A DNA stretch of 64,000 nucleotides from positions 14,732-78,731 of the forward strand of contig CAJQNK010000121.1 in the NCBI GenBank assembly GCA_905479655.1, read 5' to 3'. Below, one piece after another: positions 1-64,000 of this stretch; positions within the stretch are counted from its first letter, which is position 1; each line of letters begins with the position of its first letter. The translations under genes and the position numbers were made by a program. The notes under the pieces are model-generated. The model ran no database searches. It saw only the letters and a program-made list of their open reading frames with translations, and was not told the origin of the DNA. The stretch comes from an uncultured bacterium. Lineage in GTDB: Bacteria > Acidobacteriota > Thermoanaerobaculia > Multivoradales > JAHEKO01.

Positions 1-2
1 CG

Positions 3-1781
3 CCCCTGATCATCTCGCCCCACTCCCCGACCCGCCTTTACTACGCCTCCCAGCGTCTGTTCCGCTCGGACGACCGGGGCGACTCGTGGACGGCCATCTC
101 CGGGGATCTGAGCCGGCAGCTCGACCGCGACCAGCTCGAGGTCATGGGTCGCCTGTGGGAGATGGACGCGGTGCACAAGAACATCTCGACCTCCGACTAC
201 GGCAACATCGTGGCGATCAGCGAGTCGCCGTTGGTGGAGGGCCTGATCTACGTCGGCACGGACGACGGCCTGATCCAGGTGACCGAGGACGGCGGCGGCG
301 CCTGGCGCAAGGTGGAGAGCGTGCCCGGCGTGCCGGAACGGACCTACATCAGCGACGTCGAGGCCTCCCTGCACGACGCCGACACGGTCTACGCCACCTT
401 CAACAACAAGAAGATGGGCGACTTCACGCCCTACGTGGCGGTCAGCCGCGACCGCGGACGCACCTGGTCGTCCATCGTCGGCGGCCTGCCGGACCGCCAG
501 ATCGCCTACACCCTGATCCAGGACCACGAGAAGCCGGAGCTGCTCTTCCTCGGCACCGAGTTCGGCCTCTTCGCGACTCTCGACGAGGGCGGAAGCTGGC
601 TGCAGCTTCAGGGCGGCCTGCCGACGATCCAGGTGCGGGACCTCGACATCCAGAGGGAGTGGAACGACCTGGCGGTGGCCTCCTTCGGCCGCGGCTTCTT
701 CATCCTGGACGACTACACCCCGCTGCGGGAGCTGTCCGAGGAGCGGCTGGCGGAGCAGGAGGCGATCCTCTTCCCGGCCCGGCAGGCGCTTCGCTACATG
801 GAGAAGAGCGACCGCGTCATGTCCCGCGGCGCCGCCTTCTGGACCGCCCCGAATCCGCCTTACGGCGCGGTCTTCACCTACTGGCTGCGCGACGGTCTCG
901 AGACCCTGCGCGAGCGGCGGATCGAGGCCGAGAAGGAGGCGCGGGAGGCGGAGGCGGACCCGCCGCTCCCCTCCATGGACGAGCTGCGCGCGGAGGACCT
1001 GGAGGTCGCCCCGGCGCTGTTCCTGGTGGTCCGCGACGACACCGGCGAGGTGGTGCGGCGGGTGAGCGTGGACCGGGAGGCGGGGCTGCACCGGGCGGCC
1101 TGGGATCTGCGCTGGCCGGCGGCGTCGCCGACGGACCTGCGACCGCCCTCCGACCTCATGCCGTGGGAGGAGCCGGACCGGGGCCCGCTGGTCGTGCCCG
1201 GGGTCTACGCCGTGAGTCTCGAGAGCCGCGTCGCGGGGGCGACCGAGGTGCTATCGGGCCCGGTCGATGTCGACGTGGTGCCGCTGGAGCTCGCCACCCT
1301 CGCCGCCGGGGACAAGGCGGCGGTGATGGCGTTCCAGAAGGAGGTGCGGGAGCTGCGACGCGCCGTGCTCGGCGCCGAGCATTTCACCGGCGAGGTCGGC
1401 GGGCGGGTGCGCCACCTGCGCCGGGCCTTGGCCGACACCCCGGCGGCCGGCGCCGCCCTGATGGTGGAGCTCGAGGGGGTGAAGGGTCGTCTCGACGAGA
1501 TCCGCCTCGCCCTGGTCGGCAACCCGACGAAGGCCGAGCGCAACGTCTTCCAGCCGCCGTCGATCCAGGAGCGCGTGGATCGCATCACCTGGGATCTCTG
1601 GTACCACACCCAGCCGCCCACCGAGACCCACCGCAAGGCCTATCGCTGGGCGGCGGACGCCTTCGCCGGGCAGTTGGCCGCCCTCGAGGTCCTGGCGACG
1701 GATCTGGCGGCCCTGGAGGCGAAGGCGGAGGCGGCGGGAGCGCCGTGGACGCCAGGGCGGATGCCGACCTGGAAGGAGTAG
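3..1781 (+). CDS. BNR/sortilin(VPS10)-like beta-propeller glycosidase-like protein, C-terminal part (5' end lies outside the window)
   Basis: The frame of the 144..1781 ORF stays open back to base 3 with no stop (PLIISPHSPTRLYYASQRLFRSDDRGDSWTAISGDL...). The motif 'YYASQRLFRSDDRGDSWTAISGDL' matches 'IYVGAQVLFRSLDGGASWETISPDL' in the paralog at 51635..54598. Repeated D-x-G-x-SW-type BNR-like segments (TEDGGGAWRKV, SRDRGRTWSSI, LDEGGSWLQL). Confidence 0.8.
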   Translation, partial: PLIISPHSPTRLYYASQRLFRSDDRGDSWTAISGDLSRQLDRDQLEVMGRLWEMDAVHKNISTSDYGNIVAISESPLVEGLIYVGTDDGLIQVTEDGGGAWRKVESVPGVPERTYISDVEASLHDADTVYATFNNKKMGDFTPYVAVSRDRGRTWSSIVGGLPDRQIAYTLIQDHEKPELLFLGTEFGLFATLDEGGSWLQLQGGLPTIQVRDLDIQREWNDLAVASFGRGFFILDDYTPLRELSEERLAEQEAILFPARQALRYMEKSDRVMSRGAAFWTAPNPPYGAVFTYWLRDGLETLRERRIEAEKEAREAEADPPLPSMDELRAEDLEVAPALFLVVRDDTGEVVRRVSVDREAGLHRAAWDLRWPAASPTDLRPPSDLMPWEEPDRGPLVVPGVYAVSLESRVAGATEVLSGPVDVDVVPLELATLAAGDKAAVMAFQKEVRELRRAVLGAEHFTGEVGGRVRHLRRALADTPAAGAALMVELEGVKGRLDEIRLALVGNPTKAERNVFQPPSIQERVDRITWDLWYHTQPPTETHRKAYRWAADAFAGQLAALEVLATDLAALEAKAEAAGAPWTPGRMPTWKE

Positions 1782-1787
1782 CGGGAT

Positions 1788-1819
1788 CCGGCGCGGCGGG
1801 GCCGTCCCGCCGCGCCCGG
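1788..1819 (+). terminator. GC-rich stem-loop immediately after the stop codon (putative terminator; no clear U-tract)
   Basis: CCGGCGCGGCGGGG cgtc CCGCCGCGCCCGG forms an inverted repeat starting 7 nt after the TAG at 1779-1781. Confidence 0.35.
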
Positions 1820-2027
1820 CTCTCGGCTGTCCGCGCGGACCCCGGACCGACCGGTGGGAGCGGCGGCGCCCGTGGCCGCCGTCGCATTCGACCCTCCGGC
1901 TCGGACCTCGATTCCGGAGCGTGAAACTGCCCTCCACGCCGCGTCCCGCCCGGTCCGGCACCGGACGGCGAGCCGCCGGGACGGAGGTGCGTCCCGGCCC
2001 TCGGCTATGTGAGACAATCCCCGGACC

Positions 2028-4538
2028 ATGAACCGACTCCCGTCAGTGCGGCCCCATCTCCTCGTCGTCCTCGTCGCAGCTCTGCTGCTGTTCCCGGGGG
2101 TGCTCGCGGCCGCTGACGCCCCCTGGCCGATCTTCCGGGGGCCTCATGGCACCGGGGTGGCGGCCGAGGGTCTGCCGGCGGGCGACGGGCCGCTCGGACT
2201 CGACCTGGCCTGGAAGCGGCCGCTCGGCAGTGGCTACTCGGCGATCTCCGTCGCCGAAGGTCTCCTGGTGACGGCCTTCCAGGCGGGGGAGCGGGACGTC
2301 GTGGCGGCTTTCGACCCGGCGTCGGGCGACGAGCGGTGGCGGATCGACCTGTCGAAGACCCATGTCGGCCACGACGGCTCCCACGACGGCCCGATGGCCA
2401 CTCCGGCGATCGCCGCGGGAAGGGTCTTCATGGTCGGAGGCTGGGGGGACGTGGTCGCCCTCGAGACCCGCACCGGAAGGGAGATCTGGCGGATCGACCT
2501 GGTCGAGGATCTGGGCTGCGAGCCGCCGTACTACGGCTTCGCGAGCTCGCCGGCGCTGATCGGCGAGAGGGTCGTGCTGCAGGTGGGCGGACCGGAGGCG
2601 GCAGTGGTGGCTCTCGCCGCCGCGACCGGTGAGCTGCTCTGGCGGACCGAGGTGGGCGGGGAGGTGGGGGCGCAGTCGCCGATCGTGGCCGAGCTGGCGG
2701 GGAAGCTCCAGATCCTGACGATGGGGACGAGCGAGGCGGTGGGCCTCGACGCGTCGGACGGCTCGATCCTGTGGCGGTACGAGCACGGCGGAGGCGAGTC
2801 GGGGACGGGTGCCTACACGTCGTCCCCCCTGCCCGTGGGCGGCGACCGCCTCCTCCTCAAGCACGACGGCGAGGCCTCCGCGGTGGTCACCGTGACGGCG
2901 CCGGAAGGCTCCTCGAGCGAGGGGGGATCCGGAGGGGGCCTCGGGGTCGCTCACCTGGCGGACAGCCGTGCGATGTCGCGCAGCTACAGCCCGGCGACCG
3001 TGGCGGAGGGGACGGTCTACGGCTACACCGCCCGCTTCCTGAGCGCGGTCGACCCGGCGACCGGCGACCTCCTGTGGCGCAGCCGGGAAGTGGGAGACGG
3101 CTTCGTCATCATGATCGACGGCCATCTGTTGGTGCTCGAGAAGACGGGCGGCCTGCACCTCGGGGTCGTCACTCCCGAGGGCTGGAGTGAGGTCACGACG
3201 CTCGACCTGTTCGCGGACGACCTGGCCTGGACCCCGCCGAGCTACGCCGACGGCGCCGTCTACGCTCGCAGCCTGGGCGAGATCGCCCGCATCGACGTGG
3301 TGCGTGGGCCGGTGACGCGCCTGGCCTCCGCGCGCCGGCAGGAGATGCCGGCCCTGCTCACCGGGCTGGCGGCGACCGTCGGCGCGGCCGACGAGCCCGC
3401 GGGGGTCGTCGACGACTTCCTGGCCGGTCGCGATCTGCCGCTGGTCGACGGCGAGGACGTGGTCTTCCTGTGGCGCGGGGAGGCCGAGGATGTGGCCGTC
3501 GCGGGGGACATGATCGGCATGCGCCGCGAGGAGCCGATGCGTCGCCTCGAAGGAACCGACCTCTGGTGGTGGCACACGCGGCTCGACCGCCGCGCGCACA
3601 TCAGCTACCGCTTCTACGTCGACTACCAGGCGACCCTCGATCCGGCGCACGACCGCACCGTCGTCTCGACGGTCCTGGGATCCGACATGAACTGGAACCG
3701 GGGGGAGCCGGCGGAGATGTCGTGGTTCGCCATGCCCGAGTGGCCCGGCTCGGCCTCCGCGATCGGCGGAGCCGTGACCCCGGAGGCGGGCGGCCGCCTC
3801 GAGACCTTCGAGGTCACGCTCGAGCGCACGGCCCCGGAGGGCGAGGAGGCCCTGGAGCCGCTTCCTCTGCCGCTCGAGGTCTGGGTGCCGCCCGGCTACG
3901 ACGAAGGGGACGAGCGTTACCCGGTCGTCTTCGTCCACCACGCGGCGGCCCGCGAGCCGGGGCGCTGGGTCGAGAGTCTCGACGCGGGAGTGGGGCGGTC
4001 CTTCGCCCCGGTGATCGTCGTCTTCGTCGACTATCCGCGCGCGCCGGGCCTCAGCGGCACCTTCGTGGGCCAGGTCGTTCCGGCGATCGACGGGCACTAC
4101 CGCACCCTCGACGAGCGGGGCGCCCGCGCCAACGTGGGCATGGGCTGGCCGGGCTTCTCGGCGGCGCGGCTCACCTTCTCCCATCCGGAGACCTTCGGCG
4201 TCCTCGGGGTGCAGAGTCTCTACCTTCTCGAGGAGCAGATGGGGATGCTCGAGGCCGCCATCGACGAGGGCGGCGCCGCGCGACAGCCGATGCGCATCTA
4301 CCTGGAGTGGGGCCGCTGGGATCTGGTGAGTCCCCACGAGGAGATGGACTTCCGCTACTCGTCCCGCTGGGCGTGGGATCTGTTCGAGGAGAAGGGCTGG
4401 GAGCCGACCGGCGGCGAGGTCTGGGACTCGACCGACTTCGCGAGCTGGGGGAACCGGACCGGGGTCCTGCTCGGCGAGCTGTTCCCGGCGGAGGGCGGGG
4501 AGAGCGGCCTCGACCGCTGGCTCACGGCGTCGCGATAG
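2028..4538 (+). CDS. Secreted PQQ-like beta-propeller repeat protein fused to a C-terminal enterochelin-esterase-like (putative esterase) domain
   Basis: Signal peptide (LLVVLVAALLLFPGVLAAADA). PQQ/BamB-like repeats (LWR/IWR-containing blades). The C-terminal region has 'LWWWHTRLDRRAHISYRFYVDYQ' and 'YPVVFVHH...VIVVFVDYP', typical of the enterochelin esterase / esterase D family. The expected GxSxG nucleophile is not obvious (GMGWPG). Confidence 0.75.
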   Translation: MNRLPSVRPHLLVVLVAALLLFPGVLAAADAPWPIFRGPHGTGVAAEGLPAGDGPLGLDLAWKRPLGSGYSAISVAEGLLVTAFQAGERDVVAAFDPASGDERWRIDLSKTHVGHDGSHDGPMATPAIAAGRVFMVGGWGDVVALETRTGREIWRIDLVEDLGCEPPYYGFASSPALIGERVVLQVGGPEAAVVALAAATGELLWRTEVGGEVGAQSPIVAELAGKLQILTMGTSEAVGLDASDGSILWRYEHGGGESGTGAYTSSPLPVGGDRLLLKHDGEASAVVTVTAPEGSSSEGGSGGGLGVAHLADSRAMSRSYSPATVAEGTVYGYTARFLSAVDPATGDLLWRSREVGDGFVIMIDGHLLVLEKTGGLHLGVVTPEGWSEVTTLDLFADDLAWTPPSYADGAVYARSLGEIARIDVVRGPVTRLASARRQEMPALLTGLAATVGAADEPAGVVDDFLAGRDLPLVDGEDVVFLWRGEAEDVAVAGDMIGMRREEPMRRLEGTDLWWWHTRLDRRAHISYRFYVDYQATLDPAHDRTVVSTVLGSDMNWNRGEPAEMSWFAMPEWPGSASAIGGAVTPEAGGRLETFEVTLERTAPEGEEALEPLPLPLEVWVPPGYDEGDERYPVVFVHHAAAREPGRWVESLDAGVGRSFAPVIVVFVDYPRAPGLSGTFVGQVVPAIDGHYRTLDERGARANVGMGWPGFSAARLTFSHPETFGVLGVQSLYLLEEQMGMLEAAIDEGGAARQPMRIYLEWGRWDLVSPHEEMDFRYSSRWAWDLFEEKGWEPTGGEVWDSTDFASWGNRTGVLLGELFPAEGGESGLDRWLTASR

Positions 4539-4678
4539 GGCCGTCGCTCGTCCGGCCTCCGCGCTCCCGCACTCCCGGTGCGCCGGCCGGAGGACGTAAG
4601 AAGGGGCCGTCGGCTCCGTAGTTCCTGGGAGGGGACCCCCCGGCTGACCGCGGTGGTCCCGCCGGAGGAGCTGCCTCC

Positions 4679-5347
4679 ATGACCACGACCCCGCGCCGTC
4701 TCCGCGTCTGCTGCCTCGTTCTGGGCCTCGTTCCGGGTTTCCTGTCCAGCCCTCTTCCCGCGGCCGCCGAGTCGACGCTCGAGGTGCGGCCCTTCCCCTC
4801 GGACCCGATCCCGGCCTGGCCGGCGGCGCAGGACGGGGCACCGCCGACCCTGGCTCCCGGAGAGGCGGCGGTGGCGCGGGAGGTCTACCTGGCGGCGCCG
4901 AGGCTGCCCGACGAGGTGGTGGTGACCGCGGTCGGGGATGGCGACGCGATGGCCCGTGCGGAGATTGCGGTCCTGGCGCCGCCCGAGCCGCTCTGGAAGA
5001 TGCCCCTCGAGGGGGTCTGGCTCACCAGCTCCCTGCCGTCGCCGGCGAGTCACCACCGGTTCCACTGGCAGACGGAGTTCGCCGTCGACTTCTGGAACGT
5101 CGGCCCGGACGGCCTCCACACCGCCTACGGTCATCTGCGGACGGGGAGCGTCCGCGTCCGGGTGGGCGACGAGGCGGAAGCCGGGCAACCCATCGCGGAG
5201 GTGGGCGACACGGGCGACACCCCGCTCGTCCACCTCCACTTCCAGGTCAACGCCGGACCCGACCCTCTCGCCTCGCGCAGCCTGCCCTTCCGCTTCACCG
5301 ACACGCGGGCGCGAATCGACCCGGGAGTGTTCCTGGGGACGGAGTAG
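4679..5347 (+). CDS. Peptidase M23 (LytM-domain) family protein, secreted
   Basis: Signal peptide (RLRVCCLVLGLVPGFLSSPLPAAAES). M23 motifs 'HTAYGHL', 'GDTGDT' and 'LHFQV' (H-x-H). Confidence 0.8.
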   Translation: MTTTPRRLRVCCLVLGLVPGFLSSPLPAAAESTLEVRPFPSDPIPAWPAAQDGAPPTLAPGEAAVAREVYLAAPRLPDEVVVTAVGDGDAMARAEIAVLAPPEPLWKMPLEGVWLTSSLPSPASHHRFHWQTEFAVDFWNVGPDGLHTAYGHLRTGSVRVRVGDEAEAGQPIAEVGDTGDTPLVHLHFQVNAGPDPLASRSLPFRFTDTRARIDPGVFLGTE

Positions 5348-5376
5348 GAGCCGCGCGCCGCGGCGCGCCGCCCCGC

Positions 5377-6723
5377 TCAGCGCCCCTGGCTCACGAGCCG
5401 GAGCTTGCTCCCCACGACCTGCCGGCCGACCTCCCTCCCGAGGTCTACCCCCGCCACCGAGTCGTAGCGGAAGTGGATGCCGAGGTAGAGCCTCGACAGG
5501 CCACACTCCGTCGCCGCTTCGGAGAAGCTCGCGAACGACCGGCTCGGAGGGTCCATCGGGATCTTCTCCGACATCGGCCCCGCCGCGTCCACCTCGGGGA
5601 TCGTCATGGTGACCGGCCGGTCCGCGCCGAAGACCTCCGCCATGACGGTCATGGCCGCCGCGCAGGCGGTGCCGTGGGCCGACGGATAGGAGGGGAAGGC
5701 GTAGGTGTGCCGGTGCAGGTTGTTCCACTCCGGGTCGGGCTCGGTGTCGGGGTTCCCGTCGTTGGCGGCCCACCGGATCGCCGTGTACGGACGCCAGTGG
5801 TTGTAGTGGAACTTGTCGTCGAAGACCGTCAGGTAGCCGTCGAAGATGCTGGCCTCGAGCAGGGCGAAGAGCCGCGCCGTCTCCCAGGCGTCGAGTCCCT
5901 CCTCGGCGGCGAGCTCGCGGGCGAGGCGGCTGTGGGAGCTCTCCACGAACTCCTTCCACCACATGGCGAGATGCGTCTGGTCGGCCGTGCGGGTTGCGCT
6001 CTCGTGGCGCCCCACCTCCTTGACCTCGTCGAAGGCTCGCGTGTAGGCCTCGCTCGAGATCTCCGGTGGGGGCGGCGCCCGGAGCTGGTCCGGCGCGTCG
6101 AGCACGAAGGGTCGGGCGGTGGCCCAGCCGGCTCCGAAGACGAAGCCCTCCGGGGTGCCGCTGTGCTCGGAGAACTCGGCGTAGACGCCGGGCCCCATGG
6201 GATGCCAGCGGTACTCGGCTTCGCTGTCCCAGCCGTCGCCCCGGCGCTCGGCCAGGATCCGGGCGGCGCTCGCGTCGCCGATCTCGACGCCGAGTCGCCG
6301 GGCGTCGCCCGGCTCGGCCTCGGAGAGCCAGCGCCCCAGCTCCTCGGCGAAGGTCGCCTCCCGGTCCGGGTACTGGTCGACGGCCACCGCGTAGGCCGCT
6401 CGGGCGGCGGCGGCGAGCGGGTCGGCCCGCCGGGCGGAGTCGCCAGCCGGTTGGGCCATCACGAACGTCTCGTAACGAGGGTCGATCGTGTTGAGCGCGT
6501 CGTGCTGGGCCAGGTGGGCCATGGTGGCGGTCCGCAACCCCTTCAGCGTGAGGAAGTGGTCCTCGGCCTCGGCCGCCTCCAGAATCCGGTCGTTGAAGGC
6601 TCGGATGACCTCGCCCGAGACGAGCTCGGTCGACGTCTCCGACACCGCGGGGGGCGGGGTACTGGATGGGCATCCGGCCAGGGCGAGCGCCGCGATCCAG
6701 GTCGCGTGTCTGGGGTTTATCAT
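5377..6723 (-). CDS. PAP2-superfamily vanadium-dependent haloperoxidase-like lipoprotein
   Basis: Lipobox 'ALALAGC'. PAP2/vHPO motifs: K-x6-RP (DKFHYNHWRP), PSYPSAHG, SRLYLGIHFRYD (SR-x5-H-x3-D). Confidence 0.8.
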   Translation of the reverse strand: MINPRHATWIAALALAGCPSSTPPPAVSETSTELVSGEVIRAFNDRILEAAEAEDHFLTLKGLRTATMAHLAQHDALNTIDPRYETFVMAQPAGDSARRADPLAAAARAAYAVAVDQYPDREATFAEELGRWLSEAEPGDARRLGVEIGDASAARILAERRGDGWDSEAEYRWHPMGPGVYAEFSEHSGTPEGFVFGAGWATARPFVLDAPDQLRAPPPPEISSEAYTRAFDEVKEVGRHESATRTADQTHLAMWWKEFVESSHSRLARELAAEEGLDAWETARLFALLEASIFDGYLTVFDDKFHYNHWRPYTAIRWAANDGNPDTEPDPEWNNLHRHTYAFPSYPSAHGTACAAAMTVMAEVFGADRPVTMTIPEVDAAGPMSEKIPMDPPSRSFASFSEAATECGLSRLYLGIHFRYDSVAGVDLGREVGRQVVGSKLRLVSQGR

Positions 6724-6914
6724 CCGTCTCCTCGTGCTCGGGTCTCTTTCGGCCGGGTGGGCGCGGGACGTCTACGAGCGCGACGCCGGCGGACCGGCGG
6801 CTCGGCCGGGGGGCCGGAAGCCGGTTCGCGCCGGCCAACGCTCGAATTTCGGGTGAGTGGGAAAAATCTACCACTCCGACCGGGCGGAGAGCCATCGGGG
6901 TCCGGCCCCGGACC

Positions 6915-8213
6915 TCAGCCGCGCCGCCGGTGGTCCGTGAAGCGCCGGGCCTTCAGGTCGAAGCGGGGGAGCGTGCCCCGGAGCACCGGTTCGACGCCGC
7001 AGCGGATGCCGATGGAGTTGCGGAGCTCTTCGCGCAGGGCCGCGGCGGCGGCATCCGGGTCGTCGTCCGCCACCTCGATCCGGATCTCGAGTTCGTCGAG
7101 CTCCTCGCGGCGGTGGATATCGACCGCGAACTCTCCGACCTGCGGGAAACGGCGTACGACGTTCTCGATGGCCGAGGGGAAGATGTTGATGCCGCGGACG
7201 GTGAGCGCGTCGTCCACGCGGCCGATGACGCCCCCCTCGAGTCGTCGGTAGGTGCGGCCGTCCGGGGAGGGGGTCGTCGCGAGTCGCACCCGGTCGCCGG
7301 TGCGGTAGCGGATCACCGGGAAGCCGAGGCGACCCAGGTTCGTGATCACCAGCTCGCCCTCGTTCGCCGCCTCGCCGGTCGCGGGGTCGATCACCTCGAA
7401 GACGAACTCACCCTCGTTGAGGTAGAGGCCGTCCTGGGCCAGGGACTCGTAGCCCCAGGCGCCCACCTCCGTCGCCCCGGCGTGGTCGTAGGCCAGGGCG
7501 CCCCAGGCCCGCTGGATGCGCGAGCGCGTGCCCGGCAGGCTGGCCCCGGGCTCGCCCGCGTGGATGGTGACGCGCACGGGAGAACGGGCGAGGTCCAGAC
7601 CCTCCTCCTCGGCCACCTCCGCGAGGTGCAGGGCGTAGGTGGGCGTGCACACCAGCACCGTGACCTCGTGGGTCAGGAGGGCCCGGACCCGTTGCAGCGA
7701 CGACATGCCGCCGCCGGGCAGCGCCAGGGCGCCGATGCGGCGGGCACCGTCGTAGGCGCTCCAGAAGCCGACGAACGGTCCGAACGAGAAAGCGAAGAAG
7801 ATCCGGTCCCGGGGTGTCACGCCGACGGCTCGGTAGACCGAGGCCCAGCAGCGGCACCACCAGGCCCAGCTCTCGTCGGTGTCGGGGCAGACGAGGGGCT
7901 GGCCCGTCGTGCCGGAGGTCTGGTGGATCCGGGTGTAGCGGTCACGGGGCCAGGTCAGGTTGCTGCCGTAGGGTGGATGGGCCGCCTGGTCGTCCGTGAG
8001 CTCCTGCTTGGTGGTGAAGGGCAGCCGCCGGAAGTCTTCCCAGGAGGCCACGTCGGCCGGCGACTCCACGCCCGCGCCCGCGAGCCGACTCCGGTGGAAC
8101 CGGTTGTGCTCCAGCACCGGTTCCAGGGCGTGGCGGAAGCGGTGGAGCTGGAGCTCCTCGAGCGCCGCGCGGCCGAGGGTCTCGAGGAAGGGGTCGGAGA
8201 ATCGTTCGCTCAT
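6915..8213 (-). CDS. Phenylacetate-CoA ligase (PaaK) / coenzyme F390 synthetase family adenylate-forming enzyme
   Basis: AMP-binding motif 'TSGTTGQP'. The PaaK-family architecture is kept along the full length (...VRGINIFP...). Size 432 aa. Confidence 0.8.
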   Translation of the reverse strand: MSERFSDPFLETLGRAALEELQLHRFRHALEPVLEHNRFHRSRLAGAGVESPADVASWEDFRRLPFTTKQELTDDQAAHPPYGSNLTWPRDRYTRIHQTSGTTGQPLVCPDTDESWAWWCRCWASVYRAVGVTPRDRIFFAFSFGPFVGFWSAYDGARRIGALALPGGGMSSLQRVRALLTHEVTVLVCTPTYALHLAEVAEEEGLDLARSPVRVTIHAGEPGASLPGTRSRIQRAWGALAYDHAGATEVGAWGYESLAQDGLYLNEGEFVFEVIDPATGEAANEGELVITNLGRLGFPVIRYRTGDRVRLATTPSPDGRTYRRLEGGVIGRVDDALTVRGINIFPSAIENVVRRFPQVGEFAVDIHRREELDELEIRIEVADDDPDAAAAALREELRNSIGIRCGVEPVLRGTLPRFDLKARRFTDHRRRG

Positions 8214-8246
8214 CTCGGGTCTCTCGGGGTCTCGTCGCGGAGGGTC

Positions 8247-8849
8247 TCAGTGGTGCGAGGGCAGGGTGTCGTCGCCGATCGGGAACTTCTCCTGGATCAG
8301 CATCCAGGGCCGGCCCGCGGCCAGGATGCGGTAGGTGCGGCAGAGCAGAGCTCCGGGGGGCGCTCCGGGTGGCGCCGGCTCCGGCGACTCGCGGCCATAC
8401 CAGAGGATCTCCCTGCGGGTCTCCAGGTGGGCGTCGGCGAGGATCCTCCCCAGGCCCTGCGGATGGACGCGGAGCTGGTCTTGGAGCTCCTCGGGCAGCC
8501 TCTCCACCAGCACGAGGGAGGCGGCGAAGGCGTAGAAGCGGTTCGTATGGCGACCGCGGAGCACCACTTCCCGGGCGAGGATCGGCGAGCCCGCCGGCGC
8601 CTCGAGCCAGTCGTGGTCGTCGGGCAGCTCCCGCCGCTCCTGACTCACCACGGTGACCTGCACCGGCTCCATGCGGAACGCCTCGATGAAGCGGGTGACC
8701 GTCCCGTCGATCGACAGGAGGGCCCTCTGAAAAGGGGAGAGGGCGCGCAGGTTCACCGGCTTGAGCTCGGCGGGACGGGCGAACTGCGCGACGAACAGCT
8801 CCTCGAGGGGGTCCGCCTCGCGCCCGGGCCTGGAGTGCGGAAAGCTCAC
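8247..8849 (-). CDS. Chorismate-lyase-like (UbiC/DUF98 fold) protein; start probably GTG at 8849
   Basis: 'LSIDGTVTRFIEAF...VVSQE...ILAREVVLRG...LPEELQDQL...GLGRIL' resembles the Chor_lyase family. The upstream part of the 8247..9086 ORF is Arg/Pro-rich and looks non-coding. The GTG at 8849 is the first plausible in-frame start. Confidence 0.55.
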   Translation of the reverse strand: MSFPHSRPGREADPLEELFVAQFARPAELKPVNLRALSPFQRALLSIDGTVTRFIEAFRMEPVQVTVVSQERRELPDDHDWLEAPAGSPILAREVVLRGRHTNRFYAFAASLVLVERLPEELQDQLRVHPQGLGRILADAHLETRREILWYGRESPEPAPPGAPPGALLCRTYRILAAGRPWMLIQEKFPIGDDTLPSHH

Positions 8850-9475
8850 GGCCGAGGGCCCCCGGAGAGCCCGGGCGGGAGCGGGCCGATGGCCTCCCGG
8901 TGGCGGGAGGTCGGTGGCGGGATGACCACCGCGAAGGGGGACGCGGCGACGACCGATGACATGAGAACCTCCAAACGCGAGTTCCGAAACTAGCACGTCG
9001 GGTGGCCGTCGGGCGACCGATGGCTCGCGTCGGCAGGGGGTCACGAGTGTGTGGCTGCGGCTTGGCGCGGTTCTCCGAAGCTCCACCGCCGGTCGGTGAA
9101 GCCAGCCGCCATCACGCGCGTCGTGCCGCTCAGGATCCCATCAGACCCTTACCAAGCTGCAGAAGGCGAAGAAGACTGCCGGTGACGCCCGGTGCTCCCG
9201 CCAGCACTCGCTGAACGCGGTGGTTAGCCGAACGACGCTCACACCTCTAGGTCCCCAGCTTGTCATCTCTCAGCGTCTCACTTGGACCCGTGATAGGCTC
9301 CAGCGCGCCCCATGGGAAGAGCTGGCTGCCGATTCCGGTTCCTGAAATGGCGGAGGCAGCGGGGGATCGAAGCTTGGCCGTAGCCGGTCCTGTCACCCTG
9401 AGCTCGCCCGGTGCAGCAACAGCTACCCCCTCCACCGCCCCACCTTGCAGGGCTTAACCCACTCAAGACTTGACT

Positions 9476-9495
9476 GAGCTTAACCCGGGAGTTAA
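9476..9495. promoter_or_regulatory. Perfect palindrome GCTTAAC-ccggga-GTTAAGC, candidate HigA-type operator upstream of the toxin gene
   Basis: Inverted repeat seen directly in the sequence, inside the lower-GC intergenic/leader region just before the HigB-like ORF. Confidence 0.4.
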
Positions 9496-9556
9496 GCTAC
9501 GCTTAGTCCGTCTCGGCCATAAGGTCTGGGAGGTGCTAGCCGTGCTGGACGAGAGT

Positions 9557-9925
9557 ATGAACTGCCCCGTCCTCGATGGCCTGGAGGGACTGGATCCCAA
9601 GAAGCACGTAGAAGCTCTTCACCACATTCTCTTTGACCGAGTCCCAGATGCTGGTCCGACAAGGGAGGCCGTCGGTCGGTGGGTCTCTCGCAGCTTGGGT
9701 GACGCTGTTTTCGAGTTCTGCAAGGGGCCCCGTCGAGGTGCAAAGCTCCGAGTTACGTGGTTCTACGGCCGACCGCCACGGCACAAGCAGACGATCATCT
9801 GCGTGAGCGCCTTCAAGAAGAGAGACCAGACACCAAAGCATGAGAAGGCGCTAGCAGTAGAAACTCGAAGGCGATACCTAGTAGCGCCGGACTCGGTGAA
9901 GGTCTTCGACCTGGAGGATCTATGA
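9557..9925 (+). CDS. higB: HigB/Gp49-like (RelE/ParE superfamily, PF05973-like) toxin; alternative upstream start at 9470
   Basis: C-terminal 'VTWFYG..RHKQTIICVSAFKKRDQTPKHEKALAVETRRRY' matches the Gp49/HigB signature (h-G-F-x-KK-x-Q-K-T-P). A 4-bp ATGA overlap with the downstream XRE gene. Lower GC than the surroundings. Confidence 0.65.
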   Translation: MNCPVLDGLEGLDPKKHVEALHHILFDRVPDAGPTREAVGRWVSRSLGDAVFEFCKGPRRGAKLRVTWFYGRPPRHKQTIICVSAFKKRDQTPKHEKALAVETRRRYLVAPDSVKVFDLEDL

Positions 9926-10389
9926 GTTCCAGATATGTCCACTTGAAGGAGAGGGTCCGCAGCAAACTCTCGTACTGGGTTGGCCTGGCTCGGATGGAGT
10001 TCACCGGGGATCTGCATCGCCTGATGGAGCAGCAGGGCATCAACCGAGCTGAGTTGGCACGGCGGCTTGAAACTTCGCAGGCCTACGTCACGAAGGCTCT
10101 CGCTGGGAACACCAACTTCACCCTCAAGACGATGGCGAAGCTGGCTCGCTCCATGGATGCAGTCCTTCACGTCAGGCTGACGACGGATGAAGACGTGGTG
10201 AGGATCGTCGATCCGCGAACCGCGTCACTACTTGATGCTGGGGTGCGCCCTTCGGGGGCTTCTGACCAAGCAACTGACGCCCGCGTCTTCGTAGTGCCCG
10301 TGCCGGTCCCGTACCGAATTGCAGGCGAGCTGGACCTCCCAGCGGGGGCCTCTGACTCCAGAATCGTCAGCGCCGAGCTAGTGAACTGA
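9922..10389 (+). CDS. higA: XRE-family HTH antitoxin (HigA-like)
   Basis: HTH 'INRAELARRLETSQAYVTKALAGNTNFTLKTMAKLARSMDAVLHVRL'. Translationally coupled to the upstream toxin gene. Confidence 0.65.
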   Translation: MSSRYVHLKERVRSKLSYWVGLARMEFTGDLHRLMEQQGINRAELARRLETSQAYVTKALAGNTNFTLKTMAKLARSMDAVLHVRLTTDEDVVRIVDPRTASLLDAGVRPSGASDQATDARVFVVPVPVPYRIAGELDLPAGASDSRIVSAELVN

Positions 10390-10396
10390 GCAGGCT

Positions 10397-10852
10397 ATGG
10401 CTGAACATCTTTGGTCTGTGCTGTGCGGACGTGCCGTCATCGACAAGTACACCGGCACGCTGAGCATCTTCGATGTTCGAGAGGCGATTACTGTCGGGGT
10501 CCCCGAGGAGGCACCGCAGCCGATCATCGTTCCCATCCCTATAACGATGGCGAGCCTGTGGCTGCGATCCGAGACTGATATAGGGGAGACGGGGACAGCC
10601 CGATTCAGGATGGTGCGGCCGGACGGAACCGCTGGCCCCCCGCAGGAACTCGAAGTCAATCTCGATACTGGCCCCCGCAGCCGAACCCTCTTCTATGCAA
10701 ATGCAATGCAGGTCGGAGGTTCCGGGACATACCACTTCACCGTGGAGTACAAAGGCGCGGACGAGCCGGACGATGCGTGGGTGGAGGTGGCCAGACACCC
10801 CTTGGTGGTCACGGTCGAGACCACGCCTCCTCAAGAGGTCGCCATAGACTAG
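10397..10852 (+). CDS. Hypothetical protein; possible third gene of the toxin-antitoxin cassette
   Basis: 151-aa ORF starting 8 bp after higA with the same lower GC. No motif recognised. Confidence 0.4.
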   Translation: MAEHLWSVLCGRAVIDKYTGTLSIFDVREAITVGVPEEAPQPIIVPIPITMASLWLRSETDIGETGTARFRMVRPDGTAGPPQELEVNLDTGPRSRTLFYANAMQVGGSGTYHFTVEYKGADEPDDAWVEVARHPLVVTVETTPPQEVAID

Positions 10853-10962
10853 ACCGCCAGGTCGCCTCTCTTCGCCGTGAGTGAGGCAACACCCCCACCC
10901 ACAGACACTTTGGCTCGCTACTCTCACGCCGGGCGGCGTCGGCCGGCGCGCGGCGCTCCCCG

Positions 10963-13269
10963 TCACCCGGTTCCCGCCGCGATGGGGGCGCCGAGGACGG
11001 CGGGCTCCAGCCCGAAGGCCTCCACCAGGCCGCCGGCCGCGGGGCGCAGCTCCCCGCACAGCTGGTTGACCAGCGTGCGGATCGCCCGGCTCTTGGTCGG
11101 GTCGAAGATGCCGTGCTCGAGGAAGAACCCCTTGCGGGTCTCGAGGGTGGTCAGGGCGTGGAGGTCGCCGACCGTGACCAGCAGGGCCCGGACGGGCTCC
11201 GCCGCCTCCCGGGTCCAACGGTCATAGGCCTCGAGCACGACCCGCTCCACGAAGGCTTGCGCTGCCTCGAGCACGTGGTCCTGGCATTCCGAGAGCGCCT
11301 CGAAGGTGTCGAGGCCGCGGTCGAGGCGGGCCTTCAGCCGGCGGGCGAGGGTGTGGAGCAGGCGCTCCTGACGCCACTCGAGGAGCCTCCGGTGAAGCTC
11401 CCGGTCCCGGAGATGGTCCGCGTCGGTGCGGCGGGTGACGAAGGGGTTGTGCTCCGCGAGGTCCGAGGCCGCGCGGCCGACCACCCATCGCACCAGGTCG
11501 AACGTGCCCATGTCGTGGAACTGGCGTCGGTACCCCGCCAGGAGTCCCTTGGCGACCAGCTGGAGCAGGACGGTGTTGTCGCCCTCGAAGGTCGTGAAGA
11601 TGTCGGTGTCGGCCTTGAGCGCGGAGAAGCGGTTCGCAGCGAGGTATCCCTGCCCGCCGCAGGCTTCGCGACACGCCTGGATGGTGTCGGTGGCGTGCCA
11701 GGTGGCGATGGCCTTCAGGCCGGCGGCCAGGGTCTCGAGCTCGCGGCGGTCGTCGTCGACCTCGACCCGTGAGTACTTCGTGGCGAGCTCGCGGAGGGCG
11801 GCGTGGAGCGCGTAGGTCTTCGCGAGGCGGGGCAGCAGGCGCCGCTGGTGGCTGAGGTAGTCGAGGAGCCGCACCTCGGCCTCGCCCTCGGGTCCGAACT
11901 GGCGCCGTTTCTCGCCGTAGCGCACGGCGATGGCCAGGGCGCTCTTGGCGGCGGCGTTGCCCGCGAGCGCGACGCTGATCCGGCCCCCGACGAGGGTGCC
12001 CAACATGGTGAAGAAGCGCTTGGACGGGCTGGAGATCGGGCTCCGATAGTGCCCCTGGTCGTCGATGGTGCCGAAGCGGTCGAGGAGATGGCCGCGGGGC
12101 ACGCGCACTCCGTCGAAGCTCAGGCGGCCGTTGTCGACGCCGTTGAGCCCCATCTTGGGCCCGTCGTCCTCGACCGAGACCCCCGGTAGCGGCTGGCCGG
12201 CGTCGTTCCGGATCGGCACCAGGACGGCGTGGACGCCGTGATGCCGTCCTCCCACGTGGAGCTGCGCGAAGACTGTGGCCATGCGGCCGTGACAGGCGGC
12301 GTTGCCGATGTAGTCCTTGCGGGCATCGGGCCCCGGCGTGTGGACGACGATCTCGTCGCTCTCGGGCTCGTAGGTCGCGGTCGTCCGCAGATCGGCGACG
12401 TTGGAGCCGTGGCCGGTCTCGGTCATCGCGAAGCACCCGGGAAGCTCCAGTGTGCCCACCACCGGCAGGAGATCGCGATGGTGCCGGGCGGTCCCGAGGT
12501 GGAGGATGCTGCCCCCGAAGAGGCCGAACTGGACCCCGAACTTGATCAGCGTGGAGAGGTTGCCGTGGCCGAGGGTCTCGAAGATGGCCATGAAGCGGCC
12601 CGTGTCGCCCGAGCCGCCGCCCTCCGGCGGGAAGGAGACGGCCCCCCAGCCGAGATCGGCCAGGGCGCGGCAACGGTCGAGCACATGCTCACGGTAGGCG
12701 GCCCGCTCCGGTTCGAGAGGCCGCTCGAAGGCCGGATCGGCCAGGACCGCGAGGACCTCTCGCCGCACCTCGGGGTGGGGCCGGTCGAGCTCCTCCCGCA
12801 GGGTCGCCACGTCGACCACCGTCCTCTCCGGCCCGGGCGCCGGATCGGGTCTGGCCGAGGCGAGCAGGCGGGCGCTGGTCTCCTCCGGCGCGAGCCCGAG
12901 AGCCCGTTCCACGTCGACCAGGGCCGCCATCTCCTCGGCGCTGGGCTCGTGGCCGGCCCGTCGCGCCATGGCGGCTCCCAGGGTCGAGAGGTCCCGTCGC
13001 TCGGTGGCTTCGAGCCCGTGCGCGGAGTTTCGAACGGCGTATAGGAGGTCCGCGAGCTCCTCGGCCGAAGGTGGCGCCGTCGGGTCCAGCCAGTGGCCCA
13101 GGAGGTCCTCGCATCTCTCGTCCGGCGCCTCGCGCTGGATCCGTGAGCACAGCGCGCGGATCTCCCCCGGTCGCAGCTCGCTGTCCGCCCACGCAACATA
13201 GAGCATGGGCAGAAAGGCCCGGAGACGGGGGTCTTCGGGGAGCTGACGGCGGGTGAGTGGCTCGGTCAT
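10963..13269 (-). CDS. Acyl-CoA oxidase / acyl-CoA dehydrogenase family protein with an N-terminal extension
   Basis: ACAD/ACOX core motifs (FAMTETGHGSNV, GLNGVDNGRLSFDGVRVP, CGGQGYLAANRFSALKADTDIFTTFEGDNTVL). C-terminal ACOX-type helical domain. Confidence 0.8.
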   Translation of the reverse strand: MTEPLTRRQLPEDPRLRAFLPMLYVAWADSELRPGEIRALCSRIQREAPDERCEDLLGHWLDPTAPPSAEELADLLYAVRNSAHGLEATERRDLSTLGAAMARRAGHEPSAEEMAALVDVERALGLAPEETSARLLASARPDPAPGPERTVVDVATLREELDRPHPEVRREVLAVLADPAFERPLEPERAAYREHVLDRCRALADLGWGAVSFPPEGGGSGDTGRFMAIFETLGHGNLSTLIKFGVQFGLFGGSILHLGTARHHRDLLPVVGTLELPGCFAMTETGHGSNVADLRTTATYEPESDEIVVHTPGPDARKDYIGNAACHGRMATVFAQLHVGGRHHGVHAVLVPIRNDAGQPLPGVSVEDDGPKMGLNGVDNGRLSFDGVRVPRGHLLDRFGTIDDQGHYRSPISSPSKRFFTMLGTLVGGRISVALAGNAAAKSALAIAVRYGEKRRQFGPEGEAEVRLLDYLSHQRRLLPRLAKTYALHAALRELATKYSRVEVDDDRRELETLAAGLKAIATWHATDTIQACREACGGQGYLAANRFSALKADTDIFTTFEGDNTVLLQLVAKGLLAGYRRQFHDMGTFDLVRWVVGRAASDLAEHNPFVTRRTDADHLRDRELHRRLLEWRQERLLHTLARRLKARLDRGLDTFEALSECQDHVLEAAQAFVERVVLEAYDRWTREAAEPVRALLVTVGDLHALTTLETRKGFFLEHGIFDPTKSRAIRTLVNQLCGELRPAAGGLVEAFGLEPAVLGAPIAAGTG

Positions 13270-13402
13270 GGGACCTCCGATCGGGTGAGAAGTCTGTCGA
13301 GGATACGGCGAGCGCGTCCCGTGCGGATTGTGGAGCCCGGACCCCGCCGTCGGCTCGTTCTGCGGGTCGGGCCCCGAGAACGCCGCTCCGAACCCCGGCC
13401 TG

Positions 13403-13585
13403 CTAGCCTGACCTTCTCACCAACTATCTACTACGAGACCGTATGTACCTGAATCTGCAGCGTTACGCTCTGCTCGGGCTCCTCGACGTACAGACAGTAC
13501 GACTGCGTCGCCCTCGGTCGCAAGCCTTGCATCTCCAGGCACCTACGGCCTCTCGCAACGACACCCGGTGAGAACGTCAGGCTAG
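13403..13585 (+). mobile_element. MITE-like element, copy A (183 bp, 19-bp terminal inverted repeats, no ORF)
   Basis: Left end CTAGCCTGACCTTCTCACC and right end GGTGAGAACGTCAGGCTAG. The 183-bp body is about 95% identical, in inverse orientation, to 27584..27766. Confidence 0.75.
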
Positions 13586-13696
13586 GGTCGCGACATCGAC
13601 TTTGCGCCCCGCACGGGTCGCGACCCGGGTTCGACCCACCCGCCCCTCGACGCTCTGTCGTCGGGAGTCGCCCACACGGCAGAGGCACGGAGGGCA

Positions 13697-13903
13697 TTGG
13701 AGACAAGGATGATGCCCGCGCGAAGCTGCATCCTGAAGACGTTGTGCCTGCTCCTTCTCCTCGCACCCGCGAGCGCGGCGAGCGGCGTACCGTTCGGAGG
13801 GGCCTGCTGGATCGACGAGCTGGCCTACACCGTCACGGACGGAGCGTGTGGGTTCGCGCCGGACCGCAGCGGCAGCTCGCTGTTCTCGTCGGTCGACCGG
13901 TAG
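13697..13903 (+). CDS. Small secreted Cys-containing peptide (hypothetical)
   Basis: 68-aa ORF with a clear signal peptide (ILKTLCLLLLLAPASAASG) and 3 Cys in the mature part. Lower-GC island. No homology assessed. Confidence 0.3.
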   Translation: METRMMPARSCILKTLCLLLLLAPASAASGVPFGGACWIDELAYTVTDGACGFAPDRSGSSLFSSVDR

Positions 13904-14006
13904 ACCGGTAGACCCTCAGCGACCCGGCGTCTGCCGGGGCACCCTATCGGGTGTCCCGGCCGGGGCTGGCCTCAGAGGGCAGCGATCTCCCAACCCGTGG
14001 GGTCGC

Positions 14007-14552
14007 TCAGGACCCCTCCCCGATGCTGCGGTAGGCGCAGAGGAGCTGCCCCTCGAGGAGGAAGATCCCGAGGCGGGCCGACCCCTCGGGGGCCTCGCCA
14101 CGGAGCAGGCAGCTGACCTCGGTGGCGTCGACGTCCGTCAGGGTCACGTCCAGGCTCCGGGGGAGCCTCTTCTTCCCGGTGACCGTCCACGGCAGCCAGC
14201 CGTTGGGAGCCGTTTCGACGTCGGCCTTCTTGCCCGCGTCGATGGCGGCGATCTTCTCCTTCTCCAGGATCTTGAAGCGCCAGGCGCTCCCGTCCTCCGG
14301 CGCCACGTCCAGCCGGAGCCAGGCGACCGCCTCCTCCCGCCACTCGTCGTCGCCCAGCTCGGCGAGACCGCGCTCGAAATCCTTGATCTTCTCGAGCGCC
14401 AGGGCCTGATCCTGCTGCCAGACTGCGCCCTCGCGGCCGAGCGGGGTCGGTCCGGCTCCGCCGCCACCGCGCTGAGCCGAGGCGGGCGGGTTCACGGTGA
14501 GAACCAGGATCATCAACAGCAACAGCGGAATCAGACGGTGGGGCGCTTTCAT
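14007..14552 (-). CDS. Secreted hypothetical protein
   Basis: Signal peptide (MKAPHRLIPLLLLMILVLTVNPPASAQ). Plausible GGAG-type RBS. Codon usage consistent with the lower-GC island. No recognised domain. Confidence 0.5.
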   Translation of the reverse strand: MKAPHRLIPLLLLMILVLTVNPPASAQRGGGGAGPTPLGREGAVWQQDQALALEKIKDFERGLAELGDDEWREEAVAWLRLDVAPEDGSAWRFKILEKEKIAAIDAGKKADVETAPNGWLPWTVTGKKRLPRSLDVTLTDVDATEVSCLLRGEAPEGSARLGIFLLEGQLLCAYRSIGEGS

Positions 14553-15237
14553 GGGGATCTCCTCTCAACGGGTCGGGGCGAGGGGGCTTCCGATTCGATC
14601 TCGACGTTGCTCAGGGGTCTCTTCGAAGGGATGGGACGGCGTCGCTGGGACCGCGCGGGCAAGGGCTGGGCGAGCGATCCTCTCCTCACCAGACAACGAC
14701 CTCTACGTCGGTCGAGGTGACGAGATTCCCCTCGCCGTCCTCGGGCACGAGCCTGCCGGTCGCCAGGGTTCGCGTGGCGACGAGGCCGGCTACCGGAGGG
14801 CGGAGCGACCGAGGGCTGAGCTCGTGAACGGAACGCTGCGGAAGAGAGGCTGCCATTCGCACGCCCCCGAGTCTATGACGATCCAGGGTCCGACCGCTCC
14901 CTCGCAGGGACGAGCCGCTCGCCGCCAAGGACCTGTCGCGCCGCCCGCGCCCGAAGCCGGGCCCTCGTCGCCTCCCGGGCGACGATCCACGGCTCCCGGC
15001 GCGAAGGGCCGGCGGCGCCGCGTCCGAGCCCGTCGGCGCCCGAGGGCGGACTAAGGTGTTGAGCCAAGAGAGAGATACGCCGACGAGGGGCGCCTCGACG
15101 AGCAGCCCGGCCGCGCGCCGCCGAGATTTGAACGATTCACGTTACAGGCGAATGTGGCTCGTCATCGTAGACTCGTCGCATCCGAGGAGCAGGCGGTCAA
15201 TGGAGGGCGTCGCGCGTCCTTGGAGAGGAGTTGTGCC

Positions 15238-15357
15238 ATGGCTCGTTGGTTTCTCCCGCTCTTCATCGCCTTGCTCGCCGGACTCGAGGTTGAGCCAGGG
15301 TTGATCGGCAGTCCCGGGGACCTCATGGGGCAGGGCTCGCGGATCGAGACCGACTGA
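15238..15357 (+). CDS. Candidate small hydrophobic peptide ORF (39 aa) convergent on the TPR-regulator gene
   Basis: ATG preceded by GGAGAGGAG 8 nt upstream. MARWFLPLFIALLAGLEVEPGLIGSPGDLMGQGSRIETD. Speculative. Confidence 0.25.
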   Translation: MARWFLPLFIALLAGLEVEPGLIGSPGDLMGQGSRIETD

Positions 15358-15361
15358 GGAC

Positions 15362-16648
15362 TCAGTCGTTCAGTTGTCCCCTTCTTGATCGGATCGCACG
15401 TGCGACGGCCTGGATTGTCTGGGCCGTCGCGACTTCCTCCTGGGCTGCTCGCAGGAAGAGCCCAGCCGCAGCCAGGGCCTCACGACCCAGATTGCGGGCT
15501 TCGAGCGTAGGTACGATTCCCTCGGCGATCCTCTTGACCTCGCCCAGTTCCCCTAGCCTGAGATGGGTGATCGCGGCATCGAGCGAGCAGAGCGCGGCCT
15601 CAACGGTCATCCCCATTCTCAAGAGTCCATCTCGGGCCGAACGAAAAGCCTGCCCGGCATCGCGGAGCTTGCCGCTGGCCGCGAGGACTCGCGCCTCTGT
15701 CCAGCGAACAATGACACGGTCCACCGGTGTGGCGAAGAGTTCGTACGCCGGCATGGCGGCCCGGATTAGCTCGAGAGCCCTCCCCTTCTGCCCGGTTTCG
15801 AGAAGGGACTCGAGGAGATTGTGAGCGATGGCGAACGCGAGACGCCCATCGTCGAGAGCATCCGTGAGATCTAGAGAGCGCGTCAGAACCCTGGCCTCTC
15901 GGTTGGGTTCATCGACTTCAGACCAAGCTCGAGCGAGCCGATGTAGAACCCGTCCGACCGCCGAATAGTGACCCTGAGAGAGGTAGACTCTCGCCGCCTC
16001 TCTGAAGCTCTCCCTCGCGCGGCCCAGTTGCTTTGAGTGTGAGTAGAGTTCCCCAGCCTCTTCGCACAGCCGCGCCAGATCCACGGGGTCATTGGTGCCG
16101 CTCTTCAGCAACTCTCGCGCTTCAGTGAGGGCTAATTCAGCCTCTCGGTATGCGGAGGTTCGACGCAGCGAGAGGGCCAAAGTGATGCGGGCACGCCCAC
16201 GGGTGTCCAACAAGAGAGCTTGGCCATAGTCGTCCTCAGAAAGGCGATCCGCTGCCTCGGTCGCTAGCTCTGCGAGGTGAACAGCTTCTGCAGGGTCGGT
16301 GCCCAGGCTCCGTCTCGACGCTTCCTCGAGGCTCTCAACAAGTGGTGGAGATTGGTACTGCCATGAGTTCCTGACCAGCGTTAGCTGTCGTCCTCGCGGA
16401 TGTCTCAAGAGGCGACTGACCAGTACCGGTGCGATCTCTCGCTCGATGTCAGCTCTTGCGGACGCTCCGTCAAGGCGAGCCAGGAGTGCGGAAGTGGCCC
16501 CACCAAACCCTGAGTAATCAGACGGTCCGATTGCGTTCGAGAGCTCGCGGCGGCATTCCCCGCAGCCCCGGAGCAGGTGAGCGATGCCTTCCTGCGACTT
16601 CTTGCCAGCGAGGAGTTCACGCACTGGTGGTTTGTTTCGATCGCTCAC
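15362..16648 (-). CDS. TPR-repeat regulatory protein with an N-terminal Cys-rich (CGECRRE) segment
   Basis: Multiple TPR-like helical repeats (...AIAHNLLESLLETGQKGRALELIRAAM...). 4-bp ATGA overlap with the upstream HTH gene. Lower GC. Confidence 0.6.
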   Translation of the reverse strand: MSDRNKPPVRELLAGKKSQEGIAHLLRGCGECRRELSNAIGPSDYSGFGGATSALLARLDGASARADIEREIAPVLVSRLLRHPRGRQLTLVRNSWQYQSPPLVESLEEASRRSLGTDPAEAVHLAELATEAADRLSEDDYGQALLLDTRGRARITLALSLRRTSAYREAELALTEARELLKSGTNDPVDLARLCEEAGELYSHSKQLGRARESFREAARVYLSQGHYSAVGRVLHRLARAWSEVDEPNREARVLTRSLDLTDALDDGRLAFAIAHNLLESLLETGQKGRALELIRAAMPAYELFATPVDRVIVRWTEARVLAASGKLRDAGQAFRSARDGLLRMGMTVEAALCSLDAAITHLRLGELGEVKRIAEGIVPTLEARNLGREALAAAGLFLRAAQEEVATAQTIQAVARAIRSRRGQLND

Positions 16649-17268
16649 GAACGCTCCCGGTCTTCTGGTTGATCTCGCGCGGGACTTTCCGTCGGCCGAC
16701 CGATCTCGCTCGTCGCCCGCATCACCAGGGACCTCAGCAACCCCAGCGCCCGCTCGAACTCCTGGTCGGAGATGGGCTCCTCGGGGTCGGAGTGCGCCAG
16801 GTCCTCGGCCTCGTTCCAGAGGCGGCGGGCGTCGCTGGCCACCAGGTTCTCCAGGCCGTCGACGGCCTGTCGGAGACCGGCGACCGTGCGGTCGAGATCC
16901 TCGGCGGAGCGGTCGGTGACGAGCTTGCGGGCCTCGGACAGGAGGCGTCGGGAGTCCTGGAGGAGGTCGACGGGGCGCGGGATGTGGCGGAGGCCGGTGA
17001 GATGGGAGACGGGCGAGCTCGTCTCGTCCGGCGACGAGGCCGCGAGCTCGTTCATCGCCCGCAGGAGGTCCCGCAGGTCGGCGCCCATTCCGCGCAGGCA
17101 GGCGACGGTGCTCTCGAGGTCGCTGCGGCGGCCCGCGAGGACCTCGTTGACCACGTCGGGAGGCAGATCGGCGCGTTGCGCCAGGTCCGCCTCGGAGGTC
17201 AGCCCGCTACGCTCGAAGAGCGCCCGGACGCCGTCGGAGAGCCTCTCCTTCGGATTCACACGATGCAT
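16645..17268 (-). CDS. HTH (XRE-like) DNA-binding protein; start at MHRVNPKE (the ORF track's upstream extension is unlikely)
   Basis: N-terminal 'LTSEADLAQRADLPPDVVNEVLAGRRSDLESTVACLRGMG' resembles an XRE HTH. Translationally coupled to the TPR gene. Confidence 0.55.
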   Translation of the reverse strand: MHRVNPKERLSDGVRALFERSGLTSEADLAQRADLPPDVVNEVLAGRRSDLESTVACLRGMGADLRDLLRAMNELAASSPDETSSPVSHLTGLRHIPRPVDLLQDSRRLLSEARKLVTDRSAEDLDRTVAGLRQAVDGLENLVASDARRLWNEAEDLAHSDPEEPISDQEFERALGLLRSLVMRATSEIGRPTESPARDQPEDRERS

Positions 17269-17409
17269 CGTACTGACGCATCGTGAGGCGGTCAAACCTT
17301 GATAGTTGTGATTTCTTCGGGCCTCGCGCGGGCCGGGCGTGTGCCTGCGGGTCAGGGGAAGTCCACCCGACGGCGATCGGGTGAGATGTCGCACCCCCGT
17401 CGGGGCGGC

Positions 17410-20400
17410 TCAGCTCAACAGCATGCGGAGCTCTTTGGCGGTGAGCTCCTTCGGTTCCTCGCCCTCTTCGCCTTCGAGGACCGCGTCGGCGATCTGACGC
17501 TTCGCCTTCTGGAGCTGGAGGATCTTCTCCTCGACCGTGTCCTGCGCGATGAGGCGGTAGGCGAAAACGGGCTGGGTCTGGCCGATGCGGTGGGCGCGGT
17601 CGATGGCCTGGGCTTCGACGGCCGGGTTCCACCACGGGTCGAGGAGGAAGACGTAGCCCGCGGCGGTCAGGTTGAGCCCGACGCCTCCCGCCTTCAGGCT
17701 GATGAGGAAGAGGTTGGTGTTCGGGTCCTTCTGGAACTGCTCCACGACCTTCCTGCGGTTGCGGGTCTGGCCGTCCAGATAGGCGTAGGGCAGGCCCTGT
17801 TCGTCGAGGCGCTGGCGCACGAATCCCAGGAGCTTGGTGAACTGCGAGAAGACGATCGCCTTGTGGCCCTCCTCCAGGACCTCGCCGACGAGCTCGAACA
17901 CGGTGTCGAGCTTGGCGCTGCCGGCGTCCGCCCACTCGTCGCGCACCAGTCCGGGATGGCAGGCGATCTGCCGCAGGCGCAGAAGCGCCGCCAGGACCTC
18001 GATGTGATTGGCCGGCTTGCCACCCTCCGCGCTCGCGAGCAGGTTCTGCTGGAAGCTGGCGCGGAGCTGGTCGTAGAGCTCCCGCTGCCGGTCGTTGAGC
18101 GTGGTGTGGAGGATCTGCTCGGTCTTGGGCGGCAGGTCCTTGAGCACGTGGGCCTTGGTGCGGCGGAGGATGAAGGGGCGGATCCCCTGGCGGATGCGCT
18201 CGAGCTCGGACTTGCTCGCGGCCCGGCCCGTCATGAGGGCCTCGAGCGTCGGAAGCTGCCCGAGCAGCCCGGGGTTCAGGAACTCGAAGATCGATCCCAG
18301 CTCCCCGAGGTGGTTCTCGATCGGCGTACCGGTGAGGGCTAGGCGGTGGTCGGCCTGGAGCAGGCGGGCCGCCTTGGCGCCCTGGGAGTCACGGTTCTTG
18401 ATCGCCTGCGCCTCGTCGAGGATGATCGTGTCGAACTCCACGGTGGCGAGGAATCCCACGTCCCGGCGGAGCGTGCCGTAGGTCGTCACGATGACGTCGT
18501 AGTCCTCGAGGTGGTCGTGCAGCGCCTCCCGGCCCGGGCCCCCGTACTCCACGACCTTGAGGTCGGGCGTGAAGCGGTTCGCCTCGTCGATCCAGTTGTA
18601 GAGCAGACTCCGCGGCACGACGACCAGGTAGGGCAGGCCGGTGCTCTTGCTCTTCGTCCGGTGGGCCCGCATGAGGGCCAGCACCTGGACCGTCTTGCCC
18701 AGACCCATGTCGTCGGCCAGGACGCCACCCAGCCCGTACTCGCGCAGGAAGTCGAGCCAGCCGAGGCCCTCGCGCTGGTAGCCACGGAGCGTGCCCTTGA
18801 AGCTCCGGGGCTCCTTCTTCGGCTTGATGCTCTCGAAAGAGCTGAGCTTCTCGCGCAGCTTCGAGAAGGCCTCGTCCACCGCTGCCGGCGGCATTTCGAC
18901 GAGGAGGGAGTCGACCAGCAGCGCCTGGGAGGAGAGGAAGCGGAGGTTGCCTCCTTCCCCCTCCTCGTGGGCGAGCTCAGCCAGCGATCCGTAGGTCTCG
19001 GTCCAAGCCGAGGGCAGGAGACCGGCGGAACCGTCCTTCAGCCGCACGAAGCGGTCGCCCCGCGAGACGGCGTCCAGGATCTCCTTCATGTCGATCTCGT
19101 CACCGTCGAAGTCGGCGCTGCCCGAGAGCTCGAACCAGTCCATGCCGCTCTCGATGCGCATCGACGGCGGGTTGGGAGAGCGGACCGAGCGGCCCTGGAC
19201 CTCCACGATCCAGCCGTCGGCCAGCAGCGGCTCGGCGACGGACGGCACTTCCTGCCGACGCACCTCGAGCTGGTGTCCCTCGCTCGCCTGGAGTGGCCGC
19301 GCTCCGGACTCGAGCAGGCGGACCAGGGCCTTGTGCTCCCCCTCGAGGTCCCTCTTCAGCATGCGTCGCTCGGACCAGTCGACCACGGTGGATCGGGTGT
19401 CGCCGGCGCCGACCTCCACGTCGCCGTAGAGGAACGAGAGCTCGGCGATGAGCGGCGGGTCCGGCAGCACCGATTGGTCATCCTTGCTCAGGACGAGCCG
19501 GGGCTGGAGGTTCTCCGTCTCCTTGGAGAGCGAGAGCTCGTCCGGGATTCCCAGCTCGGGCAGGTCCGGGATGTCGAACAGCTCGGCGTAGGCCTCTTCG
19601 AGGTCCCGGCGCGGAATGATGATCTCGTTGGCCTCGCGGAGCCGAGTGATCCACTGCAGGTCTCTCGGGCTGCGGGTCTCGAGCCGCGCGAGCGATCCGC
19701 CGACGACCATCAGGGAGGGGCGGTCGCCCTCGCCGCGCAGAACGAGGAGTGGATCGCTGACGGAGACCTTGTGGCTGTTGCGCTCGAGGGTCCCCTCCAG
19801 ACGCATGGTGCCGGTGGAGGTCTCTTCGAGATGGAGCGACAGCTTCCAGGGCCGGCTGTCGTCCCAATCGAGGTCCTTGCCGCCGCCCGGCCTGCGGCCA
19901 TCCCACCAGCCCAACGCGTCGTTGGAGGCGAGGTGCGGCAGCACCGAGTGGTAGAGGGATGGTGGCAGGCGGACCTGCTGGATGCCGGGGCGACCGGTCG
20001 CCTTCCCTCGCTTGCCGCGGCTGCGGCTGGGCGGGGGAGCGGAGAAGCCGGCGACGAAGGCGGAGGCCGAGTCGCGCCTCTCGGCGACGCTCGGCGGGAG
20101 CAGAATGCGGGGCAGGCTCTCGGGATCGACGTCGGAGCGTCGGAAGCGGCCCGGTTTGCCGCCGGGGCCGTTGCGGCGGAGGAAGACGTCGAGGAGAACG
20201 GCCTCGTCCGGCACGCTGTCCTTGACGTTGATGAGGAAACGCAGCCCGTCCGGCACTACACCCTGCGCCGGGCCCTTGGCCTCGTCCTTCGATGTCTCTT
20301 CTTCGCCGCCGTCGCGAACCGCGGCGAAGAGCGCCCTCCAGGCACTGGTCCCCGGCGGGCCGGTGGCGGGGCCCCTGCGTCCCCGCGGTCGTGCCGTCTG

Positions 20401-20904
20401 CACCCGGGATCGCGGCTGCGGCTCCTGGGAGGGCGGCTTGCCCTCGGGCTCGACCCCGAGATCCCCCCAGCGGTCGGGTCGGTCCCTGCGCAGCGAGACC
20501 CGGTCTCCGCCGGGAGGCTGGCTGTCCGGGGCCTCGCGGTCTACGGCCACCAGGACCGACCAGACGTGCTCGCAGATCTCGCCGGAGGTGAAGCTGGGGC
20601 ACTCGCAGAAGACGTGCAGAGCGCGCTTCTCGGGCACACGGGACCACTCCAGACCGACCCGATAAGCCTTGGGGTCCGCCTGCCGCACCAGCGCGCGAGC
20701 GCGGGTACCTTCGACCTCGAGTTGCACGCGTCCCGCTTCGACATGATCCTCACCGCGCTCTCGGACAGGCGGAGGGAAATGAGAGCTGCTCCGCTTGAAG
20801 AGAGGGGCGAGTGGGGTGTCGGGGGAGCGCCGGCGTTTTCTGCCGCGACGTCGGGTCGGACGTCGAGTCCTCCTAGCCGCACACACTGGCGCGGAGATTA
20901 ACAT
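17410..20904 (-). CDS. SNF2-family helicase with an N-terminal SWIM zinc finger (RapA/YwqA-like); start uncertain (ATG 20904 or an internal GTG)
   Basis: SWIM '[19 protein letters not shown]'. SNF2 motifs '[12 protein letters not shown]', 'DEAQAIKN', and a helicase C-terminal domain ([24 protein letters not shown]). Confidence 0.85.
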
Positions 20905-21199
20905 GAGGTACGCGCGTTGGGGAAGGGCTCGAGACGAATCCCGTCTTTTCTCCTCGGGCGCGGATGGCGTGTCAATCTCCGCAGGGCGCGGTCCAGGTGA
21001 CGGGGCCGCCCCCCGCGGCGGCCAGGGTGGCGGCTTCCACGGCGTCGAGCTCGCGGCCGTCAGGGCCGCGAGTCCGTCGAACGGATCCTGCGGCGGCCTC
21101 GTCCCCGCGCTCGAGGCCGGGTACACTCTCGCCAGCGGCGCCCCCCGCGGCGCAGCTCCCGCCTCGGCCACCATTCCCTTCCGCAGGACAGGAGATCCC

Positions 21200-21628
21200 A
21201 TGAAGACAGCGACGATCGAGACCGCCCGGGGCACGATTCGCCTCGAGCTGCACGACGACAAGGCACCGAAGACGGTGGCCAACTTCGAGAAGCTGGCAGG
21301 ACAGGGGTTCTACGACGGCCTGAAGTTCCACCGGGTGATCGCCGACTTCATGGTCCAGGCCGGCTGTCCCCAGGGCACCGGCACCGGCGGCCCCGGCTAC
21401 ACCTTCGAAGACGAGATCCACCCGGAGCTGCGCCACGACGGCCCCGGGGTCCTCTCCATGGCGAACGCGGGTCCCAACACGAACGGCTCCCAGTTCTTCG
21501 TCACCCACGTGGCGACACCGTGGCTCAACGGCAAGCACTCGGTCTTCGGCCGCGTCACGGAGGGGCAGGACGTCGTCGACGCGATTCGTCAGGGCGACAC
21601 GATGAGCGAGGTCAAGATCGACGGGTAG
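21200..21628 (+). CDS. Peptidyl-prolyl cis-trans isomerase, cyclophilin type
   Basis: '[30 protein letters not shown]...[14 protein letters not shown]' cyclophilin signature. GGAGA RBS at 21191-21195. Confidence 0.9.
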
Positions 21629-21633
21629 TCGGG

Positions 21634-23178
21634 CTAGGACTCCAGCAGCCCGTGGCGGTCGAGGATCTCCTCCAGCTGAGTCTCGAAGGTGCTCTGGCTG
21701 AAGCGTCGGACCTCGTTCATGGCCAGCCGACTCCGCTCGGCCAGCCGGCCCGTGCCGAGCTCGCTCATGAGGCTCGTCGTGATCGCGGCGAGCTCGCGGC
21801 CGTTGCGGAACAGGAATCCCGACTCTCCGTCCCGAACGATCTCGAGCTGGCCGGCCTTGGCGATGACGACCGGAACGGCGCCCGCGCTCATGGCCTCGCA
21901 GGTCGTGAGACCGAAGTGCTCCAGCTTCTCGGGGTGCCGTCTCTCGCTTTCGCCCCAGCCCGCCGCGTGCCAGAAGATCGACGCTTTTCGGTACTCGTCG
22001 CGGAGGCTGTCGAACGGCAGGTCGGGCAGCAGACGGATCGGGTAGCCGCGCGCCAGGCGCTCGACATCGGCGTAGTGCTCGAGGTCCTCCAGACGGTTGC
22101 GGTGGACCGTCCCGGCGAGTCTCAGCTCCCACCCCCGTGGCACTTCGCCCCGGTCGCACATCCTGCGGAAGACGCGGGCCATCTCGACGTGCTTCTTGTT
22201 GTGCGAACCGTGGAAGAACCGTCCCACCGCCAGGATCACGGGCCGCTTCTCCCGCGGGTCTTCGCAGCGGAAGGCCTCGATGTCCACCGGCGGCGCGAGC
22301 ACCTCGTCGCGTAGGCCCCAGCGCCTCCGCACCCATCGACTGGTGAACTCCGAGATCGACAGCGCGAGGTCGTAGGTCTCCAGGAAGGCGGAGTCCCAGC
22401 GGGCGGAGGCCCGGACCATGCGGGTCAGGAAGCTGCCGGCCGCCCGCCGAGCTCGGGAGGTCGTGAACTGGATGCACAGGCCGAGTTGCCGCGGGTCGTT
22501 GGTCAGACCGCTCTGCCGCGGCACGAAGGTGCGGCTGCTCAGCGTGACGGGAACCGGGCTTCGGGGCTTCCGTGGCGCCGTCAGGACCAACGTGTCGTCC
22601 TCGATCGCCCAGGTCAGCCCCTCGCACTCGACGTCTTCCAGCATCTCTCCGGCCGGGTGGGACGGCGGGTTCGCGAACAGGATGCGTGCGGTGCGCCCCT
22701 GGAAGGCCCGCGGGAAGACCAGCATCTCCGCCCGCTCCCGCGTCCAGGCCCGACCGCCCTCCTCGGAGTGGAAGCCGCCTTGCGGCACGATCGGTGAGCG
22801 GAGGGACGGCTCCAACCGCCGCAGGGTTCGCAGCCACGGGTCGAGGAGGCCGCCGCCGGCCACCTTCTGGGGGAAGAAGACGACGTACGCGGAGCGCCGG
22901 GCCTGGGACGCCAGGGTGGAGCTGAAGGTCGAGTTGACGAACAGGTCGTAGTCGGCCGAGCGCGGCGCCAGCCGGGCCTCGTCGATCCCGGGCCAGCGGC
23001 GGAAGGTGGTCCGCGAGAGATCGATCCCCAGGTGCTCGCCCAGCTCTTCGGGGTCGATGGACTCGACGCCGATGAGCTCCACCTCTTGATTCTTGGCCAG
23101 CGTCGCAGCCAGGGTCGCCGCATAGCGCTCCCCTCCGCCGCGAGTGCTCCAGTAACGGTTGTAGATTCCGATGCGCAC
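21634..23178 (-). CDS. Glycosyltransferase family 1 (GT4-like)
   Basis: N-terminal 'MRIGIYNRYWSTRGGGERY', C-terminal GT1 E-x7-E region (...HAAGWGESERRHPEKLEHFGLTTCEAMSAG). Confidence 0.8.
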   Translation of the reverse strand: MRIGIYNRYWSTRGGGERYAATLAATLAKNQEVELIGVESIDPEELGEHLGIDLSRTTFRRWPGIDEARLAPRSADYDLFVNSTFSSTLASQARRSAYVVFFPQKVAGGGLLDPWLRTLRRLEPSLRSPIVPQGGFHSEEGGRAWTRERAEMLVFPRAFQGRTARILFANPPSHPAGEMLEDVECEGLTWAIEDDTLVLTAPRKPRSPVPVTLSSRTFVPRQSGLTNDPRQLGLCIQFTTSRARRAAGSFLTRMVRASARWDSAFLETYDLALSISEFTSRWVRRRWGLRDEVLAPPVDIEAFRCEDPREKRPVILAVGRFFHGSHNKKHVEMARVFRRMCDRGEVPRGWELRLAGTVHRNRLEDLEHYADVERLARGYPIRLLPDLPFDSLRDEYRKASIFWHAAGWGESERRHPEKLEHFGLTTCEAMSAGAVPVVIAKAGQLEIVRDGESGFLFRNGRELAAITTSLMSELGTGRLAERSRLAMNEVRRFSQSTFETQLEEILDRHGLLES

Positions 23179-23190
23179 GGGAGTTCCCGG

Positions 23191-24480
23191 TCAGTCCTCG
23201 AGCCAGTCCCAGCGCTTGCGCAGGGCCCTGGGGATCTGTCGCACCAGGCTGCGATGGACTTGGAGGCGGGTCTCGAGATCGCGGCGGCTGGTGCCGTCGC
23301 CCCGCAACCCGTCGCGGAAGGTGCGGCCCGTGAGTCGGGCGAGAACCCCCAGCTCCCGGGCATAGCCTCGCAGGAAGCGGCCGGGGGAGGCGTTCTTCGC
23401 CAGGGTCAGCACGCGGTTTCGCGCGGTGTAGAAGTCGAAGGTGGGAGAGCGCTCGACGCTCGAGGCCGCGTGCAGATGACGCACGACCGCCGACGGCTCG
23501 TAGCGGATGCGCCAGCCGTCGGCCCGCAGTCGCCACGAGAGGTCGGTGTCCTCGTAGTACATGAAGAAGTCGCGGTCGAACAGGCCGACCCGGTCCAGGG
23601 CGGCGCGTCGGAGCAGGACGGCCGCACCACACATGGCAGGCACGTCCACGGCCTCCTCGTACTGTCCGACGTCGATCTCGTGGATCCCCCGGTCCGCCGG
23701 GTCTCCACGGTCGTCGAGGATGGTGCCGACGTTGTTGATCACGCCGACCGCAGCGGCCCGCGCGAGCTCGGCCGGGAGCCCGATGCGGAGTCGGTCGGCT
23801 CGGCCAGGCACCTCCAGCGTCGCCACGGGCCGGCCGTCCACCTCGACCTCGGCCTCCCCGGGCCGCTCACCCGTGGCGACGAGCTCCAGGTTCAGACGGA
23901 CCTCGGAGCCGGGCTCGGGCTCACCCAGGGGTACGAGGAGCTCGGCCTGCCCCTCCACGACGCGACCGAGGACGCCGCCGGCCGCCGCCCAACCGCCGAA
24001 TCCGTCGCCGAAGAGGAGCTTGTCGTAGTCGCAGCCGTCGAACGAGCACCGGGGGCCGACGACGATCCGGCCGTGGCTCCCGGCTCCTCGCGAGCGGAGG
24101 AGGACGGGCACGAACGGGCGGTCGAAGAGGATCTTGGAGGTCACGGCCCCGATCGTCTCGTCCTCGCCGGCCGCGGCCAGGAGACGTTCGAGCCAGTCCG
24201 GCTCGGGGAAGGCGTCGTTGTTGATGAGGGCGACGAAGGGAGCGCTCGTCTCCCGGATCCCCAGGTTGTTGCCGCCCGCGAACCCGAGGTTGCCGGACGC
24301 CTGGATCAACCGGACCCAGGGATGGCCTTCGCGCACCAGCTCGACCGAGGCGTCGCTCGAGCGGTTGTCGACGACGACGGTCTCGAACGACGGGCAGGTC
24401 AGGCGGCGCAGGCTCTCCAGCAGCCTGGGGAGGAGACGAGACCCGTTGTAGTTGACCGTGATGACGCTGACTTCGTGCAA
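23191..24480 (-). CDS. Glycosyltransferase family 2
   Basis: 'VSVITVNYNGSRLL...VVDNRSSD...GFAGGNNLG...INNDAFPEPDWL' GT2 motifs. Confidence 0.85.
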   Translation of the reverse strand: MHEVSVITVNYNGSRLLPRLLESLRRLTCPSFETVVVDNRSSDASVELVREGHPWVRLIQASGNLGFAGGNNLGIRETSAPFVALINNDAFPEPDWLERLLAAAGEDETIGAVTSKILFDRPFVPVLLRSRGAGSHGRIVVGPRCSFDGCDYDKLLFGDGFGGWAAAGGVLGRVVEGQAELLVPLGEPEPGSEVRLNLELVATGERPGEAEVEVDGRPVATLEVPGRADRLRIGLPAELARAAAVGVINNVGTILDDRGDPADRGIHEIDVGQYEEAVDVPAMCGAAVLLRRAALDRVGLFDRDFFMYYEDTDLSWRLRADGWRIRYEPSAVVRHLHAASSVERSPTFDFYTARNRVLTLAKNASPGRFLRGYARELGVLARLTGRTFRDGLRGDGTSRRDLETRLQVHRSLVRQIPRALRKRWDWLED

Positions 24481-24505
24481 GCCGCTCGGCTCCCCGATCG
24501 CAGCG

Positions 24506-24760
24506 CTACCGCCCGCGCAGGCGGCGCCACAGCCGGCGCGCGGCGCGCGTGTAACGGAAGGTCCGGCTCGAGAGGATCGAGGTGAGGTGGCTCTGCACCT
24601 GGTCGAGCTGCTCCCGCGTGCGGACCACCTCGCGGCGCAGCCGGGCGTTCTCGACCTGCATCCGTTCCAGCTCCGCCTGCGGAGGCTCGTCTCCGGACCG
24701 CTTCACCTCGGCGGCGACCGGCTTGATCTTCGATGCGGTGCGCCCCGTCGCTTGGGTCAT
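24506..24760 (-). CDS. Small coiled-coil hypothetical protein (84 aa)
   Basis: Internal ATG with a strong GGGAGG RBS 7 nt upstream. Heptad-like 'ELERMQVENARLRREVVRTREQLDQVQSHL'. Confidence 0.4.
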   Translation of the reverse strand: MTQATGRTASKIKPVAAEVKRSGDEPPQAELERMQVENARLRREVVRTREQLDQVQSHLTSILSSRTFRYTRAARRLWRRLRGR

Positions 24761-24887
24761 GGGTTCGCCTCCCGGCCCGGGTAGCCGGAGCGGGTTCGCT
24801 CCGGAGGCCGAGAAAACCAGTCCAGGCAATCTAGCACGCCGAGGAACGCGGCATGGCGGGGGGAGCCCGCCGGCGACGCCCGGCTCG

Positions 24888-26285
24888 TCAGTCGACGTAG
24901 CCCAGGGCCTCGAGGGCCTTCTTCTCCTCGTCCGTCAGGGTAACGGCCTCCTCGTCGCCGCCGCGCGTGAGCTCCTGGGCCAGCTGGCGGCTCTCCTCCA
25001 GACGTCGGCGCAGCTCGCGCGCCAGCCGGTTGGCGCGCTGCCGCTCCTCCGGCGCCAGGTCGTGGCGCTCCTCCGGGTCGGCGAGCAGGTCGTAGAGCTC
25101 GACGGTTCCTTGACCGAGGTCGACACGGACCTTCTCGTCGTCCGTCCGCAGGCCGTACTTCTTCGCGTTGATCGAGTTCTGGCTGAACGTGGAGCGCTTG
25201 TGGCGCTCGCCGCCCGCGATCAACGCCAGCAGGCTCTCCCCCTGGATTCGGGCCGGGGGCTCGACGCCCAGGAGCTCGGCCAGGGTCGGGAGCACGTCCA
25301 CCGTCTCGACGACGTGGTCGATCCTCCGCCCGGCCCCCTCTCCGCCGGGCATCTTGATGACCAGTGGGATCCTGGCCGTCTCCTCGAAGGTCTGCGAGTG
25401 CAGCCAGCGGCCGTGCTCGCGGAACTCCTCGCCGTGGTCGGCGGTGAGGACGATCAGGGCCTCGTCGTACATCCCGCGGTCCCGCAGGCCCTGAAGGAGC
25501 TGGCCGATCTCCTCGGCGAGATACCGTGCACCCGCTCGGTAGAGGCCCTCGATCCGCGCCCGGATCTCCTCGCTCACCTGCGTCCGGTTGCGATCCGTCC
25601 CGATGAGGAAGCTGGTGGCGCAGTTGCCCTCGTCGTCGCAGAACTCGCTGCCGTCCCCGCTGACCCCCAGGCCCTCGCGCAACGGCTCGGGGGCGAAGTA
25701 GGGCAGCTTGTTGTCGGAGCCCTGGGAGAAGTCGGAGTGGGCGTCGTAGTAGTGCAGGAAGAGGAACAACGGCTCCCCGGACTCGTTCCCGGCGTCGATC
25801 CGTTCGAGGGCGGCGCTGTTGACGCGCGGCGCGTAGGTCGGGCGGTGGGGGAGCCGGCGGTAGTCGTCGAAGCCGCGATCGAAACCCCACTTCGGATCGA
25901 GCCACTCCGTCGTGACGATCGCGGAGGTGGTGTAGCCGGCCTCCTTCACCAACTCGCCCAGGACCGGGATGGTCGCGGTGAGGGGGGCTCCTCCCGGGCG
26001 CACGGTGTGCGCCTCGGGGTAGAGCCCGGTGAACAGCGACATGTGGGACGGCAGCGTGTGCGGGATCTGGCACACCGCCTCCTCGAACAGCACGCCGTCC
26101 GCCACCAGGCGGTCGAGCGCCGGAGTCGGCGAGGATTCCGCCCCCGAGAGGGCCCCGAGGGCATCCGCGCGGAAGGTGTCGAGAGAGATCAGCACCACCA
26201 GCCGCGGCGGCGTCGCCTCGGGAGGCGCGCCGCAGGCGCACGGCGCGAACGCGAGGAGGAGCGGTAGGCCTTGCAGGAACCTCAT
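24888..26285 (-). CDS. Sulfatase-like hydrolase/transferase (alkaline-phosphatase superfamily), secreted
   Basis: Signal peptide. 'VVLISLDTFRADAL' metal/nucleophile motif with Ser/Thr instead of Cys. 'LTADHGEEF' and 'HYYDAH' motifs. Confidence 0.8.
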   Translation of the reverse strand: MRFLQGLPLLLAFAPCACGAPPEATPPRLVVLISLDTFRADALGALSGAESSPTPALDRLVADGVLFEEAVCQIPHTLPSHMSLFTGLYPEAHTVRPGGAPLTATIPVLGELVKEAGYTTSAIVTTEWLDPKWGFDRGFDDYRRLPHRPTYAPRVNSAALERIDAGNESGEPLFLFLHYYDAHSDFSQGSDNKLPYFAPEPLREGLGVSGDGSEFCDDEGNCATSFLIGTDRNRTQVSEEIRARIEGLYRAGARYLAEEIGQLLQGLRDRGMYDEALIVLTADHGEEFREHGRWLHSQTFEETARIPLVIKMPGGEGAGRRIDHVVETVDVLPTLAELLGVEPPARIQGESLLALIAGGERHKRSTFSQNSINAKKYGLRTDDEKVRVDLGQGTVELYDLLADPEERHDLAPEERQRANRLARELRRRLEESRQLAQELTRGGDEEAVTLTDEEKKALEALGYVD

Positions 26286-26467
26286 CGGGGACTCGTGGCG
26301 GATGCTCCGCGAGCCGGACCCGCTCTTTCCGGGGCGAATCGTCTCTCGGAGGGGGTCGAGGGTAGCATGAGCCGAGGTCCGCCCGGGTGGCCCGTCTCGG
26401 GTCCGCCGGGCGGGACCGCGTCGCGGAAGGCGACGGGGCGGAGCACGGATCGAGGGGAGCCAGCGGG

Positions 26468-27439
26468 ATGCGAGCGGCCGAACGGGTGACGGTGATCGTG
26501 CCCACCTTGGGTGCGAGTCCCCATCTGGAGGAGTGCCTCGCCCGGCTCGGCGCGGAGGGAGTCGGTGCGGGGGGAGTCGGCGCGCCGGAGCGGATCGTGG
26601 TCGATCAGCGGCCGAGCCCCACCCCGATCGCCGGCGCGGATCGTCTCCTGACCCCCGGCCGGAACCTGGGTTTTGCCGGCGGGGTCGATCTCGGTCTCCG
26701 GGAAGCCGGGAGGGAGCTGGTGGCGGTCGTCAACGACGACCTCCTGCCCGAGCCCGGGTGGCTCGGCGAGCTCGTCGGGGTCCTGGATCGCCACCCGCGG
26801 GCGGCCGCGGCGCAGGGGGTCAACCTCGGCCTCGAAGACCCGAGCCGGGTCGATGGCTGCGGCATCGCCTTCAACCGCTTCTGGCGACCCGTCCAGATCG
26901 GCCAGGGCGTCGCGCCTCCGGCGACCGCGGAAGGGGTGCGGGAGGTCTTCGGCTGCTCGGCCACGGCCGTCCTCTACCGGCGTGAGGCGCTGGCCGCGGT
27001 GGCGGGGCCCGGGGGAGCCGTCTTCGACGAGCGCCTGGTCTCCTACTACGAGGACGTCGAGCTGGCGACGCGTCTGCGGGCGGCCGGATGGACGGCGCTG
27101 GTCGCCCTCGGGGCCCGGGCCCTGCACGCCGGCTCCGTCACCTCGCGCGGGATGCCCTGGCAGCGGCGCAAGCTCCACTTCGCCAACCGGTATCTCGTGT
27201 TGGCCTCTCTCCTCGGCCGGTCCCTCTGGCCGCGGCTGCCGGGCCTGCTGGCGCGCGACCTGGTCGAGATCCTCGGCGAGGTGGCCTCGGGCTCGCCCGT
27301 CGCTCTCGTCGCCGCGGTCGCCGGCTGGGGTCGGGCGGCGCGCCTCCTGGGTCGCTACGGGCCCCGGGGAGCTCCCGCGATCCCGATGTCGGAGCTGCGA
27401 CGGTTCCGGGTCCCGCGAGCCGCCTGGTGGCCCTGGTAG
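26468..27439 (+). CDS. Glycosyltransferase family 2
   Basis: 'VTVIVPTLG...LGFAGGVDLG...VNDDLLPEPGWL' GT2 motifs. Start at the second ATG (MRAAERV). Confidence 0.75.
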   Translation: MRAAERVTVIVPTLGASPHLEECLARLGAEGVGAGGVGAPERIVVDQRPSPTPIAGADRLLTPGRNLGFAGGVDLGLREAGRELVAVVNDDLLPEPGWLGELVGVLDRHPRAAAAQGVNLGLEDPSRVDGCGIAFNRFWRPVQIGQGVAPPATAEGVREVFGCSATAVLYRREALAAVAGPGGAVFDERLVSYYEDVELATRLRAAGWTALVALGARALHAGSVTSRGMPWQRRKLHFANRYLVLASLLGRSLWPRLPGLLARDLVEILGEVASGSPVALVAAVAGWGRAARLLGRYGPRGAPAIPMSELRRFRVPRAAWWPW

Positions 27440-27462
27440 GCCTGGACCGCGCGGCCACCCGG

Positions 27463-27587
27463 TTCGACGCGACGACACCCGGTGAGAAGGTCAGGCTAGT
27501 CCCGCTCCGGAAATTCCATACCCCCATCTCGGCCCCTTCTCCACCTACGGCCCCTCGCTACGACAACCGGTGAGAAAGGCAGGCTAG
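27463..27587 (+). repeat. Two nested right-end fragments of the MITE (each ending in GGTGAGAARGnCAGGCTAG)
   Basis: 27481-27499 GGTGAGAAGGTCAGGCTAG and 27569-27587 GGTGAGAAAGGCAGGCTAG, each preceded by sequence matching the inner right arm of copy A (cacctacggcc.ctcgc.acgaca.ccc). Confidence 0.6.
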
Positions 27588-27766
27588 CCTGACCTTCTCA
27601 CCGGATGTCGTTGCGAGAGGCCGTAGGTGCCTGGAGATGCAAGGCTTGCGACCGAGGGCGACGCAGTCGTACTGTTTGTACGTCGAGGAGCCCGAGCGGA
27701 GCGTAACGTCGCAGATTCAGGTACATACGGTCTCGTAGTAGACAGTTGGTGAGAAGGTCAGGCTAG
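27584..27766 (-). mobile_element. MITE-like element, copy B (183 bp, inverted relative to copy A); its terminal CTAG supplies the stop codon of the HEAT/pseudocaspase gene
   Basis: The reverse complement of 27584..27766 aligns with 13403..13585 with only a handful of mismatches. TIRs CTAGCCTGACCTTCTCACC / GGTGAGAAGGTCAGGCTAG. Confidence 0.75.
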
Positions 27767-30372
27767 TACTTCGACTGACTGCGGCGCCGCGGAGGCAGGG
27801 CCTCGACACCCCGGTTCAGGGCCTGGATCGCGGCCTCCTGGACCTCCGGTGACGGGTCGCCCTTGGCCATCCTCTCCAGGATGCCCCGGACCTCGTCGGT
27901 GTCGGCGAAGGGGCCGAGGGAGAGGGCGGCGAGCCGCCGCACCGAGGGAGCCGGGTCCCGGGCGGCCTCCAGGAGAGCGCCGACGGCCTCCGGGGCGATC
28001 CGCCTCCCCAGGGCTCGGACGGCGTCGGAGCGGACGGCGCTCGAGGGGTCGCGGGCCGCGGTGGCCAGGGCCTCGACGGCCAGGTCGTTGCCGCCCCGGT
28101 GGATCTCTCCGAGCACCTCGGCTGCGCTCCGGCGCGCGACCGGCTCCGCATCCGGCGTCAGGAGCACCTCGGCGACCCGCTCGGCCACCTGGGGATCGTC
28201 CGCGCTCTCGACGAGGCTGTCGACCGCTTCGGCCCGCGCGGTCGGGTCGGGGTCGCCCAGCCCCCGCAGCAGCACGGCCAGGGTCCGCTCGTCCAGGTAG
28301 GCGGCGCTCTTCTGGTAGGTGAGGCCCCGGAGGTAGTCCGACTTCTCCCGCACCTCGTCGGGGGCGGCCTCCTGGGCCAGCAGGGACGGGTCGAAGTCCC
28401 GACTCTCGAGCTGACGCCGGGCCTCGGCGCGGACGTAGGGATCCTCGTCGTCCGCGCGGGCCGAGAGGGCCTCGATCGCCGCCGGGGTACCGATCGCTCC
28501 CAGGGCCGAGACGGCCGCCCGCCGCAGTCCCACGGTCGCTCCCGCGGCAGCCTTCGCCGTCAGCTCCGGCACGGCGGAGGCGGCCCCCAGTTGGCCGAGG
28601 GCCTCGACGGTGGCCACCGCGACCTCCTCCGGAGGATCCGCCAGGAGGAGGTCGCGCAGCAGCGCTTCGGCCTCGGGGCCGCCGAGCCGCCCCAGGGAGG
28701 TGGCGGCCGCGGCGGCGACGGCCGGCCGATCGTCCCCGGTGGCGGCGGTCAGGACCTCGAGCACCACGTCGCGGGCCTCCTCGACGTAGACCCGGCCGAG
28801 GCTCAGAGCCGCGAGCTGGCGAACGTCGGGGTTGGGGTCGGTCAGGACCCGCTGGGCGAGGGCCTCGCTCGCCGCCGCCGACGGACCGAGGCGGCCCACC
28901 GCCGCCGTGGCCTCGCGTCGCACCTCTTCGTCCGGGTGCTCGAGGGAGTCCACGAACACGTCGCGGTCCTCCTGACGGCCGAGGGCGGAGAGCTCCTGGA
29001 GGGCGGCCAGGATCACGGTCGAGGTCTCGCCGTTGCGCCCGACGACGGCGCGCAGGAGCGCCGCGGTCTCCGGGTGTCCCGACACCGCGAGCGAGCGCAC
29101 CGCCGCCCAGCGGACGGACGGGTCCGGGTCCCCCAGCGCGGCGCGCAGGGCGGAGCGGTCCTCGGTTCGGGGGCTCTCGAACCGCGCGATGCGCCCCAGG
29201 GCGCGATTCCGCACGACGGCGGGGACGGTCGCCCCGGCGGCGACCTCCACGAGGGCGTCGCGGGCCGCGGTGGACTCCAGCTGTCCGAGGACCTCGATCG
29301 CCCAGGAGCGCATGCGAACCGCCTCGGGCCCCTCGAGGGCGACCCTCGGAAGGCCGGCTTCCGGGTCCAGGGCGATCTCTCGCAGCAACGCGACGAGGCC
29401 GGGATTGGCGCCCGGCTCCGCGGCGGCGAGGGCGGAGATCCGCTCCATGGTGAGCTGGGCGGACTCGAACGAGATGGCGCCGCGCCACTCGTGCCGGAGG
29501 GCGTCCGGCTCGGCCGTCGCCAGCAACCGGAACTCCGGCGCGGAGCGGGGCACCGTCAGGACGGCGAGGTCGAAGGTCCCGGGACCCTGGACCGCGGAGT
29601 GGGCGAGCGCCGTCGCCGCGGCCTCCCCGGCACCCCCGACCGCCTCGCTGCGGAGCGCCCGGGCCAGGGAGCGGGCGAAGGCGTCGCTGCCCCACAGACC
29701 GGACGCGCCGTCGGGCCTCCGCTCCCGGCGCTCCCTCTCCAGGTCGCAGACCAGGAAGGCGGTCACGGGCGCGCGTCGGCCCTCCTCCTCGAGGCGCTGC
29801 AGCATGGGATGGCGCGATACGAGGGTCCACCAGGCCTTCAGGTCGTCGCCGGCCTTCGACCGCACGCCGTACGGCAGCCGCTGACCGCAGGCCGGCAGGG
29901 TCAGGAGCACCTCCACCGCCGGGATCTCGCCCAGCCAGCTCCCGATCTCCTCGTCGGAGAGCAGGGTCCAGGGGCTCTCGCGGTCGCCGTCGGCCGGGAC
30001 GAAGCGGAGTCCGCGCCCGGTCTCCACCGGCAGGTTGAGATAGAGAACCAACTGGTCACCCGGGCTCGCCTGTCTCAGGAGCTCCCCGAGCGAGCGCGTC
30101 AACGCGCCGCGCGTCGCCTGTCTCGGCCCGAGGTAGGTGACATCGAAGCCGTAGGCGTCCTCGAGGGTCGCGGCCAGGCTCGCACCGCCGTCGCCGGCGC
30201 CGTCCGCGACCAGGGCCAGGTGCGCTCCGGGGGTCTGGGCCGACGGTTCCGAAGCCCTGGCCGTGTCCCGTGGGAGGAGCGCGAGGGCCGCCGGGAGGGC
30301 CAACGCCAGGATCAGCGCTCGGCGGAGGCGGCCGGCGCGACGGTGGGGCGTCACGATGCCGTGGGCTCTCAT
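27763..30372 (-). CDS. Secreted HEAT-repeat (PBS-lyase type) protein with an N-terminal caspase-like domain lacking the catalytic His (pseudocaspase)
   Basis: Signal peptide (ALILALALPAALALL). Caspase-like fold positions 'QLVLYLNLPVETGRG' (His replaced) and 'VLLTLPACGQR' (Cys kept). More than 10 HEAT repeats of the type 'DPDPSVRWAAVRSLAVSG' / 'DPNPDVRQLAALSLG'. Confidence 0.7.
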   Translation of the reverse strand: MRAHGIVTPHRRAGRLRRALILALALPAALALLPRDTARASEPSAQTPGAHLALVADGAGDGGASLAATLEDAYGFDVTYLGPRQATRGALTRSLGELLRQASPGDQLVLYLNLPVETGRGLRFVPADGDRESPWTLLSDEEIGSWLGEIPAVEVLLTLPACGQRLPYGVRSKAGDDLKAWWTLVSRHPMLQRLEEEGRRAPVTAFLVCDLERERRERRPDGASGLWGSDAFARSLARALRSEAVGGAGEAAATALAHSAVQGPGTFDLAVLTVPRSAPEFRLLATAEPDALRHEWRGAISFESAQLTMERISALAAAEPGANPGLVALLREIALDPEAGLPRVALEGPEAVRMRSWAIEVLGQLESTAARDALVEVAAGATVPAVVRNRALGRIARFESPRTEDRSALRAALGDPDPSVRWAAVRSLAVSGHPETAALLRAVVGRNGETSTVILAALQELSALGRQEDRDVFVDSLEHPDEEVRREATAAVGRLGPSAAASEALAQRVLTDPNPDVRQLAALSLGRVYVEEARDVVLEVLTAATGDDRPAVAAAAATSLGRLGGPEAEALLRDLLLADPPEEVAVATVEALGQLGAASAVPELTAKAAAGATVGLRRAAVSALGAIGTPAAIEALSARADDEDPYVRAEARRQLESRDFDPSLLAQEAAPDEVREKSDYLRGLTYQKSAAYLDERTLAVLLRGLGDPDPTARAEAVDSLVESADDPQVAERVAEVLLTPDAEPVARRSAAEVLGEIHRGGNDLAVEALATAARDPSSAVRSDAVRALGRRIAPEAVGALLEAARDPAPSVRRLAALSLGPFADTDEVRGILERMAKGDPSPEVQEAAIQALNRGVEALPPRRRSQSKY

Positions 30373-31559
30373 GGGCAGATCTCCCCCCAGTTGGCCGCCG
30401 TCGTCTCGGGTCGCAGGAGACACAGTTTCGAGACCAGGATCTCGGCCTTGACCTCGCCCGGCAGGCTCGCTCCCAGCTCGAAGAGTGTCTGGAGCTCCTC
30501 GACGATCTGCCGGTCGGTGGCCGACGGCTCGGCTCCCAGGGCCGACGCCTGCTCCCAGTCGTGGAGGGCGACGAAGCAGGCGTTGCGGACCTTCGGGTCG
30601 AGACCGGCCTGGAACTCCAGCTCGAGCAGCAGGCTCCGCAGCTCGGCCAGCGCCGGCCCCTGCACGTCCAGCAGGCCCAGGGAGAGGAGGTTGGTGCCCC
30701 GGACGATCTCGATCGGCGACTGGACGATCTGCCGGTCGGCGGTGAGCTGCGCGAGGAGGATCTTGGTCTTGCCGATGATCTCGCTCACCGACAGCTTGCC
30801 GTCGCCGTTCGCGTCGGCTGCGGGGTCGCGGAGCGTCTGGAGCAGGCTGTAGGTGAAGATGCCGTGACCCAGCTCCGGAAACTCGTAGGCCTCGGCCCGC
30901 GCGGCGCCGAGAACCACGAGGCCCGAACCGATCTGCTCCTCCACCGTCCGTTCGAAGCTCGCCTCGGGGAAGGCGTGGCGGGTGAGCCGCACGTCGCCCT
31001 CTCCGGCGCGGCTCGTGCCCGTGCCCGAGACCACGCTCTCGACGTCCCCGCTGTGGCAGTGGTCGAGGATCAGGACCTTGCGGTCCGCCGGGATGTCGCG
31101 CAGGTACTCCATCAGGTGGCTCAGGCGGATGCCGTCCACCGCGAGCTCGGCGATCGACGCGGTATGAGTGAGCCAGTAGGTGTGCTCGCCGGCGGTCAGG
31201 TCCTGCACCCCGTGGCCGGCGAAGTAGATCAGCACGGTGTCCTGTTGCCGGGCCCTTCTCGCCATTCGCACCAGCTCGCGGACGATGCGCCTGCGGGTCG
31301 CCTCGTCGTCGATCGCCGTCGCCACCTCCCAGCCCTGGTCCTCGAGGAGCTCCGCCATCTGCCGCGCGTCCGGTACCGCGAAGTCGAGCTCCGGCACGCC
31401 CTCGAGCTCCGCGAGGTAGGTGTTGATGCCGATGACCAGCGCGTAGCGCACCGGCGTCAGGTCCTCGGGTTGGGCCCGGACCCCGCTCGTGACGCCGCCG
31501 CCGACCAGGGCGATCGCGACGCCCCAGCGGGCGAGAGCGGAGAGGCGCCCTCGGCTCAC
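30369..31559 (-). CDS. Secreted caspase-domain (peptidase C14, orthocaspase-like) protein; GTG start at 31559
   Basis: Signal peptide (LSALARWGVAIALVGGGVTSGVRAQ). Catalytic dyad motifs 'VLIYFAGHGVQ' and 'VLILDHCHSGD'. 4-bp overlaps with both neighbouring genes. Confidence 0.8.
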   Translation of the reverse strand: MSRGRLSALARWGVAIALVGGGVTSGVRAQPEDLTPVRYALVIGINTYLAELEGVPELDFAVPDARQMAELLEDQGWEVATAIDDEATRRRIVRELVRMARRARQQDTVLIYFAGHGVQDLTAGEHTYWLTHTASIAELAVDGIRLSHLMEYLRDIPADRKVLILDHCHSGDVESVVSGTGTSRAGEGDVRLTRHAFPEASFERTVEEQIGSGLVVLGAARAEAYEFPELGHGIFTYSLLQTLRDPAADANGDGKLSVSEIIGKTKILLAQLTADRQIVQSPIEIVRGTNLLSLGLLDVQGPALAELRSLLLELEFQAGLDPKVRNACFVALHDWEQASALGAEPSATDRQIVEELQTLFELGASLPGEVKAEILVSKLCLLRPETTAANWGEICP

Positions 31560-34500
31560 GGGAGGGACGCCCGGAGGTCGGAGGAGAGGTCGCGCGAGCG
31601 GAGCCGTTCGCGGATCTCCTCCCAGGAGTCCGCGCTCCGGTTCAGCCCCGCGACGACGGCGTCGAAGGTGGCGGCCAGGAGCTCGTCGGTGGCGTAATGG
31701 TAGGCCACCTCCGCCTCGTAGACCGCCACCTCCTCGAGGTCGGTGCCTTCGTCGAGTCCGAAGAGGAGTCGGTAGTCGGCCTCCGCCGCGTCGCCGGCGG
31801 GACCCGGAGGGTAGAGCGAGCGCCACAGGGGCAGATCCACGATCGACTCGGCGTCGCGGGCGGCGCCGCGCGAGACGGCGACCGCGGGCAGTGGCGCCTC
31901 CAGGAGCCGCGCGGCGTCCAGGATGCCCGCGCCGTAGCGCTCCTCGTCCCAGGTCGCGTCGTCGCCGCAGTCCGCGCTCGCGGGGACTTTGTCCCCCCCC
32001 GGCTGCCAGGCCGTCTCGCGGGCCAGGAGCCGGAACGCGCGGGTCAGCTCGCCGGCGTCGCGCAGGACCTCGAAGTCCGGGTCGCCCCGGTGGCGGGCGA
32101 ACCAGAGGGCGGCGACGCCCGCCGTGGAGGAGGTCGCGTAGGTGGTCCCCGTTCCCATCCCCGTGACCCAGTCGTCCCCGTCGATAGTCGCTCGCCAGAC
32201 CGACTCGCCGGTGGCGGCGAAGTCCACCGCCGAGCCCCGGGAGCTATGGGCCCACGGCCGGCAGCCCACGTTGACCGCGGCCACGGCGATCACCGAGTCG
32301 AAGCGCGCCGGCCAGACGACGGTGCGCACGTAGTTGCCGGCGGCCGCGATGATCAGGTAGCCGCGCCGCTCGGCCGTCCGGACGGCCTTCCACAGCCGCC
32401 AGCTCGGCACCCCGCCCATGGCGATCGAGGCCAGGTCGGTGGCGACGCCGACCCGGGAGCGGTCGTCGCCCGCGAGGTCGAGGATGGCCTGGCTCATCCG
32501 CTCGGTGCTGAAGTTGATCACCGAGCTGTTGACCCGCAAGGGCACCAGCCGGGCGCCCCGCGCGACACCGGTGGGGCACTGCCTCTCGCCGTCCTCGTCA
32601 TCGAGCTGACAGCCGCTGGGCGAGACGATGGCGCTGCCGCTCCCGGTACCGTGGGCCGGGTTGTCCAGCGGCCGGTGCTTCACCCGCTCGTCCAGGGGGT
32701 CCTTGCGGTCGCGGGAGTAGTCCCAGCCGACCTCGACCCAGAGGGGGTCGTCGCCCGCGGGGTCGAGCAGCTCGGGGTGCGGCAGGTAGCCGGTGTCGGG
32801 GTGGGCGACGACCACACCCGCGGCCTCGGCGCCCTCCACGGCGCCGTGGGCGCGCAGAGCGGCCCAGGCCTCGGGCACCCGCAGGGTGCGGTGGCTCCAG
32901 AGGACGTCCGCGGCCGCCCGCTCGTCGTCGCCGGCGCCACCCGATCCGCGGGAGCCGGCGGCGTTCGGGTCGGGCGCGCTCTGCGAGCGGGGAATCGCGG
33001 CCTCCAGGACCGGCTCGGCGCGCCGGGCGCCCCACCTCTCCCGCTCGCGGTAGGCCTCCTGGAAGGCGCGTCCGACCGAGATCTCGCCGGCGTTCCCGGA
33101 CCGTTCGGCCGCGGTGCTCAGGACGACGACGGTGGAGTCGCCCGTGCCGGATGCCGCCGCGTCTCGGGCGCCACCGGCCGAGCGCACGCTCTCGGCGGCC
33201 GCCCGGGCCGCCGCCGGGTCGTCGAAGTGGAGGGCCACCCCCTCGCTGGCGACCTCGGACCGGTCGACGCGCACGGCCCGATGGACGACGGCCCAGTCGT
33301 CGACGACGACCGGCGCGCCGTGGCGGGTGAGGCCCTGGGCGGAGAGCCGCAGGAAGCGACCGAGCGCGTCCTCGTCGCCCCGGGTCTCCGGCACCGCCCC
33401 CCGTGCCGCCGGAGGGAGCGCGAAGAAGCCCGGGTCGAGCTCCCGGGTCGCGGCGATCATCTTGTACCGGTCGGTCGAGCTCGCCAGCTCGGGCGGCAGG
33501 AACGTCCTCACGAACACGGTGTCGCTACGGCCGGGCGCGATGGCCTCCCGGACCTGGCCCTGGGGGTAGACGAGCTGGTCGCCGCCGTCGGACCAGAGTC
33601 CCACCACCACCGCCCAGACCTCCCGGTCGGAGCGGTTGGTCAACGTGAGCTGGAGCCGGGTCCCGGGGGTCACGCTCTCCGGCACGGGCTCGCCGTCGGG
33701 ATCGTCGGCGAGGGAGATCTCCAGGTCGACGTCCAGGGCCGAGGCGGGGTTGCCGAGATTGAGCAACGCGTGCCAGCGACCCCAACGGGCGAGCTGCGCC
33801 TCCAGCTGTTCCAGAGCGTCGGGGTGCGCCGCGGGGACGTCCCCGAGGATGTCGAGGTCACGTCCCTCGAGGAGGTAGCGGTCGCCTTCGCGGCGTACCC
33901 GGATCTGCGCATCGACCCGCTCCGCCACCCGCTCCATCGACTCGAAGCCGTCCACGACGGCCTTCAGCGGCTCCAGGCCCGGGTCGTCGCCGACGTGGAC
34001 CGTGACCCGGTCGACCCTCGGGACGATCTCGTCGAGGACGGCCCGGGTGTGGGGTCCGACCGTGCCCTCGAGCACCTCGACCTCGGACTCGAAGGCCGCC
34101 GCCGAGACGACGCGCACGGTGGCGACCGCCGGCACGGAGCCGTCGAACTCGCGGGTGCCCTGCGGAAAGACCCGCAGCTCGGAGCCCGGCGCCACGCCGT
34201 AGGCCCGTCCCGCCGACAGGGTGGCCCGCTCCGTGCCGTCGCCCACCGGCTGGACCGGCACGAAGGCCCGGGGCCGTGCCACCTCCACGCCGAACAGCTC
34301 CTGGTCGATCCCGGTGCCTTCGATCTGGGGCGTCTGCGAGGGGAAGCGCTGGGAGACGTCGGAGCGCACCGGCTCCATGACGTCACGGTAGGTCGCGCCC
34401 GGCGACGCCTTCTGCAGCGCCCGGGCCAGGAACCAGGTCATGGCGCCGTGGCGGCGATCGTCGAACCGCGTCTCGTTCGAGAGCTGGTTGGCGCGACACC

Positions 34501-35179
34501 CCGAGATCAGGACGTAGCCGGCGCCCAGCGCGCGGAAGTCGTCCGGCCCCTCCACCGCGCGGCCCGCCCCGGGGTCCGGCGGCGGTGGCGGGCGCAGGTC
34601 CGGCGGTACCTGGCGCGGCACGGTGCCCGCCTCGGCCGCCCGCGCGGCGCTGCCGGAGTGACAGGAGTCGAGGATGAAGGTCACGTGGGGCGTCTTGGCG
34701 GCCAGCTCGGCCATGAGCCGGTTGATCTCGTCGTCGCGCAGGTCGCGCACGTCGCCTACCCGGGAGTCGTGGGGGACCAGGCTCTCGTCCCAGCCGTCGG
34801 GCTCGTCGCCCGAGTCGTCGAGCATCTGGGAGCCGTGCCCGCTGTAGTGGAGGACGACGACGTCGCCCGCCTCGGTCGGCTCGATGAGGCTCGTGCGGAT
34901 CGCGTCGAGGATGCCCTGCCGGGTCGCCTCGGCGTCGCGCAGGACGCGGACGTTCTCCGGTGGGAAGTCGAAGTCCCCCACCAGGACCGTCCGCATGAGC
35001 TCGACGTCGTTACCGCAGCCGCGCAGGTCCGAGAGTCCGGGCGCGAGGTAGTCGTCGATGCCGATCAGCAAGGCCCGGCGGGCGGCGCCCGCCGCCGGGG
35101 CCAGAGCGAGGAACAGGAGGAGGGTGGTGGCCGCTGCCAGCGCGGTCGGCAGGACGGCGGGTCGGGCTCCCTGGGTCAT
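31556..35179 (-). CDS. Secreted caspase (C14) - subtilisin-like (S8) protease fusion protein
   Basis: Signal peptide. N-terminal caspase motifs 'VVLHYSGHGSQ' and 'FILDSCHSGS'. C-terminal S8 motifs 'HGTGSGSAIVS' (His box) and 'GTGTTYATSSTAGVAAL' (Ser box). Confidence 0.8.
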   Translation of the reverse strand: MTQGARPAVLPTALAAATTLLLFLALAPAAGAARRALLIGIDDYLAPGLSDLRGCGNDVELMRTVLVGDFDFPPENVRVLRDAEATRQGILDAIRTSLIEPTEAGDVVVLHYSGHGSQMLDDSGDEPDGWDESLVPHDSRVGDVRDLRDDEINRLMAELAAKTPHVTFILDSCHSGSAARAAEAGTVPRQVPPDLRPPPPPDPGAGRAVEGPDDFRALGAGYVLISGCRANQLSNETRFDDRRHGAMTWFLARALQKASPGATYRDVMEPVRSDVSQRFPSQTPQIEGTGIDQELFGVEVARPRAFVPVQPVGDGTERATLSAGRAYGVAPGSELRVFPQGTREFDGSVPAVATVRVVSAAAFESEVEVLEGTVGPHTRAVLDEIVPRVDRVTVHVGDDPGLEPLKAVVDGFESMERVAERVDAQIRVRREGDRYLLEGRDLDILGDVPAAHPDALEQLEAQLARWGRWHALLNLGNPASALDVDLEISLADDPDGEPVPESVTPGTRLQLTLTNRSDREVWAVVVGLWSDGGDQLVYPQGQVREAIAPGRSDTVFVRTFLPPELASSTDRYKMIAATRELDPGFFALPPAARGAVPETRGDEDALGRFLRLSAQGLTRHGAPVVVDDWAVVHRAVRVDRSEVASEGVALHFDDPAAARAAAESVRSAGGARDAAASGTGDSTVVVLSTAAERSGNAGEISVGRAFQEAYRERERWGARRAEPVLEAAIPRSQSAPDPNAAGSRGSGGAGDDERAAADVLWSHRTLRVPEAWAALRAHGAVEGAEAAGVVVAHPDTGYLPHPELLDPAGDDPLWVEVGWDYSRDRKDPLDERVKHRPLDNPAHGTGSGSAIVSPSGCQLDDEDGERQCPTGVARGARLVPLRVNSSVINFSTERMSQAILDLAGDDRSRVGVATDLASIAMGGVPSWRLWKAVRTAERRGYLIIAAAGNYVRTVVWPARFDSVIAVAAVNVGCRPWAHSSRGSAVDFAATGESVWRATIDGDDWVTGMGTGTTYATSSTAGVAALWFARHRGDPDFEVLRDAGELTRAFRLLARETAWQPGGDKVPASADCGDDATWDEERYGAGILDAARLLEAPLPAVAVSRGAARDAESIVDLPLWRSLYPPGPAGDAAEADYRLLFGLDEGTDLEEVAVYEAEVAYHYATDELLAATFDAVVAGLNRSADSWEEIRERLRSRDLSSDLRASLP

Positions 35180-35402
35180 CGGCCTCCTCCCTTCGCCCCG
35201 GGGGCCAGGAAACGGAGACGGCCGGCGTCCCCCGAGCTCCGGCCGGAGCTCCGTCGGTTACGCCGGGCCGCTCGGTACGCGGGCACCTCGGCTCATGGAC
35301 AGGCGGACGGAACCGGCCAATCGTTTCAAACCGTCTTCGTCGATCCTACCGCTCGCCGCCCCATGGCCACAAGCGACGCCGTACGGTACGGACGGGTTCG
35401 GC

Positions 35403-37178
35403 TCAGACGGTGATCGTCTCGCCCGAGAACGTCGTGAGCGAGAAGCCGGCGAAGCTCTCCTGGTAGATCGCTCTCTCCTCGCGCAGGAGGCGCAGCGCGA
35501 TGGCCTCTCCGAGGAGGTTCCCCTCCCGGTCGTCGGAGCGCCAGTGGATCCCCGACATGTCCCGGCCCCACGTGAGGTTGTAGGCCAGCTTGTTGAGCTC
35601 GCCGCCGAGTGTCAGCTCCGGTCCGTCGACCCCCGTGATGTAGTCGACCAGCGCGGAGCCGTCGGGCGTCGGCTTCTTGGGCGACGGGAACGGCAACGAC
35701 TCGTCGAACCACGCCTTGAGCACCGTGACGCAGGCGCCCGCGGTGACGGCGTGGCCGGCCGGGAACGACGGATGGGTGGGGCAGCCGACCGGGAAGAGCT
35801 GGGGCAACATCCAGGAGCCGTTGTTGATGCTCAGGCGGGCGTTGTTGATGAGCAGGTTGCGGTCGAAAATGGAACCGAGCGTGATCGTGGCGTTCAACAG
35901 GTCCGAGTGGATCGGATGGCTGACCATGCCGGCGAGCGTCGCGTGCACCCGCGCGGCGTACTCCTCCGGGCGGAGGAACCGGTGGACGAACCACTTCTCG
36001 TACCAGCAGGAGCGCTCGGCCTTGTGGGCCTTGCCCAGAAGCTCGGCCAGGTGGGCGGCGCCGAAAGTCCCGAATCCGAGTTGCCGGCCGGAGTTCTGGT
36101 AGGGGTTGGCCTGATCGTAGCCGGACGCTCCGACCAACTGGTTGAGAATCAGGAAGGCCTTGAAGTAGGCCGAGAAGACCATGTCGCGTCCCGCGACGAA
36201 GCCGAGGGCTCGGGGGTCCGTGACGTAGCGGGACTTCGCCCGGCCCGGCGGCGGAGCCGGAGTGCCCCCCGGGAACCCCCGCTGGGACTCGAGCCACTCG
36301 TCGAAGGTGGTCAGGAAGTCGAACTCCCGCTTGCCCACGGTGACGCGCTGGCCGACCGGCGCCCCGTCGTAGCTGAACCCCTGGAGCAGGAACTGGGAGA
36401 CGAGATAGCCGTCCTGTACGCCCGGGTACTCGACGCGGAAGAGGTCGTTGGCGCGGATCTCGCCGGTCACCGGGTCCCGCGGGCCCCGGTAGCCGGAGAA
36501 CGTGGCCAGCTGCTCGCGGGCCTTGACGGCATCGGGGTGGGCCTCGAAGTCCTGGAAGTTGATGTCGCGCAGGATGGCCATCCAGTAGAGCTCGGCCATC
36601 TCGGCCGCGAGCTCGGCCGAGGCGAAGGCGGGCGGCGGGTTGGCGACGCCGATCGCCGGTGAGTCGGGTCCGTCGATGGAGTAGGCCAGGCCGCCGACGG
36701 GGTTCGCCAGACGCGACCCGCCGCCGGCCGGGACGGTCTCGAAGGCCTCGAACGTCCCGGCGGTGACGGCGGCCAGCAGAGCGTCGTAGGCCGCGGGGTC
36801 GACCTGTCCGAGGTCGTCGTGGGGCAGCGTCTTCGAGAAGTTGCCGATCCGGTTGGAGTAGAGCTCCTCGTCGCCGTTGGTCGCGTGCAGGGGCTCGGGC
36901 AGCGCGAGCTCGGCGTCGGCCGCCGCCACGCGGATGGCGTGGGCCTCGAGCTTACGGTCCTGGAGGTTCGCTCCGTGCGGCGGCGCGGGGGCGGTCGACC
37001 TCGGCGCCGCGGCTGCCGGCAGTCGGCCCGCGATCGCCCCGAGAGAGGCGGCGCCGAGCCCGCCGAGAAGACCCCGGCGGCTCAGTTCCGAGTGCTTGTG
37101 GGCCTCGCGACGAGGGTCGATCGACTTCGCATCGTCAGGGTGCGCCAAAGAACGGATGGGCAGATTCGAGTCCTTCAT
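35403..37178 (-). CDS. Tat-secreted vanadium-dependent haloperoxidase-like protein (PAP2 superfamily)
   Basis: Tat motif 'SRRGLLGGLGAASLGAIAG'. 'KWFVHRFLRPEE', 'CPTHPSFPAGHAVTAG', 'RDMSGIHWRSDD' (R-x5-H-x3-D). Confidence 0.8.
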   Translation of the reverse strand: MKDSNLPIRSLAHPDDAKSIDPRREAHKHSELSRRGLLGGLGAASLGAIAGRLPAAAAPRSTAPAPPHGANLQDRKLEAHAIRVAAADAELALPEPLHATNGDEELYSNRIGNFSKTLPHDDLGQVDPAAYDALLAAVTAGTFEAFETVPAGGGSRLANPVGGLAYSIDGPDSPAIGVANPPPAFASAELAAEMAELYWMAILRDINFQDFEAHPDAVKAREQLATFSGYRGPRDPVTGEIRANDLFRVEYPGVQDGYLVSQFLLQGFSYDGAPVGQRVTVGKREFDFLTTFDEWLESQRGFPGGTPAPPPGRAKSRYVTDPRALGFVAGRDMVFSAYFKAFLILNQLVGASGYDQANPYQNSGRQLGFGTFGAAHLAELLGKAHKAERSCWYEKWFVHRFLRPEEYAARVHATLAGMVSHPIHSDLLNATITLGSIFDRNLLINNARLSINNGSWMLPQLFPVGCPTHPSFPAGHAVTAGACVTVLKAWFDESLPFPSPKKPTPDGSALVDYITGVDGPELTLGGELNKLAYNLTWGRDMSGIHWRSDDREGNLLGEAIALRLLREERAIYQESFAGFSLTTFSGETITV

Positions 37179-37417
37179 GGAAGCCTACCTCCAGGTAGGG
37201 GGGATGGAGCGCCACAGGCCACCGCGCTCCGAGCACGAGAAAGGAATCAAGAAATACGTAGAAAATGATATCAGAAAGGAGAGCGTTCGGGGTCCCCTCG
37301 TTGCGGGCGACCGCCGGAGCAGTTCGGTTCCTGTCCGATGCCGCGGAATCCGGAGGCGGAGGGGCAAGGAGATCGAGCGGCGGAGCGTAGGCCCGGCGCC
37401 GGAACGGCGGTGGGTCT

Positions 37418-39553
37418 CTACGAACCGGGCGCGGTCGCCGCGAGCGCGCGCAGGAGCTCCGGGAGCTCGCCGGCGTCCTGGAAGCGGTCTTCGGGGCGCT
37501 TCGCGAGGAGGCGGCCCAGCGCCTCGTCCAGCCCGGGCGGCGCAGGCTGCCCACCGGGCAGGCGGAGTGGCGTCGGGTCGTCGTGGAGGACCTGGTAGAG
37601 GATGGCGTAGCGGCCCGGGCCCGAGAACGGCAGGTCCCCGGAGAGCATCTGGTAGAGCAGGACTCCCAGGGACCAGAGGTCGCTGGTCGGGGCCGCTACG
37701 CGCCCCCGGATCTGTTCGGGAGACATGTAGGCCGGGGTCCCGAGGCTCGCGTCGGCTTGTGTGATGCGGGACTCCTCCGCCATGAGCGCCAAACCGAAGT
37801 CGACGATGACGGGCCGGTCCTCCGACCGGAGGATGATGTTCGACGGCTTGATGTCCCGATGGACGATGCCGGCGCGGTGCGCCGCGTCCAGCGCCTCGGC
37901 GATCCGCGCGGCGATGGTCAGCGCACGGCCGGCGGGCAGGGGGCCGCCCTCCAGCACCTTGTTGAGGTCCCGGCCCTCGTAGTACGGGATCACCAGGAAC
38001 ATCCGACCGTCGGCCGTCTCTCCCAGGTCGTGGATGGCGCAGAGCCCCGGATGACCCAGGCGCGAGGCGGCCATCGCCTCCCGCAGCAGGCGGGTCCGCG
38101 CGAGCTCGTCCGGGGCGGGGGTGGGGGCCAGGAATTTGAGGGCGACGGTGCGCTGGAGGTGGAGGTCGCGCGCCAGGAAGACCTCGCCCATGCCGCCTCC
38201 GCCGAGGCGCTCGACGATTTCGTAGCGCGAGAGGCTTCGGCCCAGGATGGTGCCGGAAGGCGCCGACGCCGGCATCGGCGGCCGCTCCACGACGGCGGTC
38301 GGTTCCAGGAAGTCGTCCGCGCTCGCGTGGTGCTGCAGGAGCGACGAGACGAGCCGGTGGAGATCCGGGTCGTCCCCGCACTCGGTCGCCAGGAAGTCGT
38401 CGACCTGGGAGGGCTCCCGCCGGAGGGCCTCGCCGAAGGTCTCGCGCGCCTTGTCCCACAGGCGCCGCTCGGTCGAGGAGTCGGTTGGGGAGGGTGCCGC
38501 CGGGCCGCCTCGTTGGCGGAGGAAGTCCCGGAGGAAGCGGTGGCTCACGGCCAGAGTGCCGTCCTCCAGGCGCCGCAGGAGGCCCAGCGCCTCGAGCCTC
38601 CGGGGGCCCGCGCCGAATCCCTCCCCCGCGCCCCCTCGGGGGTCGTGGGTGAGTCTCTCCTCCTCTTGCTCCGAGAGTGGCCTCCCGCCGCGCGAGAGCT
38701 CGACCAGGAGCTCGCGCTCGCTCTCGGCGAGCAGGTCGAAGTCCACCGTGAACAGGTACTGAACCATCGGCTCGCTGTCCACCGCCTCGATGGCCTTCGA
38801 CAGGTCACCCAACTGCGAGAGCCGCTTCGCCAGGAGCTGGAGGAGATAGGGATGGCCGGCGCAGACGTCCGCCACCTCTTCGGCGAGCTCGGCGGACCAG
38901 TCCGGGCGGTCGCGGGCTCGCCGAGTCTGGAGGACGCACTCGACGGCGGCGACTCGTTCCAGCCCCGCGAGGTAGACGGGGGGGCCGAAGCCGTGGAGGA
39001 AGGGGGAGGTGGCGCTCCGCTGGTGGCGCAGCTCCCACAGCCGCACGGTCGAGGCCATGACGGTCCGGAGGTGGGAGCCTCCATGGATCAGCTTGCGGAG
39101 CTTCGGGAGCAGGCCGGCCTCGCGCTGCGAGACCTCGAGCAGGACCTCCGGCTCATCGATCAGCAGGAGCAACCGCCGATCCAGCCGGGCGACCTGCCGG
39201 GTCAGCCGGCGGAGGCAGTGGAACAGGTCGTCGTCGAGAACGTCGTCGATGCCGATCCCGAGCTCCGCCAGGTCTTCCTCCGCGTCCAGCAGCGCCTCGC
39301 GGACCTCCTGGTGGAGATCGGCCAGGTCGGTCGCGCCCTCCAGGTTCCAGAACAGCGGCAGATAGGGGAGACCGGGACGCTGCCGGGCGAGGTGCTCGAG
39401 CTGGCGCAGGAAGGAGGTCTTGCCGATCCGGCGCGAGCCCAGGACCCAGACCGCGTCGCTCATGTCCTCCATCGTCTCCGCCAGCTCGGCGTCCCGACCG
39501 TAGAAGGACTCCCCCCGGACCCACTGCCCGACGACGAACGGTGACGGGCTCAC
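37418..39553 (-). CDS. STAND/AAA_16-type ATPase fused to a C-terminal Ser/Thr protein kinase; GTG start at 39553 overlapping the upstream stop
   Basis: 'FYGRDAELAE...VLGSRRIGKTSFL' (Walker A), 'LLLIDEPE' (Walker B). Kinase 'RYEIVERLGGGGMGEVFLA...ALK', 'HRDIKPSNIIL', 'DFG', 'GTPAYMSPE'. Confidence 0.8.
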   Translation of the reverse strand: MSPSPFVVGQWVRGESFYGRDAELAETMEDMSDAVWVLGSRRIGKTSFLRQLEHLARQRPGLPYLPLFWNLEGATDLADLHQEVREALLDAEEDLAELGIGIDDVLDDDLFHCLRRLTRQVARLDRRLLLLIDEPEVLLEVSQREAGLLPKLRKLIHGGSHLRTVMASTVRLWELRHQRSATSPFLHGFGPPVYLAGLERVAAVECVLQTRRARDRPDWSAELAEEVADVCAGHPYLLQLLAKRLSQLGDLSKAIEAVDSEPMVQYLFTVDFDLLAESERELLVELSRGGRPLSEQEEERLTHDPRGGAGEGFGAGPRRLEALGLLRRLEDGTLAVSHRFLRDFLRQRGGPAAPSPTDSSTERRLWDKARETFGEALRREPSQVDDFLATECGDDPDLHRLVSSLLQHHASADDFLEPTAVVERPPMPASAPSGTILGRSLSRYEIVERLGGGGMGEVFLARDLHLQRTVALKFLAPTPAPDELARTRLLREAMAASRLGHPGLCAIHDLGETADGRMFLVIPYYEGRDLNKVLEGGPLPAGRALTIAARIAEALDAAHRAGIVHRDIKPSNIILRSEDRPVIVDFGLALMAEESRITQADASLGTPAYMSPEQIRGRVAAPTSDLWSLGVLLYQMLSGDLPFSGPGRYAILYQVLHDDPTPLRLPGGQPAPPGLDEALGRLLAKRPEDRFQDAGELPELLRALAATAPGS

Positions 39554-42060
39554 GCCTCGCCCCCGCCCGGCTCGCGCCGGACGGCCTCCAGGTCCTCGAT
39601 CGTTAGCACGCGGCGTCCGAGGCGGTGGCCGCGGTCGACCAGGGCGCGGCACAGACGCTGGATCTCGTAGGGGCGGCCCGAGGTCGCCTCGACGATCCTC
39701 TGCACCACCCGATCATCGACGCGGAAGAGCCCGCGCATCGGCTGGCGGACCAGTCTCTCAGCCTCCGATGCCGGCAGCGGCCGGACCGCGATCCCCTCGA
39801 AGAAGTTGAACCACGGGCTCCCCTCGAGCTCCCAGTCGCGTCGGATCTCGACGCCGGAGACGATCGCTCGCAGGCGTTGCGCGAAGGAGCGCATGAAGAG
39901 GGCGCGGAGCTTCTGGTTGATCCGCGGGTCGTAGCCGTTGAGCTCGTCGATCTCGTCGATGAGCAGGACCAGCCGGGGCTCGCGGTCGGACCGTTCGTCC
40001 AGGCGGCGGAGGACCGCTCGGAGGTCGGTGACGAGGTCCGTGTGGCCGTACCCCGGGTCCGAGGGCGGGTGGCACGGCGCCAGCCCCTCGAGCGTCGGGC
40101 CGAGCTGGTGGAAGACCTCCGCCGCCAGGGTGGCGAAGAGCCGCTCCCCCGGCGTCCCCTGCAGGTCCACGTAGACCGGATGGAAAAGGTACTCTGGATC
40201 GTCGATCTCCCGGAGCCGCTCCCGCAGGTGGTGCTGGATCGAGGTCTTGCCGATCCTCCTCTCCCCGTGGAGCAGGAGACTGTTGTTCGGCACCGCGGCC
40301 ACCACCTCCCGGATCAGATCCTCGCGACCGAAGAACTGCTCGCGGCCGAAGACCGGGGCTCCCGCGACGTACGGGTTGGGCCGGCGAGCCAGCGCCCGCG
40401 CCTCCCGCCGGCGACGAACGGCCAGGCCGAGACCCCCGGTCGCGAGCGAGAGGACGAGGACGCCGCCGAGGATCCAGGGCCGGCGCCACGGCGGGGCGCG
40501 GTACAGGAAGGAGTACTCGGAGACCGCCTCCAGGTCTCCGTCGTCGGCCGCCACGATGCGGTAGGTGGACGCTCCGGCGGCGAGTTCCACGTCGAGGTGG
40601 AACTGGGCGACGAAGACGTCCCCGTGCTGGTCCCCACGGGAGGCCACGGGGACCGGTTCGCCGCGCGGGTCCAGGGCGGACAGTCGCACGGGGCCCTCGT
40701 CGATCACCACGCCGACGATCCGCTCGGCGGGGTGGTCGACGACCTGCCGGACCGAGCCGTCCTCCATCGCCGCGCGGAGGTCGGTGAAGCGGATCGCCGG
40801 CGGCAGGTTGCCGTCGCCTCCCCCGTGGCGCACGAGCCTTCGGGCGATGCCGCGGTACGCGGTGGCGAGCTGGGCGATGGCCCGGGTGTCGTCCGGGTCG
40901 ATGGCCAGAGCGAGATTCACCGCGGCGAGCGCCGCGTCGTGGTCACCCGCGGCGAGCGCGACGGCGGCGGAGTCGACGAGGCGGTCGAGCTCGACCCGGC
41001 GCATCGCCGTCTGCCGTCGCTCGCTCTCCGCCTCCACCAGGGATCGACGCAGCGCAACGGCCTCCTCGTGATCCGGCTCGACCGCCAGGATGCCGCGCAG
41101 GAGATCCAGGGCCGCCGCCGGGCGCCCGTCCCGCGCGGCCGAGCGCGCGGCGTCGAGCCGATCCTCGATCATCGGAGCCGGGTCGGCCGCGGTCGCCTCG
41201 GGTCGATCGTCCCTTCGCTCGGCCGAGATCGCCTCGAGGGCTGTCGCCAGGGGGCCCTCGACGTCGGCTCGGGGGTCGAGAGCCCGGGCCTGCTCGAAAG
41301 CCGCAGCGGCCTCTCGGGGCTTCCCCTCGTCCAGCAGACGACGGCCGTCCCGCGCGAGCTCCGCGGCGGTATCGATGCGCTGCCTCTCGAGCTGTTCCGC
41401 GGCCAGGAGGTCGCGGAGCTCGGTCTCGAGCGCGACGGCGCCGGCGTCCGCTGGTTCGAGCGCGAGGACGTCCGCGAGCTCCGTCAGGGCCTCTTCCACC
41501 CGCCCCTGGTCGCGCAGCGATCGGACCCGGGCCAGGACCTCGGCGGTGATCTCTTCACCCACCTTCCGCTGCGCGCTCTCGATCTCCCGGATGCGCTCCC
41601 GGGCGCGCCCGCGGAACCGCTCGAGCTGCGCCAGGTCCGGCGGGGAGGAGGCGATGGCGCCGAGCCGCTCCTCGGTCTCGAACGCCCGGAGCGCGGCCGC
41701 CGGATCGTCCAGCTCCAGGTAGGCGATACCGAGCTTCAGGTAGGGAAAGTAGGAGGTGAACTGCATTCCGTAGGTCCGCGCGTTCGCGCTGGAGTCGCCC
41801 TTGCGCGCGACCGCCTCGTTGAGCTCTTCGACGGCACCCTCCCACTCCTCCCGCCCGAGTTTCTGCTTCGCTCGCTGGTAGTGGACGTACCAGGTGTCGG
41901 CGGCCGACGGTTGAGACAGGCCCAGGAGGAGCGCGGCGACGAGGGTGAGGAGCGTCCCCCACGACCGACGCCGGGCGCGGCCCCCGGGTCGCGGCCGACC
42001 GAGGCGGACGCCGTACTCGGCTCCCTCTGGGTCGGCGTCGTGTCGCGAGCGGCGGCTCAT
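39550..42060 (-). CDS. Membrane-anchored protein: signal peptide + periplasmic TPR repeats + TM segment + cytoplasmic STAND/AAA_16-type ATPase
   Basis: Signal peptide (LLTLVAALLLGLSQPSAA). TPR-like repeats. TM segment 'ILGGVLVLSLATGGLGLAV'. 'FFGREDLIREV...LLHGERRIGKTS' (Walker A), 'LVLLIDEIDE' (Walker B). Paralogous to the ATPase domain of the downstream kinase gene. Confidence 0.75.
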   Translation of the reverse strand: MSRRSRHDADPEGAEYGVRLGRPRPGGRARRRSWGTLLTLVAALLLGLSQPSAADTWYVHYQRAKQKLGREEWEGAVEELNEAVARKGDSSANARTYGMQFTSYFPYLKLGIAYLELDDPAAALRAFETEERLGAIASSPPDLAQLERFRGRARERIREIESAQRKVGEEITAEVLARVRSLRDQGRVEEALTELADVLALEPADAGAVALETELRDLLAAEQLERQRIDTAAELARDGRRLLDEGKPREAAAAFEQARALDPRADVEGPLATALEAISAERRDDRPEATAADPAPMIEDRLDAARSAARDGRPAAALDLLRGILAVEPDHEEAVALRRSLVEAESERRQTAMRRVELDRLVDSAAVALAAGDHDAALAAVNLALAIDPDDTRAIAQLATAYRGIARRLVRHGGGDGNLPPAIRFTDLRAAMEDGSVRQVVDHPAERIVGVVIDEGPVRLSALDPRGEPVPVASRGDQHGDVFVAQFHLDVELAAGASTYRIVAADDGDLEAVSEYSFLYRAPPWRRPWILGGVLVLSLATGGLGLAVRRRREARALARRPNPYVAGAPVFGREQFFGREDLIREVVAAVPNNSLLLHGERRIGKTSIQHHLRERLREIDDPEYLFHPVYVDLQGTPGERLFATLAAEVFHQLGPTLEGLAPCHPPSDPGYGHTDLVTDLRAVLRRLDERSDREPRLVLLIDEIDELNGYDPRINQKLRALFMRSFAQRLRAIVSGVEIRRDWELEGSPWFNFFEGIAVRPLPASEAERLVRQPMRGLFRVDDRVVQRIVEATSGRPYEIQRLCRALVDRGHRLGRRVLTIEDLEAVRREPGGGEA

Positions 42061-42329
42061 TCGGTGGTTCCGTCGGCCCGACGGTCCTCCCCGTCGGCAT
42101 CGGGTTCGCAGGGGGCCGAGTCGTCTTCCGGCCAGGGGTGAATCCCGTCGTCCGCGCGGCCGTGGGGTAAGTTGACAGCGGTTCGGCCCCCGCATATTCT
42201 CACCGCACTTCGAAGTTTGTCATCTGATTCGAGCCGGGACCCGAAGTCCGGCCCTCCTCCGATCCGCCAGGTTGGGAAGGTCCAGCACGGCCGCGTCGCT
42301 CTCGGCGCCGTCGACCCGGCGGAGACGGA

Positions 42330-43806
42330 GATGCTCGACAGAGAATCGAATCCCAGAAGGAGTTCGGCCTCTCGGGGCCGTGGAGTCCGGTCGGGAGCTC
42401 GATGGCTGTCGTGGGTTCTCGCAGCGTATCTCCTCTCGGCCTTCCTCCTCTCGGCCTTCCTCCTCTCCGCGGCCCACGCCCAGACGAACGACGAGGCCTT
42501 CGGCGAGCTGCGCTTCAACCTCGAGGCCCCCGGCGCTCGAAGCCTGGCCATGGGCGGGGCCTTCGTAGGCCTCGCGGACGACGCGACCGCGGCCTTCGCC
42601 AACCCGGCGGGCCTGCTGTGGCTGATGGAGCCCGAGGTCTCGCTCGAGGGCAGGTTCTCCAGAGCCCGCACCCGTTTCCTGGACGGCGGTCGGATCGAGT
42701 GCGAGCCCTCCGGGATCGGGCTGGACACGGCGGACCGGCCGTTGTTCTCGGAGTTCGAGGACGAGTCGGTCGCCCTCGGCTTCCTCTCCTACGCTCGGCC
42801 GGCCCGCTCCCGGCGCTGGGCCTTCTCCGTGTTCGCCCACCAGCCGGCCACGGTCGACCTGGCGGTGCGGAGCGAGGGGGCCTTCAACGGGGAGGTCCGG
42901 GTGCGGCCGGACGGCTCCGTCACGAGCGCCCGGATCGCCCCGATCCTCGGCGCCGTCGACATCGACATCCGCAGTCTCGGCGTCGCGCTCGCGTTGCGCG
43001 CCCGGGAGGGACTGTGGCTGGGCATGGCCCTCGCGCGTCACGAGATGACGCTGACGGCGTCGACGCGGCGCTTCGACCCGCGCCTCGAGGGGGACGGCTT
43101 CGGTCCGTCGCAGTACAGCCCGGAAAGCGAGTTCCTGCGCCGTGAGGCGACCGGCGACGACCACGACCTGACGCTCACGGCCGGCGTCCTCTGGCGACCC
43201 GGCGACGGCGACATGACGCTCGGGCTCGTCTACCGACGGGGGGCGGAATTCGCGATGAGCTCCCGGTTCACCTGGGGTCCCCTGGCCGTCGCCCTCGGCG
43301 GCGACGACCCGGAGGAGGCGGCGGCCCTGTCCGGCGCGACCGGTTTTCGGACCCCGTCGGTGCTGGGCCTCGGCGTCTCGTGGCGGGCGAGCGATCGGTT
43401 CCTCGTGTCGGTCGAGTTGGACCGGGTCGAGTTCTCCCGACTCGAGCCCCGCAGGAACGTCCTGCTGAGCGTGCTGCGCCGGGACGGAGTCGAGCTGGCG
43501 GACTTCCGGGTCGAAGACGTCCTCGAGCCCCGACTCGGGTTCGAGTACGTGTTCCTGTCTCCGTCGCCCGTGTCGCTGGCCGTGCGCTGGGGAGCCTGGC
43601 TCGAGCCGGATCACGGACTTCGCTTCGAGGGGCCCACCGAGGGCAACGAGGACCTGATGGCCCGGTTCCGCGGTGGGGACGAGGCTCTGCACGGGACCCT
43701 GGGCCTGGGCGTCGTCTGGGGAGGCGGCCGGCGCCAGGTCGATCTCGCCGTGGACGTGGCGGAGACGGGCGAGGTCGCGACGCTCTCCTGCGTGGTGCGT
43801 TTCTGA
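42330..43806 (+). CDS. FadL/TodX-family outer-membrane beta-barrel transporter
   Basis: Signal peptide. Hallmark 'SLAMGGAFVGLADDATAAFANPAGL'. C-terminal aromatic residue (...CVVRF). Confidence 0.75.
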
Positions 43807-44429
43807 TGACAGGTCTCGACGCACGGCGGGGGGGGTTCGCGGCGGCCGACCTGGAGATCACCGAGATCCTCGAGCGCTGGAGCGACGGCGACGAGGAGGC
43901 CCTCGATCTGCTGATCCCGCGGGTCTACGAGCAGCTCCACCGGATCGCCTCCCGGCGCCTGAGCCTGGAGGCGGCCGAGTCACTCCAGACGACGGGCCTG
44001 GTCCACGAGGTCTACCTCCGCCTCGTGGGTCAGCGGCGGGCCCAGTGGGAGAGCCGCGGCCACTTCTTCGCCATCGCCGCGCGGATGATGCGCCGCCTCC
44101 TGGTCGATCGGGCCCGACGCCGCCACGCCGCCAAGCGGGAGCCGCCTCCCGCGGAGGAGTTCCCGTTCCCGATGGTCAGCACTCCCGACATCGACCTGCT
44201 GGCCCTAGACGTGGCGCTCGACGAGCTCGCCTCGCGCTCGCCCCGGCAGGCCCGGGTGGTCGATCTGCGCCACTTCCTGGGCTTGACCATCCGCGAGACG
44301 GCCGATGCTCTCGGGCTCTCCGAACGGTCCGTCGGGCTCGACTGGACGATGGCCCGAGCCTGGTTGCACCAGCGCCTGGCTTCGGCGGGCGAAGGAACCC
44401 CGCAGGAGCCTCGACGAGGCCGTCGGTGA
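43806..44429 (+). CDS. ECF sigma factor (sigma-70 family, TIGR02999-like subgroup)
   Basis: N-terminal 'ITEILERWSDGDEEALDLLIPRVYEQLHRIA'. Region-4 HTH 'LTIRETADALGLSERSV'. ATG overlaps the FadL gene stop (TGATG). Confidence 0.8.
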   Translation: MTGLDARRGGFAAADLEITEILERWSDGDEEALDLLIPRVYEQLHRIASRRLSLEAAESLQTTGLVHEVYLRLVGQRRAQWESRGHFFAIAARMMRRLLVDRARRRHAAKREPPPAEEFPFPMVSTPDIDLLALDVALDELASRSPRQARVVDLRHFLGLTIRETADALGLSERSVGLDWTMARAWLHQRLASAGEGTPQEPRRGRR

Positions 44430-44703
44430 GGCGAACGAGGAGATCCCCCGGCGCGGCGCGCAGGGGCTCGGCCTCGAGAGTGCCGCCACCCGGAACCCGC
44501 CATCCGCGTCTCGAGGGGGCCGATCTGTGCGAGCGATCGTGAGAGTATAGAGGCGGAACCGACACCGAAACCGTCGGGGCGGGTGTCCTTTGGCGAGGGC
44601 TTCTCCGAGAGCCGCGAAGGATCCACCGGTTCGGCGCATCCAATCCGTAGAGGGGCGACCAGCACCCGGCGATCGGCCGTCACGCGGAGCCCCGGGAGAG
44701 ACC

Positions 44704-45369
44704 ATGACCGCCGCCTGGCGCAAGAAGGGGAGTGGACCGCGGGCCGAAAAGGCTCTGGTGCGGGCTCTGCTCGCCGGCGACGAGGCGGCCTTCGATACGC
44801 TCGTGGAAGAATACGTGCCCCCGATCTACCGCTATGCGCTGCGCCGGACCGGCGACCGGGAGACGGCCCGTGACCTCACGCAGACGACGATCTGCAAGGT
44901 CATCGCCAAGCTGCCCGGTTTCCGCGGCGAGGCCGGTCTCGGGACCTGGCTCTTCGCCTGCTGTCGCAACGAGATCGCCATGCACTTCCGGCGCCGGTCG
45001 AGCGCCGGCATCGAGGTGCCCTGGGCGCCGACGGAAGCCCGCGGAGACGAGCCGTCGGGTGTGCCGATGGTGCCGTGCTCCGCCGACGGCCCGGAGGAGA
45101 GCTTCCTGCGGGGGGAGCGCACGGCCCTCGTCCATCAGGCGTTGGACCAGCTCCCCGGCCACTACGGCAGGGCGCTCGAGTGGAAGTACATCGAAGGCCT
45201 GCCGGTGCGGGAGATCGCCCGCCGACTGGAGCTGGGAGAGAAGGCGGCTGAGTCGCTGCTCACCCGGGCGCGGGAGGCCTTCCGCGGTGGCTACCGCCGG
45301 CTCGTCGACGGCGCCCCGGACGGTTCCGGGCACGCTCCGGCCGCCGCTCTTCTGAGGACGACATCGTGA
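44704..45369 (+). CDS. ECF sigma factor (RpoE-like)
   Basis: Region 2 'ETARDLTQTTICKV', region 4 'LPVREIARRLELGEKAAESLLTRAR'. GGGAGAG RBS. Confidence 0.8.
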   Translation: MTAAWRKKGSGPRAEKALVRALLAGDEAAFDTLVEEYVPPIYRYALRRTGDRETARDLTQTTICKVIAKLPGFRGEAGLGTWLFACCRNEIAMHFRRRSSAGIEVPWAPTEARGDEPSGVPMVPCSADGPEESFLRGERTALVHQALDQLPGHYGRALEWKYIEGLPVREIARRLELGEKAAESLLTRAREAFRGGYRRLVDGAPDGSGHAPAAALLRTTS

Positions 45370-46406
45370 CCGACTCCCGCTCCCCCGACCGCCGCCCTCT
45401 CCTGGGGCCCGAGGGGCCCGCGGATCCGGACCGCGAGGTGCGCGAGCTCCTTCGCTCGGCGGGACCCCGGCTGGAGATGCGACCCGAGGATCTCGACATC
45501 GTGAAGCGGGCGGCGCGGGGCGAGTGGCGGAGGCTCGTCGACGAGCGGCCGCCGAAGCGCGGGTGGAGCCGGCGACCGCTCCTGGCCGCTGCCGCCGCTG
45601 CCGTCGCCGCCGTGGGGCTCGCCTGGTGGCTCCTGGCGGCCGGCGGACCGCCCGAGTCCGTCGCTGTCGTGGAGGTTCTCGACGGCTCCGGCGCCCTGGC
45701 GGGGTCGGACCCGCTGGAACTGGGCGATCCGGTCCTCGACGGCGCCTCGATCGCGGTGCCCGTCGGCGGCCGTCCCCTCGGGTTGCGCTGGCGCGACGGA
45801 CGCTCGGTCCGCCTGGCCCCGGGGAGTCGGATGACCGTCGCCTCGCCCTGGCGTCTCGAGTTGACGGTGGGCTCCCTCTACGTGGACACGCCGCCCTCCG
45901 TCGCGCCCGGGCGTCCGTTCACGGTGGCGACGCCCGCCGGCCTGGTGGTCGAGCGGGGCACCCAGTTCGAGGTCAATCTGGCGACTGTCGGAGCGCCGCT
46001 CCGGGTCCGGGTCCGGGAGGGAGTCGTGGAGGTGGACACCGCCGGTGGCGACGTGGCGGTCACCGCCGGTCAACAGTGGGTCCTCGGCCCGGACGGCGAG
46101 GGGTCGATCGAGTCCGTGGATCCCTGGGACGACTCCTGGTCCTGGGTGCTGCGCGCCGCGCCGACCCCGACGGTCGAGGGCTCGGACCTCGCCTCGTTCC
46201 TCGAGGAGGAGTGCCGCGAGGCCGGTTGGCGCCTGGTCTGGGAGAGCGCCGAGCTGGCCGCCGAGGCGGCCACGGTGGAGCTCCACGGCTCGGTCGACGG
46301 GATGACGCCGGACCAGGCCGTGGCGGTGATCCTGGCGGGCAGCCGTCTCGACTACCGGCTCGAAGAGGGGCGTCTGTTCGTCGGCAACGCCGGCGCCGGG
46401 CCGTAG
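45366..46406 (+). CDS. FecR-family transmembrane anti-sigma factor (GTG start overlapping the sigma gene stop)
   Basis: TM 'LLAAAAAAVAAVGLAWWLLAA'. FecR-domain motifs 'RLAPGSRMTV', 'VVERGTQFEV', 'VREGVVEV'. Confidence 0.7.
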   Translation: MTDSRSPDRRPLLGPEGPADPDREVRELLRSAGPRLEMRPEDLDIVKRAARGEWRRLVDERPPKRGWSRRPLLAAAAAAVAAVGLAWWLLAAGGPPESVAVVEVLDGSGALAGSDPLELGDPVLDGASIAVPVGGRPLGLRWRDGRSVRLAPGSRMTVASPWRLELTVGSLYVDTPPSVAPGRPFTVATPAGLVVERGTQFEVNLATVGAPLRVRVREGVVEVDTAGGDVAVTAGQQWVLGPDGEGSIESVDPWDDSWSWVLRAAPTPTVEGSDLASFLEEECREAGWRLVWESAELAAEAATVELHGSVDGMTPDQAVAVILAGSRLDYRLEEGRLFVGNAGAGP

Positions 46407-46469
46407 CTCGGCCGGCGTCGGCGAGCGTCGCTTCCGTCGGACCTCCCGCCGTGGGGACCCCCCCCTCGG

Positions 46470-49193
46470 TCAGAACTCGTAGCGCAACCCCGCGGAGGGC
46501 ACGAACCCGGGCCACTCCTCGAGCTCGAAGCCTAGCGTTCCCCGCTGGTCGTCGATCTGGAAGTCGAAACCGCCGACGTTCCTGCGGTCGTAGACGTTCT
46601 GCAGGTCGAGGAAGGCGACGAGCTCCCCGCCTCCGACCCGCCAGGAGCGGACGAGCCGCAGATCGAGACGGTGGTAGACGGGGAGGCGCTCGCTGTTGAG
46701 GGGGCCCAGGACGGGCACGAAGGTGCTCTCGCCGAGGTCGTCCTCGACCTCCTCGAGGCGGATGGGGGTGGTGGGCCAACCGCTGTGGAGGCGCCAGGCG
46801 AGACCGAGTCGCCAGTGGTGTCCGAGGCGCAGGTCGAGGGCCAGGTTGAACGCGTGACGCTGGTCGTACAGTCGCCGGGTCCAGCGGCCGTCGAGCCGAT
46901 CCTCCGTCGCGGCGAGGGCGTAGTTCACCCACCAGAGCAGCCGCTCGCCGGCCTGCCCCTGGAGGAACAGCTCGATGCCCTCCGCGCGGCTCTTCGAAGG
47001 GGCGAAGAGCACCCTCTCCGGCTCGACTTCGGGGAAGGTGTTGATGGGCTCGAACAGGTTCTCCCAGCGTGCGCGGGGATCGGAAATCACCTTCCGGTAG
47101 GCCTCGATCCGCAGGAGGATTCCGTCGTACCCTCCCGGAAGCCTGCGTTCGAGGCCCAGGATCCGGTGCTCGGAGCGCTCGACGGGCTGGAGCGTGGTCT
47201 CGCCGTCCTCGGCCTGGAGCTCGAACGGCCGATGACTCTGGTGGTACAGGCCCCAGGCGGCCCGCACCAGGGTCGAGGGCTCGAGACGCCAGACGAGGCC
47301 GAGCCGGGGGCTCCACACCGCCTGGTCGGTGCTCGAGTGGCGGTCCCATCGAAGGCCCGCCTCCAGGGTGACGGCCTCGGTGAGGCGCACCCGGTCCGTC
47401 AGGTAGAGGCCGGAGTCGGTGGACCGGAAGTCGTCGTGCACGCTCGTGACATGGGGCGGAGGATCGTCCCGGCCCGCTTCCCCGTCCGCCGGTACGCCAT
47501 CGAGGACGTCGGCGCCCGGCGGCTCCCGCGGTGGTGGTTGGGGACCACGAATCGAAGCCAGGGGCGTCTCGAAACGGCGCGAGCTGTCGTAGTCGATCCT
47601 CGTCTCGATCTCACGGACCCGCCAGCCCCAGGCGATCTCGTGGCGCCCCACCCGATGGTCCACGGACTGACGCAGCTCGCCGATGTCGGAGTCCCGGCGG
47701 TCGTCCACCTGGAAATCGCCGGTCTCCTCGGTCTCCAGGGCGACCCGGTCGCTCTCCATCCGCACGGTGGAGCCGGCGGTGGTGAGGAGGTGGTCCGCCC
47801 CCACGATGCGTTGGTGGGTGAGCCAGAGGTGGGTGTTGCGATAGTCGGTGTGGAAGCGCTTGAGGTCCGCGTCGATCCGCTCCCGGAAGTCCAGGCTGTC
47901 GCCGGCGGCGAGCGCGTGGACCCGCAGGCTGTCCCGCTCGCCGAGCCGCACCTCGCCCTTGAGGAAGGCGTCCCAGTACCTGGGGTCCTCGGAGTCGAGG
48001 AGCTGGCTGACGACGCCGATGGAGCCACGCCGCACCTCGGCGAGCCAGTGACCCCGCCCCTTCGGCAGCGGTCCGCCCCCGCCGACCTGCCCGCCCAGGA
48101 TCCCCACGCCCGCGCGCCCGTGGACCTCGCCCTCGGGCTCCCTCGTCGTCAGGTCGAGCACGCCGCCCATGCGGTCCCCCCGGGTCGCCGAGAAGCCTCC
48201 GGTGGAGAGCTCGGCGCCGGCCAGGGTCGAGGGAGCGACGAAGCTCGCCGCGTCGTCGTAGTCGCGGAGATGGAAGGCCTGGTAGAGCTCCTGGCCGTCG
48301 AGGAGGATCTTCGTCTCGTCCCGTCTTCCGCCCCGCACCTGGATCCGCGCCGTGACGTCGCCCGCGCTGATCCCCGGCAGCAGGCTCATGGCGCGGAAGA
48401 TGTCGTCTCCCAGGTGGGGGAGCGCCTGAAGCTGCTCGCGGGTGAGGCCGAGGCCCGCCGTCGGCTCCTCGCCCAGGAGCGAGACGAGGCTGGGGACGAC
48501 GACCACCTCCTCCATCACGAGGGTCGACGGCTCGAGGAGGAACACGACCTCCACCGGTCCCTCCCGCGGCGCGGCTCGGGTCCCGACTGTGGCCCGCGCC
48601 GGCAGGTACCCCTGCGCCCGCGCCTCCAGCGTCCGCAGCCCGTCTTCACCCGGGGCGAGCTCGAAGCGGCCGTCGCCGTCCGTGATGGCCTCCACGCCGC
48701 TGTCGACATCCCGCACCCGCGCCCCGGCCAGCGGGCCGGCGTCGGGCACGCCGACGACGGCGCCGCTCACGCCGCCGGGCTCGCGGTCCGCGGACCCCGC
48801 GGGAACGACGACCAGGGTCCCGTCGGGCCCCTCCAGCAGGTCCAGCCCGTGGGGTTCGAGGAGCTGGGCCAGGATCGCCCTCGCGTCGCCCGCCGGGTCG
48901 GGCTCCGCCTCGACCCGGAGGTCCGGCGTCACGACCCGACTCGTGTAGACGATCGGAAGGCCCCGTTCGCGGAGCTCGTCGAGCGCCTCCGAGAGGGGCC
49001 GGCCGCGGAGGCTGTCGTGGTCGTCCCGGGCGGCCCACGCCGGTCCGGAGACGATCGTCATCACCGCCGGGAGGGCCAGCAGGAGGAGCAGCACGAGGGG
49101 CAGCAGAGGCGAGCCGACACGGACCCGGCGCGGGCCGGTGCGGTTCCGGGGCGGTTGCGGCCGGGGCGGGCCGCCGTTGTTGCCAGTCTCCAT
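46470..49193 (-). CDS. TonB-dependent receptor-like outer-membrane protein with an N-terminal STN (secretin/TonB N-terminus) signalling domain and a carboxypeptidase-regulatory-like domain
   Basis: Signal peptide. STN 'LSEALDELRERGLPIVYTSRVV'. CarbopepD_reg-like 'GAVVGVPDAGPLAGARVRDVDSGVEAITDGDGRF'. Plug/barrel. Terminal '...GLRYEF'. Confidence 0.7.
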   Translation of the reverse strand: METGNNGGPPRPQPPRNRTGPRRVRVGSPLLPLVLLLLLALPAVMTIVSGPAWAARDDHDSLRGRPLSEALDELRERGLPIVYTSRVVTPDLRVEAEPDPAGDARAILAQLLEPHGLDLLEGPDGTLVVVPAGSADREPGGVSGAVVGVPDAGPLAGARVRDVDSGVEAITDGDGRFELAPGEDGLRTLEARAQGYLPARATVGTRAAPREGPVEVVFLLEPSTLVMEEVVVVPSLVSLLGEEPTAGLGLTREQLQALPHLGDDIFRAMSLLPGISAGDVTARIQVRGGRRDETKILLDGQELYQAFHLRDYDDAASFVAPSTLAGAELSTGGFSATRGDRMGGVLDLTTREPEGEVHGRAGVGILGGQVGGGGPLPKGRGHWLAEVRRGSIGVVSQLLDSEDPRYWDAFLKGEVRLGERDSLRVHALAAGDSLDFRERIDADLKRFHTDYRNTHLWLTHQRIVGADHLLTTAGSTVRMESDRVALETEETGDFQVDDRRDSDIGELRQSVDHRVGRHEIAWGWRVREIETRIDYDSSRRFETPLASIRGPQPPPREPPGADVLDGVPADGEAGRDDPPPHVTSVHDDFRSTDSGLYLTDRVRLTEAVTLEAGLRWDRHSSTDQAVWSPRLGLVWRLEPSTLVRAAWGLYHQSHRPFELQAEDGETTLQPVERSEHRILGLERRLPGGYDGILLRIEAYRKVISDPRARWENLFEPINTFPEVEPERVLFAPSKSRAEGIELFLQGQAGERLLWWVNYALAATEDRLDGRWTRRLYDQRHAFNLALDLRLGHHWRLGLAWRLHSGWPTTPIRLEEVEDDLGESTFVPVLGPLNSERLPVYHRLDLRLVRSWRVGGGELVAFLDLQNVYDRRNVGGFDFQIDDQRGTLGFELEEWPGFVPSAGLRYEF

Positions 49194-49483
49194 CGCGCAG
49201 CCCCCAGGCAGGGAATCGACGGTCTCGGTGGGCGAGAGAGTACCAGCCCGTTCCGGCGGCGGCGATCGCTCCGGGGCGGGGTGTCGGGCTCCTGGCCCGC
49301 GTCGTGCGACGCTCGCAGCCGTTTGGGTCTACCCGCTCGCGGTCCGCCAACTCCGCCCTGTTCCATCCGGGGTCGTCGCCTGTCTCACCCGACGACAGGA
49401 GGCCGCCGAGGCGTCGACCCCCGGCCGGGGGCGGCGCGGCCCGGCCCGACATCCACCCCATACCCACCCGAGGAGAATCGTCC

Positions 49484-51166
49484 ATGCCAGAGCAGCAATC
49501 TTCCGGCCGTCGCATCCACGGCCTCCTGTTCGCCGCCGCACTCGTCTTCCTGACGGGTCTCACCCCGGTGCGCGCCGAGACGGCCCCCGAGTGGGTCGCG
49601 AGCCTGCCCGTCGGCTCGTCCCTGAGCGCCGGGATCGGCGGCTTCGTCGTCGACGCGGCCGGCGTCTCCTACGCCACGGGGACCTCCGGTCCGTCGTTCA
49701 ACAACGACGTCACGACCGTTGCCTGGGCGCCGGATGGGACGCTCCTCTGGTCCGACACCTGGAACGGCGGCGGCGACTGGCACGACGCGGCCCACGACGT
49801 CGACCTGGCGGGGGACGGCACCCTCTGGGTCACGGGCAGCACCCCCGACCCGAACAAGTACGCCGACGTGATGCTGCTGCAGTACGACGCGGCCACGGGC
49901 GCCCTGCTCACCGAGATCGACTACACTCGCGGCCCGTTCCTCTCGGAGAGCGGCCGCCACGTGGCGGCGGACGGCTCGGCCGTCTTCGTCGCGGGCTCCA
50001 CCGTTGGGGACGGCGGCGATGCCCTGATCCTGAAGTTCGACGGCGGTCCGGTCCCCGTGTGGACCCAGGTGTGGGACGGCCCGGCCTTCGCGCCCTTCTC
50101 GCAGGACTCCTCGCAGGACCTGGAGCTGGACCCGGCGGGCAACCCGGTGGTGCTGATCCACGGCGTGATGTCCTCCCAGCACCCGGACTACGTGGTGGTG
50201 AAGTACCACCGCGACACCGGCGCGGTCCTGTGGGAGTCGACCTGGGGTGTCAGCGGCGGGGACTTCCCGACCGATCTCGAGATCGACTCCGTCGGCGACG
50301 TCTACGTGACCGGCACCGGCATCGACTTCACCGACAAGTACAGCACGGTGAAGTTCCGCGGTAGCGACGGCGTCCTCCTGTGGCAGGAGTACGACGCCGC
50401 CGGCCTCGACGATGCGGCCATCGCCCTGGCGCTGGACGGGCAGGGCGGCGTGATCGTCACCGGCCATGTGGATCCCGACGGCGACCGCTCGAACTTCAAC
50501 GACGACTTCTACACCGTGCGTCGCGACGCCGCGACCGGGGCGTTCGACTGGAGCCACCGGTACGGCGACCCGTGCGTCGGCTGCTTCGACGCCCCTTCCG
50601 ACGTCGCGGTGGATCCGGCGGGCCGGGTCTACGTGGCCGGATCGACCAGCTCCGCCCCGTACAGCGGCACCGTGATCCAGTTCGTCCTCGACCTCGCCAC
50701 CGGCGTCGAGAGCGACCGCGGGATCAGCGACCAGGGCGGCACCGGGTTCCTGCGCTTCGACGGCGACTTCGACCTGTTCGATGGCGGCCGCACGAGCCAT
50801 CCGAACACCGGCGAGGTGGAGATCAGCGCCGCGAAGTGGACCTCCCGGATGACGGGTCTGCCGACCCTCGAGGTCGCCGGCTTCGTCGCTGGCGGCATGG
50901 CCACGCTGACGGTCACGAACGTGACCCCGGGGGCGACCCAGTACGTCCTCGGCAGTGCCGCCGGTCTCGGCGTCACGCCGGTGCCGCAGCTCGGCGTCGA
51001 CCTCGACCTGCTGCAGCCCCGGCTGCTGGTCTCCGGAGTCGCGGACGCCTCGGGTACCTTCGAGGCGACGGTTCCGGTGCCGCCGGCCGCGGCGGGCCGG
51101 ACTCTCTGGCTCGAAGCGGCCGAAGACGGTGGCACCACGGCGCCGGTCTTCGTGCCCGTTCCGTAG
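49484..51166 (+). CDS. Secreted beta-propeller repeat protein (SBBP-like repeats)
   Basis: Signal peptide (IHGLLFAAALVFLTGLTPVRA). Repeats of the type 'DVDLAGDGTLWVTGST', 'DLEIDSVGDVYVTGTG', 'DVAVDPAGRVYVAGST'. AGGAGA RBS. Confidence 0.65.
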   Translation: MPEQQSSGRRIHGLLFAAALVFLTGLTPVRAETAPEWVASLPVGSSLSAGIGGFVVDAAGVSYATGTSGPSFNNDVTTVAWAPDGTLLWSDTWNGGGDWHDAAHDVDLAGDGTLWVTGSTPDPNKYADVMLLQYDAATGALLTEIDYTRGPFLSESGRHVAADGSAVFVAGSTVGDGGDALILKFDGGPVPVWTQVWDGPAFAPFSQDSSQDLELDPAGNPVVLIHGVMSSQHPDYVVVKYHRDTGAVLWESTWGVSGGDFPTDLEIDSVGDVYVTGTGIDFTDKYSTVKFRGSDGVLLWQEYDAAGLDDAAIALALDGQGGVIVTGHVDPDGDRSNFNDDFYTVRRDAATGAFDWSHRYGDPCVGCFDAPSDVAVDPAGRVYVAGSTSSAPYSGTVIQFVLDLATGVESDRGISDQGGTGFLRFDGDFDLFDGGRTSHPNTGEVEISAAKWTSRMTGLPTLEVAGFVAGGMATLTVTNVTPGATQYVLGSAAGLGVTPVPQLGVDLDLLQPRLLVSGVADASGTFEATVPVPPAAAGRTLWLEAAEDGGTTAPVFVPVP

Positions 51167-51262
51167 CGTGCCGTAGTCGGGGGCGGCCCACGGGGTCGTC
51201 CGGAGGAAAGAGCCCCGTCGCGGATCGCTCCCGCGTCGGGGACTCACTCCGTGGCGCCGGGC

Positions 51263-51481
51263 TCAGAGGGCGGGGGCGAGCCGCGGCCGTCCGTCGGCCA
51301 GCTCGACCCGGTAGCTGTCGAGAATGCCGAGCAGGGACCGTCCCGCCATCTCGGCCGGCAGCTCCACCTCGCAGCGCCAGCCACCGCGCGTGGGCTCGAG
51401 CTCGACCGGCCGGTGGCTGCCTCCGGAGGCGAAGAGGCCGGTGATGGTGCCGTCGGGTTCGTGGAAGACGGTAGCGCGCAT
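51263..51481 (-). CDS. Small hypothetical protein (72 aa)
   Basis: ORF in the gap between two real genes. No motif. Weak. Confidence 0.25.
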   Translation of the reverse strand: MRATVFHEPDGTITGLFASGGSHRPVELEPTRGGWRCEVELPAEMAGRSLLGILDSYRVELADGRPRLAPAL

Positions 51482-51634
51482 GGTGACTCTCCTCGGGCCG
51501 TTTCAAGGTACAGGCGAATCCCCCGTCCGGCTGTTACGCCGGTCGGAGGATCCACACCCGTCGGAGGGTCGAGGCCGCAGCTGGGGCCGCGGCCGAGGTC
51601 CCGGCGTGCCCGAGAGCCCGGGGAGCGCGGGGGC

Positions 51635-54598
51635 TCACTCCAGCAGGCCGAGGCTCCAGGACAGGACCGCGCGCTGGGGCGCGGTCGGCGGGGCGTCGCT
51701 GCGTTCGAGGTCGGCGGCGAGGTCGGTGAGGGCGCCGGCGGCCTCGCGGACCGCCTCGCTCTCGTCCTCCCGGACCGAGGTCACGGCGCGCTCCAGGGCC
51801 GCCGCCACCTCGAGCTGGAACGACAGGAGCTCGTCGAGGGCGCCCGCGGGCACCTGGACGCGGGGGTCCATCACGACCTGGAGGGGCTCGGTCGCGACCC
51901 GACCGCCGGCGTGGAGCCGGACCTCGTAGCTCCCGGGCGTCACGAAGGCGCCCTCGGGCTCCACCGGCGTGGGTCGACCGGGGACGGCGGCGATGGAGTA
52001 GGAGCCACCCAGGGTCTCCGGCGGGGCGAGACGCAGATCCCAGACGAAGCGGTGGTGCCCCGGGCCGGTGCCCGGGAGCGACGGCTCGCCCAGCCAGACG
52101 TCGGCGAAGTACACGCGGGCCTCGGGCTCCGCGGGGGCCTCGTCGCTCGAGAAGCGTCGGAGCACGCGACCGTCCGAGTCCGCGATCTCGATCGCCACGG
52201 GCCCCTCGATCCCGTCCGGGAGCAGGTAGTCGAGGACCGCGCCCACGGGCGGGTTCTCGCCCCGCGGCGCCTCCAGCGGCAGCGGCGTGTCGCGGTTCTG
52301 GTTGAAGCGCAGGCGCACGGCGGGAGCCGGCGGCACCAGGACCGGGTCACCGCCCAACCGCGGGCCCGCCGCCAGGTGGCGCAGGGGCGCGATCGCGTCG
52401 AGCGCCCAGATGCCGCGGCCCTCGGTCGCCAGGATCACGTCGTCCTGGTGCACCAGCAGGTCGTTGATGCCGGTGGTGGGCAGGTCGAGCTGGAGGCTCG
52501 CCCAGCTCGCGCCGTCGTCGAACGAGACGTGGACGCCCCGGTTCGTGCCGGCGAAGAGAAGCCCGGGCGCCTCGGGGTCGTGACGCACGACGCCGACCCA
52601 CTCGTCGGTCGGCAGGCCGGCGTCGATACGGCTCCAGGTGGCGCCGAAGTCGCGGGTCTTCCAGGCCAGGGGGCGACGGTCGTCGAGGCGGTGGCGGTCC
52701 GCCGAGAGGTACGCCGTCGCCGGGTCCGTGGGCGACGGGTCGACGAAGTTGACCTTCGTCCAGTCGTCCATGTCCGGGGGCGTCGCGTCCGTCCAGCTCG
52801 TGCCGCCGTCGCGGGTGAGCTGGACGCGGCCGTTGGTCGTCCCCACCCACACCTGTCCATCCGCGGCCGTCGAGGGCGCGATCGCGAAAATCACCCCGAA
52901 GCCGCAGGCCGTCGCGCGCTCCACCGGCACGTCGCCCTCGCATCCGGCCGTGCCCTCCACGGTCCCGGTGAGATCCGGGCTGATGGTCTCCCAGCTCGCG
53001 CCGCCGTCCAGCGAGCGGAAGAGGACCTGGGCGCCCACGTAGATCGGGTGGGGCGGCCGCTTGGAGATCGCCAACGGCGTGATCCAGTCGTAGCGGTAGC
53101 GGGTGGTTCCGGGGCGGGCGGCGTAGCTCGAGACGGGCCAGGGGGAGACGTTCTGCACCTGGCCGGTGCGCCGATCCCACTTCGAGATCCGGCCTCCCAG
53201 GCCCGCGCCGAAGACGATGTCCGGGTCCGCCGGGTGGGGGACGTCGCCGTCGCGCTCGTCGCCGCCCACGGGGCTCCAGTCGCGGAACGTGATCTGCCCG
53301 TAGTCGCTGCGGCTGGCGATGCCCACGGTGCCCGAGTCCTGCTGGCCGCTGTAGACGCGGTAGGGGAAGGCGTCGTCCGCCGCCAGCCGGTAGAACTGGC
53401 CCGTGGGCTGGTTGTACCAGGAGCTCCAGGTGGCGCCACCGTTGAGGGTGACGACGGCGCCCTGGTCGGCGCCCGTGATCATGTGGCTCGGGTCGGTGGG
53501 GTCGATCCACAGGGCGTGGTAGTCGTCGCCGCCCGGCGAGCTGCGGACGATCGGGAAGGTGGCCCCGCCGTCGGTGGAGCGGCGCAGCGGTTGACCGCCG
53601 GCCCAGAGCGTCTCGGGGTCGCTCGGGTGGGGGACGAGGAAGCTCATGTAGCTGCCGGCGAGGCTCGCGTCCGGGTTGACCTGTCGCCAGCTCCCGCCGC
53701 CGTCCTCGGAGCGCCACAGGCCGCCGCCGTCGGCGGTCTCCACCGCGGCCCAGAGTTGCCGCGCCTCCGTCCCCGGCGCGACCGCGAGTTCGATCCGGCC
53801 CAGCGGCCCGGCCGGCAGGCCGTCGCCCGCCACGGCGCTCCAGGTGCGTCCGCCGTCGGTCGACCGGTGGATGCCGCTGCCCGGCCCGATGGTGGGCTGG
53901 AAGTAGTCGAGCCACGGCCAGCGGCGCACCTGCCAGAGGGAGGCGTAGATCACGTCGGGCAGCGCCGCGTCGGCGGCCAGGCTCACGGCGCCGGTGTCGT
54001 CGTCGAGGAAGAGGACCCGGGTCCAACTGGCGCCGGCGTCCTCGGTGCGGAAGACGCCGCGCTCGCCGCCGGGTCCGAACACGGGTCCGAGAGCGGCGAC
54101 GAGGGCCGTGTCGGCGCTCCGCGGGTCGACCCAGAGGTCGCCGATGTGACGGCTCTCCGGCAGGCCCACCCAGCTCCAGGTCTCGCCGCCGTCGGTGGAG
54201 CGGTAGATGCCGTCGCCGTCCACGATGTCCCAGCGCTGGTGCACCTGCCCGGTGCCGATCCACAACACCCGGGGGTCGGAGGGGGCCACCGCCAGCGCGC
54301 CGATCGAGGCGCTGCCGTAGTCGTCGAAGAGCGGCCGCCACGTGGTGCCGACGTCGTCGGTCCGCCAGACGCCGCCGTCGGCGGCGCCGAGGTAGAAGGT
54401 CGCCGGATCACCGGGGATGCCGGCCACCGCCGTCGCCCAGCCGCCGCGGTGGGGACCCACCAGGCGCCAGTGGAGGTCGTTTGGCAGGTCGAGCGCCGCG
54501 GCTGGAGCCAGGCTCGACAGTAAGGCGATCACGAGGCACGAGAGGGCGAAGCCCCTCGGGGCCCCGGTGGCAGCGAGGGCGTGACGGAATCGGGTCAT
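51635..54598 (-). CDS. Secreted BNR/sortilin(VPS10)-like beta-propeller glycosidase-like protein; paralog of the gene at the window start
   Basis: Signal peptide. Many BNR-like 'S.DGG.TW' segments (STDGGETWSWV, TEDAGASWTRV, STDGGRTWSAV, SEDGGGSWRQV, STDGGATF, SLDGGASWETIS, TRDGGTSWT). Confidence 0.85.
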   Translation of the reverse strand: MTRFRHALAATGAPRGFALSCLVIALLSSLAPAAALDLPNDLHWRLVGPHRGGWATAVAGIPGDPATFYLGAADGGVWRTDDVGTTWRPLFDDYGSASIGALAVAPSDPRVLWIGTGQVHQRWDIVDGDGIYRSTDGGETWSWVGLPESRHIGDLWVDPRSADTALVAALGPVFGPGGERGVFRTEDAGASWTRVLFLDDDTGAVSLAADAALPDVIYASLWQVRRWPWLDYFQPTIGPGSGIHRSTDGGRTWSAVAGDGLPAGPLGRIELAVAPGTEARQLWAAVETADGGGLWRSEDGGGSWRQVNPDASLAGSYMSFLVPHPSDPETLWAGGQPLRRSTDGGATFPIVRSSPGGDDYHALWIDPTDPSHMITGADQGAVVTLNGGATWSSWYNQPTGQFYRLAADDAFPYRVYSGQQDSGTVGIASRSDYGQITFRDWSPVGGDERDGDVPHPADPDIVFGAGLGGRISKWDRRTGQVQNVSPWPVSSYAARPGTTRYRYDWITPLAISKRPPHPIYVGAQVLFRSLDGGASWETISPDLTGTVEGTAGCEGDVPVERATACGFGVIFAIAPSTAADGQVWVGTTNGRVQLTRDGGTSWTDATPPDMDDWTKVNFVDPSPTDPATAYLSADRHRLDDRRPLAWKTRDFGATWSRIDAGLPTDEWVGVVRHDPEAPGLLFAGTNRGVHVSFDDGASWASLQLDLPTTGINDLLVHQDDVILATEGRGIWALDAIAPLRHLAAGPRLGGDPVLVPPAPAVRLRFNQNRDTPLPLEAPRGENPPVGAVLDYLLPDGIEGPVAIEIADSDGRVLRRFSSDEAPAEPEARVYFADVWLGEPSLPGTGPGHHRFVWDLRLAPPETLGGSYSIAAVPGRPTPVEPEGAFVTPGSYEVRLHAGGRVATEPLQVVMDPRVQVPAGALDELLSFQLEVAAALERAVTSVREDESEAVREAAGALTDLAADLERSDAPPTAPQRAVLSWSLGLLE

Positions 54599-54719
54599 AG
54601 TGTCTCCTCTTTCTCCGAGGCGAGCATACCGGGCTCCGGGGGTCCTGCGCCCGTTCCCTGCGTCGGCGTAGCGGGTCGAGGTGCTTGACGAAGAAAAGTA
54701 GCGATGTTGTTTTTCTCTC

Positions 54720-55355
54720 GTGCTGAGGGAGCCGACCCAGGAACGGAGTCAGAGGAGTCTCGAGCGACTTCTCGACGCGGCGGAGGAGCTGGTCGAGGAG
54801 CGTGGCTTCGAGGCCACGAGCCTGCGCGCCCTGTGCGATCGAGCGGGCCTCACCAGCGGTGCCTTCTATGCCCGGTTCGTGCGCAAGGAGGACCTGATCC
54901 TCGCGCTGGTCGAGCGGCTGGAGCGACGCCTCCTCCGGCCGGTTCTCGAGCTGGAGCGGGTGGCGGAGGACGGTCGTCCGGTGGCGGCCGTCCGGGCGCT
55001 GCTCCTCGCAGCCGCCGACCTCTACCGAGGGCACCCCGGACTCTTCCGTTCCCTGACCTCGCTGGCGCGCCGGGATCCGGAGGTGGCGACCGCCCTGCGC
55101 CGCCTCAACGATCGCACCCTCGAACGTGTCCAGGCGGCGGCCGGGTCGATCGTCGCCCGGGCCGACCACCCGCGGCCCGAGCTGGCGCTTCGCCTGGGCC
55201 TCGTCGCGACGACCGTCACGCTGCGGGAGCTCGTCCTCGAACGCAACCTGTTCGACGACGCGCCGGCGCTGCCGGACGAGCTCCTGGTGGACGAGCTCGT
55301 CGCGATGCTGTTCGGTTACCTCGAAGAGGGGCGTCGTGCCGTCATCCGGGACTGA
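54720..55355 (+). CDS. TetR-family transcriptional regulator (GTG start)
   Basis: N-terminal HTH 'RSLERLLDAAEELVEERGFEATSLRALCDRAGLTSGAFYARF'. Confidence 0.75.
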   Translation: MLREPTQERSQRSLERLLDAAEELVEERGFEATSLRALCDRAGLTSGAFYARFVRKEDLILALVERLERRLLRPVLELERVAEDGRPVAAVRALLLAAADLYRGHPGLFRSLTSLARRDPEVATALRRLNDRTLERVQAAAGSIVARADHPRPELALRLGLVATTVTLRELVLERNLFDDAPALPDELLVDELVAMLFGYLEEGRRAVIRD

Positions 55356-56793
55356 TCGCCGCGGGGAGCGTCGGAGCCGGCGTTGGCGGCGCTTCGGGGT
55401 TGCGCTGGCCGTGGTGACAGCGATCTCGGGCGCGATCGTGGCCTGGGCCCTGGCCGGCGTGTCGCCGGATCCGTGGCACGATGCCGGGCCTGCGCCCGCG
55501 CAGCCAGCGGGAGAGCGATCGGCCTCGATCGAAGTCGTGGTCGAGCCCTCGGCGTCCCGGATCGACGAGACTCTGTCGATCTCGGTGTCCGGCCTGGTTC
55601 CGAGTGAAGAGGTCGTTCTGAGTCTCTCGACGGAGGACGCGGAAGGGGTCGAGTTCGTCGCCTGGGCTCGCTACCGGGTCGACGGGGAGGGTCGCGTCGA
55701 CCCGTCGACCCGGGCGCCCCTCGGTGGCACCTACCGCGGCCTCGACGGTCAGGGGCTCCTGTGGTCGGGACGGGCGGGTGGGGAGCGATCGTTCGCTCAT
55801 TCGGCCAGCTGGGGCCGTCGAACCTACCGGTTGCGGGCGGAGTCCGGTGCGGGCTTCGCCGAGGCGTCGTTCGAGCGCCGCTATCCCTGGCCCCGGGTGC
55901 GCCACGAGCCCGTCCGCGAAGGGGGCGTCGTCGGGGAGCTCTGGCTGCCCGGCCCCGAGGGCGCGTTCGACGAGTTGGCGCAGGGCGGCGCTGCCATCCT
56001 CCTCCTGGGTGGATGGGGCGACGGCCCCGCCCCCCTGCGCTCCGCGCTCCTGGCCGACCGGGGCTTCGTCGTTCTGAACCTGGGCTTCCACGGCTGGGAG
56101 GGTCTGCCGCCGAACCTCGTGCAGATCCCCGTGGAGACGGTGACCCGAGCTCTCGATCTCCTGCGCTCCCGCCCGGAGGTGGGCGAGGCCCCGGTCGGCC
56201 TTTTCGGTGTCTCCAAGGGCGCCGAGCTGGCGCTCCTCGCCGCCAGCGCCGACGATCGGATCTCCGCCGTTGCCGCCTGGGTCCCGGCCTCCGTCACCTT
56301 CGCCGGGATCGACCTCCGCGACCCGACACCGGGTTGCTCCTGGACCTGGCGGGGCGAGCCGGTGCCCTGCGCGCCTCCCCGGCTCGGACTGCCCGAGATC
56401 CGCAACACCGTCCGGCTCCTGCTCGGCTGGCCGGTGTCCTTCCGCCACGGCTACCTCGCGGCCTTGGAGGCGACGCCGCCGGAGGCCCGGATTGCCGTCG
56501 AGAGGATCGCGGGCCCGGTGCTGCTCGCCTCCGGCGGCGACGACCGGCTCTGGCCCAGCGCCGAGATGGCCAGGGAGGTTGAGGACCGGCTCCAGGCCCG
56601 GGGGTTCCCGCACCCGGTGGTGAACCACGTCTTCCGCGAGGCGGGTCATGGCCTCGCCCCCGCCCTGTGGCCTCAGGGCGGAGGCCCCTCGCGCTTCCTG
56701 ATCCGGGGCGGCGACGCGACGGCGAACCACCTCGCGGGCCGCCAGGCGTGGGCCGAGACGGTGGCCTTCCTGGACTCCGCCCTCGGCGACTGA
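55336..56793 (+). CDS. Acyl-CoA thioesterase / BAAT-family alpha/beta-hydrolase with an N-terminal membrane anchor; start uncertain (GTG 55336 or 55411)
   Basis: BAAT N-terminal-like region followed by 'GLFGVSKGAELAL' (GxSxG) and 'AEMAREVED...REAGHG'. No ATG between the TetR stop and the TM segment 'FGVALAVVTAISGAIVAWALAGV'. Confidence 0.6.
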   Translation: MPSSGTDRRGERRSRRWRRFGVALAVVTAISGAIVAWALAGVSPDPWHDAGPAPAQPAGERSASIEVVVEPSASRIDETLSISVSGLVPSEEVVLSLSTEDAEGVEFVAWARYRVDGEGRVDPSTRAPLGGTYRGLDGQGLLWSGRAGGERSFAHSASWGRRTYRLRAESGAGFAEASFERRYPWPRVRHEPVREGGVVGELWLPGPEGAFDELAQGGAAILLLGGWGDGPAPLRSALLADRGFVVLNLGFHGWEGLPPNLVQIPVETVTRALDLLRSRPEVGEAPVGLFGVSKGAELALLAASADDRISAVAAWVPASVTFAGIDLRDPTPGCSWTWRGEPVPCAPPRLGLPEIRNTVRLLLGWPVSFRHGYLAALEATPPEARIAVERIAGPVLLASGGDDRLWPSAEMAREVEDRLQARGFPHPVVNHVFREAGHGLAPALWPQGGGPSRFLIRGGDATANHLAGRQAWAETVAFLDSALGD

Positions 56794-56889
56794 GCTCGTC
56801 GTCGTCTTTCTCCGTTTTCGGGGAATCGCGGCTCCCTCGTCCGTCCCCAGGGGTGAGCCCGACGATCCCTACGATGGAGGACGAGACCG

Positions 56890-57978
56890 ATGGAGACCCG
56901 AGGATCCAACCAGCAGCTCCGGCATGGACAGGAGGCCCGGTTCGAGAGGCGCCCCCGAACGAGCGAGCCGGAGGCCGCCGCCCTGTCGGCGGCCGACGAG
57001 TTCGTGGCCTACGCCCTCGGGTTCGACCGGGACCATCGCCGGGCCGGACGGACCGTGCCGGAGGCGCCGGAACGACGCGAGTTCGTCGACTCGTTCTGGA
57101 CTTTCGTGGAGCGGTTGGAGACGGCGGTGGGCGGCCGGCCGGCCTCGGCCCTGCCGGAGCTCCGCAGGGCCGTGGTCGAACGGGTCGGCCCGGTGCTCTT
57201 CCGCTCCCGGCCCATCGCGCGTTCGTACTGGAAGCCCCACGGCTACACCGGCGACTTCCGCACGATGGAGCTGATCTACGACCTCGAGGAGCGAGCGGGC
57301 CTGGATCCTACGCAGCCCGCCCTGGTCAACGGCCTCGACTTCTTCTACTCGACGCTGCACTCGGTGCGCGGCGTGTGGGAGCGGCGGTGGGCGTTCCGGG
57401 ACCTCCTGTCGCGGCGGCTGGAGGAGAGCGCAGGGCGAGCCGAAGGGGAGGGCGGCGGCCTCGCCGTGCTGGACGTGGCGTGCGGCGGCGCTCGCTATAT
57501 TCGGGACGTCGTGGCGTCGGAGCTCGACACGTCGCGGCTCGAGCTCCTGGCGATCGACCAGGACGCGGCGGCGATCGAGGCGCTGCGGCGCGGCCTCGCC
57601 AGCCTGGGCCCGCGGTTGCAGGCCGTCTCGATCCCGATCACGGCGCTCCCCGGCGCCGTCGGGGAGCGGACGTTCGACGTCGCCCTCTCGTCGGGTCTCT
57701 TCGACTACCTGGACGACGACTCGGCCCGGAGGTTGCTGGCCCTCATGGCGTCGCGCCTGCGCCCGGGCGGCACCCTGGCGATCACGAACTTCCACCCGGA
57801 CGACCCGTCCGCGTTCTGCAAGGACTGGCTCGGCGACTGGCAGCTCGTCTTCCGCCGGGAGGCCGAGGTCCGCGACCTGTTCCCCTCCGATCTCGAGGTG
57901 ACCACCCGACGCTCCGGGGACGGCTCCCTCGTGCTCGCGTTCGGGCGACGAGCGAGCGCCGTCGGAGGCGAGCGATGA
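56890..57978 (+). CDS. Class I SAM-dependent methyltransferase with a ~180-aa N-terminal extension
   Basis: Motif I 'VLDVACGGARY'. Post-I acidic 'LAIDQD'. Motif II 'FDVALSSGLFDYL'. ATGA overlap with the downstream desaturase gene. Confidence 0.65.
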   Translation: METRGSNQQLRHGQEARFERRPRTSEPEAAALSAADEFVAYALGFDRDHRRAGRTVPEAPERREFVDSFWTFVERLETAVGGRPASALPELRRAVVERVGPVLFRSRPIARSYWKPHGYTGDFRTMELIYDLEERAGLDPTQPALVNGLDFFYSTLHSVRGVWERRWAFRDLLSRRLEESAGRAEGEGGGLAVLDVACGGARYIRDVVASELDTSRLELLAIDQDAAAIEALRRGLASLGPRLQAVSIPITALPGAVGERTFDVALSSGLFDYLDDDSARRLLALMASRLRPGGTLAITNFHPDDPSAFCKDWLGDWQLVFRREAEVRDLFPSDLEVTTRRSGDGSLVLAFGRRASAVGGER

Positions 57979-58886
57979 GCACGGGGGTGAAGCGCCTCGA
58001 GGGGGCGACGCTGCGCTCCTGGCGGGTGACGGTCGGCGCCGTGGTGCTGGTACCGTTCCTCGGCTTCCTCGCGGCCGTCGTCCATCTCTGGGGCGAGGTT
58101 CTGCGGCCGGCGGACCTGCTCTCGTTCCTCGGCTTCTACCTCTTCACGGGCTTCGGCATCACCGTGGGCTACCACCGTCTGTTCACCCACCGGGGGTTCG
58201 TCGCGGTCGGACCGCTCCGCTGGTTGCTCGCGGTGGCGGGCTCCATGGCGGTGCAGGGACCGATCCTCCGGTGGGCCGCCGACCATCGACGCCACCACCG
58301 GCACAGCGACCAGCCCGGAGATCCCCACAGCCCCCACGTCGGCGAGGAGGACGACCTCCTCGGGCTCCTCCGGGGCTTCGCGTGGGCCCATCTCGGCTGG
58401 TTCTTCGACGCGGAGAAGAGCCGCGCGAGCGTCTACGCCCCGGACCTGCTGCGCGACCCTCTGGTCCGCCGGGTCGACCGGCTCTACCCGCTATGGATCG
58501 CCCTCTCCCTCGGCCTGCCGACGTGGGTCGGCTGGCTGGCGACCGGGAGCGCGGACGGGGCGTTGCGGGGTCTCCTCTTCGCGGGCTTCGCGCGGGTCTT
58601 CTTCGTGCAGCACGTCACGTGGAGCGTCAACTCGGTCTGTCATCTCTTCGGGAGCCGCGGGTACCGCACTCGGGACGAGAGCCGGAATCACCGCCCGATG
58701 GCGATCCTGGCGCTGGGCGAGGGCTGGCACAACAACCACCACGCCTTCCCGGGCTCGCCCCGGCACGGCCTCGACCGGGGGCAGTGGGACCCGTCCTGGT
58801 GGCTGATCCGTGGCCTGGAGAGGCTTGGCCTCGTGCGCGAGGTCAGGCTGCCGAGCCCTGCTGCACTGGAGGGTCGCCGCCGCTAG
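57975..58886 (+). CDS. Membrane acyl-CoA/acyl-lipid delta-9 desaturase (stearoyl-CoA desaturase family)
   Basis: Three His boxes 'HRLFTH', 'HRRHHRH', 'HNNHH'. Two pairs of TM helices. Confidence 0.85.
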   Translation: MSTGVKRLEGATLRSWRVTVGAVVLVPFLGFLAAVVHLWGEVLRPADLLSFLGFYLFTGFGITVGYHRLFTHRGFVAVGPLRWLLAVAGSMAVQGPILRWAADHRRHHRHSDQPGDPHSPHVGEEDDLLGLLRGFAWAHLGWFFDAEKSRASVYAPDLLRDPLVRRVDRLYPLWIALSLGLPTWVGWLATGSADGALRGLLFAGFARVFFVQHVTWSVNSVCHLFGSRGYRTRDESRNHRPMAILALGEGWHNNHHAFPGSPRHGLDRGQWDPSWWLIRGLERLGLVREVRLPSPAALEGRRR

Positions 58887-58903
58887 CCAGCGCGGCAGGA
58901 GGG

Positions 58904-59167
58904 CTACCCGCCGGCCGCCGGATCCTCGCTGAGCTGGTGGCTGTCCTCGGCCCCCAGGTCGAGGCCGTAGACCTCCTTGAGGCTGCGGATCTTCGCCAGG
59001 GAGTCGTCGCCGAAGGGGGCCTTGCCCTCGAAGGCGTGGAGGACGATGCCCTCCAGCAGGTCGCCCAGCGTGATGTCGTGGACCTCGGCCAGGGCCTTCA
59101 AGACCTTGAGGATGCGCTTCTCGATCCGCACCCCGGTCTGGACGCGCTCGACCCGCTTCGCGGTCAT
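58904..59167 (-). CDS. Small ribbon-helix-helix-like DNA-binding protein (hypothetical)
   Basis: 87-aa ORF 'MTAKRVERVQTGVRIEKRILKVLKALAEVHDITLGDLLEGIVLHAF' (beta-strand + two helices pattern). ATGA overlap with the upstream gene. Confidence 0.45.
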   Translation of the reverse strand: MTAKRVERVQTGVRIEKRILKVLKALAEVHDITLGDLLEGIVLHAFEGKAPFGDDSLAKIRSLKEVYGLDLGAEDSHQLSEDPAAGG

Positions 59168-59619
59168 GGGTTCACCCCCTGGCCCGCGACGGCGGTCTCC
59201 AGCGGTGGCGGCGGCGTCGCGGCGCGGTCCGGCAGCACGAACTCCCGGCGCGCCCGGTCGCTGGCCAGGAGCTCCGGGCTGTAGTGCAGACCGAGCAGGG
59301 CCGGGCCGTCGGTGAAGAGGTCCGGGTTGCGCCCGGCGAAGTCGGGCCACGCCTCGGCCTCGGGGTGGCGCCGGATCCGCTCGCGGACCAGGAGCACCCA
59401 GGCCCAGGTCAGCGTGGCGTGGTAGTGCTCGGGCGCCCCGGCTCGCCGGGCGAGCCCCTGGAGCCCGGCCTCGATCCGGGCGAGGACCTCCGGCAGGCCG
59501 TGCCGACGCAGGAGCAGCCAGGCGATGCGGACGTGCTCGCGGTGGTCGAAGAGAGCGGGGTCGAGGGTGTCGTCGGAGAACCCGGCGAGGAGGTCGTTGT
59601 CGCTGAGGCGAGGCGTCAT
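59164..59619 (-). CDS. Hypothetical protein; start probably at MTPRLS (GGGAG RBS) rather than 59643
   Basis: ORF with typical composition. No recognised motif. Forms a 2-gene operon with the RHH-like gene. Confidence 0.4.
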   Translation of the reverse strand: MTPRLSDNDLLAGFSDDTLDPALFDHREHVRIAWLLLRRHGLPEVLARIEAGLQGLARRAGAPEHYHATLTWAWVLLVRERIRRHPEAEAWPDFAGRNPDLFTDGPALLGLHYSPELLASDRARREFVLPDRAATPPPPLETAVAGQGVNP

Positions 59620-59645
59620 GGTCAGGCTCCCGGTGTCCGTCATTA

Positions 59646-59667
59646 GTTATCTATGTACCAAGATAAC
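59646..59667. promoter_or_regulatory. AT-rich palindromic operator candidate GTTATCT-N8-AGATAAC in front of the minus-strand two-gene operon
   Basis: Perfect 7-bp inverted repeat in a locally AT-rich patch (rare in this genome), 25-50 bp upstream of the likely start codon. Confidence 0.4.
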
Positions 59668-59792
59668 ACACCTGCGGCAAGAGGCCCGGCCACCGAGGCC
59701 GACGTCCATCCGGTCCATCCCGTCCATCTCCGTCCAGCTCGACCCGACCCCTCCACGCCGCCCACGGGCCGGCGCTCGCCCCGGAGGGGGCT

Positions 59793-59843
59793 CGGGAGGC
59801 CGGCTTTGCTCGGCGGCTGACGAGCGTCGCTCAGCCGGCCTCC
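59793..59843. other. Long GC hairpin (12-bp perfect stem GGGAGGCCGGCT/AGCCGGCCTCCC with a nested 5-bp stem) in the 450-bp leader upstream of the SIR2-NACHT gene
   Basis: Seen directly. No adjacent U-tract, so not a canonical intrinsic terminator. Confidence 0.4.
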
Positions 59844-60089
59844 CGATCCCCTGGGGCGGGGGGGCGTGTTGGTTTCGGGGTTGTGCATCGGGAGGGGCTC
59901 CCCGGGTGTCGTCCTGAGTGGAGGCCCGTGAGGGCCGGAGTCGAAGGACCCCGTGCCAGGGTGGCTGGAAAGGGGTGTGGTGTTGGGCGCAGCGGCGTGA
60001 CGGGTCTCGGACCGCGCGGGCTCGACCCGGGACCGGTATCATCAACCGGCGCCCCCAGGCCGGCTCTCCGGAGCCGATCTTTCTCGACG

Positions 60090-63000
60090 ATGACTGCCGA
60101 CGCCCACGCCCGGTTGCGAGACGCCGTCCGCGAAGGACTGGCGGTGGTCGTCGTGGGCTCGGGGATCACCTTCGGGGCGACGAGGGCCGCCACCGCGCGC
60201 TGGGACGGGCTGCTGGAGGACGGAATCGCCTGGTGTGATAAGCGGGTGCCGGGGCTGCCCGACGGCTGGGCCGAGGTTCAGGGCAGGGTCCTCGCGCTGG
60301 GGCGCGGCGGCGACCTGGACTCCCTCCTCTCGGTCGCCGAGACCGTGCGCACGAAGCTCGAGGCGAAGTCTGCGGAGTTCGACCGGAAGGACGCTGACGA
60401 CCTACCGTTCTTCAAATGGCTCGAGGCCGCGGTGGGCCGATTTCGCTACGCCAACCTCCAGGCCGAACGCCGGGGCGCCTTGGACGCCCTGGCCGGGCTT
60501 CCCTGCCCGCTTTCCACCACCAACTACGACGGCCTGCTCCGTCAGGCCACCGGCCGCCCCGTCCTGACCTGGCGCCACCCCCAGGCGTCCAACGAGGCCG
60601 TTCGACTCCTCCGGGAGCCGCAGAGTGCCGTGCTCCATCTCCACGGCCACTGGCGGGATCCGGGCTCCGTCGTCCTCGGGATCCGGGACTACCAGGAGCT
60701 GCGCGATCACCGGAAGATGCAGGCCTTCCAACAGGCCGCCGGAGCTACCCGGTCGTTCGTCTTCGTCGGCTGTGGCGGCACGGTCCACGACTCGAACCTG
60801 GGTGCGCTGTTGCGCTGGCTGCGCGACCACTTCTCCCAGGGGAGGCACTACCTGGTGGTCACAGACGGCGACCTGGACGACACGCCGGAGCGGCCGAGTC
60901 TCTACCGGGAGCTCTTCGACTCCGTCCTCGAGCCGGTCTCGTGTGGGCCCTCCTGGAGTGAGCTCCCGGGCTTTCTCGAGGGCCTGGCTCCGGGGCCGGG
61001 ACCCACAGCGGAGGGCGCCCCGCCGCCGCCCGACTTCCCTCCTGCCGTGGCGGCCTACCGCGCCTGGGCGCAGACCCGGCACGCGACGCTCTACATGGTG
61101 GGCGTCGGCGCCGGCGACCTCGAGCTCCGCCTGGACGAGGTCTACGTGCCGCTGCGCCTGGCGGCGGGACCGCGGGGATTCCATCGGGGTCTCGCGGGCA
61201 AGAGCGGGGTCGAGGAGGCAGGGCCGGGCGAACCCGCCCACGGCCTTCCCGGCGCCGAGGCGGAGGAGCTCGGCCTCGTGGGCGACGGCGACCTGCGGTT
61301 GGAGCGCATCCTGCGCATCGCCGAGGCGCAGGGGGGCCGCCACGCCGTGATCCTTGGTGATCCGGGGACCGGCAAGACGACCGCGCTACGCAAGCTCCAT
61401 CGGGTCTGCTGCGCGCCGGGGGAGGGGCCGCGGCTCGGCCTCGGCCTGCCGGAAGAGACCCTGCCGGTCCTCCTTCGGCTGCGCGCCGTGGAACCCTCCG
61501 ACCTGGCCGAGGGCCTCGAGAGGGTCATCGGTCGGGAGCTGAAGGGGCAGTCCGAAGACGAGGGCTTCGCCGCCGCCGGACCGGCCCTCTGGGAGCACGG
61601 AAGCGTCCTCCTGCTCCTCGACGGGCTCGACGAGATCCCCGCCGCCGGCCACCGGCGGGCCGTCTGCCGCTGGCTCGAGCGGGAGCTGGCCGCGGCGCCC
61701 GCGGGTGTTCGCGCGGTGGTCACCACCCGCCGCTCCGGCTGGGACGGTCTGCCCTCCGAGCGCGATCCCCGGCCGGTGGCGGAGCGGGTGGTGCTCGACC
61801 CCGGGGTCTTCCAGGCGTTCGACGTCCGGCCCCTGGACCTGCCGCAAATCGCCGCCCTGGCCGGCAAGTGGTTCGACGCCGCCATCGCCGCGGGCGCGGG
61901 CTCGGCGGCGAGCCTCGCCGAGGCCCGGGACCACCTGCTGAAGGCCCTGAGGGCTTCGACCTACGCCGGCCACCGCTGGCGCGAGATGGTGTCGAACCCG
62001 CTGTTGCTGACCCTGCTGTGCGTGATCAGCGTTCGCGGCAAGGTCCTGCCCCGGGAGCGCACCGAGTTCTACGACGAGTGCCTGACGATGCTCCTGGGGA
62101 GCTGGGTCGAGCGGGAGCACGGCGAGACCCCCCCGATCTCCCCGGTCGACGCCCTGGAGCTCCTCCGTCCGGTGGCGTGGCGGCTCCACGAGGACTCGGC
62201 GCAGAACGAGATCCACGAAGCCGAGCTCGTGGACCATCTCCAGGAGGGGCTCGAGGCCCGGCGCCGCGACGTGGACCCCTTCGAGCTGGCTGACTGGCTG
62301 CACCACCGCGCCGGCGTCCTCACGAGCTTCGGCCCGCACCGGCTCGGCTTCTTCCACCTGGGCGTGCAGGAGTACCTGGCCGCCCTGCACGCGGCCGTGG
62401 AAGGGGAGGGGCTCCTCCGCCGCCTGGCCGCGGCGGCGCTCTCCCCGGACACGGGCGAGCGCTGGGACCAGGTCGTCCGCCTGGCCGCCGGTCTTCCCCA
62501 CGGCCAGGGGGCCTTTGTACCCCTGGCCGAGGCCCTGATCGCCGGTGGCGGCCTGCTCTCCCGTCCGCGACTGATGGAGGAGCTGCTGGACGAGGCCCGC
62601 CAGATGGATGTCGGCCCCTTCCTCCCCAAGCTGGAGCCCGGGGCCGAGGTGAGCGAGGAGGAGCGGGCCGCCGCGCTACGCCTGCTGCTGCGGGTGCCGC
62701 GGGACGAGCGGCTCCTCGCGGTCGCCGAGGCCCTCCGGGACCGGCCCGGCGACGTCGGCTCCCTGGCCCGCCAGCTCCTGGAGAACGCCCGCCGGGTCTC
62801 CGAGGGAGTACCCGGGGTCCGGCGGCCCGTGTTCCTGGTCGTCGGGCCGGCCGCCGAGAGGGCGGGCGGCGAGCTGGTCGACCGGTTGGAGGCGCGGGGC
62901 CGGGCCGTCAATCCCGTCCCGACCGCCCGCTGGGAGCACCGCATGAAGGAGATTGAGGAGGCGGGCGCCCTGGCCTTCCTCGGTGGCCCGATGGACCCGC

Positions 63001-64000
63001 CGTGGGCCGAGGCGGGCATCGCCGGCCTGGTCCGCATCGCCCGCAGGCGAGAGCTGCCTGTCCTGGCTCTGCTCTTGGGAGGCGAGGGGCTCCATGGCTG
63101 GCCCGAAGGCCTCGAGCCTCCCGTCGCGGTAGGCCTGCCCGAGGATCTGCAGCCCGGAGCCAGTGGTTCCGACGAGGCCCTGGGAGAGATCGAGGCGGCT
63201 TTGCGCGAGGGCGGGTCGCTCGGGAAGAGCCGCGGCGTCCGTCTGGAAGGCACGCCGGTTAGTCTTCGCCTCGAAGGGCAGCCAGCGGTCGTGGAGGCCG
63301 GCGGGGGCCCTGCCATCGTGGACGCCGCCCACCCGCCGACGCCCGGCGAGAGCTTCACCGAGCCCCTCACCGGCCTCCGCTTCCTCTGGGTCCCCGGCGG
63401 CCGGTTCGAGATGGGAGCCGAGGACATCCGCGACGAAGAGCGGCCGGTTCACCCCGTCCGCGTCTCCCCCTTCTGGTTGGCTGAAACGGCGGTGACCAAT
63501 GCCCAGTACCGGCGGTTCCTGGAGGCGTGGGAGGACGACGACCGGCCCGAGGAGCCGAGGTTCTGGCGCGACCGGCGCTTCTCGGACGAGGCCCAGCCCG
63601 TGGTGGGCGTCTCGTGGCACGACGCCGAGAGGTTCTGCGCCTGGCTCCGGGAGGCCGGAGGCCTCGAGGCGTCGCTGCCGAGCGAGGCGCTGTGGGAGTT
63701 CGCGGCCCGGGGAGAGGATGGCCGGCCGTATCCGTGGGGGAAGGAGCTGCCGTCGGAGCGCCGCGCACGATATGGGCAGGAGTTCCAGAGCGGGAGCCCG
63801 GCCGCGGTGGGGAGCTATCCGGACGGCGCCGGGCCGTTCGGCCACCTGGACCTGGCGGGGAACGTCTGGGAGTGGTGCCTCGACGTTTGGGACCCCAAGG
63901 CATACGAGAAGCGTGCGCCGTCCGGCGAGGCCCTCGACCCGGTCGTCGAGGAGGGGGACGAGGGCAGGCGGGGGCTCCGGGGCGGCGGCTGGAGCTACTC
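60090..64000 (+). CDS. STAND NTPase: N-terminal SIR2-like domain + NACHT NTPase + C-terminal FGE-sulfatase (SUMF1/DUF323-like) domain; 3' end lies outside the window
   Basis: Frame 0 is open from 60090 to the window end (the ORF track lists no stop in this frame). SIR2_2-like 'VVVVGSGITFGA', 'LSTTNYDGLL', 'VLHLHGHW'. NACHT Walker A 'ILGDPGTGKTT' and Walker B 'LLLLDGLDE'. FGE domain 'FEMGAEDIRDEERPVHPVRVSPFWLAETAVTNAQYRRF', 'PVVGVSWHDAERFCAWL', 'LPSEALWEFAARG'. Confidence 0.8.
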   Translation, partial: MTADAHARLRDAVREGLAVVVVGSGITFGATRAATARWDGLLEDGIAWCDKRVPGLPDGWAEVQGRVLALGRGGDLDSLLSVAETVRTKLEAKSAEFDRKDADDLPFFKWLEAAVGRFRYANLQAERRGALDALAGLPCPLSTTNYDGLLRQATGRPVLTWRHPQASNEAVRLLREPQSAVLHLHGHWRDPGSVVLGIRDYQELRDHRKMQAFQQAAGATRSFVFVGCGGTVHDSNLGALLRWLRDHFSQGRHYLVVTDGDLDDTPERPSLYRELFDSVLEPVSCGPSWSELPGFLEGLAPGPGPTAEGAPPPPDFPPAVAAYRAWAQTRHATLYMVGVGAGDLELRLDEVYVPLRLAAGPRGFHRGLAGKSGVEEAGPGEPAHGLPGAEAEELGLVGDGDLRLERILRIAEAQGGRHAVILGDPGTGKTTALRKLHRVCCAPGEGPRLGLGLPEETLPVLLRLRAVEPSDLAEGLERVIGRELKGQSEDEGFAAAGPALWEHGSVLLLLDGLDEIPAAGHRRAVCRWLERELAAAPAGVRAVVTTRRSGWDGLPSERDPRPVAERVVLDPGVFQAFDVRPLDLPQIAALAGKWFDAAIAAGAGSAASLAEARDHLLKALRASTYAGHRWREMVSNPLLLTLLCVISVRGKVLPRERTEFYDECLTMLLGSWVEREHGETPPISPVDALELLRPVAWRLHEDSAQNEIHEAELVDHLQEGLEARRRDVDPFELADWLHHRAGVLTSFGPHRLGFFHLGVQEYLAALHAAVEGEGLLRRLAAAALSPDTGERWDQVVRLAAGLPHGQGAFVPLAEALIAGGGLLSRPRLMEELLDEARQMDVGPFLPKLEPGAEVSEEERAAALRLLLRVPRDERLLAVAEALRDRPGDVGSLARQLLENARRVSEGVPGVRRPVFLVVGPAAERAGGELVDRLEARGRAVNPVPTARWEHRMKEIEEAGALAFLGGPMDPPWAEAGIAGLVRIARRRELPVLALLLGGEGLHGWPEGLEPPVAVGLPEDLQPGASGSDEALGEIEAALREGGSLGKSRGVRLEGTPVSLRLEGQPAVVEAGGGPAIVDAAHPPTPGESFTEPLTGLRFLWVPGGRFEMGAEDIRDEERPVHPVRVSPFWLAETAVTNAQYRRFLEAWEDDDRPEEPRFWRDRRFSDEAQPVVGVSWHDAERFCAWLREAGGLEASLPSEALWEFAARGEDGRPYPWGKELPSERRARYGQEFQSGSPAAVGSYPDGAGPFGHLDLAGNVWEWCLDVWDPKAYEKRAPSGEALDPVVEEGDEGRRGLRGGGWSY

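Follow-up and report, generated by a model that had tools for sequence, protein, structure and literature searches.

Introduction

All characterised C14 peptidases other than the caspases are specific for Arg or Lys at P1; type II metacaspases are cleaved in the linker between p20 and p10 in response to Ca2+ (PMC5756287). Caspase homologues that share a polypeptide chain with a second protease fold have been described in Alphaproteobacteria, where a trypsin-like domain is combined with a pseudo-orthocaspase carrying a QC dyad and with DUF4384 (Klemencic et al., 2019; PMC6426788). Subtilisin-like enzymes have been described with Ser-His-Asp or Ser-Glu-Asp triads (PMC11593635). C. difficile CspA and CspC are subtilase pseudoproteases with signalling roles (PMC7200643). 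The catalytic Ser is replaced by Thr in TSP50 (PRSS50), a protein with a trypsin fold that was reported to be a threonine protease (PMC3344824). In the papers that we searched, neither a Thr-type subtilase nor a fusion of caspase and subtilase was found.

Here we analyse such a fusion, encoded in a 64,000-nucleotide stretch of DNA from an uncultured acidobacterium (the window, to which all positions below refer). The open reading frame occupies positions 31556-35179 on the minus strand, on which all the features located below also lie, and specifies a protein of 1207 aa. Among the metacaspases, with bacterial and type I relatives included, we compared it with yeast and fungal metacaspase-1 (4f6o, 7qp0), Arabidopsis MC4 (6w8s) and Geobacter GSU0716 (3bij). 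It has in common with them the p20-type fold, the HYSGHG and DSCHSG motifs, the acidic segment GDExDGxDE..P.D and, by a weak match, a putative p10-like second half, and differs from them in its predicted export, its beta-sandwich domains, a complete pro-subtilase unit and a Pro/Arg-rich linker after the catalytic Cys. It resembles the alphaproteobacterial proteins in uniting a caspase homologue, a serine-protease fold and a DUF4384-type beta domain in one chain. In those proteins, however, the trypsin fold is N-terminal with His-Asp-Ser intact and the caspase dyad is QC, whereas in the fusion the caspase dyad is intact and the subtilisin fold is C-terminal, with Thr at the nucleophile position. 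CspA and CspC likewise have a subtilase fold with an altered triad, and they cooperate with an active protease in signalling by proteolysis, but the Csp triads are degenerate, while the fusion keeps Asp, His and Asn and its replacement of Ser by Thr is conservative; the setting and the partners also differ. TSP50 provides a natural swap of Ser for Thr in an otherwise classical Asp-His-nucleophile triad, although in an S1 rather than an S8 fold, and in a single mammalian gene rather than a bacterial clade.

We estimate at roughly 45% the probability of the reading that we favour, namely that the protein is an extracytoplasmic pro-enzyme which is matured by cleavage after Arg, and in which the Asp-His-Thr subtilase module is still selected for catalysis.

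Results and Discussion

Architecture, predicted export and distribution of the fusion protein

A sequence-only reading of this locus had proposed that one polypeptide joins a caspase (C14) domain to a subtilisin (S8) domain behind a signal peptide. Both domains were recovered with Pfam scores above the cut-offs: PF00656 matched residues 34-291 with 102.2 bits (cut-off 21.4) and PF00082 matched residues 788-1028 with 51.8 bits (cut-off 21.8). The ATG at 35179 is preceded, at a distance of 3 nt, by a Shine-Dalgarno sequence, read as GGGAGGAGG (35183-35191). The first 32 residues (MTQGARPAVLPTALAAATTLLLFLALAPAAGA, followed by AR; 35084-35179) have the shape of a Sec-type signal peptide, with a basic n-region, a hydrophobic h-region and AGA in the c-region. 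A signal-like N-terminus was found in 60 of the 62 full-length homologues, as called by a heuristic based on hydropathy and the AxA motif. The signal peptide is in this sense conserved, and the fusion is predicted to be Sec-exported.

After passage through Sec, the chain would run from the metacaspase domain through beta-sandwich spacers and a domain in the pro-position to the Asp-His-Thr subtilase domain and a helical C-terminal domain, and it would make up the large subunit of a protease module that acts outside the cytoplasm. The AF2 model of the fusion is compact and confident (pLDDT 86.4, pTM 0.86), and stretches of three or more residues with pLDDT below 50 are short: they fall within the p20/p10 linker and at residues 743-749 and 1103-1106. 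The spacer (residues 293-628, 33296-34303) is modelled by AF2 as beta-rich domains with one alpha/beta domain, mostly with pLDDT above 90. This region scores as DUF4384 in some homologues; a Foldseek search with it gave weak Ig-like or beta-sandwich matches and nothing stronger.

More than 60 full-length homologues, of about 1200 aa and with 37-52% identity, were found in independent metagenome assemblies. Their clusters span six phyla or classes, namely Acidobacteriota, Gammaproteobacteria, Alphaproteobacteria, Desulfobacterota, Nitrospirota and Entotheonella. In shorter homologues, of about 670 aa, the chain comprises the caspase domain and the spacer region alone. All members of the family come from uncultured organisms, and any function would therefore be new. 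The conservation of individual residues given below was counted over 63 homologues, for which the mean column identity is 41%.

The caspase domain is of the metacaspase type

The best PDB sequence matches of the Peptidase_C14 domain (residues 33-292, 34304-35083, Pfam E 4.5e-29) are metacaspase-4 and metacaspase-1, with which the motifs HYSGHG..GDExDGxDE..P.D and DSCHSG align. His115 (SGHG, 34835-34837) and Cys173 (DSCHSG, 34661-34663) align to the catalytic dyad of both enzymes. Cys173 is invariant and His115 is kept in at least 90% of the homologues, so that the caspase half of the earlier claim that both catalytic signatures are intact was confirmed. The acidic segment aligns to AtMC4 and to fungal metacaspase-1 with zero or one short gap, and its residues D121, E126, D128, D131, E132 and D138 are invariant. 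In metacaspases, the acidic segment and the D-x-C-H-S-G motif form the pocket for a basic P1 residue and the Ca2+ site. Judged by these motifs, the domain belongs to the metacaspase subtype (C14B), for which specificity for Arg or Lys at P1 is therefore expected; by homology to the characterised enzymes (PMC5756287), it would cut after either of these residues and respond to Ca2+. A second stretch, ISGC..Q.S....GAM, matched the p10 of metacaspase-1 weakly (13.9 bits, domain E 0.29).

The linker that follows the catalytic Cys in the p20/p10 position (residues 178-222, 34514-34648) is predicted to be disordered, with AF2 pLDDT values of 56-69 and a short stretch below 50. Two of its Arg residues are candidate autoprocessing sites: R180 (34640-34642), present in 62/63 homologues, and R189 (34613-34615), present in all 63. 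Two further Arg residues of the linker, R196 (59/63) and R207 (60/63), are also conserved.

The subtilase domain carries Thr at the nucleophile position

The subtilase-fold (S8-like) domain (residues 761-1060, 32000-32899, Pfam E 9.4e-14) aligned to subtilisin BPN' with an hhalign probability of 98.2%, and Foldseek matched it to subtilisins with E 1e-15 and target-normalised TM-scores of 0.7-0.85. The nearest named NCBIfam model is that of mycosin, from type VII secretion, and the score of this equivalog (TIGR03921) was 84.5 bits, below its cut-off of 278.75. In the hhalign alignment Asp795 (AHPDTGY, 32795-32797) corresponds to subtilisin D32, His843 (32651-32653) to H64 and the oxyanion Asn949 (32333-32335) to N155; the Asp box, left unchecked in the sequence-only reading, is present. 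The string GTTYATSSTAG, on which the S8 signature had also been called intact, aligns residue for residue with GTSMASPHVAG, and this places Thr1013 (codon ACC, 32141-32143) at the position of the nucleophile Ser221. That claim does not hold: the residue is Thr in 63/63 homologues, and likewise in all 38 Thr-type representatives, fragments included, that were obtained by a library search. The domain is therefore a homologue with the S8 fold and by definition not a serine peptidase. Along with Thr1013, the residues D795, H843, N949 and T1012 (the equivalent of Thr220) are invariant in all 63 sequences.

The Ser-type sister subtilases (MEROPS S8A) form an unnamed clade of stand-alone proteins of 540-600 aa with a GTS[FY]AVA motif, and the nearest of them keep Ser at the nucleophile in 97 cases out of 97. 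The fusion shares with these sisters the fold, the equivalents of Asp32, His64, Asn155 and Thr220, and the pro-position and C-terminal domains; it is distinguished from them by the Thr nucleophile, by Ser or Ala instead of Thr four residues after the catalytic His, by an extra Cys pair and by the fused caspase. In a neighbour-joining tree, 32 Thr-type and 4 degenerate sequences made up one clade, and the 97 Ser-type sequences a separate one. Fixed differences between the two clades are confined to 4 columns of about 300, and two of these are the nucleophile (1013) and the residue four after the catalytic His (847). Positions 847 and 1013 hold Thr and Ser in 93 sisters, and Ser or Ala and Thr in 31 members of the Thr clade, while the combination of Thr with Thr was never seen across both clades compared. 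Because the clade difference arose once, this reciprocal swap represents one evolutionary event and not statistical covariation. The extra Cys pair, C973 and C1071, is invariant in the Thr clade and specific to it, and would be in keeping with export. Cys1071 (31967-31969), the likely partner of Cys973, belongs to the conserved C-terminal domain (residues 1061-1207, 31559-31999), which AF2 models as helical. Matches to the stand-alone sister subtilases run through to the C-terminus.

In a classical triad Thr is normally a very poor nucleophile. It is accordingly conceivable, though on the doubtful side in our judgement, that the subtilase and pro-position domains bind substrate, sense or autoinhibit on behalf of the metacaspase domain, with Thr1013 carrying out no turnover. 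The domain would then resemble CspC and CspA, or PCSK9 once its one autocleavage has taken place. No member keeps the nucleophile Ser, as this would have it, and four members of the clade have lost further catalytic residues: three lack the nucleophile and the oxyanion Asn, and the fourth the nucleophile and the His (catalytic strings DHSG, DHSA and DINA). All four are still long ORFs, and one of them (P0155) retains a caspase domain above the Pfam cut-off, so that a subtilase domain can evidently persist without its triad; pseudoproteases of this fold that act in signalling are, moreover, established (PMC7200643). Yet the equivalents of Asp, His, Asn and Thr220 are kept without exception in the 63 homologues, unlike the degenerate triads of the Csp proteins. 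The degenerate members also lose two catalytic residues together, which suggests that elsewhere these residues are kept together for a reason, and a larger nucleophile coincides exactly with a smaller residue four positions after the catalytic His. The best reading of these patterns is that the Thr site is under selection and that the module has not decayed, although the conserved Asp, His and Asn might be needed for binding, for folding or for one round of autoprocessing instead.

In the pro-enzyme that we favour, the Thr-subtilase module would still be catalytically competent, with an action that is probably slow or specialised. Thr itself may have been selected, since in a hindered acyl-enzyme hydrolysis could be disfavoured relative to transfer or ligation, or to a long-lived intermediate; Thr-type subtilases could also interest peptide ligase engineering. 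With Thr fixed at the position of Ser221, and Asp, His and the oxyanion Asn invariant, the clade would offer a natural setting in which to ask why Thr is avoided in classical triads. If the Thr should be inactive, the family would instead be an unambiguous example of a metacaspase that has acquired a subtilase as a regulatory domain.

The pro-position domain and a candidate activation site

An alpha/beta domain occupies the position of a propeptide (residues 629-728, 32996-33295) and closes with the conserved motif SVGxAFDEAY..GAxRVEPxLE. With a profile built from residues 625-735, matches were obtained to the N-terminal region of 45 of the 97 stand-alone sister subtilases, and likewise to that of the stand-alone Thr-type subtilases. 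No Pfam match to Inhibitor_I9 was obtained at E up to 1, hhalign against the propeptide of subtilisin BPN' gave a probability of 0.1%, and no propeptide was present among the Foldseek matches; the domain resembles a propeptide solely in its position and in the order of its alpha/beta secondary structure. It is followed by a disordered linker (residues 729-760, 32900-32995; pLDDT below 50 at 743-749), which contains a candidate activation cleavage site, Arg744 (32948-32950), 17 residues before the conserved Trp761. R744 is found in 63/63 homologues with variable residues on either side, and it is missing from the members with a dead triad, P0150, P0152 and P0155. The stand-alone Thr-type subtilases vary in this respect: P0153, P0154 and P0156 are complete and have no linker Arg, while P0134, P0143 and P0149 have the Arg and no fused caspase. 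The linker Arg is thus not strictly tied to the fusion.

We propose that maturation of the pro-form would involve cleavage at invariant Arg residues of two linkers that are exposed: after R180 and R189 behind the caspase Cys, and after R744 between the pro-position and subtilase domains. The cutter would most probably be the caspase domain of the fusion itself or a co-translated partner caspase. Self-activation or two-step processing, as suggested in the sequence-only reading, is compatible with this arrangement, in which the exposed linkers carry invariant Arg and the caspase is of the presumed Arg/Lys-specific type.

Alternatively, the two modules could be independent proteases engaged in secreted degradation, with the subtilase removing its own pro-domain by using R744 as its P1 residue and the caspase having no activating role. 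We regard this as unlikely. It would agree with the occurrence of the same pro-position domain in stand-alone Thr- and Ser-type relatives, some of which have an R-[AGS]-S-G-G-like motif at an equal distance from the Trp, and with the 17-residue spacing between R744 and Trp761, which is similar to that of kexin/furin-type convertases. However, at the position aligned by hhalign to Gly166 of subtilisin, which lies at the base of the S1 pocket, the domain has an invariant Val, ill-suited to Arg, and an Arg-binding S1 pocket in the subtilase domain is therefore disfavoured. The R744 loop was modelled as floppy rather than docked, and the Arg motif occurs in 37 of 87 Ser-type sisters, which is about the chance frequency, as against every one of the fused proteins. 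The strict linkage to caspase, CHAT and pseudo-caspase genes, described below, would also be unexpected for a nutritional protease.

Neighbouring genes

As read from the sequence, the fusion heads a translationally coupled unit of three genes. The second, casp2 (30369-31559), encodes a caspase of 396 aa (Pfam C14 E 1.8e-21) with an intact His/Cys dyad (FAGHG, DHCHSG) and a loop, DANGDGKLS, that resembles an EF hand. The gene starts with GTG at 31559 and overlaps the TGA of the fusion by 4 nt (GTGA); the 4-bp overlap, already noted in the sequence-only reading, was read directly, and an independent gene caller gave the identical 396-aa product. The third gene (27763-30372), whose ATG overlaps the casp2 stop in a junction that was also read directly (ATGA), encodes a protein of 869 aa with an N-terminal pseudo-caspase domain, in which the His is lost and the Cys kept, followed by HEAT repeats (HEAT_2 E 2.7e-59). 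Aligned to the casp2 domain, the pseudo-caspase domain gave an hhalign probability of 84% (E 8e-6). The N-terminus of casp2 resembles a signal peptide, the orthologues of both proteins are signal-like at their N-termini, and both products are predicted to be exported. The third protein is similar to the pseudo-orthocaspases in that a dyad-deficient caspase fold is encoded beside active caspases (PMC6426788), and differs in the loss of His with retention of Cys, in its approximately 650 residues of HEAT repeats and in its predicted export. It could act as a scaffold or regulator. The cFLIP-type pseudo-caspases are a further analogue.

Orthologues of casp2 adjoin the fusion in 12 loci and those of the HEAT protein lie downstream of it in 8, and the three-gene unit recurs in at least 8 loci. 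Another C14 gene adjoins the fusion in 20 of 23 non-redundant loci; in one locus (L004) an adjoining gene combines C14 with Trypsin_2. The idea of a caspase cascade, which had been put forward from the gene overlap, gains support from this conserved linkage and from the recurrent pseudo-caspase/HEAT gene. An elaborated form of the pro-enzyme reading would have an Asp-His-Thr subtilisin family with a site remodelled to accommodate the Thr methyl group (Thr to Ser at 847), in which the cut at an invariant Arg by the fused metacaspase switches the enzyme on and so constitutes a hard-wired extracytoplasmic relay from Cys to Thr on a pseudo-caspase/HEAT scaffold; this we advance tentatively, as an outcome we would not bet on. 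The exported module, if the predicted export is correct, shows that networks of the caspase family exist outside the bacterial cytoplasm too, a setting unlike that usually assumed for bacterial caspase homologues.

It is very improbable that the fusion is instead a cytoplasmic anti-phage or programmed-cell-death effector, similar to the caspase, CHAT or subtilase proteases by which bacterial gasdermins are activated or to those of NTPase-linked conflict systems. There is some reason to consider it: one homologous cluster (L001) belongs to a defence island that also holds CBASS, a type I restriction-modification system, a Gabija-like pair and a toxin-antitoxin pair, TPR-CHAT genes frequently adjoin the fusion homologues, upstream in the window there are a TPR-AAA gene and a gene for a STAND-like NTPase-kinase, and NCBIfam gives a weak match to the EACC1-associated caspase model (NF047832). 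But these NTPase genes are not conserved beside the fusion in the other loci examined, and all three proteins and their orthologues have putative signal peptides. PADLOC, run on six neighbouring proteins, returned generic caspase, HEAT and kinase matches and none to a gasdermin model, and the EACC1-caspase score is 60.6 bits, below the cut-off of 140.

Authenticity of the gene

That a frameshift or a chimeric assembly joined two separate genes is refuted by the uninterrupted ORF with its uniform GC3 of 0.95, by the identical protein recorded on 2 contigs in the collections of NCBI and ENA, by the equal length and domain order of the more than 60 homologues from independent assemblies, and by the packing of the domains into one confident AF2 model. 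The fusion gene is genuine, and its protein real and conserved. An ORF of 1238 aa on the plus strand over the same DNA was rejected as antisense noise: its product is rich in Arg, Gly and Ala, and the genome has 72% GC.

A caspase-subtilase fusion gene that is real and conserved

The window is so rich in G+C (66-77%) that long ORFs without meaning arise in both orientations, and a choice first had to be made between two overlapping candidates: 31556-35179 on the minus strand (1207 aa) or 31697-35413 on the plus strand (1238 aa). The minus frame has GC1/GC2/GC3 values of 0.76/0.53/0.95, its translation is that of an ordinary protein, and GGGAGGAGG lies 5' of it with 3 nt between its end and the ATG. 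The plus-strand ORF was rejected, given its Arg/Gly/Ala-rich, low-complexity translation and the GC3 of 0.95 in the minus frame; as a high-G+C by-product spanning essentially the entire fusion gene, it could mislead gene callers. The sequence-only reading had described a caspase and a subtilisin fused in one polypeptide and had recommended a domain search. With Pfam, Peptidase_C14 (residues 34-291, E 4.5e-29) and Peptidase_S8 (residues 788-1028, E 9.4e-14) were both found in the single ORF, well over their gathering scores. As a refuting finding, that reading also named a sequencing or assembly frameshift that would in truth split the ORF into two genes. A frameshift or a chimera is ruled out by the unbroken ORF, the GC3, the full-length relatives and the record of the exact protein in the NCBI and ENA collections on two contigs, the longer of 87 kb. 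The NCBIfam identities mycosin, PatA/PatG protease, QhpE and EACC1-associated caspase were all discarded as far under cut-offs.

About 64 full-length relatives of 1140-1270 aa (35-52% identity, 95-100% query coverage) turned up in a search of 5.8 billion protein clusters, and Pfam records both C14 and S8 in them too. Among species-representative genomes the full-length form occurs in metagenome-assembled genomes only, and the best match there reaches only 49% identity. The hosts are Acidobacteriota/Thermoanaerobaculia, Gammaproteobacteria (Candidatus Thiodiazotropha, Arenicellales), Rhodobiaceae, Desulfocapsaceae, Nitrospirales and Candidatus Entotheonella. Lucinid symbionts, sponge Entotheonella and sediments are among the source habitats. 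Far more numerous is a separate group of proteins of about 670 aa, which match only residues 1 to ~640, the caspase domain and the middle region. The fusion is thus real and conserved, and full-text literature searches found no earlier description of it.

Domain architecture and the metacaspase-type half

The AlphaFold2 model of residues 33-1207, built on the 63-sequence alignment, is confident and compact (pLDDT 86.4, pTM 0.86). It comprises the caspase domain (residues 33-292), beta-rich domains with one alpha/beta domain (293-628), an alpha/beta domain in pro-position (629-728), a linker (729-760), the subtilase domain (761 to ~1060) and a helical C-terminal domain up to residue 1207. The pLDDT falls below 50 only in short stretches, inside the linker that follows the catalytic Cys, at 743-749 and at 1103-1106; the wider post-Cys linker (~178-222) has a pLDDT of 56-69. 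Foldseek against the PDB recovered subtilisins (target-normalised TM-score 0.7-0.85) and metacaspases. The middle region, modelled separately with a pLDDT of 88.3, gave only weak, generic Ig-like or beta-sandwich matches (E ~1e-4, TM-score <0.5).

The best sequence matches of the caspase domain among solved structures are yeast and fungal metacaspase-1, Arabidopsis MC4 and MC9, T. brucei MCA2 and Geobacter GSU0716. The segments HYSGHG, GDExDGxDE..P.D and DSCHSG align to metacaspases with no gap or one short gap. Cys173 is invariant among the homologues, as are the acidic residues D121, E126, D128, D131, E132 and D138, and His115 is kept in at least 90% of them. Characterised non-caspase members of C14 all cleave after Arg or Lys, and metacaspases need Ca2+, which in type II enzymes triggers cleavage of the p20-p10 linker (PMC5756287). 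From the aligned sequences we infer that the caspase domain of the fusion would share this Arg/Lys specificity and Ca2+ dependence.

A threonine at the position of the subtilase nucleophile

The most interesting point of the fusion is the fixed replacement of the subtilase Ser by Thr. The register was established with phmmer against subtilisin BPN' and M-protease and with hhalign of the 63-sequence family profile against BPN' (probability 98.2%), and the two methods gave the same result. D795 corresponds to Asp32 (AHPDTGY aligned to AVIDSGI), H843 to His64 (NPAHGTGSG to NNSHGTHVAG) and N949 to Asn155 (AAAGNY to AAAGNE), and T1013 occupies the position of Ser221 (GTTYATSSTAG to GTSMASPHVAG). 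D795, H843, N949, T1012 and T1013 are invariant in 63/63 homologues, at a mean column identity of 41%. The claim that both catalytic signatures are intact holds for the caspase dyad and the subtilase His but fails for the subtilase nucleophile; the Asp box, which had been left unchecked, is in order. A 2024 survey lists Ser-His-Asp or Ser-Glu-Asp triads for subtilisin-like proteins (PMC11593635), and our full-text searches found no description of a Thr-type subtilase. A natural precedent for Thr within a classical triad is TSP50, which has the trypsin fold (PMC3344824).

Residues 741-1207 were then searched against 1.84 billion cluster representatives, and the catalytic columns were read in the best 140 new ones. 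The closest of these carry D-H-N-T with the motif GTT[FY]AT; the next 97, mostly stand-alone subtilases of 540-600 aa, all carry D-H-N-S with GTS[FY]AVA. In a neighbour-joining tree of the catalytic domain, 32 Thr-type sequences and four degenerate ones (DHSG twice, DHSA and DINA) form one clade, and all 97 Ser-type sequences form the other. This indicates that the Ser-to-Thr change occurred once and became fixed, and that complete decay of the site was rare afterwards. When decay did occur, the nucleophile was lost together with the oxyanion Asn (three members) or with the His (the fourth).

Of ~300 aligned columns, only four separate the two clades by a fixed difference: E785, 847, C973 and 1013. 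Residue 847, four positions after the catalytic His, is Thr in 93/97 of the Ser-type sisters; each of the 31 Thr-clade sequences that extend over this position has Ser or Ala there. The 847 and 1013 pair is either (Thr, Ser) or (Ser/Ala, Thr), never (Thr, Thr), a swap that counts as a single evolutionary event. In subtilases the residue at this position sits directly beneath the catalytic His and Ser; its counterpart in proteinase K is Cys73. If the Thr clade has the same contact, the substitution at 847 looks like a compensation that conserves volume, offsetting the additional methyl of the nucleophile. Cys973 (32261-32263) is invariant in the Thr clade and found in 1% of the sisters, and its likely partner Cys1071 (31967-31969) is present in 37/38 Thr-clade sequences. 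A second pair, Cys857 and Cys868, flanks a loop that follows the catalytic His, and both pairs would fit disulfide bonds of an exported protein.

The main rival explanation would make the subtilase domain, with its altered nucleophile, a regulatory pseudo-protease by analogy with CspC/CspA (PMC7200643). We consider this somewhat less likely than our preferred reading, in which the Thr site would remain catalytic, since the catalytic set is invariant, is lost together, and is accompanied by an adjacent size-compensating change.

The Thr is not strictly a property of the fusion, since complete stand-alone Thr-type subtilases exist (P0134, P0143, P0149, P0154 and P0156), several of them with a signal peptide or a lipobox. 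P0154 is a lipoprotein encoded at locus L086 (8001-10605); behind its gene lie one with a weak MauE match and several small ORFs. No caspase gene was found near it at this locus, the single stand-alone Thr-type locus examined, a hint that Thr-type subtilases may have a caspase-independent role in peptide or protein maturation. A search for Rosetta-stone adjacency of caspase-only relatives and Thr-type subtilases gave 0 subtilase-domain matches in ~55 caspase-only loci.

An invariant arginine between pro-position domain and subtilase

A profile built from residues 625-735 hits 45/97 stand-alone Ser-type sisters in their N-terminal region, and likewise the stand-alone Thr-type proteins. With this domain shared, the fusion can be understood as two parts: a caspase with its beta domains, and an entire subtilase unit that runs from the pro-position domain at its N-terminus through the catalytic domain to the helical tail. 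Similarity of the pro-position domain to the I9 propeptide was not detected by Pfam, hhalign or Foldseek.

In the linker that follows, R744 is present in 63/63 homologues, in the context x-R-[GSD]-[GLS]-G, with the invariant Trp761 17 residues further on. It is absent from the three dead-triad members of the clade with a readable linker (P0150, P0152 and P0155), of which P0155 still has its caspase domain fused. Within the same 17-residue stretch, R-[GSAD] occurs in 16/17 fused Thr-type representatives and in 37/87 Ser-type sisters, the latter being about the chance level. Where subtilisin has Gly166 at the base of its S1 pocket, the hhalign alignment puts an invariant Val, which makes the pocket ill-suited to an Arg side chain. 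Taken together, the conservation of R744, its loss with the triad, the chance level in the sisters and the Val favour an Arg-specific cleaver over self-cleavage by the subtilase. We therefore favour R744 as a candidate site that would be cut by the fused metacaspase or by its partner, rather than by the subtilase itself. Three complete stand-alone Thr-type proteins have the linker Arg without a fused caspase, and three others are without it. The disordered linker of the caspase domain also holds conserved Arg residues among variable neighbours (R180 in 62/63, R189 in 63/63, R196 in 59/63 and R207 in 60/63 homologues), which are likewise candidates for processing.

Export and a translationally coupled operon

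The proposed signal peptide was borne out. The N-terminus of the fusion, MTQGARPAVLPTALAAATTLLLFLALAPAAGA followed by ARRALLIGID, is built like a Sec signal peptide, and by a heuristic (not SignalP) 60/62 full-length homologues have a strongly hydrophobic 10-residue run in the variable segment before the conserved KRALLIGID strand, usually with an AxA-like motif after it. One full-length homologue has a lipobox. The window also encodes a TonB-dependent receptor, so the host is a diderm and the periplasm is the first destination of the fusion. In this conserved and exported protein of several domains, a metacaspase-type domain with a complete dyad stands together with an Asp-His-Thr subtilase-fold domain.

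The gene of the fusion is translationally coupled to those of a second caspase and of a pseudo-caspase/HEAT protein, both of them exported as well. The TGA of the fusion overlaps the GTG of the next caspase gene (30369-31559, minus strand, 396 aa) in a GTGA junction, as had been claimed, and the TGA of that gene overlaps the ATG of the third gene in an ATGA junction. On other contigs an independent gene caller gave the identical 396-aa product with a 4-nt overlap on either side. The N-terminus of this second caspase is signal-like too; its FAGHG and DHCHSG motifs are intact, and it contains an EF-hand-like loop. The third protein (27763-30372, minus strand, ATG at 30372, 869 aa) has a signal-like N-terminus, a pseudo-caspase domain and HEAT repeats (HEAT_2, E 2.7e-59). 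Its N-terminal domain of ~200 residues is related to the caspase domain of the second protein (hhalign probability 84%, E 8e-6); it keeps the Cys (..TLPAC..) and has Leu, Ala or Ile at the catalytic His position.

Orthologues of the second caspase adjoin the fusion in other loci (downstream in nine, upstream in three), and the HEAT protein is found downstream of the fusion in eight. At least one further C14 ORF lies beside the fusion in 20/23 non-redundant loci; the remaining three have a CHAT gene or are too short to tell. Other neighbours at fusion loci are TPR-CHAT, C14+FGE-sulfatase and C14+Trypsin_2 genes. In two loci (L012 8778-9989 and L014 8601-9917) an ORF of ~400 aa with weak C14 similarity (E 1e-4 to 4e-5) lies between the second caspase and the fusion, and may be a HEAT-less pseudo-caspase that replaces the HEAT protein.

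Our preferred reading, to which we give a probability of roughly 0.45, joins three elements: the fusion would be a pro-enzyme that matures when it is cut after the invariant Arg residues of its linkers, its Thr site would still be catalytic, and the HEAT protein would act as a scaffold or regulator. Fusion of a caspase homologue to a serine-protease fold has a precedent in proteins composed of trypsin, QC-orthocaspase and DUF4384 (PMC6426788). Subtilases go unmentioned in a 2012 survey of caspase homologues in prokaryotes. A cytoplasmic role in defence or cell death is unlikely in view of the signal peptides and the lack of matches to gasdermin or other effectors, although one homologous cluster (L001 1-23666, Arenicellales MAG, chromosome OZ244194.1), made up of TPR, fusion, C14 and TPR-CHAT genes, sits within a defence island. 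The flanks of that cluster hold a CBASS operon (SMODS, HORMA, AAA-family ATPase PF00004, SAVED), a HigB toxin pair, an AAA_15 and UvrD pair and a type I restriction enzyme.

The genes upstream of the fusion were dismissed as parts of the system, none being conserved beside it elsewhere. The first, on the minus strand at 35403-37178 and 223 bp upstream, encodes a 591-aa protein with a twin-arginine signal (SRRGLLGGLGAASLGA) and a C-terminus weakly similar to PAP2/haloperoxidase (E 7e-4, under the Pfam cut-off). Beyond it are two large minus-strand genes (37418-39652 and 39550-42195), one for a STAND-like NTPase with a Ser/Thr kinase and the other for a TPR and AAA_16 protein. In the former the AAA_16/nSTAND1 match is weak and the kinase domain strongly resembles the PADLOC PD-T4-6 kinase models; the two genes may form a separate sensor or conflict module. 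On the other side, a bacterial SNF2-family helicase (17410-21282, minus strand, 1290 aa) with a SWIM zinc finger and an SNF2_assoc domain is separated from the caspase operon by glycosyltransferase and sulfatase genes (21634-26285). The region 8001-18000, with a G+C of 0.66-0.68 against 0.70-0.77 in the rest of the window, may be acquired DNA.

Follow-up and report, generated by a model that had tools for sequence, protein, structure and literature searches.

Signals are currently held to cross the bacterial cell envelope by way of two-component systems, anti-sigma/ECF pairs, receptor kinases, chemoreceptors and ToxR-like one-component proteins. Switch ATPases of the PF01637, ORC and STAND types act via nucleotide-dependent oligomerisation, and in STAND proteins a winged helix locks the ADP state. 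Activation of ECF43-type sigma factors by Hanks kinases has been described for PknT-EcfP of V. parahaemolyticus and PknS-EcfK of X. citri, and PknS combines a kinase, a TM helix and a periplasmic TPR region in one chain (PMC8999054, PMC13147305). Region 2.2 of EcfP reads STTA, and it is the second Thr that is phosphorylated (PMC8999054). The gene pair described here, termed A and B, looks like an undescribed bacterial way of passing signals across the cell envelope. It lies within a window of 64 kb (the whole stretch of DNA that was analysed) and is laid out as follows:

37418-39553, minus strand: gene B, 711 aa, cytoplasmic ATPase-kinase
39550-42060, minus strand: gene A, 836 aa, single-pass membrane receptor-ATPase
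39550-39553, minus strand: A/B overlap GTGA, 4 nt, in which the GTG start of B overlaps the TGA stop of A

Both genes have a GC3 of 0.89, gene A being further backed by homologues and Pfam matches, and proteins identical to the two products are found in a public collection (P0001, of 836 aa, for A; P0061 for B). Open reading frames antisense to A and B were rejected as high-GC artefacts. The GTGA overlap, which had been noticed as a 4-bp overlap when the locus was first read from its letters alone (hereafter the sequence-only reading), indicates translational coupling of A and B. An intrinsic terminator was sought between the 3' end of B and the next gene, and none was found.

Architecture of the two proteins

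The product of gene A has approximately 60 full-length homologue clusters at 40-46% identity, and its nearest homologues are from the Acidobacteriota, at no more than 47% identity. The protein begins with a probable signal peptide; a TPR region and a beta-sandwich follow on the periplasmic side, and a single TM helix links them to a P-loop ATPase in the cytoplasm. The corresponding features are:

41899-42060, minus strand: aa 1-54, N-terminus, a basic n-region and a 15-aa hydrophobic h-region, ending PSAA/D
40828-41898, minus strand: aa 55-411, periplasmic TPR/long-helix region (Pfam TPR, all-helical AF2 model, Foldseek)
40486-40803, minus strand: aa 420-525, membrane-proximal periplasmic beta-sandwich, opening with a conserved NLPPAIRF motif
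40414-40479, minus strand: aa 528-549, TM helix, followed on the cytoplasmic side by the basic stretch RRRREARALARR
39553-40383, minus strand: aa 560-836, cytoplasmic P-loop ATPase, a nucleotide-binding domain and helical lid

The N-terminal 54 residues probably form a cleaved signal peptide, the alternative being a signal anchor. The N-terminus varies across the family alignment, where conservation sets in at D55-x-W57-Y58, immediately past the PSAA/D site, and in the AF2 model aa 29-47 form a helix of low pLDDT. The region that follows matches TPR_2 in a Pfam scan (E 6e-11), with TPR_14 and TPR_19 also matched; its helical TPR part spans aa 57-411 in the AF2 model, and Foldseek places the periplasmic part among TPR superhelices, namely P58IPK, consensus TPR proteins and the OGT TPR domain. 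The most conserved section of the periplasmic part, with invariant alignment columns, is its head at aa 55-135 (WY.HY...YFPYLKLGIAY...FETEERLG). The beta-sandwich gave no match in the Pfam scan; its strands are modelled at aa 422-520 with a pLDDT of approximately 80-90, and P420, P421, A422, F425 and R429 are invariant in the family alignment.

The sequence-only reading had proposed that one of the two proteins is anchored in the membrane with a periplasmic TPR array, and hydropathy, the N-terminus, the AF2 model and Foldseek all agree with this proposal. Indeed, aa 528-549 form the sole span of the gene A product above 1.6 on the Kyte-Doolittle scale, with a maximum of 2.11; seven Lys and Arg residues fall within the 23 residues after it, and the helix extends over aa 528-556 in the AF2 model. 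A topology of periplasmic TPR and beta-sandwich regions, TM helix and cytoplasmic ATPase is thus supported by sequence and predicted structure together. The ATPase has an AAA+ fold at aa 580-830 of the model, where the chain ends after the lid, without a winged helix, and for this C-terminal part Foldseek returns the AAA+ proteins RuvB, Orc1/Cdc6 and Rpt subunits.

The gene B product, in which a search for hydrophobic spans found none, divides into three parts:

38519-39553, minus strand: aa 1-345, ATPase module, a nucleotide-binding domain, helical lid and winged helix
38225-38518, minus strand: aa 346-443, linker with a conserved helical motif, ERRLWDKARETFGEAL...CGDDPDLHRLVSSLLQHH
37484-38224, minus strand: aa 444-690, Hanks-type Ser/Thr kinase domain (Pkinase E 1.6e-42, 146 bits)

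The AF2 model of the ATPase module has a pLDDT of 91.7 and a pTM of 0.90. The kinase domain is intact, as the sequence-only reading had it, with a complete set of catalytic motifs (GGGGMGEV at aa 451, VALK at 470, HRDIKPSN at 565, DFG at 585, SPE at 611 and DLWSLG at 625), and B encodes the sole Hanks kinase detectable within the 64-kb window.

Relationship and classification of the ATPase modules

The two ATPase domains had been put forward as paralogues that share an F-[YF]-GR-[DE] signature and an RRIGKTS motif. Both points are upheld: the modules are 30% identical across 264 aa in a BLASTP comparison (E 2e-8), a profile-profile comparison of the two family alignments by hhalign gives 99.5% (E 7.8e-23), and by these alignments they are confirmed as true paralogues. 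The signature and Walker A read FFGRED...GERRIGKTS in A (Walker A at aa 599) and FYGRDA...GSRRIGKTS in B (Walker A at aa 39). In A these are followed by LLIDE (Walker B, aa 699) and SPWFNFFE (aa 748), the Walker A, Walker B and SPW motifs being invariant among 16 homologues; in B they are followed by LLLLIDE (Walker B, aa 128) and TSPFLHGF (aa 182), and the B motifs are invariant among 82 homologues. The Walker A Lys and the Walker B Asp-Glu do not vary within either family, so that ATP is probably bound or hydrolysed by each of the two modules. The family-specific motifs common to the two (P[FY]V[VA]G, F[FY]GR, RRIGKTS, DLQG, hhhhDE.EEL, SP[FW] and PY..Q) were not observed in the Pfam and PDB matches of the modules.

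The label 'AAA_16/STAND-like' that the sequence-only reading gave to the modules proved to be a loose one. AAA_16 and AAA_22 are broad, catch-all models; A lies marginally above the cut-offs of both (AAA_16, PF13191, 33.9 bits against 32.6; AAA_22, PF13401, 31.6 against 27), whereas B falls below them (23.6 and 25.1 bits, respectively). Neither protein reaches the cut-off of a curated STAND model, the scores being 18.3 bits for B with nSTAND1 (cut-off 27.1), 15.7 for B with nSTAND2 (cut-off 24) and 16 for A with nSTAND6 (cut-off 27.7). With PF01637 (ATPase_2) A scores 13.9 and B 13.7 bits against a cut-off of 33.2, and this model is matched by 19 of 102 B-module family representatives at E<1e-5. 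Sequence searches of PDB chains with both modules gave nothing significant; the best match was 2qen (E 0.006), which is also the sole weak PDB sequence match of A. By structure, the top Foldseek matches of the B module are the archaeal PF01637 ATPases 2qen (E 5e-12) and 2fna (E 9e-10), with a TM score of approximately 0.6, followed by NLR, ORC/Cdc6, CED-4, MalT and Avs proteins (6mfv, 4m9s, 8bob and 8dgc being the entries from the STAND/NLR group). On the predicted structure, then, the closest fold of the module is that of an archaeal PF01637-type ATPase.

The tripartite STAND NOD (a P-loop domain with Walker A and B, a helical domain and a winged helix) is complete in B and incomplete in A, which has no winged helix, and the two modules are therefore not equivalent. 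The STAND arrangement in which repeats and effector sit on the NOD polypeptide is found in neither: B carries a kinase without repeats, and A carries TPRs without an effector, separated from its ATPase by the TM helix. No curated family was found for the A-B system.

Conservation of the gene pair and exchange of outputs

Relatives of A are encoded at 216 genome loci, and the synteny counts given here refer to the best 80 of these 216 (Acidobacteriota and Woeseiaceae). A search for the same pair elsewhere had been suggested by the sequence-only reading, and the pair was indeed found: a B-type module lies near A at 76 of the best 80 loci and B is directly downstream of A at 57 of them, of which 37 have a 4-nt ATGA or GTGA overlap and the remainder are separated by gaps of no more than 13 nt, apart from outliers of -17 and -277 nt. 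At three informative loci among the best 80 (L018, L045 and L077) A is present and no B was detectable nearby. In a reciprocal check, an A-type gene was found beside all three of three B-kinase genes that had been chosen without using the A search. The pair is thus, from its gene order, a conserved module and not a local oddity. Paralogues are often neighbours after duplication, and A and B could in principle be tandem copies that are adjacent by chance and have no functional coupling; this explanation can hardly be entertained, as it is contradicted already by the synteny data. The adjacency, gene order and 4-nt overlap have been preserved across Acidobacteriota classes and Gammaproteobacteria, and the 30% identity of the modules indicates that the duplication is ancient.

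The B module is found with a range of outputs, including a kinase, Sigma70_ECF, a kinase together with Sigma70_ECF, an N-terminal Trans_reg_C (OmpR-type wHTH), and a cyclase together with Trans_reg_C. Its family comprises approximately 1,200 protein clusters at 50% identity, annotated merely as 'AAA family ATPase', 'ATP-binding protein' or 'protein kinase'; the 102 representatives include 17 kinases, 13 Trans_reg_C proteins and 3-4 sigma factors, plus FHA, SpoIIE and others, and distant members carry SIR2, HEPN or CHAT domains. The interchangeable outputs on the B module reinforce the idea, raised by the sequence-only reading, that the TPR protein is the input and the kinase protein the output. 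An all-against-all BLAST comparison puts the C-terminal extensions of B proteins of the kinase and sigma types together in a single cluster, which is compatible with a linker element common to both. ATPase, kinase and ECF sigma factor are joined in one chain at four loci, and these chains, like the ATPase-sigma chains, read as Rosetta-stone fusions at the level of sequence. At L011/L081, L016, L019 and L082 A is accompanied by a B-sigma protein and a separate B-kinase, so that sensor, substrate and enzyme all bear the same module, an arrangement that fits co-assembly. A search of the open-access literature, in which absence is no proof that nothing has been published, found neither the TPR-ATPase/ATPase-output pair nor an ATPase-fused ECF sigma factor described, and reviews of ECF sigma factors list no such ATPase-module regulator.

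Genomic neighbourhood

The genes around the pair are arranged as follows:

42061-42330, no strand: intergenic region between the divergent A and OMP genes, carrying sigma-70-like promoter matches placed back to back
42331-43806, plus strand: FadL/PorV-like outer-membrane beta-barrel protein (OMP), with a signal peptide, an N-terminal GARSLAMGGAF...NPAGL motif and a C-terminal F
43806-44429, plus strand: ECF sigma factor of the PF07638/TIGR02999 type (Sigma70_ECF E 8.5e-45; TIGR02999 188 bits against a cut-off of 126)
44590-49193: FecI/FecR/TonB-dependent receptor set, next door, classical and separate from the module
31556-35179: caspase-subtilase (caspase-S8 fusion), 2.2 kb downstream of B
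35403-37178: PAP2-like gene, downstream of B

The promoter matches (plus strand, 42172-42200, TTGACA-17-TATTCT; minus strand, 42223-42196, ATGACA-16-GAGAAT), which are matches to consensus only, are the sole promoter-like sites in 37000-44600, where shuffled sequences lead one to expect 0.1. The OMP, with an inferred ATG start at 42331, has a weak Toluene_X match (E 8e-5) and a weak PorV match, and the start of the ECF sigma gene overlaps its stop as TGATG; on this layout the two genes appear to be co-transcribed, divergently from A and B. Both the OMP and the ECF43-type sigma gene, which are likely additional components of the system, lie just outside the piece of DNA on which the sequence-only reading commented and are absent from it. 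OMP homologues are present at 63 of the best 80 of the 216 loci, frequently as 2-4 copies, and at 62 loci the distance from A is no more than 5 kb; at L081 the OMP gene is part of the operon, which has 4-nt overlaps, and a PF03349 match is on record for it. The OMP is thus probably either the module's third component or a target of it.

In region 2.2 the sigma factor reads SLQTTGLVHEVY, where QTTG replaces the acidic DAED motif. An alignment of this region from the window ECF, the fused sigma domains and RpoE shows that DAED is likewise missing from all the fused domains, which retain a Thr (in QPTA) at the site of the phospho-acceptor. Some 4-6 kb separate kinase gene B from the sigma gene, with the divergent promoter region in between, and by analogy with the known kinase-sigma pairs the sigma factor is probably a candidate substrate of the B kinase. 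A PF07638-type sigma gene is found within approximately 10 kb at only 10 of the best 80 of the 216 loci, however, and at L067 the free sigma factor has its own adjacent kinase; a step from kinase to sigma factor is therefore no general feature, and its occurrence in the window is uncertain.

The caspase-S8 fusion close to B might suggest an NLR/STAND-like conflict system (anti-phage or programmed death), with the ATPase pair as the detector of an invader and the kinase as the effector, perhaps in concert with the caspase-subtilase. The fold does resemble NLRs, CED-4 and Avs, nSTAND1, nSTAND2 and nSTAND6 are weakly matched, SIR2, HEPN or CHAT domains occur on distant members of the B-module family, and the B kinase domain matches PADLOC kinase models. 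These PADLOC matches (PD-T4-6 and mad6) cover the generic kinase domain only, however; A has no significant match, and no PADLOC defence, NLR or Avs model matches either ATPase. Moreover, caspase-S8 and PAP2-like neighbours occur at none of the 80 related loci, the sensor lies in the periplasm and not in the cytoplasm, transcription regulators (sigma factors and wHTH proteins) dominate among the outputs, the conserved neighbour is an OMP, and the GC content carries no island signature. A conflict system is accordingly judged very unlikely, and defence was rejected as the main explanation. The caspase-subtilase and PAP2-like genes were likewise rejected as members of the system, since they are missing from all 80 loci.

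A proposed signalling mechanism

The reading we favour, with moderate confidence, is that A and B are the receptor and the transducer of a conserved trans-envelope signalling module, a STAND/NLR-like ATPase split into two chains. It starts from the domain anatomy, the paralogy, the conserved synteny with translational coupling, the modular output swapping and the Rosetta-stone fusions; from these we infer an A-B hetero-oligomer, which corresponds to the heteromeric signalling ATPase of the sequence-only reading, a direction of regulation, a ligand, a role for the OMP and a kinase substrate. The ectodomain of A, formed by the periplasmic TPR region and the beta-sandwich, would sense a signal that is probably delivered by, or involves, the FadL-like OMP. 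Signal-dependent clustering or a conformational change of A would then lead to ATP-dependent co-assembly of the A and B modules, and hence to the concentration or release of the output domain. In the window, the Hanks kinase of B would be activated by proximity and would phosphorylate the neighbouring ECF43-type sigma factor on the Thr that replaces DAED, switching on the sigma regulon, which may plausibly include the OMP-sigma operon. Regulation could run in either direction, by activation through assembly or by sequestration and release in the manner of an anti-sigma factor, and the OMP could be merely a regulated target and no signalling partner.

Two further points count against hetero-assembly. 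The modules are only 30% identical, so that each could homo-oligomerise alone, and A, on its predicted structure, lacks the winged helix that STAND proteins use for the ADP-state lock. A and B may be functionally linked without forming a hetero-oligomer: each would homo-oligomerise, A and the OMP would together act as a machine or scaffold of the envelope that serves transport, localisation or the handling of OMPs, and B would simply be a co-expressed regulator, or would be regulated by way of some other surface, for instance its winged helix or linker. A conserved operon structure proves a functional link only, AAA+/STAND modules commonly homo-oligomerise, the winged helix is present in B alone, and the frequent multiple copies of OMP genes around A hint at a cargo or structural role. 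Against this, the identified fusion partners of the B module are all signalling or regulatory and none is a transport protein, and the two modules share motifs that were not observed in their Pfam and PDB matches. Loci with three module-bearing proteins (sensor, kinase and sigma factor) are, in addition, hard to explain unless the module is a shared docking element. Separate homo-oligomers are therefore considered unlikely, albeit the most serious of the alternatives, and the split receptor-transducer module is preferred.

A broader proposal, made more tentatively and with rather less than even confidence, is that the pair represents a new class of trans-envelope signalling, in which OMP, TPR receptor and transducer are linked by ATP-dependent hetero-assembly of paralogous STAND-like modules in place of phosphotransfer or regulated proteolysis. 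The output (Hanks kinase, ECF sigma factor, OmpR-type wHTH or cyclase) would be freely exchangeable, and in some genomes sensor, kinase and sigma substrate would dock via the same module. If this is true, matched switch ATPases that link a receptor to its transducer would constitute a new coupling principle, and the B-module family of approximately 1,200 protein clusters would gain a function. It would also mean that an NLR/STAND-type switch can be split over two chains and a membrane, which bears on the evolution of NLR-like receptors, and it suggests a route by which, in Acidobacteriota and marine Woeseiaceae, extracytoplasmic input could reach many soluble Hanks kinases as well as orphan ECF43-type sigma factors. 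The natural swapping of outputs would make the module attractive for synthetic signalling.

Comparison with known systems

Several known systems resemble the module in part. The Woeseiaceae variants of B, with an N-terminal CadC-like wHTH (NF007540, E 3e-18) and a C-terminal membrane hairpin, are reminiscent of ToxR/CadC, a comparison that does not apply to the kinase-type B of the window; unlike ToxR and CadC, they contain an ATPase module and pair with a separate TPR-ATPase receptor. In its three-tier logic the module resembles FecA-FecR-FecI, where an outer-membrane protein is likewise combined with an inner-membrane sensor that spans the membrane once and has a periplasmic domain, and with an ECF sigma factor. 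However, the two sets have no homologous parts: the OMP (42331-43806) is of the FadL/PorV-like kind and not a TonB-dependent transducer, the Pfam scan shows neither a FecR nor an anti-sigma domain in A, and ATPase modules and a kinase stand in place of regulated proteolysis.

The ATPase modules themselves are closest to two groups. The archaeal PF01637 proteins PAB2304 (2qen) and Sso1545 (2fna) are laid out like B, with a nucleotide-binding domain, a lid and a winged helix, but they are stand-alone proteins of unknown function, without a membrane partner or output domain. STAND/NLR ATPases (MalT, AfsR, PknK, Apaf-1/CED-4 and Avs) likewise use a P-loop domain, helical lid and winged helix as a switch, employ TPRs as sensor and are fused to effectors, among them an OmpR-type wHTH as in AfsR/SARP and a Ser/Thr kinase as in PknK. 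They differ in that here the sensor is on one polypeptide and the effector on another, both of them equipped with an ATPase module, that the TPR sensor is periplasmic, with a TM helix between sensor and ATPase, that A has no winged helix, and that the B-kinase has its ATPase N-terminal to the kinase and no repeats.

The PknT-EcfP and PknS-EcfK pairs provide the nearest parallel for the output, as the window ECF lacks DAED, has a Thr at the site and has a Ser/Thr kinase nearby, a likeness of motif and proximity. PknS and A moreover both have a periplasmic TPR sensor. In contrast to PknS, TPR sensor and kinase are here on separate chains, each with an ATPase module, which would place an ATP-dependent step between sensing and kinase activation.

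The gene pair and its two ATPase modules

Gene A encodes a membrane TPR receptor-ATPase and gene B a cytoplasmic ATPase-kinase:

39550-42060, minus strand, gene A (836 aa)
37418-39553, minus strand, gene B (711 aa)

The GC content of the window is ~72%, and long ORFs are therefore found on both strands; the minus-strand ORFs were taken as the genes because their GC3 is 0.89, whereas the antisense translations are incoherent. The TGA stop of A and the GTG start of B overlap in GTGA, the 4-nt overlap described in the sequence-only reading. Each protein has an identical, unnamed entry in a public protein collection (P0001 for A and P0061 for B). It had been proposed that A and B carry paralogous ATPase domains, and this was borne out: BLASTP aligned A 561-811 with B 3-249 at 30% identity (E 2e-8), and comparison of the A and B family alignments using hhalign gave 99.5% probability (E 7.8e-23) over a region running from NPYVAGAPV/PFVVGQWV to the PY..Q motif in the lid. 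The F[FY]GR signature and RRIGKTS Walker A noted earlier are indeed common to both modules, alongside P[FY]V.G, DLQG, DE.EEL, SP[WF] and PY..Q, and the catalytic Lys and Asp-Glu pair are invariant across both families. On the strength of this homology, the common motifs and the invariant catalytic residues, the earlier observation is confirmed in full. The interpretation given with it is supported and extended.

Architecture of A and B

The N-terminus of A opens with a basic n-region, in which 10 of 33 aa are K/R; a hydrophobic core of 15 residues follows, and then PSAA|D. It is variable among 16 aligned family members and fits a cleaved signal peptide, since conservation begins directly past PSAA|D, at D-x-W-Y-x-H-Y. 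Residues 55-411 are helical, match several TPR models (TPR_2, E 6e-11) and resemble TPR superhelices in Foldseek searches, with the head (aa 55-135) being the best-conserved periplasmic stretch in the family alignment. A beta-sandwich in the AF2 model (aa 420-525) precedes the sole strongly hydrophobic span (aa 528-549), which is followed by RRRREARALARR; the single span and the TPR matches agree with the original description of A as a membrane-anchored TPR protein. The remainder (aa 560-836) is a P-loop ATPase (Walker A GERRIGKTS, Walker B LLIDE) that lies barely above the Pfam cut-offs for AAA_16 and AAA_22, and the AF2 model and Foldseek give it a nucleotide-binding domain and a helical lid without a winged helix.

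No hydrophobic span was found in the B sequence. Its residues 1-345 were predicted to form a nucleotide-binding domain, lid and winged helix (pLDDT 91.7, pTM 0.90), the top Foldseek matches being the archaeal PF01637 ATPases 2qen and 2fna, with NLR resistosomes, ORC/Cdc6, a TPR-STAND protein, CED-4, MalT and Avs3 ranking lower. Every curated ATPase model fell under its cut-off against B, and no sequence relative was found in the PDB. A linker of ~100 aa leads to a Hanks kinase (Pkinase, E 1.6e-42) in which all catalytic motifs are present, such that the kinase fused to the ATPase is intact, as had been claimed.

Conservation of the pair and its neighbours

A scan of species-representative genomes identified 216 loci with A relatives, and the A-type proteins (homologues of A) form ~60 clusters at 40-46% identity. 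Synteny was counted over the best 80 of the 216 loci, which belong to the Acidobacteriota (Thermoanaerobaculia, Holophagae, Vicinamibacteria, Sulfomarinibacteraceae and Polarisedimenticolia), the Woeseiaceae (Gammaproteobacteria) and Binatia. The search for the same gene pair elsewhere, suggested at the outset, found a B-type module in 76 of these 80 loci, and in 57 it is on the same strand immediately 3' of A. The same 4-nt overlap recurs in 37 of the 57, almost all of the others having a gap of <=13 nt, and a kinase follows the B module in 30 of the 57. Reciprocally, the contigs of three B-kinase proteins picked from the B search were inspected, and each places an A-type gene next to the B-kinase gene or convergent with it. 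Judged by sequence comparison and models, the finding is consistent over more than 80 loci. In one locus, L083, the A-type gene (5743-7985) is called as two separate ORFs, of 288 aa for the TPR part and 452 aa for the ATPase part. A B-kinase lies downstream of them, and IS66 transposase genes and a TIR-domain gene are neighbours; a frameshift, decay of this copy or a truly split receptor may explain the arrangement.

A 270-bp divergent region containing two sigma-70-like promoter matches, one per strand and the only ones in the 7.6 kb searched, separates A from the following genes:

42331-43806, plus strand, FadL/PorV-like outer-membrane protein (OMP), across the divergent region from A
43806-44429, plus strand, ECF sigma factor passing PF07638 and TIGR02999 (the window sigma)

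The OMP stop and the window sigma start overlap in TGATG. The longest OMP ORF begins at TTG 42172, where the best -35-like hexamer (TTGACA) in the divergent promoter region also starts; ATG 42331, directly ahead of the signal peptide, is more likely to be the true start. An OMP homologue accompanies the module in 63 of the best 80 loci (62 of them <=5 kb from A), often in several copies, and in locus L081 it shares one operon with A and B-sigma through 4-nt overlaps. Directly adjoining the A/B/OMP/sigma system is a classical cell-surface-signalling set (44590-49193):

44590-45369, plus strand, ECF sigma factor (Sigma70_r2/r4_2)
45366-46406, plus strand, FecR
46470-49193, minus strand, TonB-dependent receptor with a CarboxypepD_reg domain

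Two genes 3' of B, one for a caspase-subtilase and one for a PAP2-like protein, were found in none of the 80 related loci; they were therefore rejected as module parts and are incidental neighbours. The former (31556-35179, minus strand) encodes a 1207-aa secreted protein with an N-terminal caspase-like Peptidase_C14 (E 4.5e-29) and a C-terminal subtilase S8 (E 9e-14), an unusual double-protease fusion, and a second, weaker caspase-like stretch lies directly downstream (30828-31448, minus strand). The PAP2-like gene (35403-37178, minus strand), located between B and the caspase-subtilase gene, encodes a 591-aa protein that bears a twin-arginine signal (SRRGLLGGLG) and whose C-terminal region is weakly PAP2/haloperoxidase-like (E 7e-4).

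Interchangeable outputs of the B module

Searching with B aa 1-430 retrieved proteins in which the module bears, on its C-terminal side, either a kinase or an ECF sigma factor (PF07638); in others it occurs with a kinase then an ECF sigma factor, with an N-terminal OmpR/CadC-type wHTH, with a cyclase plus wHTH, or without a partner. When 1.84 billion cluster representatives were searched exhaustively, 1,208 related clusters were obtained at E<=1e-3, and 120 at the stricter E<=1e-30. Among 102 of the best relatives there are 17 kinases, 13 Trans_reg_C and 3-4 sigma domains, and a few carry FHA, SpoIIE, SIR2, HEPN or CHAT. Swappable regulatory domains on a constant module beside a TPR receptor are the pattern expected of an input/output pair. 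Other gene orders include B(wHTH) -> A -> plain B' triples and A -> OMP -> B. In the Woeseiaceae, B and A are divergent and a beta-rich lipoprotein gene lies between them; this B combines a CadC-like wHTH at its N-terminus and the ATPase module with a C-terminal membrane hairpin of its own (RRNVVRVGIAYFVVAWLLLQ...), as exemplified by these positions in locus L001 (likewise L004, L005, L008 and L010):

L001 6215-8029, minus strand
L001 8217-9812, plus strand

Among the 1,208 clusters of the wider family are some in which the module is fused to FHA, SpoIIE phosphatase, SIR2_2, HEPN_Swt1 or CHAT, and for this reason part of it may have conflict or effector roles instead of transcription control. 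One distant member, P0235 (1874 aa), carries its B-type module at aa 1318-1608.

A proposed link between the kinase and sigma factors

ECF43-type sigma factors are inactive until a Hanks kinase phosphorylates a Thr at the DAED position, the documented pairs being PknT with EcfP, which has STTA (PMC8999054), and PknS with EcfK (PMC13147305). On alignment, the acidic DAED motif of canonical ECFs is QTTG in the window sigma and QPTA in every sigma domain that is joined to a B module, and both thereby bear the ECF43 hallmark. ATPase, kinase and sigma are found in a single chain at four loci, and A, B-sigma and a separate B-kinase are all encoded in L011/L081, L016, L019 and L082; because sensor, substrate and enzyme each bear the common module in the latter, it points to a probable docking and assembly element. 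A small STAS_2 (anti-anti-sigma-like) gene lies beside the B-kinase in L081 (15160-15495) and L082 (7381-7749), both of which have A and B-sigma, and its product may be an additional phospho-regulated partner. As a caveat, an ECF43-like/PF07638-type sigma factor is nearby in only 10 of the 80 loci, and the free sigma of L067 sits beside a kinase of its own. B is the only Hanks kinase within the window and hence the best candidate partner of the window sigma, on which we infer that it acts.

Proposed mechanism and comparison with known systems

PF01637, ORC/Cdc6 and STAND/NLR proteins are nucleotide-dependent switches that act through oligomerisation, and it is because of these structural neighbours that ATP-dependent co-assembly of A and B is proposed. 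The main rival, a functional link between A and B that involves no mixed ATPase assembly, is considered rather unlikely. Under co-assembly, a periplasmic signal, which the FadL-like OMP may pass to the conserved head of A, would change the oligomeric or conformational state of A; the ATPase tail of A would then co-assemble with the B module, activating the kinase through proximity or, in variant systems, releasing or concentrating the sigma or wHTH output. Alongside the observed anatomy, homology, synteny, coupling and modularity of the system, the A-B contact, sign of regulation, ligand, OMP role and kinase substrate are putative. Comparative and structural in nature, the finding gives sharply testable predictions.

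Curated STAND models match neither module, the Pfam families that come closest are catch-all models or fall under threshold, and no model for either was found in NCBIfam or PADLOC; nor was a description of the system found in the open-access full-text literature searched, including ECF reviews. As in STAND proteins, sensor repeats, a switch ATPase and an effector are combined, but here they are spread over two chains and A has no winged helix. Fec-type cell-surface signalling is alike in logic only. PknS has its periplasmic TPR sensor and kinase in one chain (PMC13147305); A and B look like the same logic, but split over two chains rejoined by paired ATPase modules. The A/B system is best regarded as a variant of STAND-like switches and Hanks kinase/ECF43 pathways, with a real possibility of its being a separate class of trans-envelope signalling.

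What the first reader, a model, noticed from the sequence alone, without database searches (positions are those of the whole stretch)
60090..64000. Partial >1300-aa SIR2-NACHT protein whose C-terminal sensor position is an FGE-sulfatase (SUMF1-like) domain
A SIR2_2-type effector (NAD+-depleting in Thoeris, DSR and Avs-like systems) is fused to a NACHT NTPase with canonical Walker motifs. This is the architecture of bacterial NLR-like anti-phage and cell-death proteins. In place of the usual TPR/WD40/LRR sensor, the C-terminus carries an FGE/DUF323 domain with the complete 'PV.GVSW.DA..FC.WL...LPSEA.WE.AARG' signature. The gene has a long (450-bp) structured leader and sits next to a small RHH operon.
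Basis: partly seen in the sequence, partly recalled or inferred. Interest (0 to 1): 0.75.

Follow-up and report, generated by a model that had tools for sequence, protein, structure and literature searches.

The report
Retroelement-diversified SIR2–NACHT immune sensor
This is a bacterial NOD-like-receptor-type gene (NAD-destroying SIR2 head, NACHT switch, lectin-fold tip) whose tip is templated for rewriting by a mutagenic reverse-transcriptase cassette lying just past the window's end; it is a clean new example of a class that is already described but has never been tested experimentally.

Summary
Window 60090-64000 (+) is one open frame of 1303 codons. SIR2_2, NACHT and FGE-sulfatase all score above Pfam cut-offs. 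The full protein is 1336 aa; the window cuts off the last 33 codons.

The 'SUMF1-like' domain is not an enzyme: in the segment where solved FGEs read LCHxSYC it has no cysteines. That segment is the variable repeat (VR) of a diversity-generating retroelement (DGR). On the source contig, directly downstream, lie an HTH_17 gene, an Avd-like gene, a 120-nt template repeat (TR), a DGR-type reverse transcriptase and a second, convergent SIR2-NACHT-FGE paralog. All 12 TR-VR1 and all 19 TR-VR2 differences fall on TR adenines (p 1e-10 and 1e-18).

Relatives share the cassette and swap the N-terminal effector (SIR2, metallophosphatase, SEFIR/TIR, Mrr).

The '450-bp structured leader' and the 'RHH operon' are not conserved with the family and look incidental.

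DGR-diversified NACHT/STAND-lectin 'antigen sensors' were described by Kaur 2020/2021, Kibby 2022 and Doré 2024. This is therefore a new member of a known kind. The SIR2 effector and the conserved HTH accessory are modest additions. Function (ligand-triggered NAD+ depletion) is inferred, not shown.

The parts
60090..64000 (+). Target gene A: SIR2-NACHT-(TIR-like)-FGE/CLec protein, residues 1-1303 of 1336 (the stop lies at ~64100, outside the window)
   Evidence: Open frame; Pfam domains; identical to full-length P0001
60138..60989 (+). SIR2_2-type effector domain (residues ~17-300): Gly-rich loop GSGITFG 23-29, catalytic N145 (60522-60524) and H185 (60642-60644)
   Evidence: Pfam SIR2_2 63 bits; best solved relative is human FAM118B, E 5e-14, with TTNYD and LHLHG aligned; FAM118B N163 and H206 are required for NAD processing; motif positions
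61344..61880 (+). NACHT NTPase domain (residues 419-597): Walker A 61356-61382, Walker B 61608-61634
   Evidence: Pfam NACHT 33.5 bits above the 26.7 cut-off; motifs invariant or nearly invariant in the family
61881..62828 (+). NACHT-associated helical region (residues ~598-913), conserved across the family, no Pfam match
   Evidence: Family alignments; census query 320-900 finds 241 representatives at E<=1e-30
62829..63209 (+). Alpha/beta insert domain with a TIR-like or flavodoxin-like fold (residues ~914-1040), followed by a disordered linker (~1043-1075)
63381..64000 (+). FGE-sulfatase / C-type-lectin-fold sensor domain (residues 1098-1336, cut at 1303); lacks the cysteine-containing segment seen in solved FGEs
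63973..64000 (+). First 28 nt of DGR variable repeat VR1 (the full core is window 63973-64092 = L001 13884-14003); variable codons 1302-1303 lie at 63993-63998
   Evidence: TR/VR alignment, 12 of 12 mismatches at TR adenines
59644..60089 (.). 446-bp intergenic region between divergent genes. It contains a 51-nt hairpin (59794-59844) and a small terminator-like hairpin (60061-60076). Probably holds promoters/operators; there is no evidence that it belongs to the system
   Evidence: Fold z -2.63; no Rfam family; hairpin unique in the window; not conserved in relatives

Best explanation
The gene encodes one of two targets of a diversity-generating retroelement. It is an NLR-like, single-chain sensor-effector protein.

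Shown by sequence:
- The N-terminal SIR2_2 domain keeps its catalytic Asn and His.
- A NACHT NTPase with intact Walker A and B motifs follows, then a helical region and a TIR-like alpha/beta insert.
- The C-terminal domain has the FGE/C-type-lectin fold. Its last ~40 codons are a variable repeat (VR).
- On the source contig the gene is followed by HTH_17, an Avd-like gene, a 120-nt template repeat (TR), a DGR-type reverse transcriptase and a convergent SIR2-NACHT-FGE paralog with its own VR.
- The VRs differ from the TR only at TR adenines.

Inferred from established DGR biology: the TR transcript is reverse-transcribed with adenine-specific errors. The cDNA then replaces the VRs, guided by the shared GC-rich 3' end and a downstream hairpin. 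This would recode 15 codons, about 2e13 possible protein variants per target, with no stop codon possible.

Inferred by analogy with Avs/bNACHT NLRs and with SIR2 defence effectors (ThsA, DSR, Avs5): when the diversified lectin-fold surface binds an invader molecule, the NACHT module oligomerises and switches on the SIR2 NADase. NAD+ is depleted and the infected cell arrests or dies.
For: Architecture.

DGR cassette next to the gene.

TR/VR repeats. TR-VR1 mismatches are 12 of 12 at adenines (p 1.3e-10); TR-VR2 are 19 of 19 (p 1.5e-18). TR adenines sit mostly in AAC/AAT codons; none can become a stop; 1.8e13 amino-acid combinations.

RT: best solved relative is the RT chain of 8ub7 (E 1.2e-33, against 7e-15 for group II intron RTs), with PIGNLTSQ and YMDD aligned. 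8ub7 is labelled a DGR ribonucleoprotein.

Avd: hits to bAvd and DivGenRetAVD, both sub-threshold.

Hairpin: a conserved 8-bp GC hairpin lies downstream of both VRs.

SIR2 catalytic pair conserved.

Same cassette with A-only mismatches in relatives: L002 12/12 and 15/15; L086 14/14.

Family-wide variability: columns templated by AAC/AAT codons have 3.56 bits of entropy against 1.66 bits for non-A codons (p 1.8e-5).

Effector swapping on a constant NACHT-FGE chassis.

Literature describing this class.
Against: - No direct evidence that the DGR is active now. Only one VR allele per target is available, and a metagenome scan for alternative alleles found none.
- The Avd-like gene scores below the curated cut-offs.
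- The paralog's VR carries a 1-nt deletion that shifts the frame and removes the near-invariant GFRV motif. At least one target allele may therefore be non-functional, or the assembly may be wrong there.
- NADase activity, ligand binding, oligomerisation and an anti-phage role are all inferred. No member of the DGR-NACHT-CLec class has been tested experimentally.
- PADLOC gives only domain-level hits.
- Some close relatives have lost the RT or have no cassette nearby. The proteins can evidently persist without ongoing diversification.
Confidence: 0.72

Rival explanations
1. One reading: a static NLR-like SIR2-NACHT protein whose C-terminal domain is a SUMF1/FGE-type enzyme or a fixed sensor, with no link to a retroelement.
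For: Pfam names the domain FGE-sulfatase. NCBIfam gives sub-threshold similarity to EgtB, PvdO and GldK enzymes. A genuine sulfatase gene lies elsewhere in the window, at 24888-26285.
Against: The cysteine-containing LCHxSYC segment of solved FGEs is absent and is replaced by the variable repeat. The TR/VR pairs with purely adenine-specific mismatches, plus the RT and Avd-like genes, lie immediately downstream. The fold is closest to the non-enzymatic DGR variable protein TvpA among compact matches.
Confidence: 0.03
2. Fossil DGR: the cassette diversified the two receptors in the past but is now silent or defective, so the gene acts as a fixed-specificity NLR.
For: Close relatives show decay: in L082/L083 the RT is truncated to 59 aa and no TR is found, and L084 has two convergent targets with no cassette between them. 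The paralog's VR is frameshifted. No alternative VR alleles were found.
Against: The RT is full length (334 aa) with PIGNLTSQ and YMDD. The TR is intact. Neither VR has accumulated a single non-adenine difference from the TR over 120 nt, which argues for recent homing.
Confidence: 0.15
3. The same molecular machine serves a purpose other than anti-phage defence. Options include kin or allorecognition (like fungal HET NLRs), sensing of a glycan or small molecule, or a non-lethal signalling output in which SIR2 acts as an ADP-ribosyltransferase or deacylase rather than an NAD+ depleter.
For: Doré et al. raise kin recognition as an alternative for this class. FAM118B, the closest solved SIR2, has only modest NAD-processing activity and a proposed signalling role. 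The lectin fold can bind sugars. The immediate neighbours are metabolic genes, not known defence systems.
Against: The effector repertoire exchanged on this chassis (SIR2, TIR/SEFIR, Mrr nuclease, HNH, metallophosphatase) is typical of abortive-infection systems. Relatives sit beside toxin-antitoxin modules and conjugation genes. A caspase/STAND/kinase cluster lies 20 kb upstream.
Confidence: 0.12

Closest known systems
DGR-diversified STAND/NACHT-CLec 'antigen sensors' (Kaur et al. 2020, 2021 'STAND NTPase-FGS' systems; Kibby et al. 2022 'FGS-type antigen-receptor' bNACHTs; Doré et al. 2024, DGR clade 5D)
   Same: An N-terminal effector, a central NACHT and a single C-terminal FGE/CLec domain holding the VR. 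Two targets share one TR. An RT plus a four-helix accessory gene lie adjacent. Paralogues and relatives carry different effectors.
   Different: A SIR2 effector is not mentioned for DGR targets in Kaur 2020 or Doré 2024 (no occurrences). In Kaur 2021 it appears only for a different system. Kibby lists SIR2 among NACHT effectors in general. Two further differences: a conserved HTH_17 plus helical-bundle gene sits between target and Avd, and a TIR-like insert lies between NACHT and CLec. The host appears to be an Acidobacteriota-like MAG rather than a known multicellular bacterium. RT clade membership (5D) was not tested.
Bordetella phage BPP-1 DGR (Mtd / bRT / bAvd) and Treponema TvpA
   Different: The target is a cytoplasmic multi-domain NTPase/NADase, not a phage tail fibre or surface lipoprotein. 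There are two convergent targets and an extra HTH gene.
Bacterial NLR-like defence proteins (Avs1-5, bNACHT) and SIR2 defence effectors (ThsA, DSR1/DSR2, Avs5); vertebrate FAM118A/B
   Same: Tripartite effector-NTPase-sensor layout. SIR2_2 subfamily with the catalytic Asn and His conserved. Closest solved SIR2 is FAM118B (E 5e-14), followed by ThsA chains.
   Different: The sensor is a single hypervariable lectin-fold domain rather than TPR-like repeats that recognise conserved phage proteins. Only domain-level PADLOC hits were found (LmuA 35 bits, ThsA 26 bits, Dsr1 11 bits), with no partner genes of those systems.
Formylglycine-generating enzyme (SUMF1/FGE) and relatives EgtB, PvdO, PorK/GldK
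   Different: The cysteine-containing LCHxSYC segment of solved FGEs is absent and is replaced by DGR-templated variable codons. All NCBIfam enzyme models score far below their cut-offs.

Membership tests
Diversity-generating retroelement (DGR) | Reverse transcriptase of the DGR type (IGxxxSQ-type motif, YMDD) | tested here: met
   L001 15488-16492: best solved hit is the RT chain of DGR RNP 8ub7, E 1.2e-33; PIGNLTSQ and YMDD align. This gene lies outside the window.
Diversity-generating retroelement (DGR) | Template repeat / variable repeat pair whose differences fall on template adenines | tested here: met
   TR L001 15238-15357 against VR1 (window 63973-64092): 12 of 12 at A. Against VR2: 19 of 19 at A. 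p 1e-10 and 1e-18.
Diversity-generating retroelement (DGR) | Accessory variability determinant (Avd) next to the TR and RT | tested here: inconclusive
   A 115-aa ORF sits in the right place. bAvd scores 26.8 bits (cut-off 40) and DivGenRetAVD 29.4 bits (cut-off 80). Both are below threshold.
Diversity-generating retroelement (DGR) | VR at the C-terminal end of a C-type-lectin/FGE-fold target | tested here: met
   [not shown]
Diversity-generating retroelement (DGR) | Target-recognition elements: a GC-rich 3' end of the VR shared with the TR, then divergence, and a downstream hairpin | tested here: met
   Identical GTCGGCTTCCGTGTCGCCGTCGCGCCCCCGA in the TR and both VRs, with divergence immediately after. 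An 8-bp GC hairpin lies ~42 nt downstream of both VRs. Function not tested.
Diversity-generating retroelement (DGR) | Ongoing mutagenic homing (VR heterogeneity in a population) | not testable with these tools
   Only one allele is available. A pattern scan of metagenome contigs found none. Read-level data would be needed.
NACHT / STAND NLR-like NTPase | NACHT domain above the curated threshold, with Walker A GxxxxGK[TS] and Walker B hhhhDGLDE | tested here: met
   PF05729 33.5 bits against 26.7; GDPGTGKTT 423-431; LLLLDGLDE 507-515.
NACHT / STAND NLR-like NTPase | Tripartite effector-NTPase-sensor layout, with effector exchange among relatives | tested here: met
NACHT / STAND NLR-like NTPase | Ligand-induced oligomerisation that activates the effector | not testable with these tools
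   Inference from Avs/bNACHT literature.
SIR2_2 (defence-type sirtuin NADase) | SIR2_2 domain above threshold, with the catalytic Asn and His | tested here: met
   PF13289 63 bits. N145 and H185 align to FAM118B N163 and H206.
SIR2_2 (defence-type sirtuin NADase) | NAD+ hydrolysis | not testable with these tools
   Biochemical assay needed.
Formylglycine-generating enzyme (SUMF1) | FGE fold | tested here: met
   [not shown]
Formylglycine-generating enzyme (SUMF1) | Catalytic cysteine pair in the LCHxSYC segment (its catalytic, copper-binding role is from my own knowledge, not checked here) | tested here: not met
   The aligned segment is WSYSAEYL with a 3-residue deletion and no Cys. Not an FGE enzyme.
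Thoeris / DSR / Lamassu (PADLOC systems hit) | Full-length match and partner genes | tested here: not met
   Only the SIR2 segment matches (LmuA 35 bits, ThsA 26 bits, Dsr1 11 bits). No ThsB or LmuB-type neighbours.
TIR domain (insert, residues ~914-1040) | TIR fold and a conserved catalytic Glu | tested here: inconclusive
   [not shown]

The most novel reading that the evidence does not exclude
An intact DGR continually rewrites the ligand-binding surface of two suicide NADase NLRs in an apparently unicellular Acidobacteriota-like bacterium. That would be an anticipatory, adaptive-like receptor repertoire coupled directly to a lethal output. It would operate through lineage-specific parts not yet described for DGRs. 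One is an HTH_17 plus four-helix-bundle protein, found in only 7 sequence clusters and always placed between a target gene and the Avd/RT genes, which could gate or target mutagenesis. The other is a TIR-like module between NACHT and sensor that could couple binding to activation or provide self-tolerance.
Probability: 0.25. Interest if true: 0.8.

Novelty: new member of a known kind. Interest (0 to 1): 0.42.

Why it matters
DGR-diversified NLR-like receptors are the nearest bacterial analogue of somatically diversified antigen receptors, yet none has been characterised experimentally.

This locus is compact and self-contained, about 10 kb: two targets, HTH, Avd-like gene, TR and RT. The output is fused to the sensor and easy to assay (SIR2 NAD+ consumption). 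It could therefore serve as a minimal model for three open questions:
- whether such receptors really sense invaders;
- how a randomly diversified sensor wired to a lethal effector avoids autoimmunity;
- what the extra HTH component does.

It also gives an annotation lesson. 'FGE-sulfatase / SUMF1' calls at the C-terminus of NTPase proteins are usually non-enzymatic DGR variable domains. A gene cut by a contig or window end can hide the element that explains it.

Tried and rejected
1. Leader as a riboswitch or structured RNA. No Rfam family reached a meaningful score (best 22.8 bits against a gathering score of 70). The fold z-score is only -2.6. No sigma-70-like promoter was found. The hairpin is unique in the window. 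The region is not conserved in any related locus. Rejected as part of the system.

2. RHH operon as a regulator or toxin-antitoxin partner. The Pfam hit is sub-threshold. There is no NCBIfam hit. The pair is absent from all related loci. Rejected.

3. Membership of Thoeris, DSR, Lamassu or Avs by PADLOC/NCBIfam. Only domain-level hits were found.

4. Direct evidence of diversification. A scan of metagenome contigs for the TR/VR core with N at every adenine position gave 0 hits.

It was replaced by a local phmmer census with family-derived seeds, so 'other/none' N-termini remain unclassified.

7. Organism naming through cluster look-up gave no names. A single housekeeping gene points to Acidobacteriota. 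This is tentative.


Full report
**1. Observation**

Translating window 60090-64000 in frame 1 gives 1303 codons with no stop. Third-position GC is 0.906 and second-position GC 0.513, in a 72% GC window. That is what a real coding frame looks like, not a chance high-GC ORF.

Pfam finds three domains above their curated cut-offs:
- SIR2_2, residues 143-271, 63 bits;
- NACHT, residues 419-597, 33.5 bits against a cut-off of 26.7;
- FGE-sulfatase, residues 1098-1302, 152 bits, E 2.8e-44.

Walker A (GDPGTGKTT, 423-431) and Walker B (LLLLDGLDE, 507-515) are canonical. The ATG at 60090 matches the N-termini of homologues.

A homology search returned the identical full-length protein, P0001 (1336 aa). 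The window therefore lacks the last 33 codons.

**2. What the window's end hides**

Looking up P0001's contig gave locus L001 (ENA ERZ23498415 scaffold_225). Its first 13,911 bases are identical to window 50090-64000.

Immediately downstream of the gene lie:
- an HTH_17 protein (209 aa);
- a 115-aa ORF with sub-threshold bAvd and DivGenRetAVD similarity;
- a 334-aa reverse transcriptase;
- on the opposite strand, a second SIR2-NACHT-FGE protein, P0013 (1142 aa).

Repeat finding shows a 120-nt sequence between the Avd-like gene and the RT (L001 15238-15357). It recurs at the 3' end of both large genes. An ungapped comparison gives 12 differences from the copy in our gene, all at template adenines (23 A in 120 nt; hypergeometric p 1.3e-10). 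It gives 19 differences from the paralog's copy, all at adenines (p 1.5e-18). This is the diagnostic signature of a diversity-generating retroelement.

The RT's best solved relative is the RT chain of 8ub7 (E 1.2e-33, against 7e-15 for group II intron RTs), with PIGNLTSQ and YMDD aligned. 8ub7 is labelled a DGR ribonucleoprotein.

In the frame of the gene, the template adenines lie in 15 codons. Eight of these are AAC or AAT, and none can mutate to a stop. The theoretical repertoire is 1.8e13 protein variants per target.

Both VRs end in the same GC-rich 31-mer as the TR and diverge from it immediately afterwards. Both are followed by a conserved 8-bp GC hairpin. From memory, this layout resembles the IMH and hairpin elements of the Bordetella phage DGR; I did not test that.

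In window coordinates VR1 is 63973-64092. Only its first 28 nt lie inside the window, including two variable codons at 63993-63998.

**3. The 'SUMF1-like' domain is a binding module, not an enzyme**

In solved FGEs the aligned segment reads RGGS[FY]LCHxSYCxRYR. I recall the two cysteines there as the catalytic copper ligands, but I did not check this. The corresponding segment here is RGGGWSYSAEYL---RSAIR. It has no cysteines and a three-residue deletion, and it is exactly the VR. All enzyme-level NCBIfam models (EgtB, PvdO, SenA, GldK) score far below their cut-offs.

Across about 120 family representatives, columns templated by AAC/AAT codons have a mean entropy of 3.56 bits. Non-adenine codons of the same segment have 1.66 bits (Mann-Whitney p 1.8e-5). 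The scaffold residues R1297, G1298, G1299, R1313, G1326, F1327 and R1328 are nearly invariant.

**4. The rest of the protein**

The SIR2 domain's closest solved relative is human FAM118B (E 5e-14), followed by ThsA-type chains. FAM118B N163 and H206 are required for NAD processing (PMC12700824). They align with N145 (TTNYD) and H185 (LHLHG) here. The effector is therefore plausibly active.

**5. Relatives**

The family keeps a NACHT-FGE chassis and exchanges the N-terminal module: SIR2, metallophosphatase, SEFIR/TIR, Mrr or HNH.

The NACHT core alone (residues 320-900) finds 241 representatives at E <= 1e-30 among 1.84 billion. Of the best 150:
- 121 carry the FGE domain;
- 36 have a metallophosphatase;
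- 17 have SIR2 (15 of them with FGE);
- 13 have SEFIR/TIR;
- 5 have Mrr.

The cassette is conserved in the closest loci:
- **L002** (uncultured Phycisphaeraceae MAG) has SIR2-NACHT-FGE and metallophosphatase-NACHT-FGE targets flanking HTH, TR and RT. The RT is 59% identical to ours. Mismatches are 12/12 and 15/15 at A.
- **L086** (SEFIR/TIR version) has HTH, Avd, TR and RT, with 14/14 mismatches at A.

Decay is also seen:
- **L082/L083** keep both targets, HTH and an Avd-like ORF, but the RT is truncated to 59 aa and no TR is detectable.
- **L084** has two convergent targets with nothing between them, next to conjugation genes.
- **L085** has no cassette within 7 kb.

**6. Leader and RHH claims**

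The 446-bp region between the divergent starts has a fold z-score of -2.6. It contains a unique 51-nt hairpin, has no Rfam match, and shows no similarity to the upstream regions of relatives.

The two small minus-strand genes (87 aa and 151 aa) give only a sub-threshold RHH_4 hit and occur in none of the related loci. By contrast, the HTH_17 gene recurs in four related loci. I conclude that the leader and the RHH pair are incidental neighbours.

**7. Mechanism**

Shown by sequence: the domain architecture, intact catalytic and NTP-binding motifs, a complete DGR cassette, and adenine-only TR/VR divergence in two targets.

Inferred from established DGR biology: the TR RNA is copied by the RT and Avd with adenine-specific misincorporation, and the cDNA replaces the VRs.

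Inferred by analogy with Avs/bNACHT NLRs and with SIR2 effectors that are activated by assembly (ThsA, Avs5, FAM118): ligand binding by the diversified lectin surface drives NACHT oligomerisation and SIR2-mediated NAD+ depletion, giving abortive infection.

My confidence that this is a DGR-targeted NLR-like protein is about 0.9. My confidence in the full functional chain is about 0.5. The combined figure I report is 0.72.

**8. Comparison with what is known, and novelty**

- Kaur et al. 2020 linked FGS domains in NTP-dependent conflict systems to DGRs.
- Kaur et al. 2021 described effector-STAND NTPase-FGS proteins with a neighbouring RT and four-helix accessory, often as two or more copies with different effectors.
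- Kibby et al. classed 'FGS-type antigen-receptor' NACHT proteins as likely DGR targets and listed SIR2 among NACHT effectors.
- Doré et al. 2024 showed in situ diversification of such targets, and noted that their clade 5D DGRs commonly have two NACHT/nSTAND1-CLec targets.
- A 2026 survey shows FGE-sulfatase sensors among defence-associated STANDs.

This locus fits that class in every tested respect. What it adds is modest:
- a SIR2 effector on a demonstrable DGR target, which is not mentioned in Kaur 2020 or Doré 2024 and did not surface in a search combining the two terms;
- a rare conserved HTH_17 plus helical-bundle accessory, 7 clusters in 5.8 billion proteins;
- a TIR-like insert;
- a host that is probably an Acidobacteriota-like MAG.

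Verdict: new member of a known kind, interest 0.42. The score is held up by the fact that the whole class is still experimentally untested, and that this compact locus with a fused, assayable effector would be a good model.

Noticed in passing
L001 16693-16811 (-), outside the window (paralog P0013): VR2 of the paralog carries a 1-nt deletion at a template-adenine position. It shifts the frame for the last ~25 codons and removes the near-invariant GFRV motif. It could be a DGR-introduced indel (repairable by the next homing event), a dead allele, or a mis-assembly of a heterogeneous region.
   Followed up: partly
L001 14177-14806 (+), outside the window; homologues at L002 6492-7097 (-), L082 13754-14377, L086 10578-11204, L024 5271-5735: A 209-aa HTH_17 protein always sits between a NACHT-FGE target and the Avd/RT genes. 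The family has only 7 clusters in 5.8 billion proteins. Conserved motifs are GCHxFHPxDK...FxEAR and a basic tail. The model shows a winged HTH, a long helix and a four-helix bundle. Similarity to Avd is no better than to generic bundles. Role unknown.
   Followed up: partly
[not shown]
   Followed up: partly
window 27763-42195 (-): A second putative conflict-system cluster lies ~20 kb upstream. It comprises a HEAT-repeat protein (886 aa), a caspase-domain protein (485 aa), a caspase plus subtilase protein (1207 aa), a 591-aa protein with no Pfam hit, an AAA_16/AAA_22 plus Ser/Thr kinase protein (744 aa) and a TPR plus AAA_16 protein (881 aa).
   Followed up: no
L082/L083 13754-15468; L084 10290-11160: Relatives show stages of DGR decay. 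In L082/L083 the RT is truncated to 59 aa and the TR is lost between two intact targets. L084 has two convergent targets with no cassette, beside type IV secretion/conjugation genes.
   Followed up: partly
L002 718-4623 (+) and 7199-10681 (-): In the closest full-length relative (Phycisphaeraceae MAG), the two targets of one TR carry different effectors, SIR2 and calcineurin-like metallophosphatase. In the window's own locus both targets carry SIR2.
   Followed up: yes
window 59644-60089: The intergenic region contains a perfect 12-bp-stem hairpin (59794-59844), a TTATCT...AGATAA palindrome next to the start of the minus-strand gene (~59647-59668), and a small terminator-like hairpin with a T-run 13 nt before the ATG (60061-60085). 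None is conserved in relatives.
   Followed up: partly
window 24888-26285 (-): A genuine sulfatase gene (PF00884, 118 bits) lies in the same window. The FGE-like domain of the NLR lacks the cysteine-containing FGE segment, so it is unlikely to be the sulfatase's maturase. The co-occurrence looks coincidental.
   Followed up: no
window 17410-21282 (-) and 21063-21151 (-): A long SNF2-family helicase ORF gives strong domain-level PADLOC hits to DpdE and ZorD. Its mechanical N-terminal extension overlaps a tRNA-Ser(CGA) gene, so the true start must be downstream of the tRNA.
   Followed up: no
window 10963-13269 (-): The best named relatives of the acyl-CoA oxidase are Acidobacteriota and Thermoanaerobaculia MAGs (top hit 76% identity). 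This suggests the host is an uncultured high-GC Acidobacteriota-like bacterium. It is a single-gene inference.
   Followed up: partly
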